Source of the DNA: an uncultured Planctomycetia bacterium
GTDB taxonomy: Bacteria; Omnitrophota; Gorgyraeia; Duberdicusellales; 4484-171
Direction of reading: 5' to 3'
Assembly (NCBI GenBank): GCA_964536865.1
Contig: CAZHYN010000014.1
Coordinates: 1 to 32,000, forward strand
Length of the DNA: 32,000 bases
Made by a program: the position numbers and the translations under genes. Within the stretch, counting starts at the first letter, position 1. Each line of letters starts with the position of its first letter. Of this stretch, positions 1 to 32,000 are shown piece after piece. Under the pieces are notes generated by a model that was not told where the DNA came from, ran no database searches, and worked only from the letters and a program-made list of their open reading frames with translations.

Positions 1-1070
1 ATAACACTTTTATTTTGCAATCTCAATTTAGAATCATAAAAAGAAGGAAAAGTAATCACAACTGGAAGGAATTTTGTTTTTTCTATTTTAAAATTTATAA
101 AATAATTTTTATTTATCTCATAACTAGGAAAAAGCCAAAAATTACATATAGGATGAATATGTTTACTTTTACTTATATTCTCTTTAATTCCTAAATATAG
201 CATACATCCCGACAAAGAAGGCTCCATCCTTCTCATCTCTTCAAGCTCTTTAGTATTTACTTTCAAAAGCTTTCTGAAAGTTAAAAATGCATCGCAATTA
301 GAAATAACTACCTTGCTTTCTATTTTTTTTCTCTCTTCAAGAAGGACTCCTTTAACTTTTCCTCTATCAATTAATATTTTTTTAACTTCATTATTTAATA
401 TTACTTCTCCTCTGAAACTCTTAAACTTTTTCATCAAAATGTTAGGCAATTTCTGTATACCTCCCTTAACAGGATAATATCCAGGATCCAGAATAAATTC
501 ACGAAAAAATGTTATTAATACAATTGCAGGAATTTTTTTAAAATCAAAACAACCCAGTCCATTCAACATTAATCCCTTAAATAAAAATTTCAGCTTTTTA
601 TCTTTAAAAAACATATCTAACATTCTCTCACAATTTATCCCATCAAACTTTTTATACAAGGTTAAAAAATTTTGTTTAAGAAGGATATCAAAGAATCTAT
701 TTAGATTATCCTTCTCTTTAAAAAAAACTTTCCCAAATTCTTCTGCAGTTTTATAGGGATTCGCTCTAAGATAAACAACTCTATCAGGTAATATAATTTT
801 ATCAGTAGGATCAAGTTGAAAAAATTCTATTTCTCTTTTTATATCTAACTCTTTCAAAATTTTCCCTAAAGCTCCTCTTTTTATTCCTCCAAAATAATGC
901 GCTCCTACATCAAACCTATATCCGTCTTTCTCAAAAGATGTGCAATACCCACCTGGTTTATCATTCTTCTCTACAATTAAAACCTTTAAGCCTGCCTTAG
1001 CTAAATAACACCCGCAGACTAATCCTCCAATACCTGCACCAATTATCACTACATCGTATTTGTCTTTCAT
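1..1070 (-). CDS. FAD-dependent oxidoreductase of the phytoene-desaturase/amine-oxidase (CrtI-like) family; N-terminal ~356 codons, 3' end beyond the left window edge
   Basis: Hand translation of the minus strand from ATG 1070..1068: MKDKYDVVIIGAGIGGLVCGCYLAKAGLKVLIVEKNDKPGGYCTSFEKDGYRFDVGAHYFGG ... GYYPVKGGIQKLPNIL. It has a GxGxxG dinucleotide fold and GG motifs typical of CrtI/COG1233-type flavoenzymes. The frame stays open to base 1, so it is absent from the ORF track. The ATG is 1 nt after the nitroreductase stop. Confidence 0.8.
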   Translation of the reverse strand, partial: MKDKYDVVIIGAGIGGLVCGCYLAKAGLKVLIVEKNDKPGGYCTSFEKDGYRFDVGAHYFGGIKRGALGKILKELDIKREIEFFQLDPTDKIILPDRVVYLRANPYKTAEEFGKVFFKEKDNLNRFFDILLKQNFLTLYKKFDGINCERMLDMFFKDKKLKFLFKGLMLNGLGCFDFKKIPAIVLITFFREFILDPGYYPVKGGIQKLPNILMKKFKSFRGEVILNNEVKKILIDRGKVKGVLLEERKKIESKVVISNCDAFLTFRKLLKVNTKELEEMRRMEPSLSGCMLYLGIKENISKSKHIHPICNFWLFPSYEINKNYFINFKIEKTKFLPVVITFPSFYDSKLRLQNKSV

Positions 1071-1071
1071 T

Positions 1072-1668
1072 TTATCTAATATATTTTACTGTCTCTGATA
1101 ACGGCTTCCTTTTGGAGCGTTTTCCTTTTTCTTGAGGATAACCCAAAGTTAAAATTGCTGCTAACTCATTATTTTCATTTAAAAGTTTGCTTATCTCTTT
1201 TCTGCAGAATAGAGGTGTATTAAGCCAACAGGAACCCAATCCTAAACTTTCTGCTACAAGTACCATATTCTGGAGAGCTGCTGAAATTGCAGAAATTTCA
1301 GCAACTTTTGCTAATTTTATGTATGATTCTCTATACCTTTTAGCTAACTGCATAAAAGCTTTTGTATTGTATATTGCAATTAAGATAGGAGCATTTCTAA
1401 TAACATCTGCACTAAAATGAAGTAAAATATTAGCTCCCGTGCCTATTTTCTTTGACTTCTTAATCAATCTATTTGTAATTTCTTTTATCAATTCTTTATT
1501 CTCTATCACTACAAATTTCCAAGGTTGGATACCGTGAATGGATGGGCCCCATCTGCCTGCCTCAATAATTTTTCTTATTATTTTTTCTGGTATAGGTTTA
1601 TCTTTATACTTTCTTATAGCTTTTCTTTTCTTAACTATTTCTAATATAACTTTACTTTCATCTACCAT
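1072..1668 (-). CDS. nitroreductase-family flavoprotein
   Basis: 198-aa ORF. KRKAIRKYKDKPIPEKIIRKIIEAGRWGPSIHGIQPWKFVVI is the typical nitroreductase-fold opening. GAGG Shine-Dalgarno about 8 nt upstream of the ATG. Confidence 0.85.
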   Translation of the reverse strand: MVDESKVILEIVKKRKAIRKYKDKPIPEKIIRKIIEAGRWGPSIHGIQPWKFVVIENKELIKEITNRLIKKSKKIGTGANILLHFSADVIRNAPILIAIYNTKAFMQLAKRYRESYIKLAKVAEISAISAALQNMVLVAESLGLGSCWLNTPLFCRKEISKLLNENNELAAILTLGYPQEKGKRSKRKPLSETVKYIR

Positions 1669-1706
1669 ATCTTCTACCTCAAATTAACCCGCTTTTAGCA
1701 AAAGAT

Positions 1707-2762
1707 TTATCTAAAAGCAGATACTCCTATTTTCTTTATTTCCTCTCCAAAAACAGTATCTCCGCAGCGAAAATCAGCAAGAAAAAAACCCTCTTCCTTA
1801 GCCAAATTACTAACAACTACTACATTTCTTGAGTTAAATTCAGTTATAAAGTCGTCGAGTGAGTTTTGTAATCCTAAAATAACAGCTTCTGCAATACAAG
1901 CTACAATAGCATCTTCAGGAAAAAGGATATCAAATTCTTTATGAGTTAAAGGACCGCGAGTCACCCAGGCTGCCTCTATAGGGAGAATGTCTTTGCGTTC
2001 ATTGTAAATAGTTTTAGCTGACCAAAAGGGAACGATGGCATCAAAGAATATGCTTTTTGGCTGCAAATTTTTTATTATTTCTTCAGATAAAAAAAGATAA
2101 GTGCTTATAACTAACTTGCTTCCTTTTAAGACATCTTTTATAGAGTTAGAAATTGTTAAATTTCTAAAGTTAGAGTGATTAAATTCAGCAAAAGTATCTT
2201 TTTTGCGATTAGATTTATCGAATAACCAGATTTCTCTCACCTTTCCTATCAGAAGCTGGCAACATACCCTGGCTACTGGCGAATCAGCATCAAAAAGAGA
2301 CAGTTTCACCTCTCTTAAATCAATATCTAGTTGAGAACTAATCCTTAACAGATTATCGATTATTGTAGCAGTAAAAAGTTTTCTGCCTGTGATAAAAAAA
2401 ATATCTTCTCTGTTTATTCTCTTTTTTACTGTAGAAACTAATCTCCCTAAGATTCCTGCCAGGCAGATAATCCTTGCTTCTTTTCTTAAGGCAAGTTTTA
2501 CAGATGAGATGGTTTTTTCTATAAGTTTTTCTTCACTTAGAAGAGGAATCTGCTTAAGAAGTAAGGGGGCTATAATGATAGAACCTTGGGTTTTATTTCC
2601 TCTTTTTGATTCTACATTTAAGAAGAGTATTTCTTGAGGGGTAAGATTATCTAAAAAGTTATCTAAAATATCCTTTTGAGAAAAAGTAATTCCTTTGCTA
2701 TTTAATACTTTTTTTAATGTATCTTCTTCTGGGAAATATCCTATCCAGGCAAATTTATACAT
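1707..2762 (-). CDS. acyl-ACP reductase-like (COG5322 / shikimate-DH-like fold) protein with a degenerate nucleotide-binding loop
   Basis: 351-aa ORF. From memory it is collinear with cyanobacterial acyl-ACP reductase: FAWIGYF vs FGLIGHL at the N-terminus, ITGRKLFTA vs TTGNTHTA, VACIAEAVILG vs FACFAEAMLLE (catalytic Cys position kept). GATGDIG is replaced by DADSPVA. No search was run. Confidence 0.5.
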   Translation of the reverse strand: MYKFAWIGYFPEEDTLKKVLNSKGITFSQKDILDNFLDNLTPQEILFLNVESKRGNKTQGSIIIAPLLLKQIPLLSEEKLIEKTISSVKLALRKEARIICLAGILGRLVSTVKKRINREDIFFITGRKLFTATIIDNLLRISSQLDIDLREVKLSLFDADSPVARVCCQLLIGKVREIWLFDKSNRKKDTFAEFNHSNFRNLTISNSIKDVLKGSKLVISTYLFLSEEIIKNLQPKSIFFDAIVPFWSAKTIYNERKDILPIEAAWVTRGPLTHKEFDILFPEDAIVACIAEAVILGLQNSLDDFITEFNSRNVVVVSNLAKEEGFFLADFRCGDTVFGEEIKKIGVSAFR

Positions 2763-2765
2763 ATA

Positions 2766-3455
2766 TTAAGACGCTTTTTTAAAAAACCCTCCTTTAGGTA
2801 AGGGTAAATAAGCCCAGCATTTTTGAGTGTATTCTCTATACTTATCTCCATAAATTTTGATAAGGTCTTTCTCTTCCAAGTAAGTTTTAAGAATCATTAA
2901 AGAAGCAAATATAAATATAGCAAACAAAAATGCATAGAGAGTTCCTGCAATCATAGATACAGAAAGCGCTTCTAAAATTACTCCAAAATAGATAGGATGA
3001 CGCATATATTTATAAGGTCCTTTATCAGTTATTAACTGCCTTGTTAAGATTTTTGTCTGCCAGGATTCCCCTAAAGTCTTTACTCCCCATAGTCTTAAAA
3101 ATAAAGCAATTAAGTAAATAGTTCCTCCATATATAACTAAAAAAGGAGTAAAGGTGCGAGGAACTAAAAAGAACTCAAACATCATAATAAAAGCCATGGT
3201 AGTATAGACTAAAGCTACTGCCTGAAAGGCCCAGTCTTTTTCTAATCGGCTAATATGCTTCTCAAATCTTCCACTGTAGAAAGTTTCAAATATCCTCTCT
3301 ACTGCTACAAATACTACGTATCCTACAAAAAGCCATCCATATTTTACTTGAGGATGAGTTATTTTTAGTAAAATCGCCGTAAGGGGAATCAGAAATTTAA
3401 TCACCATCATCAGTAATTTAAGGAAGCTGGTTTTCTTCTTCTTCTTCTTCTTCAC
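2766..3455 (-). CDS. isoprenylcysteine carboxyl methyltransferase (ICMT)/phospholipid methyltransferase-family membrane protein
   Basis: 229-aa polytopic ORF with GPYKYMRHPIYFGVILEAL and EEKDLIKIYGDKYREY, the ICMT/PEMT-family signature. GTG start 4 nt after AAGGGGG. The N-terminus is M-K7, encoded by an (AAG)6 repeat plus AAA. Confidence 0.8.
   Translation of the reverse strand: MKKKKKKKTSFLKLLMMVIKFLIPLTAILLKITHPQVKYGWLFVGYVVFVAVERIFETFYSGRFEKHISRLEKDWAFQAVALVYTTMAFIMMFEFFLVPRTFTPFLVIYGGTIYLIALFLRLWGVKTLGESWQTKILTRQLITDKGPYKYMRHPIYFGVILEALSVSMIAGTLYAFLFAIFIFASLMILKTYLEEKDLIKIYGDKYREYTQKCWAYLPLPKGGFFKKAS
3435..3452 (-). repeat. (AAG)6 / (CTT)6 trinucleotide repeat immediately after the GTG start of the methyltransferase gene
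   Basis: The plus strand reads cttcttcttcttcttctt at 3435-3452, followed by cac (GTG on the minus strand) at 3453-3455. Confidence 0.9.
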
Positions 3456-3528
3456 TATTCCCCCTTACTTATTTTCTCAAATGATACATTTTCCTACTCC
3501 GGGTAACTACACCTTAGGTAAAAACTCT

Positions 3529-3573
3529 CTCAAATGAGACATTTCAAGTCTGACTTATTTTGTCTCATTTGAG
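3529..3573 (-). terminator. 13-bp inverted repeat (CTCAAATGAGACA / TGTCTCATTTGAG) with a 19-nt loop, just after the KS stop; possible weak terminator or attenuator
   Basis: Arms at 3529-3541 and 3561-3573. On the minus strand the stem is followed by AGAGUUUUUA. The AU-rich stem and large loop make it non-canonical. Confidence 0.35.
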
Positions 3574-3574
3574 G

Positions 3575-4786
3575 TTAATTTGGTTTGCTAAAGACTACGC
3601 AACAATTACTTCCTCCAAAAGCAAATCCGTTATTTAAAACTATATTTAATTTCTTTTTTCTTGCCTTATTAGGAACACAATCTATATCACATTCAGGATC
3701 CGGGGTTTTAAAATTTATTGTGGGAGGAATTATTCCCCTTTCTATCGCTAAACAACAGGCTACCGCTTCAATACTAGAAGCTGCTCCCATGCAATGGCCA
3801 ATCATTGATTTTAAGGAACTAACAGGAACATTTCTGTAATTTTCTCCAAATAGTTCTTTTATCGCTTCAGCCTCTGCTTTATCGTTCTGAACTGTTCCTG
3901 TTCCATGGGCACAGACATAATCTATATCTTGAGGTAAACAGTTGGCATTTCTAATTGCTTTCTCCATTGCTTTTTTTATTCCTTCTTTTTTAGGTATAGT
4001 CATATGATATGCATCAGAAGATAATCCGTAACTTAAAACTTCTACATAGATATTTGTTTTTCTTTTTTCTGCTTCTCCAAGAGGTTCTAAAATCAAAATT
4101 CCTGCCCCTTCTCCTAAAAGCATACCTTTTCTATCCTTATCAAAAGGAGAACACACTCTTGGTGCCATAGCATAAAGCGTCTGAAACCCTTGAAAAGCAC
4201 CTCGGGAAAGTGCTTCTGCTCCTCCTACAATAGCTAAATCCACCTTCCCCTTTCTTATCAAATCTAAACCATATCCAATTGCATAATTACCAGCAGCACA
4301 AGCATTAGGAATAAGAAGGTTATAACCTTTAAGTTGAAGGAAATAACCAATATTCCGAGGAATAGAGGGAGAAAAAGCATTAAGAAGAAGTTTAAGAGTA
4401 ATCTCATCCCATTCCTCCTTTAGCAACATTTCTGAAGAAAAGTCTAATACGCTTGCCTCTGTCATTGTAGTACCTACAATTATTGCTAATCTTTTATTTC
4501 TGCACTCATTTAAATTAAGATGAGCGTCTTCTAAAGCTAATTTAGTAGCAGCAATAGCAAACTGAGAAGCTCTTCCCAAAAACTGAGTCATCTCTTGAGG
4601 AATAAATAAAGTGGGGTCAAAATCTCTTATCTCTCCTGCGTAGTGACGCTTAAATTTAGAGGTATCAAAGAGAGTCACTTTGCTTATTCCTGATTTTCCT
4701 TTTATAAGATTATTCCAGAAATCTTCTTTATTTAAACCAATAGAAGAAATCACCCCTATCCCACTTACTACTACTTTCTTGCCCAT
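3575..4786 (-). CDS. beta-ketoacyl-ACP synthase II-like condensing enzyme (KS-alpha), catalytic triad intact
   Basis: 403-aa ORF with NACAAGN (active-site Cys), CAHGTGT and KSMIGHCMGAAS (both His). FabF/KS-alpha architecture. Confidence 0.9.
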   Translation of the reverse strand: MGKKVVVSGIGVISSIGLNKEDFWNNLIKGKSGISKVTLFDTSKFKRHYAGEIRDFDPTLFIPQEMTQFLGRASQFAIAATKLALEDAHLNLNECRNKRLAIIVGTTMTEASVLDFSSEMLLKEEWDEITLKLLLNAFSPSIPRNIGYFLQLKGYNLLIPNACAAGNYAIGYGLDLIRKGKVDLAIVGGAEALSRGAFQGFQTLYAMAPRVCSPFDKDRKGMLLGEGAGILILEPLGEAEKRKTNIYVEVLSYGLSSDAYHMTIPKKEGIKKAMEKAIRNANCLPQDIDYVCAHGTGTVQNDKAEAEAIKELFGENYRNVPVSSLKSMIGHCMGAASSIEAVACCLAIERGIIPPTINFKTPDPECDIDCVPNKARKKKLNIVLNNGFAFGGSNCCVVFSKPN

Positions 4787-4802
4787 AGAATAAAGGAGTT
4801 AA

Positions 4803-5258
4803 TTATTCTTCTTTTTTAATCTTTACCCCAAAAGATATCCTTGCTTCGACGACTACTTCACCGCTTACCTTTGCTAACGCTTTAACTGAACCTGCTCTAT
4901 CAAGAATCTTCTCGCCATATACTTCTAAAATTAATTGATCCCCTACTTTTACTGGTTTTTTAAATTTTGCTTCTACTTTTCCCAGATAATAGTCAGGATG
5001 TGTGTCTGCAACTTCTGGTTTTAAAACTGCAAAGACAACGATACTTGCTTGCGCCAAAGCCTCAATAATTATTGCTCCCGGCATAACAGGATTTTTAGGA
5101 AAATGGCCCTCAAAGAAGTAATCATTCGCAGTTACATTTTTTAGACAGATGACTTTTCTTTGAATTTCGTCTACTTCCAAGACCTTGTCAATGAAGAGAA
5201 AAGGATATCTTTGTGGTAAAATTTCTTGAATTTTTTTTATATCCCAACTTTCTAACAT
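4803..5258 (-). CDS. fabZ: 3-hydroxyacyl-ACP dehydratase FabZ
   Basis: 151-aa ORF with ILPQRYPFLFIDKV and GHFPKNPVMPGAIIIEALAQ, the hot-dog dehydratase motifs. Confidence 0.9.
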   Translation of the reverse strand: MLESWDIKKIQEILPQRYPFLFIDKVLEVDEIQRKVICLKNVTANDYFFEGHFPKNPVMPGAIIIEALAQASIVVFAVLKPEVADTHPDYYLGKVEAKFKKPVKVGDQLILEVYGEKILDRAGSVKALAKVSGEVVVEARISFGVKIKKEE

Positions 5259-5395
5259 ATTTTTTGCCTCTTTAGCTGTTTCTTTATTAAACGATAAATA
5301 TCTGCAAGAAAACGCATGTTGGGAATCTTTTCTTTAGGAATTTCGGCAATCTCAGAAACTAATTTTTGGTCTCTTCTAAGATTCTTCTTTCCCAT
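5252..5395 (-). CDS. 47-codon small ORF in the acpP position (ACP-like N-terminus, no DSL phosphopantetheine site)
   Basis: Hand translation: MGKKNLRRDQKLVSEIAEIPKEKIPNMRFLADIYRLIKKQLKRQKIC. AAGGAGG lies 3 nt upstream of the ATG. The stop overlaps the fabZ ATG by 7 nt. It is below the ORF-track length cut-off. Confidence 0.3.
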   Translation of the reverse strand: MGKKNLRRDQKLVSEIAEIPKEKIPNMRFLADIYRLIKKQLKRQKIC

Positions 5396-5410
5396 AAACC
5401 TCCTTAAGTT

Positions 5411-6157
5411 TTAAATAGCTAATCCTCCATCTATCTTAATTACTTCTCCAGTGATATAATTTGCTTTCTCTGAACTAACAAAAGCACATAACCATGCTAC
5501 CTCCTGGGGTGTTCCCAATCTCTTTAAAGGAATGCTATTTAAGATATTATTTTTTATATCATCCCTTAAGGAAGCTACCATATCTGTAGCAATATAGCCG
5601 GGACAAATAACATTCACCCTTATATTGTAGGGAGCTACTTCTTTAGCTAAAGCTTTAGAAAAACCAATAATTCCTGCCTTGGATGCGCTATAGTTAGTTT
5701 GCCTGGGAATGCCTACCAATCCACTTACCGAACTTATATTTACTATACACCCTCTTTTTTGTTTAAGAAAGGTAGTAATTGCTGATCTAGTCATATTAAA
5801 AGTACCTATTAGATTCGTTTCTATCACTTGCTTCCAATCCTCAACTGTCATCATAAATAATGCTTTATCTCTAATTATCCCTGCGTTGTTAACAAGGATA
5901 TCTAAAGTCTTAAATTTTTTCAAAGTCTTCTCTACTACTGCTCGACATTGTTCAAAATCTCTTACGTCTGCTTGGATACTTAAACAGTTGCCTCCTATTT
6001 TTTTTATTTCCTGTTTTACCTTATCTGCTTCTTTTTTACTTCTGTGATAGGTGAAAACTATCTTTGTTCCTAATTGAGCAAAAACCAAACAGATAGCTTT
6101 ACCTATTCCTCGAGAACCTCCAGTAACTATTACTACTTTATTTTTAAGATCAATCAT
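5411..6157 (-). CDS. fabG: 3-oxoacyl-ACP reductase (SDR family, FabG-type)
   Basis: 248-aa ORF with TGGSRGIGKA, NNAGI and YSASKAG (Ser-Tyr-Lys SDR signature). The ATG is 1 nt after the upstream stop. Confidence 0.9.
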   Translation of the reverse strand: MIDLKNKVVIVTGGSRGIGKAICLVFAQLGTKIVFTYHRSKKEADKVKQEIKKIGGNCLSIQADVRDFEQCRAVVEKTLKKFKTLDILVNNAGIIRDKALFMMTVEDWKQVIETNLIGTFNMTRSAITTFLKQKRGCIVNISSVSGLVGIPRQTNYSASKAGIIGFSKALAKEVAPYNIRVNVICPGYIATDMVASLRDDIKNNILNSIPLKRLGTPQEVAWLCAFVSSEKANYITGEVIKIDGGLAI

Positions 6158-6158
6158 T

Positions 6159-7400
6159 TTAACCAGCTTCTTTGTATTTCTCTAAAATACAGGCACCGTT
6201 ATACCCCCCAGGGCCAAAAGAAGTAACTAAAGCTATAACTACTTCTTTTTTCTGCGCTTTGTTAGGAACACAGTCCACATCACACTCGGGGTCTTTTTCT
6301 TTATAGTTTATAGTAGGAGGGATTTTTCCACTCAGCATTGCTCCTATACAAGAAGTAATCTGAAAAAGGCTTGCTACAGAAAAACTTTCTCCTAACATTG
6401 ATTTTATAGAGCTTACTGGGATCTTCTTCAGGCGCTTACCAAATATTTTTTTTAAAACTTTTACCTCTATCTTATCTAAATCTTGCGATGAATTAGCACA
6501 ACTGGAGATATAATCAACATCTCTGGTAAGTACTCCTGCGGTATCTAGAGCATCCTCTATAGACTTCTTTAATCCTTCTCCTTGAGGGTGAATCTTGCCC
6601 ATTTTGAATCCATCAAAAAAAGAAGAAACACTTCTTATCTTGGCAAAAATTTTGCTCTTTTTCTCTTCAGCTTTTTTGAATTCTTCTATCTTAAATACGC
6701 AACAGCCCTCTCCTAACAAAGGTCCATTTCTCCTTTTATCAAATGGACAACTCAGAGTAGGGCCATTTATCCCACCTAAGTATCCTAGCTTGTGAAAACC
6801 AAAGAATAAGGAAAAGTCCAAACTTTCTACTCCTCCACATAATACTATTTCTGCCTTAGCAGTAGAAAGAGCATCCCAGGTATAGTTTAATGCTTCAATT
6901 CCTGATGTATATCCTGTACTTACTGTAGTGTTAAATCCTTGAATATTAAATCTAATGGAAACCTGGGATGAAGGAGCGTTTATTACTGTAAGGGGAAAGA
7001 GAGCAGGTGAGGCAAAATCTATTCCTTCTTTTAATACTTCTCTATCAAACTCTACAATTGGCCATAGATGAGAGAAAGTAGTAGCAGTACATACCCCTAT
7101 TTTATCAGTATTAGTATCGTTAATTTCTAATCCATTATCTTCAATCACTTGCTTACTAGCAGAAAGAAGAAAAAGTGTACTTCTGTCTAAATTTCTCAAG
7201 CCTTTAAATCCCAAGTATGCTTTGGGATCAAAATTTTTTATCTGCCCTCCAACCTTTACATAAAATTTTTCTGTATCAAAGATATCAATAGGAGTTATGG
7301 CACTTTTTCCTTCTTCTAAAGACTTCCAAAAATCTTTTTTTCCTATGCCATTGGGCGCTATTACTCCTATTCCTGTTATAGCTAGAGTAAAATTATTCAC
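6159..7400 (-). CDS. ketosynthase-fold protein lacking all three catalytic residues (KS-beta / chain-length-factor-like)
   Basis: 413-aa ORF with a full-length KS fold. It has VSTGYTSG (Tyr where the Cys should be), SCANSSQ (Asn for His) and KSMLGESFSVAS (Glu for His). GTG start with no SD. Confidence 0.8.
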   Translation of the reverse strand: MNNFTLAITGIGVIAPNGIGKKDFWKSLEEGKSAITPIDIFDTEKFYVKVGGQIKNFDPKAYLGFKGLRNLDRSTLFLLSASKQVIEDNGLEINDTNTDKIGVCTATTFSHLWPIVEFDREVLKEGIDFASPALFPLTVINAPSSQVSIRFNIQGFNTTVSTGYTSGIEALNYTWDALSTAKAEIVLCGGVESLDFSLFFGFHKLGYLGGINGPTLSCPFDKRRNGPLLGEGCCVFKIEEFKKAEEKKSKIFAKIRSVSSFFDGFKMGKIHPQGEGLKKSIEDALDTAGVLTRDVDYISSCANSSQDLDKIEVKVLKKIFGKRLKKIPVSSIKSMLGESFSVASLFQITSCIGAMLSGKIPPTINYKEKDPECDVDCVPNKAQKKEVVIALVTSFGPGGYNGACILEKYKEAG

Positions 7401-7408
7401 AAAATTAT

Positions 7409-7417
7409 TTTATATCA
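7409..7417 (-). promoter_or_regulatory. extended -10-like element TGATATAAA, 8 nt upstream of the KS-beta GTG
   Basis: The minus strand reads tttTGATATAAAataattttGTG, with no SD between. In AT-rich DNA this could be a chance match. Confidence 0.35.
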
Positions 7418-7551
7418 AAAAATATCTTATGTAAATAAAATCTTTGAATTTCAGTCAAATAGAAAAAGTGAAAGAGAAATTTTGGAAACGCTTACAAAAA
7501 AAATTCCCTTCACTCTTTAAAAATCTTTCCAAAATATGGTAAATTTTAAAG

Positions 7552-7626
7552 AGGAAATGGGGGCTCTCTTTTAGAGGGCTCAAAGCCACGGGCCCTCTCC
7601 TCACAAGAGGAGAGGGCTTCGTTTTA
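7552..7626 (+). ncRNA. candidate ~75-nt plus-strand small RNA (putative promoter to terminator)
   Basis: Plus strand: TTTAAA (7516-7521), 18-nt spacer, TGgTAAATT (7537-7545), then a GC-rich segment ending in the hairpin at 7592-7617 plus a T-run. There is no plus-strand gene nearby. Confidence 0.3.
7592..7625 (+). terminator. rho-independent terminator-like hairpin oriented for the plus strand
   Basis: GCCCTCTCCTC-ACAA-GAGGAGAGGGC (11-bp GC-rich stem, 7592-7617) followed by TTCGTTTT. In the minus orientation the 3' flank is CCGUGGCUUUG, a poor U-tract. Confidence 0.55.
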
Positions 7627-7656
7627 TATACTCCAAACTGACTCTAAGTCAGACTT

Positions 7657-7686
7657 TCCGCCTAAGGCGGATCCGCCTATGGCGGA
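7657..7686. repeat. two tandem 15-nt palindromic units, TCCGCCTAAGGCGGA and TCCGCCTATGGCGGA
   Basis: Read directly at 7657-7671 and 7672-7686. Each unit is a 6-bp stem with a 3-nt loop. They are GC-rich in an AT-rich genome. Confidence 0.85.
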
Positions 7687-7694
7687 AAAATGCC

Positions 7695-8309
7695 TCATTT
7701 GAGGTGGTTTAAAATGACAGGAAGAAGCTCTTCCTTGGAGTTTATCTTCTCGATATTTCTTTTCTTATCAATAATAAATGCTTTATATCCTAACTTTATA
7801 CTCTCTAAGCTATTAGCTACTACTAAATCGGTGCCGTTTTCTTTTAAACTCCTGAAAGCTTTGTCAATTATTCCCTCCTCCTCTATTTCTAATTTAAACT
7901 GGACCACAAAAGAATTTTTGGCTAATTTTCTAATTGTTTTAATTATCTTTGGCGCAGGAAAAAGTTTTAAAACTAATTCTTTTCTTTCAGAAGGTATTTT
8001 TCCTTTAAAAGGCTTTTTCAATATATAATCACTTACAGCACAAGCATGGATTATTAGTTGATAGCTATTTTTTTTAAGTTCGCCAACTACCTTATTCTTT
8101 AAATCTTGAAAATATTTAAAGGGCATTATCCTTATTCCTTTAGGAAACTTACTTATGCAATGAGGATTGATGATAAGAGTCGTATGCAAACCTCTCTTTT
8201 TAGCCTCCTGAGCTAAGAATAAAGCAGTCTTACCTGTAAAAATATTAGTTAGAATTCTCACTTCATCAATCTTTACCCAGCTAGCACCACCGGTAATAAG
8301 AACTCTCAT
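7695..8309 (-). CDS. coaB: phosphopantothenate-cysteine ligase (stand-alone CoaB domain)
   Basis: 204-aa ORF with MRVLITGGASWVKIDEVRILTNIFTGKTA and HACAVSDY...GKIPS, the pattern of the DNA/pantothenate-metabolism flavoprotein C-terminal (CoaB) domain. No CoaC domain is attached. Confidence 0.7.
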   Translation of the reverse strand: MRVLITGGASWVKIDEVRILTNIFTGKTALFLAQEAKKRGLHTTLIINPHCISKFPKGIRIMPFKYFQDLKNKVVGELKKNSYQLIIHACAVSDYILKKPFKGKIPSERKELVLKLFPAPKIIKTIRKLAKNSFVVQFKLEIEEEGIIDKAFRSLKENGTDLVVANSLESIKLGYKAFIIDKKRNIEKINSKEELLPVILNHLK

Positions 8310-9043
8310 ATCAAATAATCTGTTTTTATATTCTTTAAAGCGTTAAAAATATTTTTCTTAACATAAGGACAACTTTCTCCAGCTTTTTTTATAATAGCTT
8401 TAACTAATTCCCTTCGGGAATCCTTCCCATAAGAGCACCGATAGTTTGTATAGTCTAGGTTTAACCGATTAGCAAAATTTATAAGATCTTTTTTTTCTAC
8501 ATAACACAGAGGTCTTATTATGGTAAGTCTTCCTTCGAAAAGTTCAATCTTTGGCTTCATTGCACTTACTTCTCCAAAAAAAAGTAAGTTCATAAGAATC
8601 GTTTCCACAATATCATCTAAATGGTGGCCTAAGGCAACTTTATTACAATGAAACTCTTGAGCGGTTTGGAATAACACCTTTCTTCTATTCCAAGAACACC
8701 AAAAACAATTAACGTTGGTATCTTTTAACTCCATCTTTTTCACCACAAAGGGAATATTTTCTCTTTCTAAGTAACCCAAGAGTGCCTTTTTATCAATCTT
8801 TATAAAATTCATATCTATAAAACAGGCTAAAATTTGGAAATCTATAGGGATCCTCCTTTTTCTCATTTTAAGTAGTTTTACTAAACTCAAGCTATCACTT
8901 CCTCCGGATACAGCGACTAAGATCTTATCATTCTTCTCAATCATATTGTAGTCTAAAATAGCTTTACCCATTCTTTTATACACATATTTTATAACTCCTT
9001 TTAAAGGTATTTTCTTATCTTTAAATTCCACTTTGTCTATCAT
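8306..9043 (-). CDS. ttcA: TtcA-family PP-loop ATPase (tRNA thiolation enzyme)
   Basis: 245-aa ORF with VAVSGGSDSLSL (PP-loop SGGxDS), CFWCSWNRR (CxxC) and GHHLDDIVETILMNL. 4-nt overlap with coaB. Confidence 0.65.
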   Translation of the reverse strand: MIDKVEFKDKKIPLKGVIKYVYKRMGKAILDYNMIEKNDKILVAVSGGSDSLSLVKLLKMRKRRIPIDFQILACFIDMNFIKIDKKALLGYLERENIPFVVKKMELKDTNVNCFWCSWNRRKVLFQTAQEFHCNKVALGHHLDDIVETILMNLLFFGEVSAMKPKIELFEGRLTIIRPLCYVEKKDLINFANRLNLDYTNYRCSYGKDSRRELVKAIIKKAGESCPYVKKNIFNALKNIKTDYLI

Positions 9044-9822
9044 TTCCTTTTAATTACTATCTTCTGACCTTCTTTAGCTTTGAAGTAATTCCTAGCTGAT
9101 TTCATCTTTAGGGAAATTTCTAATTTAAAAAATCCCCCTTCTATGAAAAAGGGTTTCTTTTTTTCCTGAAGATAGGAGTCACAGAGTCTTGTTATTTTCT
9201 TTTTATTTAAAAAGGCAACAAAATTTCTGTTTTTAGTAAATTTTTCTAAAGTAACTCTATCTATATTAGTAACTAGATTACCGAAAGAATCTATGTAAAT
9301 AATTTCTCCTATTAAAGTATTCTTTCTGATCTTGGCTTGAGGAAGATCTAACTCTTTGATATCCACAATCCTTCTACCTAATTTTTCTAATTTTATACCC
9401 TTGGATAAATAAGCAGCTATGGGAGCAAATACATCACGGCCATGAAAAGTAGAAGAAATAGGATTTAGAAGATATTTTTTATTCATTATCTCCACAACTT
9501 CTCCTCCACCATCGGCTTCTAAACTAGGGAATAATACTCCATTATCGGGACCAATGAAGTAGTAATTTCTTGTTTTTACTGCTAAAGCCTTACGTTTAGA
9601 ACCTACCCCTGGATCCACAACAACTAAAAAAATAGTACCTTTAGGAAAATATGAAAAAGATGAGTAAAGAAGGAAGGCTGCTTTTTTTACTTTATGAGCT
9701 CCTATCTGATGAGTTATATCAACAATGGTAACTTCAGGATTAATTTTTAAGATAACTCCTTTCATTACTCCAATGAAGTTATCCTCCGTGCCAAAATCAG
9801 TAAGAAGAGCGATAATTTTCAT
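9040..9822 (-). CDS. SAM hydroxide adenosyltransferase / SAM hydrolase (DUF62 family)
   Basis: 260-aa ORF. MKIIALLTDFGTEDNFIGVMKGVI and VVDPGVGS are typical of the DUF62 chlorinase/fluorinase-like family. Confidence 0.8.
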   Translation of the reverse strand: MKIIALLTDFGTEDNFIGVMKGVILKINPEVTIVDITHQIGAHKVKKAAFLLYSSFSYFPKGTIFLVVVDPGVGSKRKALAVKTRNYYFIGPDNGVLFPSLEADGGGEVVEIMNKKYLLNPISSTFHGRDVFAPIAAYLSKGIKLEKLGRRIVDIKELDLPQAKIRKNTLIGEIIYIDSFGNLVTNIDRVTLEKFTKNRNFVAFLNKKKITRLCDSYLQEKKKPFFIEGGFFKLEISLKMKSARNYFKAKEGQKIVIKRK

Positions 9823-9823
9823 T

Positions 9824-10858
9824 TCAAATTAAATACAACTCCTTCAATTTCTTGATGTAACTTTCTGTAGATTTTATTATTTGTTCCATCATTGCCACAA
9901 CTCTGTGAGGATGTTTACCTATGGCCGTCTCTGAAGAAAGTAAAAGATGAGTTGCTCCATCTAAGATAGCATTAGCTACATCACTTACCTCTGCTCGGGT
10001 AGGCAATACTTCCTCTGTCATACTCTCTAACATTTGGGTAGCTACTATTACCGGTTTACCTGCTAATTTACACTTCCTTATAATTTCTTTCTGTATAATA
10101 GGGATCTTATATAAAGGAAGACATATTCCTAAATCTCCTCTAGCAATCAGTATCCCATCAGAGATAGCAATTATTTCATCCAAATTAGTTAGAGCATCTT
10201 TATTTTCTATTTTAGCAAAAATTTTACAAGGAGGATATTTACTAGAGAAGATACTTTTAATTATTTTTATATCTTTAGCTGTTCTCACAAAAGATTGAGC
10301 AAGGCAATCAAATTTATACTGAATAGCTACTTCTAAATCAACTCTATCCTTTTCCGTTAATGAAGGAAAGCTTAACTTTGCTCCTGAAATATTTATACCT
10401 TTTCTCTCCTTTAAAATACCACCCCGAATGACTAAAGCTTTAATACGCCTTTTTTCTACATCTTTTACCTTTAAAATGATTTTTCCATCATCAATGTAGA
10501 TTAAATTACCTTTTTTTATCCCCCTTAAACTGCCTTGATAATCAAAGGGAACCAATTTCTTTTCCCCTAAAGTCTTCTCCTGAGTAAGATAGATAGTTGT
10601 TTTATTTTTTAGTAAAATATTCTCCTTTAACTTTCCTACTCTTATTCGGTACCCTTCTAAATCCTGCATTAGTTTTACAGTCCTTTTAAGCTTCCGATTT
10701 ATTTTTCTTATCAGCTTTACTCTTCTTGTATGTTCCTCTCTTTTACCGTGGGAAAAATTTAACCTTACCATATCTACTCCAGCGACAAACATCTTTCTTA
10801 AGACATCTTCGTCGTCAGTAGAAGGTCCTAGAGTAGCAATTATCTTTGTTCTACTCAT
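9824..10858 (-). CDS. pyk: pyruvate kinase, A+B domains only (no C-terminal allosteric domain)
   Basis: 344-aa ORF with KIIATLGPS, MVRLNFSHG, KIENKDAL, ARGDLG and ATQMLESM. It ends about where the C domain of ~470-aa pyruvate kinases begins. Confidence 0.85.
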   Translation of the reverse strand: MSRTKIIATLGPSTDDEDVLRKMFVAGVDMVRLNFSHGKREEHTRRVKLIRKINRKLKRTVKLMQDLEGYRIRVGKLKENILLKNKTTIYLTQEKTLGEKKLVPFDYQGSLRGIKKGNLIYIDDGKIILKVKDVEKRRIKALVIRGGILKERKGINISGAKLSFPSLTEKDRVDLEVAIQYKFDCLAQSFVRTAKDIKIIKSIFSSKYPPCKIFAKIENKDALTNLDEIIAISDGILIARGDLGICLPLYKIPIIQKEIIRKCKLAGKPVIVATQMLESMTEEVLPTRAEVSDVANAILDGATHLLLSSETAIGKHPHRVVAMMEQIIKSTESYIKKLKELYLI

Positions 10859-12702
10859 ACTGCTCTTCTTCTTGTAGAAGAAAGAATAAGTAATCTTAAC
10901 TGAGATTCATTTTTAGCCCTTTCTAAATTTCGGTAGAAATTATGTTCTCTCACTATTTGAGCTATAGCCATCAAAGCTCGAAGATGAAAATTACGTTCGT
11001 CTTTAGAACCAGCTAAAACGAAAGCAAATTTTACTACTCCTTTAGGAAAATCTATACCTTGGGAAGCCTTTACGATAATAATCTCAAACTTATTTTCTCC
11101 TTCTACTACTATGTGAGGTATGGCTAATCCCTCTTCAAGCACGGTAGTAGAGATTTGTTCTCTCTTTAAGAGAAGTTCTTTTAAGCAGGGTTTTTCTATC
11201 TTTAACCTTTCCTCTAAAATTTGCGCTACCTTCTCAAAAAGTTCTTCATAAGAAATTCTTTCTTCTATAATCATTATAGGGCAGTCCTCTATAACTTTAT
11301 CAAATCTATCCTTAATTACCTTATCTCTTTTATGAATAATCTCTTTTAACTCCTCTTCCAAAGAAGTATCTATTAAATCTTTAGAAGTAATTCTTTCTAC
11401 TAAATGGATTATTGCTGACTGTCTTTTTACTTTCCTCTTTACAACAAAGTAATAAGTAAGGGCACTAAAGATTAGAAATCCTAAACTTATCAAAATGGCG
11501 ACTGCCCCCATTTCTACAATTAAAAAAATGTAGGAAATAATTGCGAAGATTTGGATACCTGGATAAAAAGGAGATTTAAATGTAGGACGGTAATTTATTA
11601 TTCTGCCTTCTCTCATTATGATTACCGCTACATTTGTAAGAATGAAGAGAATAAGCATTAAAGTAGATGCTAACTTTACCAAATTCTCCAAATCTAAAAA
11701 GATAATCAAAATTAGCATAAAGATACCTGTAGTGATAACTGAAATATGAGGGGTACTATATTTTTTGGAAAGTTTAGAAAAAATGTTTGGAAGTAACTTA
11801 TCTTTTGCCATTGCTAAAGGAATACGTGAGGAAGAAAATAATCCCGCATTGGCAGTAGTTAGAAAAGCTATCAAAGCAGAAAATGACATAATTATCCCCA
11901 AAGGAAGACCAGCTAATTTAATTCCTCCATGAGTTAAAGGAGTCAATGTAGAGAGCAATTCACCTTTGGGTAGGATTCCTACAGTTACATAAACTGCACC
12001 TAAATATACAATCTCTACAGCCAAGAAAGAAAGGATCATACCTAAAGGAATGGTACGATGGGGGTCTTTGGTATCTTCAGCTACAGAAGCAACTTTAGTT
12101 AATCCTCCATAGGAGATAAATACCATCCCCGCCACTGCTAAAATCCCCTTAAATCCTCCCTTTAAAAAGGGAGTATAATAATCGAAATTTACTCTATTCA
12201 TCCCTAAAATAATATAAACTCCCAAAGAAAGAAAAAGAAATAAAACTAAGTACCTCTGTAAATTAGCAATCCCTTTAATACTTATTATGTTAAGAAAAAG
12301 AAAAATTAGGCAAAATATACTAGCAACAATTTTTATCTGAAAGTAAGATATGCCCCCAGTTATGTACTCTAAGAATGCTCCTATTCCTACCAAAGCGAAG
12401 GCGCTCTTTAATCCTATTGATAACCAGTTAGCCAAACCAGCAAATATTCCGAAAAAGTATCCTAAACTGCGTTCAATAAAGAAATACGTTCCTCCTGCCT
12501 TAGGCATAGCAGAGGCTAATTCCGCTTTAGAGAATATAGAAGGAATCATAAGGACTCCTGCAACGAAGTAAGAAAATACTATGGAAGGACCTCCTTTGAA
12601 GTAGGCAATACTAGGAAGGATAAAAAGGCCACTGGAAATCATTGCTCCACTAGCAATACAAAAGATGTCGAACAAATTCAGATTCCTTTTTAACTCCCTC
12701 AT
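10855..12702 (-). CDS. APC-family amino-acid/cation permease fused to a C-terminal PTS EIIA(Ntr)-like domain
   Basis: 615-aa ORF. The N-terminal ~420 aa is polytopic permease-like. The C-terminal ~150 aa carries REQISTTVLEEGLAIPH (EIIA type-2 phospho-His motif). Confidence 0.75.
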   Translation of the reverse strand: MRELKRNLNLFDIFCIASGAMISSGLFILPSIAYFKGGPSIVFSYFVAGVLMIPSIFSKAELASAMPKAGGTYFFIERSLGYFFGIFAGLANWLSIGLKSAFALVGIGAFLEYITGGISYFQIKIVASIFCLIFLFLNIISIKGIANLQRYLVLFLFLSLGVYIILGMNRVNFDYYTPFLKGGFKGILAVAGMVFISYGGLTKVASVAEDTKDPHRTIPLGMILSFLAVEIVYLGAVYVTVGILPKGELLSTLTPLTHGGIKLAGLPLGIIMSFSALIAFLTTANAGLFSSSRIPLAMAKDKLLPNIFSKLSKKYSTPHISVITTGIFMLILIIFLDLENLVKLASTLMLILFILTNVAVIIMREGRIINYRPTFKSPFYPGIQIFAIISYIFLIVEMGAVAILISLGFLIFSALTYYFVVKRKVKRQSAIIHLVERITSKDLIDTSLEEELKEIIHKRDKVIKDRFDKVIEDCPIMIIEERISYEELFEKVAQILEERLKIEKPCLKELLLKREQISTTVLEEGLAIPHIVVEGENKFEIIIVKASQGIDFPKGVVKFAFVLAGSKDERNFHLRALMAIAQIVREHNFYRNLERAKNESQLRLLILSSTRRRAV

Positions 12703-12711
12703 TATGGATAT

Positions 12712-12720
12712 ATTATATCA
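12712..12720 (-). promoter_or_regulatory. extended -10 element TGATATAAT, 9 nt upstream of the permease ATG
   Basis: The minus strand reads ccCTGATATAATatatccataATG, inside the 24-nt gap after the addB-like stop. There is no SD. Confidence 0.45.
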
Positions 12721-12726
12721 GGGAAA

Positions 12727-15567
12727 TTATATTTTGCATAAACTAGAAAAAGCACATCTCTCGCAGTATTTTTCATCATCGGCATCGGCTTGAAAAGGAA
12801 TACTGGGATTGAGTATCTCTTGGGCAATAAATTTAAGGGATGGGAGAAAATAGGTATTAATAACTTCCTGACGATCAATATTTCTATCCTTAAAAAGATA
12901 TTCTATCTTTAAATCTTTTAAAAAATATAAGGAAGCATTAAGCTCTATTCCTTTAAGCTCTGGGCTCTGCAAAAGATAAATATATATAGGTAGCTGAAAG
13001 GATACAATTTCTTCTTTAATTTTTTTTCTGTCAGAAGGAAAGGTTAAGTTTTTAATCTTAGGCAAGGATACCGAACTGCCTGTTTTGTAATCTACAATTA
13101 CCATTTCCATCTGATCATCTTTTTGAATTATTTCTGCTCTATCTAAGGTACCTTTTATCTGAAGGGTAATTCCATTCAAAGTCAAAGGCTTAGTGAAAGT
13201 TTTTTCTACAAAAACTATCTCTTTTACTTCTTTTCTGTTTTTTTCTTTTGCCAGAAATTCCCTCAACCTAAAATAAAGAACTTCCTTAAGAAGAAAAGCA
13301 TCACTTTTCATCGTTCTTTCAAAATGCTGATAAAACCTCTCCTCAAATATTTTGAAAAAGAGGTTTTCATATTTTTTATTAAAGGATGGTTGAGAGCCTA
13401 TAAAGTGTGAGTAGAATTCTTTCAAAAGAAGATGAACAAAGTTGCCTATCTCTTTAGATTCACTTTCTTCTAATATATCTTCCCTTTCTTCTAGTCGCAG
13501 TACATAAGCATAAAAAAATCTTAACGGACATCGAAGATATACATCAAAAGATGTAGGAGAATAAATCATTTCATTCTTAAGGTAACGTAGAATGTTTTCG
13601 TTCTTTTTTATAATTTCTTTCTGAGGTTGAAGTTTTATAAAGAAACCCACTCTCTTAGAAGATACAGCCCCTAAAGAGGATCTTCTTTTTTCTTCTTCCC
13701 AGATAATTTCTTCAACAAATCTACTTTTTTCTTTATCTTGAGATTCCTGCCAAATTAGATAAACATTTTCTGCTGACCCAACTACTCTCTTAAAATGATA
13801 CCGTGTAATCTCTTCAGTTCTTTCCAACCTATCTATTCCTAAACTTAGGAAAATCTGGCGAGGAATTAACGGTTCGTATACTTTAACGGCAGGATAAATT
13901 TCTTCATTAACATCCATAACTATTACATTTCTAAACTTTAAAGATCTTGTCTCAAACACTCCTAAAATTTGTAAACCCTTTAAGGGAGAGCCGACAAAAT
14001 TTATAACTTCGTTACGTAAAATCTCTAAGAAAAAATCAAACATCTCTTCTCTTCTTGTTTTCTCATTCATAAAAGAAGCTAACTTTAGTTCTTCAGTTAT
14101 CTCTAAAATTTTTTTAACAACTCCTAAATTAAATGAGTAGAAAGACACAAAGCTAAAATCTATTAGAAAATTAAGAAAATTTTCTAAAATCAGAGAAAGC
14201 TGATAAAAATTTTCCACATTTTCAAAATTACGGAAAAGGAGGTCATGAAATTTTAAGATAATTTCCTTAAGTTTATTTTTTTTAATACTAATAGATAATT
14301 TTTCTAGGGTTTCAATTATTGATGAATGTAAAGCCTGATTTTTTTCTATCTCTTTAAGATCTATAAAGACTCTCTTGCTTAAGGTAACTTCCTCCTCCAT
14401 ACCTAAAAGATATTCCTCAATCTTATGCACTATTACTCTAGTCAACGCAGGTTGATAATCGTCAAACTTTATATTTTTTGTGTAAGGAAAAGTCAAAACT
14501 TTTAAGTAGTCTTTAGTGTAATATAGATTATCTTTTCTTGTTTTCTGAGCTTCGAAAACTGCTCTAATCAAGGCGTAGATAGAGCTACGTTTTAGAGGAT
14601 AACCCAAAGAAACATTAAATTCCTTAATATAAGAAGTTAATTCAGAAAGGAGAGGTACAAGATTATGAGGTTGTGGTAAAATAATTACTGTATCATCAAC
14701 TTTGTTAATCTTTCTTATTATTTCTCTTACTATCCCTACTTGAGAGTGATTATCAAACGCAGAATAAAAATAAAATTTTGGTAGATTGTGATAGTCCTCT
14801 CTCTTAAGAGAATAACCTAAAACTTTTTCTAATTCTTTAAAAGTAGGCCATTCTTCCTTACTTGTATGAAAGAAAAGCACAGCCTTTCCTTTATCTAAAA
14901 GATTCTTAATTATCTCTTTCTCAGAAGCATGAAGGTAAAAGAATCCACAGAAAATTATTTCTTTAAAATCTTCGCAAATCAAATCTTTGGTTAATTGTGA
15001 AGTTAAAAGGTAAGCATATCCTCGAGTGAATTTCCCCCTTTCCCAAAGAATCTTGTGAAAATTTTCTCGAATCTTTTTAATTCGAGAGAGTAAGATGTTA
15101 ATACTTTGAGAAGTTTCATAGCCAATCTCAGCGTTTTTTTCAACTAAATGAAGATCGTCGTCTGTTTTCTTCTCTAAATCTAACTCTTCCAAAAAAAGCA
15201 ACAATTCCTTTATCCAAGGAAAGAATCTACAGAAAGATTCATTTTTCAAAAAATGAGGGACTATCTCTTTACTTAAATTAAACAGAAGATAACTAGCATC
15301 TAAATCAGATATTTTATTTAACTGAGGATATGTTTTTCTCACAATATATTCAATGAATCTATCCATAGAAAATAACTGAGGAGGGAAGAAAGATTGACCT
15401 ATCTTGCTGGCGAGAGATTTTCTTAAGAATAATAATGGGCGCTTGCCTCCAAATACTACAGCAATATTAGATAAATCTTTGTTGGTTCTGTAGTGTTCTT
15501 CGTAGAGATATTCGGCTACTTTCTCTATAATATCCACAGAAAAAGGATAAGTAAAAATTCTATTCAT
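12727..15567 (-). CDS. addB: AddB-like PD-(D/E)XK nuclease subunit with an Fe-S staple
   Basis: 946-aa ORF. The C-terminal part has YLRCPLRFFYAY, VIVDYKTG and YCERCAFSSLC (a C...CxxCx5C cluster around the nuclease). I saw no Walker A motif. Confidence 0.7.
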   Translation of the reverse strand: MNRIFTYPFSVDIIEKVAEYLYEEHYRTNKDLSNIAVVFGGKRPLLFLRKSLASKIGQSFFPPQLFSMDRFIEYIVRKTYPQLNKISDLDASYLLFNLSKEIVPHFLKNESFCRFFPWIKELLLFLEELDLEKKTDDDLHLVEKNAEIGYETSQSINILLSRIKKIRENFHKILWERGKFTRGYAYLLTSQLTKDLICEDFKEIIFCGFFYLHASEKEIIKNLLDKGKAVLFFHTSKEEWPTFKELEKVLGYSLKREDYHNLPKFYFYSAFDNHSQVGIVREIIRKINKVDDTVIILPQPHNLVPLLSELTSYIKEFNVSLGYPLKRSSIYALIRAVFEAQKTRKDNLYYTKDYLKVLTFPYTKNIKFDDYQPALTRVIVHKIEEYLLGMEEEVTLSKRVFIDLKEIEKNQALHSSIIETLEKLSISIKKNKLKEIILKFHDLLFRNFENVENFYQLSLILENFLNFLIDFSFVSFYSFNLGVVKKILEITEELKLASFMNEKTRREEMFDFFLEILRNEVINFVGSPLKGLQILGVFETRSLKFRNVIVMDVNEEIYPAVKVYEPLIPRQIFLSLGIDRLERTEEITRYHFKRVVGSAENVYLIWQESQDKEKSRFVEEIIWEEEKRRSSLGAVSSKRVGFFIKLQPQKEIIKKNENILRYLKNEMIYSPTSFDVYLRCPLRFFYAYVLRLEEREDILEESESKEIGNFVHLLLKEFYSHFIGSQPSFNKKYENLFFKIFEERFYQHFERTMKSDAFLLKEVLYFRLREFLAKEKNRKEVKEIVFVEKTFTKPLTLNGITLQIKGTLDRAEIIQKDDQMEMVIVDYKTGSSVSLPKIKNLTFPSDRKKIKEEIVSFQLPIYIYLLQSPELKGIELNASLYFLKDLKIEYLFKDRNIDRQEVINTYFLPSLKFIAQEILNPSIPFQADADDEKYCERCAFSSLCKI

Positions 15568-18500
15568 TTTACTTCTAAAAACTCCCGATTATCAAGGAAT
15601 ACTAAGAATCCTTTAACCTTCTTATTTGGATAAAGAGGTGAAATTATTTCCATATATTCTTTGATCTGCTCTTGATGAAGACCTAACTCTTCATGAGTAC
15701 TTTTGTAATCTATAACCCAAACCTCTTGGGGAAAGATTATCAATCTATCAACTCTTTTAAGAGATCCTTTTTTATCTACAATTTCTTTCTCATTAGAAAT
15801 CACACACTGAGTAGGTAAAGCAAAAAACCTTTTCAATCTATCCTCTTCCAAAATATCTTTTAACCAATGTTGAATTTCTTCTTTCTCTACTCTATTAGGA
15901 TATTGATAAAGTATTTGCCAACTAATCTCCTCAATAAGTTTTTCTAAATCCTTATCTTTAGTATTTTTTACTAAGGAAAGAGCCTTATGGATTACTTCTC
16001 CTTTAAAAGCAGCATCCTTATATTTTAAATCCTTTCGAGAAATAAACTCCTCCCCCATATATTTGCACCAGTCTTGGTATAGGGAAAGAGGAATAAATTC
16101 TACTTGGTAAATTTTCTCTTTCTCAAAATAAGGTCTCTTTTTACCCCAGGTTAACTTATTTTCCTCATCTAAAATTAACTTCTTTGCTAAATTGATAATA
16201 TTCCCTTTCCTTTTAGGAATAAAAATATATAACTCCTCTTTAGCTCTTGTTAAAGCTACATAGATAACATTTAGCTCATCAATGAGAGAACTAACTAACT
16301 CTCCTTGATATATTTTTTTCAACTTAGATGAGTAGGGAGTAAAATCCTTTCTTAAATAAAGAAGGAAGAGATTTTCGCCTTCTTCAAAAATTACGCTGGA
16401 GTCACCTTTTCTTTCCTGCCAAGAAAGAGTAAGTACTAAAAAAGGAGTTATTACAACCTCAAATTGCAATCCTTTAGCTTTATGGATAGTTAAAACTTTT
16501 ACTGCCTCTGTATTTTCGGGAACTGATACAAAAAAGTCTTCATCTTTACCTTCCTGAAGATATTCTAGAAATTCGTTAATAGTAGTGATTTCATCTTCCT
16601 CTTCTTTTTTTCTTACTACCTCTAACAATTTCATAAAGAAAGCCTGGAAGTGAGGAAAATTCTCTAAAATTTTTAACCTATCGAAGATACTAACTAAAAA
16701 TTCATAAAGCGGTAGGAAACCTACGCTTTTGAAGAATTCTTCAAAGAAATTTTCCCAAAGTTGAGGGTATTTTTGAGAAAAAAAACGATAAAGATAGCCC
16801 AAACCAGAGTACTTAAAAACAAACTCTGTGAGTTCTTCTTTGCTTTTATGAGAAACTGTTAAGAATATCTCTCCTAAAATAAAAGAAGCGAAGGACAAAT
16901 TATCAATAGGAGAACTTAAGAATTTAAGTAGAGATACTATTTCTTTTATAAGATAATTCTCTCGAATATTTAAAGTGCGCTCCGACTCTACAGGAAAACC
17001 CTCCTCGATAAGCCAACTAGTTACCTTTCTTACTTCTTCATTCTCTCGTAAGAGTATAGCTATATTATTTAAAGGGAGGGCTCTTTTAGTTAATTCTTTA
17101 ATCAAAGAAAATAACTTCTCTTTTATTAATTTTTCACGGTTTTCTTTAATATCCTCGTCGATAAATTCTGTGTACACATAACCAGCATTCTTTTGTTTAA
17201 TCCAATTTTGCTTTACTCCTTTAAAATTGTTTAAAATTGAAGGGAAAAATTCTCGATCTATTTTATCTTCTAAATGGTTCAAAAAATTCTTTAGGTTACG
17301 AGAAGAGAAAACTTTATTATTAAACTCCACAATTGCTCTTTGGCTTCGAAAATTAGTAGATAAGAATTTCTCTGAAACATGAGCTCTATACCTGAATTTC
17401 TCTTTTACCGCATCAAAGAGAGAAATATCTCCTGCACGGAATCTATAAATTGCTTGTTTTTTATCTCCTACATAGAATAGAGAGCCTCCTCTGGAGATTG
17501 CCTCCTCCACTAAAGGTTCTAAATTGCGCCATTGAATACTACTGGTATCCTGAAATTCATCTACGAGATAATGGCTAAATTTAAGAGCGAGCCGATAGTA
17601 AATTCCACTTATACCAATTAGACTTTCTTTAAGAAGAATATTTACTTTACTATTTATCTCCTCTAAGAATATGATATCCCTTGCTTCTTTTAGCTCCTCT
17701 AAGTCTTTTAGAGTCTCAGAAAGGATATCTATATATAGATTGAAACGAGAAAGAGCATAAGATTCATAAAGGTTTCTTACTTCTTGACGAATACTTCTCC
17801 AAAGAGGGGTAATTTCTTTACCTGGATGAGCAGATTTTACCACAGGCAACTTATCTTTTTGGAGATGTCTGGAAATGATCTTCAAAGATTTAAATATATC
17901 CTTTTCTTGTAGAGCTTTTCTTAAACTCTTTTGAAATGTCTTGTACAAATATGGTATTTCTTCCAACTCTTTTAATTTTTTCCTTAAATTATCTATGTTT
18001 CTTTTTAAATCGTAAGGAATCACTTTCTTAGAAAAAACCTTCCCTCTTAAATTTGATTGGTAGAATAAGAAACTTATGATTCTTAAGATGTCTTTTTTCG
18101 GAAACCAACTTGCCTTGTTCTCTATTTCTAAGTAATGTTTCAAAAAATTTTTAATCAGCTTATTTAGACTCTCATCCCTTTGAGTGCGTTTAATAAATTC
18201 TTCTAAGGCATACTCTAAGTAAGGAGAAGGGTTCTCTACTATTTTAAAATAAGGAGATCTTTGCAAGAAGTAACTTGAACTGTCCATAAGGGTTTTTAAA
18301 AAACTATCTATGGTCTTTACTTGAAAATAGTTGTAATTTTTTATCAATTGTGAAAGAACGGTGTTAGCTTTTTCTTTAAGAAGAAATTTTTCGTTTTCCA
18401 AAAAAGCTAAAATTTGTTCTTTCTCTTGGGGAGAAGAGAAACTGTCTAAAGCTATCTTTTTTAGCCAGTCAAGAATTCTTAGCTTCATGTCTTGAGCAGC

Positions 18501-18656
18501 TTTATTAGTAAAAGTTATTGCTAAGATTTCTTTGGGACTCACAGGAGGATCATAAGAAAGAAGTAATTTAAGATACCTCAATGCTAAAGCATGAGTCTTT
18601 CCGCTACCTGCCGAAGCATTTACTACTAAAACTTGTGAAGAAGGAGTTTCTCTCAT
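15564..18656 (-). CDS. addA: AddA/UvrD-type helicase-nuclease subunit
   Basis: 1030-aa ORF with NASAGSGKTHAL (Walker A), VDEFQDTS, and a C-terminal RVDRLI...VIDYKS RecB-type nuclease motif. Confidence 0.8.
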   Translation of the reverse strand: MRETPSSQVLVVNASAGSGKTHALALRYLKLLLSYDPPVSPKEILAITFTNKAAQDMKLRILDWLKKIALDSFSSPQEKEQILAFLENEKFLLKEKANTVLSQLIKNYNYFQVKTIDSFLKTLMDSSSYFLQRSPYFKIVENPSPYLEYALEEFIKRTQRDESLNKLIKNFLKHYLEIENKASWFPKKDILRIISFLFYQSNLRGKVFSKKVIPYDLKRNIDNLRKKLKELEEIPYLYKTFQKSLRKALQEKDIFKSLKIISRHLQKDKLPVVKSAHPGKEITPLWRSIRQEVRNLYESYALSRFNLYIDILSETLKDLEELKEARDIIFLEEINSKVNILLKESLIGISGIYYRLALKFSHYLVDEFQDTSSIQWRNLEPLVEEAISRGGSLFYVGDKKQAIYRFRAGDISLFDAVKEKFRYRAHVSEKFLSTNFRSQRAIVEFNNKVFSSRNLKNFLNHLEDKIDREFFPSILNNFKGVKQNWIKQKNAGYVYTEFIDEDIKENREKLIKEKLFSLIKELTKRALPLNNIAILLRENEEVRKVTSWLIEEGFPVESERTLNIRENYLIKEIVSLLKFLSSPIDNLSFASFILGEIFLTVSHKSKEELTEFVFKYSGLGYLYRFFSQKYPQLWENFFEEFFKSVGFLPLYEFLVSIFDRLKILENFPHFQAFFMKLLEVVRKKEEEDEITTINEFLEYLQEGKDEDFFVSVPENTEAVKVLTIHKAKGLQFEVVITPFLVLTLSWQERKGDSSVIFEEGENLFLLYLRKDFTPYSSKLKKIYQGELVSSLIDELNVIYVALTRAKEELYIFIPKRKGNIINLAKKLILDEENKLTWGKKRPYFEKEKIYQVEFIPLSLYQDWCKYMGEEFISRKDLKYKDAAFKGEVIHKALSLVKNTKDKDLEKLIEEISWQILYQYPNRVEKEEIQHWLKDILEEDRLKRFFALPTQCVISNEKEIVDKKGSLKRVDRLIIFPQEVWVIDYKSTHEELGLHQEQIKEYMEIISPLYPNKKVKGFLVFLDNREFLEVK

Positions 18657-19652
18657 TTACATTTAATTTCTTTAATCTGGTAAGAAAGTTCTCCTATGCC
18701 TAAATTGTGGGCATAGTGAAATTGGTGAGAATACTCTATATGGAGATAAAACTCCTTTATAATATCTTTATCTTCTCGTTTATTCAGAAGATCTACTGTT
18801 GCCTTATCTAAGGCCATAGGACCAAAACTAAAAAAAATACCTAAATCTCCTACGACCTTTTCTTCTCTTTTATTCATACAATCACATTCTTTAGTAAAAA
18901 TAAAGGCGAAATTAAAATACACACACCTTTTATTTTTAATAACTGCGTAACATATTCTACTATCCTTTCTTGAAGAATTTAATAGATCTCAGATCAAACT
19001 ATCTTAACTGCTCCTACTGGACAGAGGCTTATACATTGAGCACACCTAATACATAACTTCCTATCTATAATGTAATCTCCTTGAGAAGTTTTCTTAATAC
19101 ATTGGACAGGGCAATTTTCCTTACATATACCACTCTTGAAGCACGTCCTATTCCAATATTTTTTAAAGTAGCGCTGAATCCTGTAAGAATATGTCCAGTA
19201 GGATGTGAAACAAATATTATGTAATCTAAATCTTTAATTATAGAAGCTATAAAACAGTGAGAAAAATGTTTTTTATTAATGTTTATCTCTATATAATCAT
19301 TACCTTTTAATCCATCCCCAATAATAATCGGAATCCCCAACTTACCAAATTCATGTTGATAAGCAAGGTTAATATGATCTACAGTATTGGTTCTCTGGCT
19401 TCTATATAAAGTAGTAGTATCGGATAGAAATACTTCAGCTCCTATTCTTTTTAGATATTTAATAAGAGGAGAGAGAAGTTTAAGAAGAAGATAAGAGGTA
19501 TTACCCTTTTCGCCAAAGTGAACTTTAATTCCTACAAAATCATTTTTTTTTATAAGTGAAGAGAGATTTGATTCTTCCAAAGTATTAAAAAGAAAATGAG
19601 GGTTCTTTAGCGCATCCTCTAAAGTGAGGGAGAAAAAAAAGACCGAGCTCAT
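18653..19652 (-). pseudogene. decayed DUF362 / 2x[4Fe-4S] ferredoxin-domain gene (COG2768-like) split over three reading frames
   Basis: Frame 1 is the 195-aa ORF 19065-19652 (VGIKVHFGEKGN ... KNIGIGRASR). Frame 2, by hand translation of ~18994-19150, reads NRTCFKSGICKENCPVQCI...CIRCAQCISLCPVGAVKIV*. Frame 3 is the 89-aa ORF 18653-18922 (TKECDCM...GPMALDKATVDLLN...NLGIGELSY). Confidence 0.7.
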
Positions 19653-20005
19653 TCTCTTTTAAAAAACTGCTCCTTTAATTTTTGAAAGTAGTAATTGACA
19701 AATTTGAGTTCTTTGTCTTGTTCAATATCGATAATTTGGGCTCCGATTAAATATCCATCCTTTTCATTTATGAATTCCGACCAAACTACTGCTACTTTCA
19801 AACTTACTGAATCAAGCTCTTGAGGGAGAAAATAACTGATAAGGAGAACTTGACCCTTATTCCATTTCAATTCTGAAAAGAAGCATATTCCCATCAGACT
19901 TAAGTTAAGAGAAGTTCCCTTCACAAACTTTGCTAGTTCATTCAAAGGTCGAATCTCTAAAAAATCTCTTACTTCTAACCTTAAAAATCGTCTTTGATTA
20001 TCCAT
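19649..20005 (-). CDS. single-domain PilZ (c-di-GMP-binding) protein
   Basis: 118-aa ORF with the RRFLR (RxxxR) and NLSLMG (D/NxSxxG) PilZ motifs. Confidence 0.75.
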   Translation of the reverse strand: MDNQRRFLRLEVRDFLEIRPLNELAKFVKGTSLNLSLMGICFFSELKWNKGQVLLISYFLPQELDSVSLKVAVVWSEFINEKDGYLIGAQIIDIEQDKELKFVNYYFQKLKEQFFKRE

Positions 20006-20014
20006 AGGAATTTA

Positions 20015-20042
20015 ATTATACCATACTACTAAACAATAGCAA
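20015..20042 (-). promoter_or_regulatory. near-consensus promoter TTGCTA-16-TGgTATAAT, 9 nt upstream of the PilZ ATG
   Basis: The minus strand reads TTGCTAttgtttagtagtaTGGTATAATtaaattcctATG. There is no SD, so the transcript would be leaderless or nearly so. Confidence 0.6.
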
Positions 20043-20080
20043 CTTACCATTTAAATATCGATCTTATATAATCTTTTGCT

Positions 20081-20824
20081 TCATAAATTAAGTTTTATCC
20101 CCCGCTTCCTTAAGTTATTAATTACAAAAGGATAAACTTCTAGGTATTCAATTTCTAAATCTTCAGGATTTATGCTATAACTCTTCAATTTTCTCTTTAC
20201 CTCATTAATCTCTTGACTATTAAAGAGTTCGGAAATTATCGCTGGCCAAGCTATAATGTTATTCTCCAGAAGTGCTCTCAAACCTTTAAAAGGTAAACTA
20301 AAAAACCTTGTCTCCACACCACTTATTTTAGCAAAATTAAACTCATTAGTTCCCTTTAGTGAAACCCTTACATAAAGATTTTTAAATTCGGATAATTGCT
20401 GAACAAACGTATCTTCTAAACCTAAAAATAAACCATTAGTTTCTAGGATAAAACAAAAATGCTTTTTGCTTTTATTAATCTTATTTAAAATCTCATAAAG
20501 ATGGCAGAAACTAGCATGTCCTAAAATCGGTTCTCCCCCAGTAATCCTTAATTTAGTGATACTCTTTGAGTGAGCCATAAAAATTAATCTTTCTGCTACT
20601 TCAGTAGGAGAATAAAAATCACCTTTACTCTGATGAGGATTTAAATTTCTTTGATAATTCCAGCAGTAAACACACTGAAAACAGCAACCTACTACGTCAG
20701 CAGTAGCTATACCTCCATAATAAGGAGCAAGACGGAAACGATAGTACTTTCTCTTATCTCCTCTAATTACTAAATCTTCTACTTGTTTGGCTTTCTCTAA
20801 AGGGTTAAGTAAAGAGTATTGCAT
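20081..20824 (-). CDS. radical SAM protein of unknown function
   Basis: 247-aa ORF with GCCFQCVYCWN (CxxxCxxC) and LRITGGEPIL. From memory it resembles COG5014-type small radical-SAM proteins. Confidence 0.7.
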   Translation of the reverse strand: MQYSLLNPLEKAKQVEDLVIRGDKRKYYRFRLAPYYGGIATADVVGCCFQCVYCWNYQRNLNPHQSKGDFYSPTEVAERLIFMAHSKSITKLRITGGEPILGHASFCHLYEILNKINKSKKHFCFILETNGLFLGLEDTFVQQLSEFKNLYVRVSLKGTNEFNFAKISGVETRFFSLPFKGLRALLENNIIAWPAIISELFNSQEINEVKRKLKSYSINPEDLEIEYLEVYPFVINNLRKRGIKLNL

Positions 20825-20855
20825 TTAATTGGAATTTTAGCTGATGGAGTAAGAA

Positions 20856-21233
20856 TTAGCCGAGTTCTTCCAGATTGGTCTTTTCCTTCTCTCGCACGAT
20901 AAGAAGAATAGCGGATTGTGGAACAACCAAGTATTTTTTCTTTTCAAACTCAACTTCCACTGCGGAATCTTTTAAAAATATGCAATAATCTCCTTCCTTC
21001 GCTTGAAGAGGAAAATATTTACCTTTGCTTCGGGAAACTCTCCAAGGTTCCTCATCTAAAATAGTAGGGTCAAATATAGGATAGCCAGGGCCTGCTTTTA
21101 TTACCTTTCCGCTTTGGACCTTTTCTTTATCTTTTACTGTTTGAGGAAGGTAGAGTCCATAGTCAGTTAGATTTTCCCCTTCATCAGGTTCAATTAAAAT
21201 TTTATCTCCTACTGGTATTAATTCTTTCTCCAT
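20856..21233 (-). CDS. GroES/Cpn10-fold protein with an internal insertion, no adjacent groEL
   Basis: 125-aa ORF. LIPVGDKILIEP...GLYLPQTVKDKEKVQSGKVIKAGPG and the C-terminal EGDYCIF...YLVVPQSAILLIV align with GroES. An extra ~15-20 aa follows the GPG. Confidence 0.6.
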   Translation of the reverse strand: MEKELIPVGDKILIEPDEGENLTDYGLYLPQTVKDKEKVQSGKVIKAGPGYPIFDPTILDEEPWRVSRSKGKYFPLQAKEGDYCIFLKDSAVEVEFEKKKYLVVPQSAILLIVREKEKTNLEELG

Positions 21234-21243
21234 ACTTATCTTA

Positions 21244-21272
21244 AGTGTAATAATTTATAGCGAGAAAGTCAA
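21244..21272 (-). promoter_or_regulatory. promoter-like TTGACT-17-TACACT, 10 nt upstream of the GroES-like ATG
   Basis: The minus strand reads TTGACTttctcgctataaattatTACACTtaagataagtATG, with no SD. Confidence 0.45.
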
Positions 21273-21283
21273 GGGGAGAGAAA

Positions 21284-21412
21284 CTAAAAGTTTGCTTTTA
21301 CTCCCATCTTATACCAACGGCCATTTCCCTTTATATCTATCGTTTCATAGTAATTTTGGTTGAATATATTCGTTTCTTTAATAAAAAACCTTAGATAGGA
21401 GAAAACTCTATT
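21284..21412 (-). pseudogene. relic C-terminus of an outer-membrane beta-barrel (TonB-dependent-receptor-like) gene
   Basis: Hand translation: NRVFSYLRFFIKETNIFNQNYYETIDIKGNGRWYKMGVKANF*. It ends in the aromatic terminal Phe and has the N-hydrophobic-F-N/D-x-x-Y signature of OM barrels. There is no start codon and no upstream barrel. Boundaries are approximate. Confidence 0.5.
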
Positions 21413-21489
21413 CTTTGAGAGAATCCTGTAAAGTAGTTGCAGAAACTTAACAAGCCTACTAAGACAAGAACTCGTCTTCTCATTAAATC

Positions 21490-22200
21490 TTAGGAGAATA
21501 AGTTGAGAGCTTGCTTAAGTTCTATCTTTCTTTCATATATAGCTCTTCCTAGAATCACGCCATATACAAAAGGAGCTTCTTGGTAGATTAACTTTATGTG
21601 GGAAATGTTAGCAATTCCTCCCGAAACAATGAATTTAACTTGATGAAAGGAGGTTAGTTTCTTTATTCCTTCTATATTTGGCCCTTTTAAAGTACCATCA
21701 CGAAAAATATCTGTATAGATTATCCAAGTGATGCCTTTTTCTGTTAAGAGTTGGATGAATTCGTAGGGATTTAAATCTGTCTCTTTTTTCCAACCTTCAT
21801 AGTGAATCCTGCCAAAAAGAACATCCACGCTTACTCCTATATGTTCTTTAAATCTTGAAATAGCACCAGACAAAAAATCTTCATCTAAGGCTTTGGTACC
21901 TAAAATAATTTTTTCTGCACCTATTTTGAGAAGCTCTTCTCCTCGCTGTATGTTTCTTATTCCACCTCCTACTTGGAATCTCACTCCTAATTTACTAATT
22001 TCTTTGATTAATGGTAAATTATCTCCTTCCCCGAAAGAAGCATTCAAATCTACAATATGAAAAAATTTAGCTCCCTCATCTTTCCATTGAGAAACCACAC
22101 CTAAAGGGTCTTCGCTGTAGATGCGAGTGAATTCCCTCTTTCCTTGGTAAAGCCTTACTACTTTTCCATCTAAGATATCTACCGCAGGTATGATAAGCAT
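21490..22200 (-). CDS. hisA: ProFAR isomerase HisA
   Basis: 236-aa ORF opening MLIIPAVDILDGKVVRLYQG, with VGGGIR and SGGI phosphate-binding motifs. Confidence 0.85.
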   Translation of the reverse strand: MLIIPAVDILDGKVVRLYQGKREFTRIYSEDPLGVVSQWKDEGAKFFHIVDLNASFGEGDNLPLIKEISKLGVRFQVGGGIRNIQRGEELLKIGAEKIILGTKALDEDFLSGAISRFKEHIGVSVDVLFGRIHYEGWKKETDLNPYEFIQLLTEKGITWIIYTDIFRDGTLKGPNIEGIKKLTSFHQVKFIVSGGIANISHIKLIYQEAPFVYGVILGRAIYERKIELKQALNLFS

Positions 22201-22201
22201 T

Positions 22202-22789
22202 TCAATCTAACTTACCTTTAGTGGTAGGTAAATCTTTCTTTCTAGGATTTATTCTACTAGCTTCCTTTAAGGCTAAAGCTAATGCCTTAAAAGACGCTTC
22301 CAGTATATGATGAAGATCCTCTCCTTCTAAAATATCTAAATGGAGGTTTATTTTAGCATAGTCTGTAAAAGCTTTAAGGAACTGCTTAAAGTGAGAATAA
22401 GTATAGATTACTTTTGGGGTAGGGATATTTTTAGGTTTCACTTTAAGAAAAGGTCGTCCGCTTATATCTACAACACATCTTACTAAAGTTTCATCCATAC
22501 AAACGAAGCCAGTTCCAAATCTTTCGATTCTCTCTTTTTTACCTAACGCTTTATAGAAAGCCTCCCCCAAACTTATTCCTATATCTTCGTTAGTATGATG
22601 TAAATCTACATCTAGATCTCCTTTGGCTTTAAGTTTTAAGTCAAATAATCCATGCTTAGCAAATAGAGAAAGCATATGATTTAAAAAACTTATACCACTC
22701 TCTATTTTATACTTTCCTTTGCCATCGAGCTTTAGCTCCAATTCGATATTTACTTCTTTGGTTATTCTTCTTATCTTCGCTTTTCTCAT
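22202..22789 (-). CDS. hisB: imidazoleglycerol-phosphate dehydratase HisB
   Basis: 195-aa ORF with GISFLNHML, DLHHTNEDIGI and GEDLHHILEA. Strong AAGGAGGAAG SD. Confidence 0.9.
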   Translation of the reverse strand: MRKAKIRRITKEVNIELELKLDGKGKYKIESGISFLNHMLSLFAKHGLFDLKLKAKGDLDVDLHHTNEDIGISLGEAFYKALGKKERIERFGTGFVCMDETLVRCVVDISGRPFLKVKPKNIPTPKVIYTYSHFKQFLKAFTDYAKINLHLDILEGEDLHHILEASFKALALALKEASRINPRKKDLPTTKGKLD

Positions 22790-22809
22790 TATTCTTCCTC
22801 CTTTTCATA

Positions 22810-24024
22810 TTATAATCGCTTCTTTACACTTTCAATGTGCTTTGCCATTCCTTCTAAGGATGCTATTTTTTCCAGAGCAGGAAATTCTTCAGTAAGGGCT
22901 TTCTTCGTATAGCTTACAATATGGATTTCTCTCAAAAAATCATTCAGAGTCAAACCAGAGAAAAATCTTGCTGCAGATTGAGTAGGAAGAACGTGACTTG
23001 GTCCAGCTAAATAGTCTCCTAAAGCTACTGGCGAATTTTCTCCCAGAAAAACTGCCCCTACGTTTCTAATTTTTTTAACAAGCTTATAAGGTTTTTTAGT
23101 TAAAATTTCTAAGTGCTCAGGAGCAATCCTATTTGCTACACTACAAGCTTCTTCTAAACTCCTTACTCTTACTACGAACCCGTTTAATCTCTTTCTTCTT
23201 AATTGATTAGCAATCTTTTTAGAATTAGTAATTACTATTCCTAACCCTTGACGGTGTTCAGTTTGAGCTTCCAAATCAGCAACGATATAGTCCAAGTTAG
23301 CATCTTTAGAAGCAATAATAACTATCTCGGAGGGACCAGCAAGTAAATCTATATCTACTTGACCAAATACTTGACGTTTAGCTTCTGTAACAAACTCATT
23401 GCCTGGACCAATAATTTTATCTACTTTCTTTATCATCTTTGTCCCATAAGCTAAAGCAGCTATAGCTTGAGCTCCTCCTACCTTGTAGATTTCTTTTATC
23501 TTAAGGAGAGAAGCTACTGCTAGAATGAAAGGATTTATAGTTTTTTGCTTAGTGGGTGGTGATACCAAAACTATCTCTTTTACTCCTGCTACAATAGCAG
23601 GAATGGCTGTCATATATACAGTAGAAACTAAAGGAAATTGCCCAGCAGGAACGTAAATTCCTACTCTTTCTAAAGGGATGTAACTTACTTTTAAAACCTT
23701 CCCATTAGCCTCCTTTACTTTAGTAGACTTAGGAGTTTGAAATTTGTAGAATTTAGTTACATTATCTATGGCTAACTTAAGGCTCGAAATAATAGAAGAA
23801 TTGAGTTCATTGAAAGAAGCACTAATTTCTGCTTCAGAAATCCTTAACTCTTTTACGCTTAACTTTACTTTATCAAATCTTTTTGTATATTCGATTAAAG
23901 CTTGGTCGCCTTTCTCTCTTACGTCTTTCAGTATCTTAGCAACTTTCTCTTCCATACTCTTCTTTTTGTTTCTTTTTTTCTCTAATGTCTTTTCTAAATT
24001 AGTCAGATTTCTTAGAAGACGCAT
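22810..24024 (-). CDS. hisD: histidinol dehydrogenase HisD
   Basis: 404-aa ORF with GDQALIEYTKRFD, GGAQAIAALAYGT and GDYLAGPSHVLPT. The start is uncertain: M1 overlaps alaS by 13 nt, and M24 at 23955 is the alternative. Confidence 0.85.
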   Translation of the reverse strand: MRLLRNLTNLEKTLEKKRNKKKSMEEKVAKILKDVREKGDQALIEYTKRFDKVKLSVKELRISEAEISASFNELNSSIISSLKLAIDNVTKFYKFQTPKSTKVKEANGKVLKVSYIPLERVGIYVPAGQFPLVSTVYMTAIPAIVAGVKEIVLVSPPTKQKTINPFILAVASLLKIKEIYKVGGAQAIAALAYGTKMIKKVDKIIGPGNEFVTEAKRQVFGQVDIDLLAGPSEIVIIASKDANLDYIVADLEAQTEHRQGLGIVITNSKKIANQLRRKRLNGFVVRVRSLEEACSVANRIAPEHLEILTKKPYKLVKKIRNVGAVFLGENSPVALGDYLAGPSHVLPTQSAARFFSGLTLNDFLREIHIVSYTKKALTEEFPALEKIASLEGMAKHIESVKKRL

Positions 24025-26645
24025 GATAGAAACTCCTCTAAAACCAGGACCAATCTATCTTTAAAAGAAGAAAAATTACTATCTTTAAATACTCCCTGAC
24101 AGACAGAAGCCTTTCCGCCTCCTCTTAGATTCAGAGTTTCTTTGTATTTAGAAACAAACTCCTTGCAAGAGAAGCCTTTGGTTTCTAACTCTTTAGTAAC
24201 TGCTAAAACAAAGATAGAACCCTCTTTTGTGGGAGAGGATAGAAATACAATACAAGAAGAGAGTCTTTCTCTGACTTTGTCGCTAAGATAGAGAAGATGT
24301 GAATAATCTTTATTAGGAAGTTGAGTAATTACCACCTTTATCTCTTTTACTTGATAGCTACTATTACTTATTATTTCATCTATTTTGGAATTTAATATCT
24401 CCTTCTCTAAGTTCTCTACTTTCTCCTTTTGTAACTTTAACTCCACATTAAGCTCATTAATCCTTTTTAAAATTTCCTCTTCTTCTTTTGTTCTCAGAAG
24501 GGCTGATAAATTCTCCACTAAATTTTTATAAAAAGAGTATTTCTTATAAGCTAACTTTCCTGTTAAAGCTTCGATCCTTCTTACTCCACTGCTGATTGAA
24601 GACTCTGAGATGATACAAAAACTCCCTATTTGAGAAGTATTATCCAAATGGGTGCCTCCACACAACTCTTTACTATAAGAAGCTATAGATACCATCCTTA
24701 CATATTTAGAATATTTCTCCTCAAAGAATGCCAAAGCTTTTTCTTTCTTTGCTTCCTCATAAGGAACTATCTTTTTCTCAACCTTATCAGCTCTAACAAT
24801 AAACTCATTAACCAACTCTTCCACTCTAGTCAGTTCTTGGGGAGTTAAACTTTTAAAATGAGTAAAATCAAATCTTAATCTATCAGGAGCCACCAAAGAA
24901 CCTTGCTGAGTTACATGGGTACCTAAGACCTTCCTTAGAGCTGCTTGAAGAAGATGAGTAGCAGTGTGTGCTCGCATAATGGCAAATCTCCTTTCGTCAT
25001 CTACAGAAGCTAAAGCCACGGTGGGAGTAATAATTCCTTCTTCTACTTTACCTATGTGAATGATTATATCTTTGAGTTTTTTCACATCTTCCACAAGAAA
25101 TTTCCCCTCTTCGGTAGCAATCAATCCTTTATCAGGGAGTTGACCTCCTGATTCAGGATAAAAAGGCGTTTTATCTAAAATAAGTATCCCTTTATCTCCT
25201 TTAGAGAGTTTATCTATTTTTTTATTTTCTTTAACAATGCCTATAATTTTAGATGTATAAGATAAGTCTGTGTATCCTATAAACTCAGTAGGCTCAAAAT
25301 CAGGAAAGTCTTGAGAGAAAAAAATCTCTTCTTCAAACATACTTCTACTTCGTGAAAGTTCTTTTTGAATCTGTAAAATCTTATCAAATCCTTCCCAATC
25401 TACTTGATAATTTCCCTTTTTTGCTAAATCCTCTATCAATTCTGGTCCAAAACCATAGGTATCATAAAGCTTAAATACTTCCTCTCCTTTTAAAAACCTT
25501 CTCCCTTCTCTTTTTGTATTTTCTAAAATAAGAGAAAAAAATCTCCTTCCACTATCAATTGTTCTAAAAAATTTTTCTTCTTCAGCAAGAATTACCGCCG
25601 AAATATCTTCTTTTTTCTCCCATACTTCAGGATAAGGATTTCTCATAAGTTCTCCGTAGATAGGCACAAGTTTATAGAGAAAAGGAGCTTTTCTCTTTAA
25701 GCTATAACCGTGATATAAAGCTCTTCTTATTAACTTTCTCACTATATACCCTCTCTCCTCATTAGAAGGAAATATCCCATCACAGATAGCAAAAGTTACC
25801 GCTCTAGTATGGTCTACGATAGCGTTAATTAAAGCGTCTTTAGAGGAATCTTTGAGATCAACTTTTAAAATCTCTTTTACAAATTGATTAGGTGGAAAAA
25901 GGATATCAATATGAAAATTTGTTTCCTTACCCTGAAGAATAGAAGCCATTCTTTCTAGTCCCATTCCTGTATCGATGTTCTTCTGAGGCAAAGGTTCTAA
26001 ATTATTTTCTCCTACCCGATTAAATTGAGTAAATACCAAGTTCCATATTTCTACAAATCTGCCGCAGTCACAAGCAGGAGAACATTCTTTCCTTCTACAC
26101 CCAACTTCCTCTCCTCTATCAAAGAAAATTTCTGAACAAGGCCCACAGGGTCCATTGGGTCCCTTAGTAGGAGCACTAGCAGGCCAGAAATTTTTATCTT
26201 CTCCTAACTTTACTATCTTATTTTTATTTATTCCTATCTTTTTAAGCCAATAAGTAAGTGCTTCTCCATCATCCTGATATACAGAAATCCATAAGTTATT
26301 TTCAGGAAGATTTAAAACTTTAGTAAGAAATTCCCAAGCAAATTCAATTGCTTCTTTTTTGAAGTAATCGCCAAAGGAAAAATTACCTAGCATTTCAAAG
26401 AAAGTATGATGATAGGCAGTTTTGCCTACTTTTTCTAGGTCATCGGTACGCAAACACTTCTGACAAGAAGCGGCACGCTTTAAGTCTTTCTTCTCTCCTA
26501 AAAAGTAAGGTTTAAACTGATTCATGCCTGCGGAAGTAAAAAGTAAAGAGGGATCAAGAGAAACCAGAGAATCAGAAGGAAAAATTCTATGTTCTTTACT
26601 TTTAAAAAAATCTAAAAATTTACTCCTCAATAAGTCTGTTTTCAT
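24012..26645 (-). CDS. alaS: alanine-tRNA ligase
   Basis: 877-aa ORF with FLDFFKSKEHRIFPSDSLV, FTSAGMNQFKP and the editing-domain HTATHLL motif. Confidence 0.95.
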   Translation of the reverse strand: MKTDLLRSKFLDFFKSKEHRIFPSDSLVSLDPSLLFTSAGMNQFKPYFLGEKKDLKRAASCQKCLRTDDLEKVGKTAYHHTFFEMLGNFSFGDYFKKEAIEFAWEFLTKVLNLPENNLWISVYQDDGEALTYWLKKIGINKNKIVKLGEDKNFWPASAPTKGPNGPCGPCSEIFFDRGEEVGCRRKECSPACDCGRFVEIWNLVFTQFNRVGENNLEPLPQKNIDTGMGLERMASILQGKETNFHIDILFPPNQFVKEILKVDLKDSSKDALINAIVDHTRAVTFAICDGIFPSNEERGYIVRKLIRRALYHGYSLKRKAPFLYKLVPIYGELMRNPYPEVWEKKEDISAVILAEEEKFFRTIDSGRRFFSLILENTKREGRRFLKGEEVFKLYDTYGFGPELIEDLAKKGNYQVDWEGFDKILQIQKELSRSRSMFEEEIFFSQDFPDFEPTEFIGYTDLSYTSKIIGIVKENKKIDKLSKGDKGILILDKTPFYPESGGQLPDKGLIATEEGKFLVEDVKKLKDIIIHIGKVEEGIITPTVALASVDDERRFAIMRAHTATHLLQAALRKVLGTHVTQQGSLVAPDRLRFDFTHFKSLTPQELTRVEELVNEFIVRADKVEKKIVPYEEAKKEKALAFFEEKYSKYVRMVSIASYSKELCGGTHLDNTSQIGSFCIISESSISSGVRRIEALTGKLAYKKYSFYKNLVENLSALLRTKEEEEILKRINELNVELKLQKEKVENLEKEILNSKIDEIISNSSYQVKEIKVVITQLPNKDYSHLLYLSDKVRERLSSCIVFLSSPTKEGSIFVLAVTKELETKGFSCKEFVSKYKETLNLRGGGKASVCQGVFKDSNFSSFKDRLVLVLEEFLSCVF

Positions 26646-27090
26646 CTTTTTCTAAATATCTTAGAATCTCATCATAAGAAAATCCTCTCTGGAGAAGATA
26701 ATGCATAATTTTTTCTCTTCTTTTTTTTTCATTTTTATATTTTCTATTAAGCTTGCCAATCAGTCTTCTTAATATTTCCTGCTGATTAAATTCTTTTTCT
26801 GCTTTCTGTAAAATTTCTTCTGCTAGAGAATGATGAATACCTAATCTTCCCAAATCAAAAAGAATTTTTCTTTTACCGAAACCATGTTCTACTCTTTCTT
26901 TAATAAAAGCATAAGTAAATTCTCTATCATTAATGTAGTTATGTTCCTGAAGGTAGTCTATTACTTTTTCAATAATAGAATCTTCAAACCTCTTTTTCTT
27001 GAGGCGGTCTTTTATTTCCTTAATAGTTCTTAATCTATACTTTAAAAGAAGAAAGGAATAGTTTAAAGCTTTTTTAAATTGATCAATCAA
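26620..27090 (-). CDS. recX: recombination regulator RecX
   Basis: 156-aa helical-repeat ORF with ALNYSFLLLKYRLRTIKEIKDRLKKKRF...YLQEHNYINDREF, the RecX pattern, in the recA neighbourhood. Confidence 0.75.
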   Translation of the reverse strand: MIDQFKKALNYSFLLLKYRLRTIKEIKDRLKKKRFEDSIIEKVIDYLQEHNYINDREFTYAFIKERVEHGFGKRKILFDLGRLGIHHSLAEEILQKAEKEFNQQEILRRLIGKLNRKYKNEKKRREKIMHYLLQRGFSYDEILRYLEKDENRLIEE

Positions 27091-27092
27091 AA

Positions 27093-28514
27093 TTAATCTT
27101 CTTTTAGAACAAAATAACCTCTGTTAGTCTTCACTAAGCACTTACCTTTAATTTTGGAGACCACTCGTTTAAAATCTTCTTTATCTTTTACTCTATTTCC
27201 TTCGATATTTAAAATAACATCTCCTATTTCCAAACCCGACTTTTCTGCAGGAGAATCTTCTTCAATCTCTACAATAACAACTCCCTCTTTTTCTTTTATT
27301 CTAAATCTTCTTTGTAAATAAGGGGTAATGTTTTCTACTTTCATTCCTCTAAAGACATATCCCTCTTTTACTGATTCTTCTAATTCTCGGATATCTTCGG
27401 GACGTTTACCTACTTTCACTATTAAAGTAATTTCTTTACCCGAACGTAATACCACTACCGGAATTTTCTCTCCTACTTGAGTGGAAGTAACCATTCTTAC
27501 TAGATCTCTACTTGCCTTTACTTTCCTATTATTGAAAACCAAAATTAAATCTCCCTCTTTTATCCCTGCACGTTCTGCAGGAGAATCTTTAAATACTTTA
27601 ACAACAATTACTCCTTCTTTCTCCTTTATACCAAAGTAACTTCTTAAATCCTCATTTAGATCTTGAATACTTACTCCTAACCATCCATAAAGTATTTTCT
27701 CTCCTCTTATTAACTTCTTAAGGATTCGTTTAGCTTTGTTTATAGGAATAGCAAACCCTATACCTTCATATCCTCCACTTATAGTAATAATGGCTGTATT
27801 TATACCAATAACTTCTCCATCCAGGTTGACTAAGGGTCCTCCACTATTTCCAGGATTTATTGCTGCGTCAGTTTGAATTAAATCATCGTAAGCTCGCTCT
27901 CTCCTTCCTAGGGAAGGTAAATACCTATGTAAGGCACTTATAACTCCCATAGTTACTGTAGGTTCTGGATTTTCTATAGCAAATCCAAAAGGATTACCTA
28001 TAGCCAACACCCACTGTCCTATTTTAACATTATCGGAATTACCTAATTCTGCCACAGGAAGATTGTGAGCTTCTATTTTTATCACTGCTAAGTCACTCCT
28101 TCTATCCTTACCTTTGAGTACAGCGTCGAATTCCCTACCGTCAGAAAGCTTTACTTTTATTTCTTTAGCACCAGCTATAACATGTTCATTAGTTAATATA
28201 TAACCTTCTTTATCAATTATTACACCACTACCTAAACCTATCCTCTTGTATTCTCTCTCTGGTATTTCCCCAAAGAACTCCTCAAAAAATTTTCTAAAAA
28301 ATTCATCCCCAAAATCTTCAAAAGGAGATCCTCGAAAATAAATCCCTCCTACTTTTTCTCTTACTACTGCACTGATAGAAACCACTGCTTCCCCTACCTG
28401 TTTAGCAACTTTTATAGTAGCTTCTTCTAAATCTTTTATTCGTTGGGAAAATCCTGAAAAAGGAATAGTTACAAAAAAGGAAAGAAATATTACAATAGTC
28501 AACACTCTTTTCAT
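27093..28514 (-). CDS. htrA: HtrA/DegP-family periplasmic serine protease with two PDZ domains
   Basis: 473-aa ORF with a signal peptide, TNEHV (His), GNSGGPLVN (Ser) and two PDZ-like repeats (SPAERAGIKEGD, SPAEKSGLEIGD). Confidence 0.9.
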   Translation of the reverse strand: MKRVLTIVIFLSFFVTIPFSGFSQRIKDLEEATIKVAKQVGEAVVSISAVVREKVGGIYFRGSPFEDFGDEFFRKFFEEFFGEIPEREYKRIGLGSGVIIDKEGYILTNEHVIAGAKEIKVKLSDGREFDAVLKGKDRRSDLAVIKIEAHNLPVAELGNSDNVKIGQWVLAIGNPFGFAIENPEPTVTMGVISALHRYLPSLGRRERAYDDLIQTDAAINPGNSGGPLVNLDGEVIGINTAIITISGGYEGIGFAIPINKAKRILKKLIRGEKILYGWLGVSIQDLNEDLRSYFGIKEKEGVIVVKVFKDSPAERAGIKEGDLILVFNNRKVKASRDLVRMVTSTQVGEKIPVVVLRSGKEITLIVKVGKRPEDIRELEESVKEGYVFRGMKVENITPYLQRRFRIKEKEGVVIVEIEEDSPAEKSGLEIGDVILNIEGNRVKDKEDFKRVVSKIKGKCLVKTNRGYFVLKED

Positions 28515-28523
28515 TAAAACCTC

Positions 28524-29522
28524 CTATCCTCCTATTTTCTTTACTTCCTCTTCTATTTCTTGATAGAGACTTTCCTCCTCTCTAAGAAGCTTACGCAATG
28601 ATTCTCTTCCTTGAGCTAAATTTTTATCTTTATAAGAAAACCAACTCCCTGATTTCTTTATTACTCCTACAGCTAAAGCAGCATCGATTAGAGCTCCCAC
28701 TTTAGAGACCCCTTCATCGTAGATTATCTCAAAAAAAGCTTCTTTAAAAGGGGGTGCTACTTTATTCTTTACTATCTTCGCTCTCACCTTACTTCCCAAA
28801 ATTTTTCCATCAGAAGCAGTAATAGTAGCAATTTTTCTTAAATCTATCCTTACCGAGGCATAGAATTTTAATGCTCTTCCTCCAGGAGTAATCTCAGGAG
28901 AACCAAACATTACGCCAATTTTTTCTCTTATTTGATTGATAAACACAACACAAGTTTTAGATTTGCTTATTGCAGCAGTTAATTTTCTTAAAGCCTGACT
29001 CATAAGTCTTGCCTGAAGTCCAATCTGAGCCTCTCCCATTTCCCCTTCTATTTCTGCTCGAGGAGCTAGAGCAGCTACAGAATCAATTACAATCAAATCC
29101 ACAGCATTACTTCTCACCAATGTCTCCACAATCTCTAATGCTTGTTCTCCTGTATCTGGTTGAGAAATAAGTAAATCTTCTAAATTTACTCCAATTATCT
29201 TTGCATATGTAGGATCAAAAGCATGTTCGGCATCTATAAAAGCAGCTACTCCTCCATCTTTCTGGGCTTGAGCAATTATACTTAAAGTAAGTGTAGTCTT
29301 ACCAGAAGCTTCGGGACCAAAAACTTCAATAACTCTTCCTCGAGGGAGCCCGCCCACACCTAAAGCTTTATCCAAAGAAATTATTCCTGTAGGGATAGAT
29401 TCCACATCCAATCTTACTCCTTCTCCCAAACGCATAATTGCTCCTTTACCAAATTGTTTTTCAATCTGGGAAAGAGCAAGCTCTAAAGCCTTCTGTCTAT
29501 CGTTTAATCTACTTTTTTCCAT
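28524..29522 (-). CDS. recA: recombinase RecA
   Basis: 332-aa ORF with [11 protein letters not shown] (Walker A), IVIDSVAAL and canonical RecA L1/L2 regions. AAGGAGG SD. Confidence 0.97.
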
Positions 29523-29548
29523 AAGCTTCCTCCTTCTTAAATAAAGAT

Positions 29549-29577
29549 ATTATACCCTTAAGGAATAAAGATGTCAA
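29549..29577 (-). promoter_or_regulatory. consensus sigma-70-type promoter TTGACA-17-TATAAT upstream of recA
   Basis: The minus strand reads atTTGACAtctttattccttaagggTATAATatctttatttaagaaggaggaagcttATG. The -35 overlaps the plsY stop codon. Confidence 0.65.
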
Positions 29578-30173
29578 AATCTCAACTCTTTTTTAGAAAT
29601 AAGATTACCTATATTTTTCTTATGTCTTATAACAACAAAGATAAATACTAAAAAGGAGAAAATTTTAATTTCACAGGGAACGTTCAGAAATAAAGTTATC
29701 CCGAAAAAAGATAATCCTCCAATAAGAGAAGCCAAAGAGACATACCGAAATAGAAAAAATACAACTGCCCACAACACAATAGTAAGAAAAAATGATATAA
29801 CAAGAGGAGGGAAAATCAAAGTTAATCCTGCAATAACACCTATACTGGTAGCCACGCCTTTACCTCCTTTAAATTTTAGAAAAAGAGACCAGTTATGGCC
29901 CACTATCGCAGAAAGGGATACAAAAATATAAAACATAGGTATTTTTTCTTTAATTATCAAACTTATTAAGAAAGGAGCGATCAATCCCTTAGAAAAATCC
30001 AAAAAGAAAGTTAATATCCCCCATTTTTTCCCCAACACCCTAGCAGCATTAGTAGCTCCAATGTTACCAGAACCAAAATTTCTTATATCAACTCCCTTTA
30101 TGATCTTAGCTATAATATATCCGAAAGGTATACTTCCTATTATATAAGCGAAAAAACAGGTTAAAACTATCAT
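29574..30173 (-). CDS. plsY: glycerol-3-phosphate acyltransferase PlsY
   Basis: 199-aa membrane ORF with GSIPFGYIIAK and GSGNIGATNAARVLG. Confidence 0.9.
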   Translation of the reverse strand: MIVLTCFFAYIIGSIPFGYIIAKIIKGVDIRNFGSGNIGATNAARVLGKKWGILTFFLDFSKGLIAPFLISLIIKEKIPMFYIFVSLSAIVGHNWSLFLKFKGGKGVATSIGVIAGLTLIFPPLVISFFLTIVLWAVVFFLFRYVSLASLIGGLSFFGITLFLNVPCEIKIFSFLVFIFVVIRHKKNIGNLISKKELRF

Positions 30174-30177
30174 ATAA

Positions 30178-30723
30178 TCACTTACCTTTGCTTTCTGCTA
30201 AGTTTAAGCAGCTTATTCCTCTCTTTATATATCCTATCCCAGAAATCAAAGTAAAGATTACCGCTAAATTCCAGATTAAGAAAGAAAATTTTACATTCAT
30301 AAGTACTACAAGAACAGTAATCATCTGGAAAAAAGTTGTAAGTTTACCCCATATGGAAGGAAAGATAGGAACCTCTACCTTTAAGAAGTGAAGAATGGCT
30401 ATGCCTAGAAGAATAATAAAATCTCTACTTACCACTATAAGAACTACCCATAAGGGAATATTGAAATCTAAAAGTTTGAGTGATAAAAAAGCAGTAATCA
30501 AAAGTACTTTGTCAGCGAGAGGATCGACAACTTTCCCTATTTCTGATTTTTCTTTCTTTATTCTAGCTACCAATCCATCTAAGAAATCACTTATTATTGC
30601 TAAAAAAAACACTCCTATAGCTAAGTATCTAAAATAATCACGAGATTTAGAATAGATAAGAAAAGATACAAAAATAGGAACTAAAATGATTCTTGAGATA
30701 GATAACTTATCGGCAAAACTCAC
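30178..30723 (-). CDS. pgsA: CDP-alcohol phosphatidyltransferase (PgsA-like)
   Basis: 181-aa membrane ORF with DFLDGLVARIKKEKSEIGKVVDPLADK, which matches DGx2ARx8Gx3Dx3D. GTG start. Confidence 0.85.
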   Translation of the reverse strand: MSFADKLSISRIILVPIFVSFLIYSKSRDYFRYLAIGVFFLAIISDFLDGLVARIKKEKSEIGKVVDPLADKVLLITAFLSLKLLDFNIPLWVVLIVVSRDFIILLGIAILHFLKVEVPIFPSIWGKLTTFFQMITVLVVLMNVKFSFLIWNLAVIFTLISGIGYIKRGISCLNLAESKGK

Positions 30724-30786
30724 AATTTATACTTCTTACTTCTAATAAAACTTTTATCTTTTTATACAACTTTTAATCTGGAGTCT

Positions 30787-31092
30787 CTAATTACCTTTTT
30801 CTTTAAGAGGTTTCAGTTCTGTCCCATCATAGGGGCAATACTTAACTGAAGAAGGGAATCTTCGCCCACATTTTGGACAAAATTTTGTCTCCATCTGCTC
30901 AGCAATTACTGCTCCTGCAACTGCCCCAGTAGCTGCTCCGATACCTGCTCCTTCTGCAGTATGTCCTGATTGATGCCCAATAATTGCTCCTAAGGCACCT
31001 CCTGCTACAGCTCCAGTAGCTGCCCCTCTTTGAACAGTTGTACAGGAAATTAACAACAAAGGAATCAAGAGCAACCATACAAACTTAACCAT
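30787..31092 (-). CDS. lipoprotein with a glycine-zipper segment and a C-terminal zinc-ribbon-like CxxC...CxxDG motif
   Basis: 101-aa ORF with lipobox LLISC, GAATGAVAGGALGAIIG...GAGIGAATGAVAGAVI, then CPKCGRRFPSSVKYCPYDG. AAGGAG SD. Confidence 0.65.
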   Translation of the reverse strand: MVKFVWLLLIPLLLISCTTVQRGAATGAVAGGALGAIIGHQSGHTAEGAGIGAATGAVAGAVIAEQMETKFCPKCGRRFPSSVKYCPYDGTELKPLKEKGN

Positions 31093-31104
31093 CTTTTCTC
31101 CTTT

Positions 31105-31674
31105 CTATTCAATTATCCCTATACGTGAAGGAGGCCACCAAATAAATATAGCCTTACCAACTATATCTTTTTGATCAACAAATCCCCAAAATCTTGAATC
31201 TAAACTAGAAAGGCTGTTATCCCCCAAAACAAAATATTTACCTGGAGGAACTATTATTTCCTTATTTCTCTCCCCATACTCTCCTTGATTATAATAGTAA
31301 TGATTAGCAATCTTAGGATCGGTAACTAATTTTCCATTTATATAAATATTACCCTTTCTAATAACAATATGATCTCCGGGTAAGCCAATCAATCTTTTAA
31401 TGTAAGCCTTAGTTCTATCGTGAGGAGGAATAAAAACAATCACTTCCCCTCGCTGAGGCTTACGAAACCCATGGATCCTCAAACTAGTAAAAGGTACTTT
31501 AGGACCGTAAATTAACTTACTTACGAAAATCTTATCCCCAGGTTTAAGAGTGGGAATCATAGAAGTAGTAGGGATTTTATATATTTGAAAGAAAAAGGTC
31601 CTTATAAAAGTTGCTAGACAAGCAGCGATAATTATAGACTCTATCCATTCTCTTAGTACACTTTTCTTAGGCAT
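31105..31674 (-). CDS. lepB: signal peptidase I
   Basis: 189-aa ORF with PTTSMIPTLKPGD (catalytic Ser), KRLIGLPGD (Lys) and GDNSLSSLDSRFWGFV. Confidence 0.9.
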   Translation of the reverse strand: MPKKSVLREWIESIIIAACLATFIRTFFFQIYKIPTTSMIPTLKPGDKIFVSKLIYGPKVPFTSLRIHGFRKPQRGEVIVFIPPHDRTKAYIKRLIGLPGDHIVIRKGNIYINGKLVTDPKIANHYYYNQGEYGERNKEIIVPPGKYFVLGDNSLSSLDSRFWGFVDQKDIVGKAIFIWWPPSRIGIIE

Positions 31675-31676
31675 CC

Positions 31677-32000
31677 TTACATTTTTAATACTTCCAAAAA
31701 TGCCTCTTTAGGAACAGTTATGTTCCCCAACTGTTTCATTTTTTTCTTTCCTTTCTTCTGCTTTTCCCAAAGTTTCCTTTTCCTGGTAATATCTCCTCCA
31801 TAACATTTGGCAGTAACATTCTTTCTTAAGGGAGGAATCCTTTCTGAAGAAATAATTTTAGAGCCAATCGCTACCTGTATATTTACTTCAAACATCTGAC
31901 GAGGAATTAGTTCTTTCAGCTTTACTACCACACTTCTTGCTTTTGATTCAGCGTCGTCCTTATGAGTTAGTAAAGAAAATGCTTCTACAGGCCTTCTATT
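31677..32000 (-). CDS. lepA: elongation factor 4 (LepA), C-terminal part; 5' end beyond the right window edge
   Basis: The C-terminal sequence [43 protein letters not shown] is the conserved LepA tail. The frame appears to continue upstream of the listed M through base 32000 (by eye). lepA-lepB synteny. Confidence 0.85.

Follow-up and report, generated by a model that had tools for sequence, protein, structure and literature searches.

An Omnitrophota relative of the putative ladderane cluster of anammox bacteria with neither the radical-SAM enzyme nor an acyl carrier protein of its own

The window analyzed here, a 32,000-nucleotide stretch of an Omnitrophota contig, begins with a run of genes in which an active ketosynthase (KS) and an inactive KS partner accompany a ketoreductase (KR), a dehydratase (DH), and a set of tailoring enzymes. 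The question raised by this locus is whether the run is a primary fatty acid synthase (FAS), a type II polyketide synthase (PKS), or a pathway of another kind. Our analysis indicates that it is probably the counterpart, in Omnitrophota, of the FAS-derived KS/chain-length-factor cassette of anammox Cluster I, without the B12 radical-SAM enzyme and with its own KR, release/tailoring enzymes, and sensor kinase. Its most likely role is the dedicated synthesis of a short or medium unsaturated lipid.

Layout of the nine-gene run

An ORF check found nine tightly packed ORFs at 7400..1, all on the minus strand, at the positions given in a preliminary description of this DNA. The gaps of 1 to 38 nt reported there needed correction, since the successive intergenic distances were 1, 15, -7, 16, 119, 3, 38, and 1 nt, with -7 denoting an overlap. 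The shared orientation, which was part of that description, was uninformative, because the minus strand holds every credible gene in the whole 32-kb window. Domains were called with Pfam and NCBIfam. The Pfam analysis took in the window ORFs of 80 aa or longer apart from 12727-15567, for which the Pfam family was taken from the source record. Neither Pfam on these ORFs nor the source record placed fabH, fabD, fabI, or an intact acyl carrier protein (ACP) gene in the window, and the sole match of an ACP HMM over the window was a 47-codon remnant, in agreement with the absences described previously. Furthermore, no acyltransferase, enoyl reductase (ER), or priming KS/FabH was encoded in the window. 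PlsY and a CDP-alcohol phosphatidyltransferase are encoded on the same contig.

The best sigma-70-like promoter match (7407..7435, minus strand; TTTACA-17-TAAAAT, 10/12) lies directly upstream of the first gene and is a consensus match alone, promoter-like matches being no commoner in the region than in shuffled sequences. The 119 nt that separate the core cassette from the tailoring genes (3456..3574, minus strand) contain the hairpin noted previously, which has a 13-bp stem and a trailing U-run (-28.8 kcal/mol, z = -3.1). At the junction between the KS gene and the downstream ICMT-family methyltransferase gene in the related loci L003, L066, and L067, toxin-antitoxin, IS200-like, or other small genes were inserted. 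The hairpin and the insertions are compatible with the two halves of the cluster being separate transcription units.

Core enzymes and their anammox counterparts

The first gene (6159..7400, minus strand) encodes a 413-aa protein with the N- and C-terminal ketoacyl-synt domains of Pfam, in which Tyr164, Cys301, and Glu338 occupy the Cys/His/His triad positions, so that the protein is indeed a catalytically dead KS partner, as had been described. Its best PDB match was 9s5h_C (310 bits), the sequence of which is 90% identical to Brocadia proteins, and it was 40% identical to Brocadia amxFabFmut, with which it formed a clade in 300 of 300 bootstraps. The partner had a dN/dS of 0.067 against L003, and more than 120 90%-identity clusters of it were found in Omnitrophota at 53% identity or more. 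The partner, described previously as KS-beta/CLF-like, was not orthologous to PKS chain-length factors (CLFs): the actinorhodin CLF scored 118 bits, compared with about 213 for FabFs, and Iga12 did not appear in the 60 best matches that the PDB search listed.

The second KS (3575..4786, minus strand; 403 aa) has a Pfam ketosynthase match and the Cys-His-His triad expected of the active-type enzyme that it had been taken to be. Its PDB matches were headed by 9s5h_B (445 bits), followed by Iga11 (330) and Bacillus subtilis FabF (317), and its identity to Brocadia amxFabF2 was 50%. The fabF equivalog score of 411 was under the cut-off of 493.75, and the cut-off of FabF subfamily NF005589 was barely reached (387.9 versus 387). 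In a tree that included two canonical FabFs (300 bootstraps), the active KS grouped with amxFabF2 (225/300) and Iga11 joined next (206/300). Both the KS and its partner therefore fell with anammox Cluster I proteins and apart from the two canonical FabFs, and the grouping of the KS with amxFabF2 and Iga11 upheld the earlier view that an active KS, a triad-less partner, and discrete KR and DH mark a dedicated system rather than a housekeeping fab operon.

The 248-aa KR (5411..6157, minus strand) is a FabG-type 3-ketoacyl-ACP reductase (TIGR01830, 308.8 bits; cut-off, 297.75) with a dN/dS of 0.072, and its gene adjoins the inactive-partner gene in about 49 related loci. The 151-aa 3-hydroxyacyl-ACP dehydratase (4803..5258, minus strand), which has the FabZ/FabA fold, was 44% identical to Brocadia amxFabZ, and its best PDB matches were the five entries 7qv0, 8ayb, 8ayi, 8ayc, and 8ayd, all amxFabZ (PMC10139942). 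Ile73 of this DH corresponds to amxFabZ Ile69, where canonical FabZ has Gly, and the hydrophobic position 115 is matched by Leu119. The tunnel Ile was kept in 30 of 35 DH relatives, and none had Gly. In public gene calls, the DH carries ApeI/ApeP-like Pfam matches.

Cluster I (KustE3603-3608), a putative ladderane cluster, comprises amxACP, amxFabZ, amxFabF2, amxFabFmut, PDH, and B12-rSAM; the Brocadia locus L064 was used for comparison. The preliminary description had set the present cluster apart from ladderane-candidate clusters, a distinction that did not hold: the best solved-structure matches of KS, partner, and DH were Cluster I proteins, and the CrtI-like flavoenzyme was a full-length homolog of PDH (35% identity over 482 aa of the Brocadia protein, E = 3e-92). 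The ACPs of related loci were 45 to 49% identical to amxACP, and that of L009 also had an anammox protein as its best PDB match, so that all but one of the six Cluster I gene families recur in the Omnitrophota cassette. In the partners of both clusters, the second triad His is replaced by Glu; in contrast, the Cys position is aromatic (Tyr/Phe) here and small aliphatic or Thr in the anammox partners. The cluster has no B12 radical-SAM enzyme, and no orthologue was found in the window or in 61 related loci, with a single generic match (22% identity) in L005. Unlike Cluster I, the cluster has its own FabG-type KR, has lost its ACP, and is ordered partner-KR-ACP-DH-KS rather than ACP-FabZ-FabF2-FabFmut-PDH-rSAM; further additions are AAR-like or NAD_binding_4 reductases, methyltransferases, a nitroreductase, and a histidine kinase of the 7TM type. 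The hosts are Omnitrophota or Nitrospirota here and anammox bacteria for Cluster I. The anammox KS pair is a heterodimer that decarboxylates malonyl-ACP and prefers C6-C8 chains (bioRxiv 10.64898/2026.05.19.726425), and amxFabZ prefers short chains (PMC10139942). Homology shows a predicted pairing of the amxFabF2-type active KS with the amxFabFmut-type triad-less partner, and a predicted cycle that the FabG-type KR and the Ile-narrowed amxFabZ-type DH complete up to the enoyl stage.

The deleted carrier protein and the tailoring genes

The 47-codon ORF between KR and DH (5252..5395, minus strand), the ACP identity of which was missed in the preliminary description, aligns to both ends of the 85- to 90-aa ACPs that occupy the same slot in relatives and matches the ACP HMM at E = 7e-6. 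As judged from this alignment, the ORF is what is left of the cluster's ACP gene, which lost about 37 residues, including the DSM phosphopantetheine site with its serine, through an in-frame internal deletion. An identical deletion was present in the independent MAG L003, where the start codon is also gone, and the deletion evidently predates the split of the two sampled lineages. An intact ACP was kept in 42 of 45 related loci, and a second lineage, L011, has lost its ACP completely and retains an intact cassette. Against L003, the remnant had a dN/dS of 0.69, compared with 0.07 to 0.26 for the five overlapping enzyme genes and 0.06 to 0.16 for flanking housekeeping genes; the enzymes flanking the remnant are under strong purifying selection. 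Destruction of the ACP in the presence of such selection suggests that the pathway still works, with the carrier supplied in trans.

Downstream of the KS gene lies an ICMT/PEMT-family membrane methyltransferase gene (2766..3455, minus strand; Pfam ICMT 1e-13, PEMT 1e-11) with an ambiguous start, either GTG at 3455 (229 aa) or the ATG of the public gene call (214 aa), so that the KS-ICMT gap is 119 or about 164 nt. The enzyme had a dN/dS of 0.26 and was 81% identical to the L066 copy. Its confinement to one small sub-lineage (the window, L002, L003, L066, and L067) was not recognized previously.

The 351-aa protein encoded next (1707..2762, minus strand) had no Pfam match; its family profile matched the PigE N-terminal domain (4ppm, E = 4e-38) and cyanobacterial acyl-ACP reductase (AAR; 6jzq, E = 1e-33), in support of the earlier assignment to the acyl-ACP reductase family. 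The catalytic Cys of the AAR family (6JZQ/6JZU), set in an ACxAEA motif, is kept as Cys289 within ACIAEA, aligned to FACFAEA of AAR. The Gly-rich NADPH motif is absent, however: the GxxGxxG segment, GATGDIGS in AAR and GYPGSI in PigE, which keeps the motif, reads FDADSPVA in the window protein and in its relatives P0122 and P0123, without any of the three glycines, so that "reductive release" is perhaps not the right description in this lineage. Lineages with a surviving ACP have this Gly-less variant too, conserved at 57 to 78% identity, and L067 has an additional NAD_binding_4 reductase that the window lacks. Unlike the cyanobacterial system, the cluster has no partner aldehyde-deformylating oxygenase.

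Two flavoenzyme genes complete the run: a 198-aa nitroreductase-family FMN protein (1072..1668, minus strand; Pfam Nitroreductase, 5e-31), whose gene comes after that of the AAR-like protein in L001, L007, L021, L029, L066, and L067, and a CrtI-family protein (1..1070, minus strand; Pfam NAD_binding_8 and Amino_oxidase), of which the window holds the N-terminal 356 of 475 aa, the full gene lying at 11693-13120 of L001 on the source contig. In the prodigiosin MAP branch, the PigE N-terminal thioester reductase domain converts a C8 2-enoyl thioester from fatty acid synthesis to 2-octenal, and PigB, an amine-oxidase-fold flavoenzyme, acts at a later step. The cluster parallels this branch in joining a short-chain enoyl-ACP, an AAR-like enzyme, and a CrtI-like flavoenzyme, but it has no aminotransferase domain, PigD, or pyrrole chemistry.

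Past the window edge, the stop of the CrtI-like gene and the start of a gene for a HisKA_7TM/GAF histidine kinase overlap by 8 nt; this conserved neighbor was missed in the preliminary description. Across Omnitrophota and Nitrospirota, where the cassette was found, this 7TM kinase was the most constant neighbor (23 of 28 related loci). The CrtI-like gene was present in 17 of the 28, a response regulator whose output domain is of the HD(-GYP-type) kind in 13, a thioester reductase of either type in 12, and the nitroreductase in 5. The rarity of the nitroreductase and the restriction of ICMT to one sub-lineage indicate that the tailoring scheme is not general; the set was conserved in the sister lineages L066 (52 to 81% identity) and L067. 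A membrane sensor kinase adjoining lipid synthesis genes also characterizes the Xanthomonas Rpf/DSF locus, and the combination of sensor kinase and HD-type regulator resembles RpfC/RpfG. The likeness is one of architecture only: the cluster has no RpfF-type crotonase, its kinase has a HisKA_7TM/GAF input, and no response regulator adjoins the kinase on this contig.

Competing readings and the proposed pathway

A rearranged primary FAS, in which KS/partner, KR, ACP, and DH make the bulk membrane acyl chains and a flavoenzyme serves as ER, is unlikely. The wide conservation of the inactive partner in Omnitrophota, the KR score above the FabG equivalog cut-off, the marginal NF005589 score of the KS, the PlsY and CDP-alcohol phosphatidyltransferase genes on the contig, and the position of the cassette amid housekeeping genes such as those for CoaB, isocitrate dehydrogenase, and lipoamide dehydrogenase in several loci would all fit it. 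However, KS and partner group with Cluster I and not with the two canonical FabFs in the tree, anammox bacteria have a separate canonical FabF (bioRxiv 10.64898/2026.05.19.726425), and the DH has the tunnel-blocking Ile that limits amxFabZ to short chains. The cassette is also without FabD, FabH, and ER, and the Omnitrophota locus L049 has plsX-fabH-fabD 3 kb from it. Association with a sensor kinase in most related loci is unusual for a core FAS, and loss of the ACP with conservation of the enzymes requires another ACP, most simply a housekeeping one. We consider a highly reducing type II PKS of the aryl-polyene/ishigamide kind, with a conjugated polyene pigment or amide as product, similarly improbable. 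The ishigamide PKS (Iga10-16; KS/CLF structure 6KXD-F) has the same KS/inactive-partner logic and discrete KR and DH without ER, Iga11 is the next-best match of the active KS and its sister in the tree, and the ApeI/ApeP-like matches of the DH point the same way. The partner, in contrast, is apparently unrelated to Iga12, which is missing from its 60 best listed matches, and is nearer to FabF than to the actinorhodin CLF, the DH is of the amxFabZ type with an Ile-narrowed tunnel that argues for short substrates, and the cluster lacks amide-forming and other ishigamide tailoring genes. Hallmark aryl-polyene accessory genes were likewise absent, with no ammonia lyase, thioesterase, LolA-like/MMPL export, or acyl/glycosyltransferase gene in the window and 10 kb downstream.

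Decay of the whole cluster after ACP loss is very unlikely. Internal deletion of the ACP, the missing start codon of the L003 remnant, the lost NADPH motif, and mobile and toxin-antitoxin genes at cluster junctions in relatives would be expected of a relic, but the eight other window genes are all intact, the dN/dS of the five genes overlapping L003 is in or near the range of flanking housekeeping genes, L011 keeps its cassette without any ACP, and the Gly-less AAR-like variant is conserved where the ACP persists. Least probable of all, to the point of being nearly discounted, is synthesis of ladderanes as proposed for Cluster I. Five shared gene families and "ladderane" clusters so labelled by antiSMASH in Omnitrophota MAGs (PMC9902471) speak for it, whereas the B12 radical-SAM enzyme, the proposed cyclobutane-ring former, has no orthologue here or in the 61 related loci, and no ladderane producers are known outside the anammox Planctomycetota.

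For the dedicated lipid pathway, the KS/partner heterodimer would be primed by malonyl-ACP decarboxylation and would elongate short chains, with FabD and, in this lineage, another ACP contributed by the cell. The cassette product would be a short- to medium-chain (about C6-C10) unsaturated acyl thioester, a chain length and unsaturation extrapolated from anammox enzymes at 40 to 50% identity. The AAR/PigE-like Cys enzyme would take the chain off its carrier and, given the lost NADPH motif, may act by releasing the chain instead of reducing it. Modification by the CrtI-like and nitroreductase flavoenzymes would follow, and the ICMT-family enzyme may O-methylate the chain, yielding a specialized lipid, the level of which would be tied to the 7TM histidine kinase with which the cluster would be co-transcribed. 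In gene content and homology, the cluster is closely related to the putative ladderane cluster of anammox bacteria, without the radical-SAM enzyme and its own ACP, and it shows that the distribution of this lipid-building module extends beyond ladderane producers.

Gene content of the cluster and its surroundings

The left 7.4 kb of the window (positions 7400 to 1, minus strand) contained nine ORFs, and the order and domains proposed for them in the preliminary description were confirmed with Pfam and NCBIfam. The encoded proteins are the following, all on the minus strand: an inactive KS homolog of 413 aa, with Tyr164, Cys301, and Glu338 at the triad positions (Cys301 replacing the first triad His in alignments to 9s5h_C and FabF); a FabG-type ketoreductase (KR) that passes the TIGR01830 cutoff; the product of a 47-codon ORF lying between the KR and dehydratase genes; a FabZ/FabA-fold dehydratase (DH); a second KS of 403 aa that retains the Cys-His-His triad; an ICMT/PEMT-family membrane methyltransferase; a protein of 351 aa that matched no Pfam family; a nitroreductase-family protein; and a CrtI-family flavoprotein that continues past the window edge. 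The distances between consecutive genes (1, 15, -7, 16, 119, 3, 38, and 1 nt) bore out the compactness of the run; its co-direction, which had also been put forward, carries little weight because all credible genes of the 32-kb window are on the minus strand.

The 119-nt junction between the active KS and ICMT genes contains a hairpin (z = -3.1). The same junction is the site of toxin-antitoxin, IS200-like, or other small inserted genes in the Omnitrophota MAG QNCE01 (L003) and in two sister lineages (L066 and L067), and the core and the tailoring block may thus be separate transcription units. The genes found at cluster junctions were MNT/HEPN or Polbeta/HepT toxin-antitoxin genes, small ORFs (one with DUF4258), and IS200-like genes (L003:13883-16316; L066:8195-8990 and 11726-12854; L067:4560-5266); unlike these three loci, the window has no inserted genes at its KS-ICMT junction. 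An Rfam search of the window returned zero matches.

An identical copy of the 351-aa protein is encoded on an ENA metagenome contig of 66 kb, examined as the 21-kb locus L001, on which the full CrtI-like gene has 475 codons. Just past window position 1, a gene for a 728-aa histidine kinase (HisKA_7TM, GAF, and HATPase_c; L001:13113-15299) overlaps the stop of the CrtI-like gene by 8 nt at its start and is followed further downstream by an IS200-like gene and unrelated genes. The ACP, acyltransferase, and exporter genes that were to be looked for by a leftward extension were absent downstream on L001. The nearest named relative is MAG QNCE01, which comes from a separate study and whose inactive KS is 94% identical. 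fab genes were also sought on a contig returned from a Logan look-up, which held nothing relevant, with aromatic amino-acid genes instead.

Several neighboring features were recorded. A stand-alone CoaB-like DFP gene (window 7695-8309) immediately precedes the cassette in each of six loci (L001, L003, L016, L019, L024, and L066), and a CoaC-like flavoprotein is encoded about 6.6 kb downstream in L001 (L001:19740-20288), so that split phosphopantetheine-pathway genes flank the ACP-dependent cluster. Between the CoaB-like gene and the cluster, positions 7590-7685 hold two GC-rich palindromes in tandem, CCGCCTAAGGCGG and CCGCCTATGGCGG (chance expectation, 0.03; background GC, 32%), and a GC-rich hairpin with a 13-bp stem, elements that occur nowhere else in the window; the same contig also carries a gene for an IS200-like Y1 transposase (L001:15623-16504). 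Window 29574-30723 encodes a CDP-alcohol phosphatidyltransferase and the acyl-phosphate:glycerol-3-phosphate acyltransferase PlsY, so acyl-phosphate is the source from which the organism makes phospholipids. In addition, the window encodes a SAM hydroxide adenosyltransferase (SAM_HAT; 9040-9822), a DUF362, PilZ, and small radical-SAM trio (19065-20824), and a 125-aa protein whose match to the Cpn10 (GroES) profile is limited to its first half (20856-21233; residues 5-51 against positions 2-46 of 93).

Relationship to the anammox Cluster I

Queries run against all PDB sequences consistently pointed to anammox proteins. The active KS matched 9s5h_B best (445 bits), ahead of Iga11 (330 bits) and Bacillus subtilis FabF (317 bits), and the inactive KS matched 9s5h_C best (310 bits). 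The best matches of the dehydratase were the amxFabZ entries 7QV0, 8AYB, 8AYC, 8AYI, and 8AYD, and those of the ACP of a related locus (L009) were 7qv0_D, 7auf, and 9s5i_E. Entries 7QV0 and 8AY* are amxFabZ and the amxFabZ-amxACP complex (PMC10139942). The approximately 90% identity of 9s5h_C to Brocadia proteins, together with the description in the preprint (bioRxiv 10.64898/2026.05.19.726425), fits the assignment of 9s5h as the amxFabF2/amxFabFmut heterodimer.

Direct comparison with a Brocadia Cluster I locus (L064; gene order ACP-FabZ-FabF2-FabFmut-PDH-B12-rSAM) gave identities of 50% for the KS to amxFabF2, 40% for the inactive KS to amxFabFmut, 44% for the DH to amxFabZ, 45 to 49% for the ACPs of relatives to amxACP, and 35% for the full-length CrtI-like protein to PDH (482 aa; E = 3e-92), the last two enzymes also having parallel subthreshold crtI_fam scores. 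In a neighbor-joining tree (300 bootstraps), the inactive partners and amxFabFmut formed one clade (300/300), the active KSs and amxFabF2 formed another (225/300) with Iga11 as the next branch (206/300), and the two canonical FabFs included fell outside both clades. A third KS clade of about 430 to 445 aa, with a Cys-His-His triad and 300/300 bootstraps, comprised proteins that follow the cassette in Nitrospirota.

The dehydratase retained two of three amxFabZ features, including the key Ile: Ile73 aligns with amxFabZ Ile69, which is Gly in canonical FabZ and limits amxFabZ to short substrates (PMC10139942), and Leu119 fits the hydrophobic residue 115, whereas at position 96 the Ser/Thr of the amxFabZ type is replaced by the Lys of canonical FabZ. 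Of 35 related dehydratases, 30 have Ile at the tunnel position and none has Gly.

Thus, five of the six Cluster I gene families were found in Omnitrophota and Nitrospirota, and the shared features include the triad-less partner and, in the dehydratase, the diagnostic Ile; the sole family missing is that of the B12 radical-SAM enzyme. A counterpart of this enzyme was absent from the window and L001, and no orthologue was detected among 61 related loci. One locus (L005:6224-8597) encodes a B12-binding radical-SAM protein (465 aa) that is 22% identical to the anammox enzyme, along with a class I methyltransferase, just upstream of its HTH, AAR-like, and cassette genes.

These comparisons bear on what the cluster is. 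That it might be the organism's primary FAS finds some support in the KS, which just reaches the FabF subfamily model NF005589, but the TIGR03150 scores of the KS (411 bits) and the partner (299 bits) lie below the FabF equivalog cutoff of 493.75, and fabH, fabD, acpP, and fabI/K are absent from the window and the 21-kb L001. Taken with the phylogeny, the Ile in the DH tunnel, the kinase linkage, the gene context of locus L049, and the lack of AT and ER genes, these data make a primary FAS unlikely, and the proposal of a dedicated KS/CLF-type system distinct from housekeeping FAS was upheld.

A highly reducing type II PKS of the aryl-polyene or ishigamide type is a further reading, and the KS is related to Iga11. 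Of the gene set of such a PKS (discrete KR and DH, no ER, and a dedicated ACP), the KR and DH are present and an ER is not encoded, and the ACP is deleted in the window but present in relatives. The partner, however, is not a PKS CLF, since it scored 118 bits with actinorhodin CLF against about 213 bits with FabFs, and Iga12 was not among the 60 best PDB matches listed for it; Pfam searches of the window and L001 also found none of the ammonia lyase, thioesterase, LolA-like/MMPL export, and acyl/glycosyltransferase genes of an aryl-polyene cluster. Ladderane synthesis is the reading that the shared core would suggest, and the missing rSAM enzyme argues against it. The preliminary description had set the genes apart from ladderane-candidate clusters, which was wrong for the core and the CrtI-like gene, as the Cluster I best matches in the PDB and the identities to the Brocadia locus indicate. 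Decay of the cluster, finally, is contradicted by the dN/dS values given below.

Loss of the ACP and distribution of the cassette

The 47-codon ORF aligned to the first ~24 and last ~29 residues of the 85- to 90-aa ACPs that occupy the same slot in relatives and lacked the stretch VPQEQLKEDARFVEDLGIDSMMALEIVANIEKKYKV, which harbors the phosphopantetheine serine. An ACP HMM matched the ORF (E = 7e-6) and detected no other ACP in the window, L001, L003, or L065. Judged by these alignments, the ORF is an ACP with an internal deletion. L003, which was assembled independently, shares this deletion, which is therefore not an assembly artifact; the L003 remnant additionally lacks an ATG. An intact ACP was found in 42 of the 45 loci covering the slot, and the ACPs of relatives matched amxACP structures best. 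In one further Omnitrophota locus (L011:12057-12156; ELA036), the ACP is wholly gone, leaving a 98-nt gap between KR and DH; this loss looks independent, because the related locus L017 has an ACP.

Between the window and L003, dN/dS was 0.067 for the inactive partner, 0.072 for the KR, 0.16 for the DH, 0.18 for the KS, and 0.26 for the ICMT enzyme, compared with 0.06 to 0.16 for five upstream housekeeping genes and 0.69 for the ACP remnant (42 codons), implying that the enzymes stayed functional after the ACP was lost. Since all of them use ACP-bound substrates, the genome must encode another ACP, from which we infer a separate ACP-dependent system, most simply a housekeeping FAS. Direct evidence that the two systems can coexist came from L049, in which plsX-fabH-fabD lies 3 kb from the cassette; this was the only locus with PlsX, FabH, and FabD homologs near the cassette. 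Adaptation of the DH to a housekeeping ACP after ACP loss was considered as an explanation for its Lys100 and was rejected, as lineages whose ACP is intact also carry Lys or Arg at this position, and Leu is found in L066. Repeated ACP loss without loss of the enzymes amounts to a natural experiment in carrier-protein specificity.

When one genome per species was scanned, the inactive partner turned up in 61 loci, whose ORFs were then called and clustered. The loci are mostly from Omnitrophota and Nitrospirota/Thermodesulfovibrionia, with single records from Endomicrobiales and Desantisbacteria. The conserved core was partner-KR-ACP-DH-KS, with KR-partner-ACP-DH-KS as the Nitrospirota version. 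In 28 loci, the sequence extended 5 kb or more beyond the KS on its downstream side; of these, a HisKA_7TM kinase was found in 23, a CrtI-like gene in 17, a response regulator with an HD domain in 13, a thioester reductase (NAD_binding_4/TIGR01746 type or AAR-like) in 12, a nitroreductase in 5, a GMC oxidoreductase in 4, and ICMT in 1. The HisKA_7TM kinase that follows the cassette was often joined by a second kinase and the HD-domain response regulator. Methyltransferases of unrelated folds recurred: the ICMT type in the window, L003, L066, and L067, and class I SAM methyltransferases in L009, L044, and L005, with a weak match in L025. The ICMT, AAR-like, and nitroreductase order of the window was kept exactly in L066, where CrtI and kinase genes come next, and in L067, whose last gene is partial; the tailoring proteins were 52 to 81% identical to those of L066. 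The tailoring set is therefore real and conserved in the sublineage. Across loci, only the CrtI-like gene and the kinase were general.

Several variants of the cassette were observed. An Omnitrophota locus (L017:10001-20059) carries two tandem cassettes, with two inactive partners, two DHs, two ACPs, three KSs, and an extra 433-aa KS, and the inactive partner of L026:10001-11188 has the active-site Cys but neither His (Cys/Cys/Glu). When 50%-identity representatives were ranked against the inactive partner, the best included proteins of about 820 aa with two KS-like halves (P0244, P0248, P0250, and others), which may be fused KS/partner enzymes. One 50%-identity representative of the partner family came from Poribacteria.

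Putative product and significance

A word-based search with the 351-aa protein found only three relatives, but a profile that included homologs from related loci matched the PigE N-terminal domain (E = 4e-38) and cyanobacterial acyl-ACP reductase (AAR; E = 1e-33). The catalytic Cys is kept (ACIAEA, compared with FACFAEA in AAR), whereas the Gly-rich NAD(P)H motif is gone (FDADSPVA, compared with GAAGSIGS in other homologs and GATGDIGS in AAR), as it is in the close relatives P0122 and P0123. On the strength of these motifs, the protein is an AAR/PigE-N family member that fails one defining feature, and it may transfer or hydrolyze the acyl chain rather than reduce it. In L067, an extra NAD_binding_4 reductase adjoins the AAR-like gene. 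An AlphaFold2 model of the 351-aa protein, built from a four-sequence alignment, had a mean pLDDT of only 56 and was rejected as a basis for fold searching.

By homology to characterized proteins, the cassette supplies an active KS with a triad-less partner, a KR, and a short-chain dehydratase. The amxFabF2/amxFabFmut heterodimer decarboxylates malonyl-ACP and prefers C6-C8 chains (bioRxiv 10.64898/2026.05.19.726425), and by analogy with the anammox enzymes, the KS and its partner would form a heterodimer that primes by the same decarboxylation and shares this preference. As the cassette has no ER, acyltransferase, or priming KS, it presumably depends on the cell's FabD and ACP. Its output would be a short or medium unsaturated acyl thioester, which the AAR-like enzyme would off-load; the two flavoenzymes would modify the chain, the ICMT enzyme would O-methylate it in this sublineage, and the translationally coupled kinase would tie the product to signaling or envelope control.

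A more speculative reading, to which we assign a low probability, is that the cassette, the 7TM/GAF histidine kinase, and, in many relatives, the HD-domain response regulator together make up a lipid signaling system that is complete in itself, in which a short unsaturated chain made by KS/partner-KR-DH is released, methyl-esterified in this lineage into a diffusible or membrane-borne signal, and sensed by the adjacent kinase. If so, Omnitrophota and Nitrospirota would have a system resembling DSF/Rpf or 3-OH-PAME/Phc, built from the very module whose recruitment in anammox bacteria was for ladderanes.

Cluster I is, according to PMC10139942, conserved among ladderane producers and exclusive to them, and amxFabF2/amxFabFmut has been called the first chain-length factor in a fatty-acid pathway (bioRxiv 10.64898/2026.05.19.726425). 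Related clusters in Deltaproteobacteria were noted by Rattray et al., and clusters labeled "ladderane" by antiSMASH have been listed, without analysis, in Omnitrophota and other non-anammox MAGs (PMC9902471 and PMC11968836). A literature search found no account of an rSAM-less, kinase-linked Omnitrophota/Nitrospirota cassette or of ACP loss within it; likewise, none was found on Omnitrophica FabF, and the Omnitrophota survey paper is silent on fatty-acid synthesis.

The finding contradicts the stated exclusivity of Cluster I. With five of six families shared and the B12 radical-SAM enzyme alone missing, that enzyme is singled out as the anammox-specific step. The product of these natural rSAM-less versions would reveal what the shared module makes and bears on three competing ladderane schemes, and the cassette gives ladderane biosynthesis a point of comparison. 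The close association of the cassette with a sensor kinase, moreover, suggests signaling or envelope-lipid control, a function not considered before for this family.
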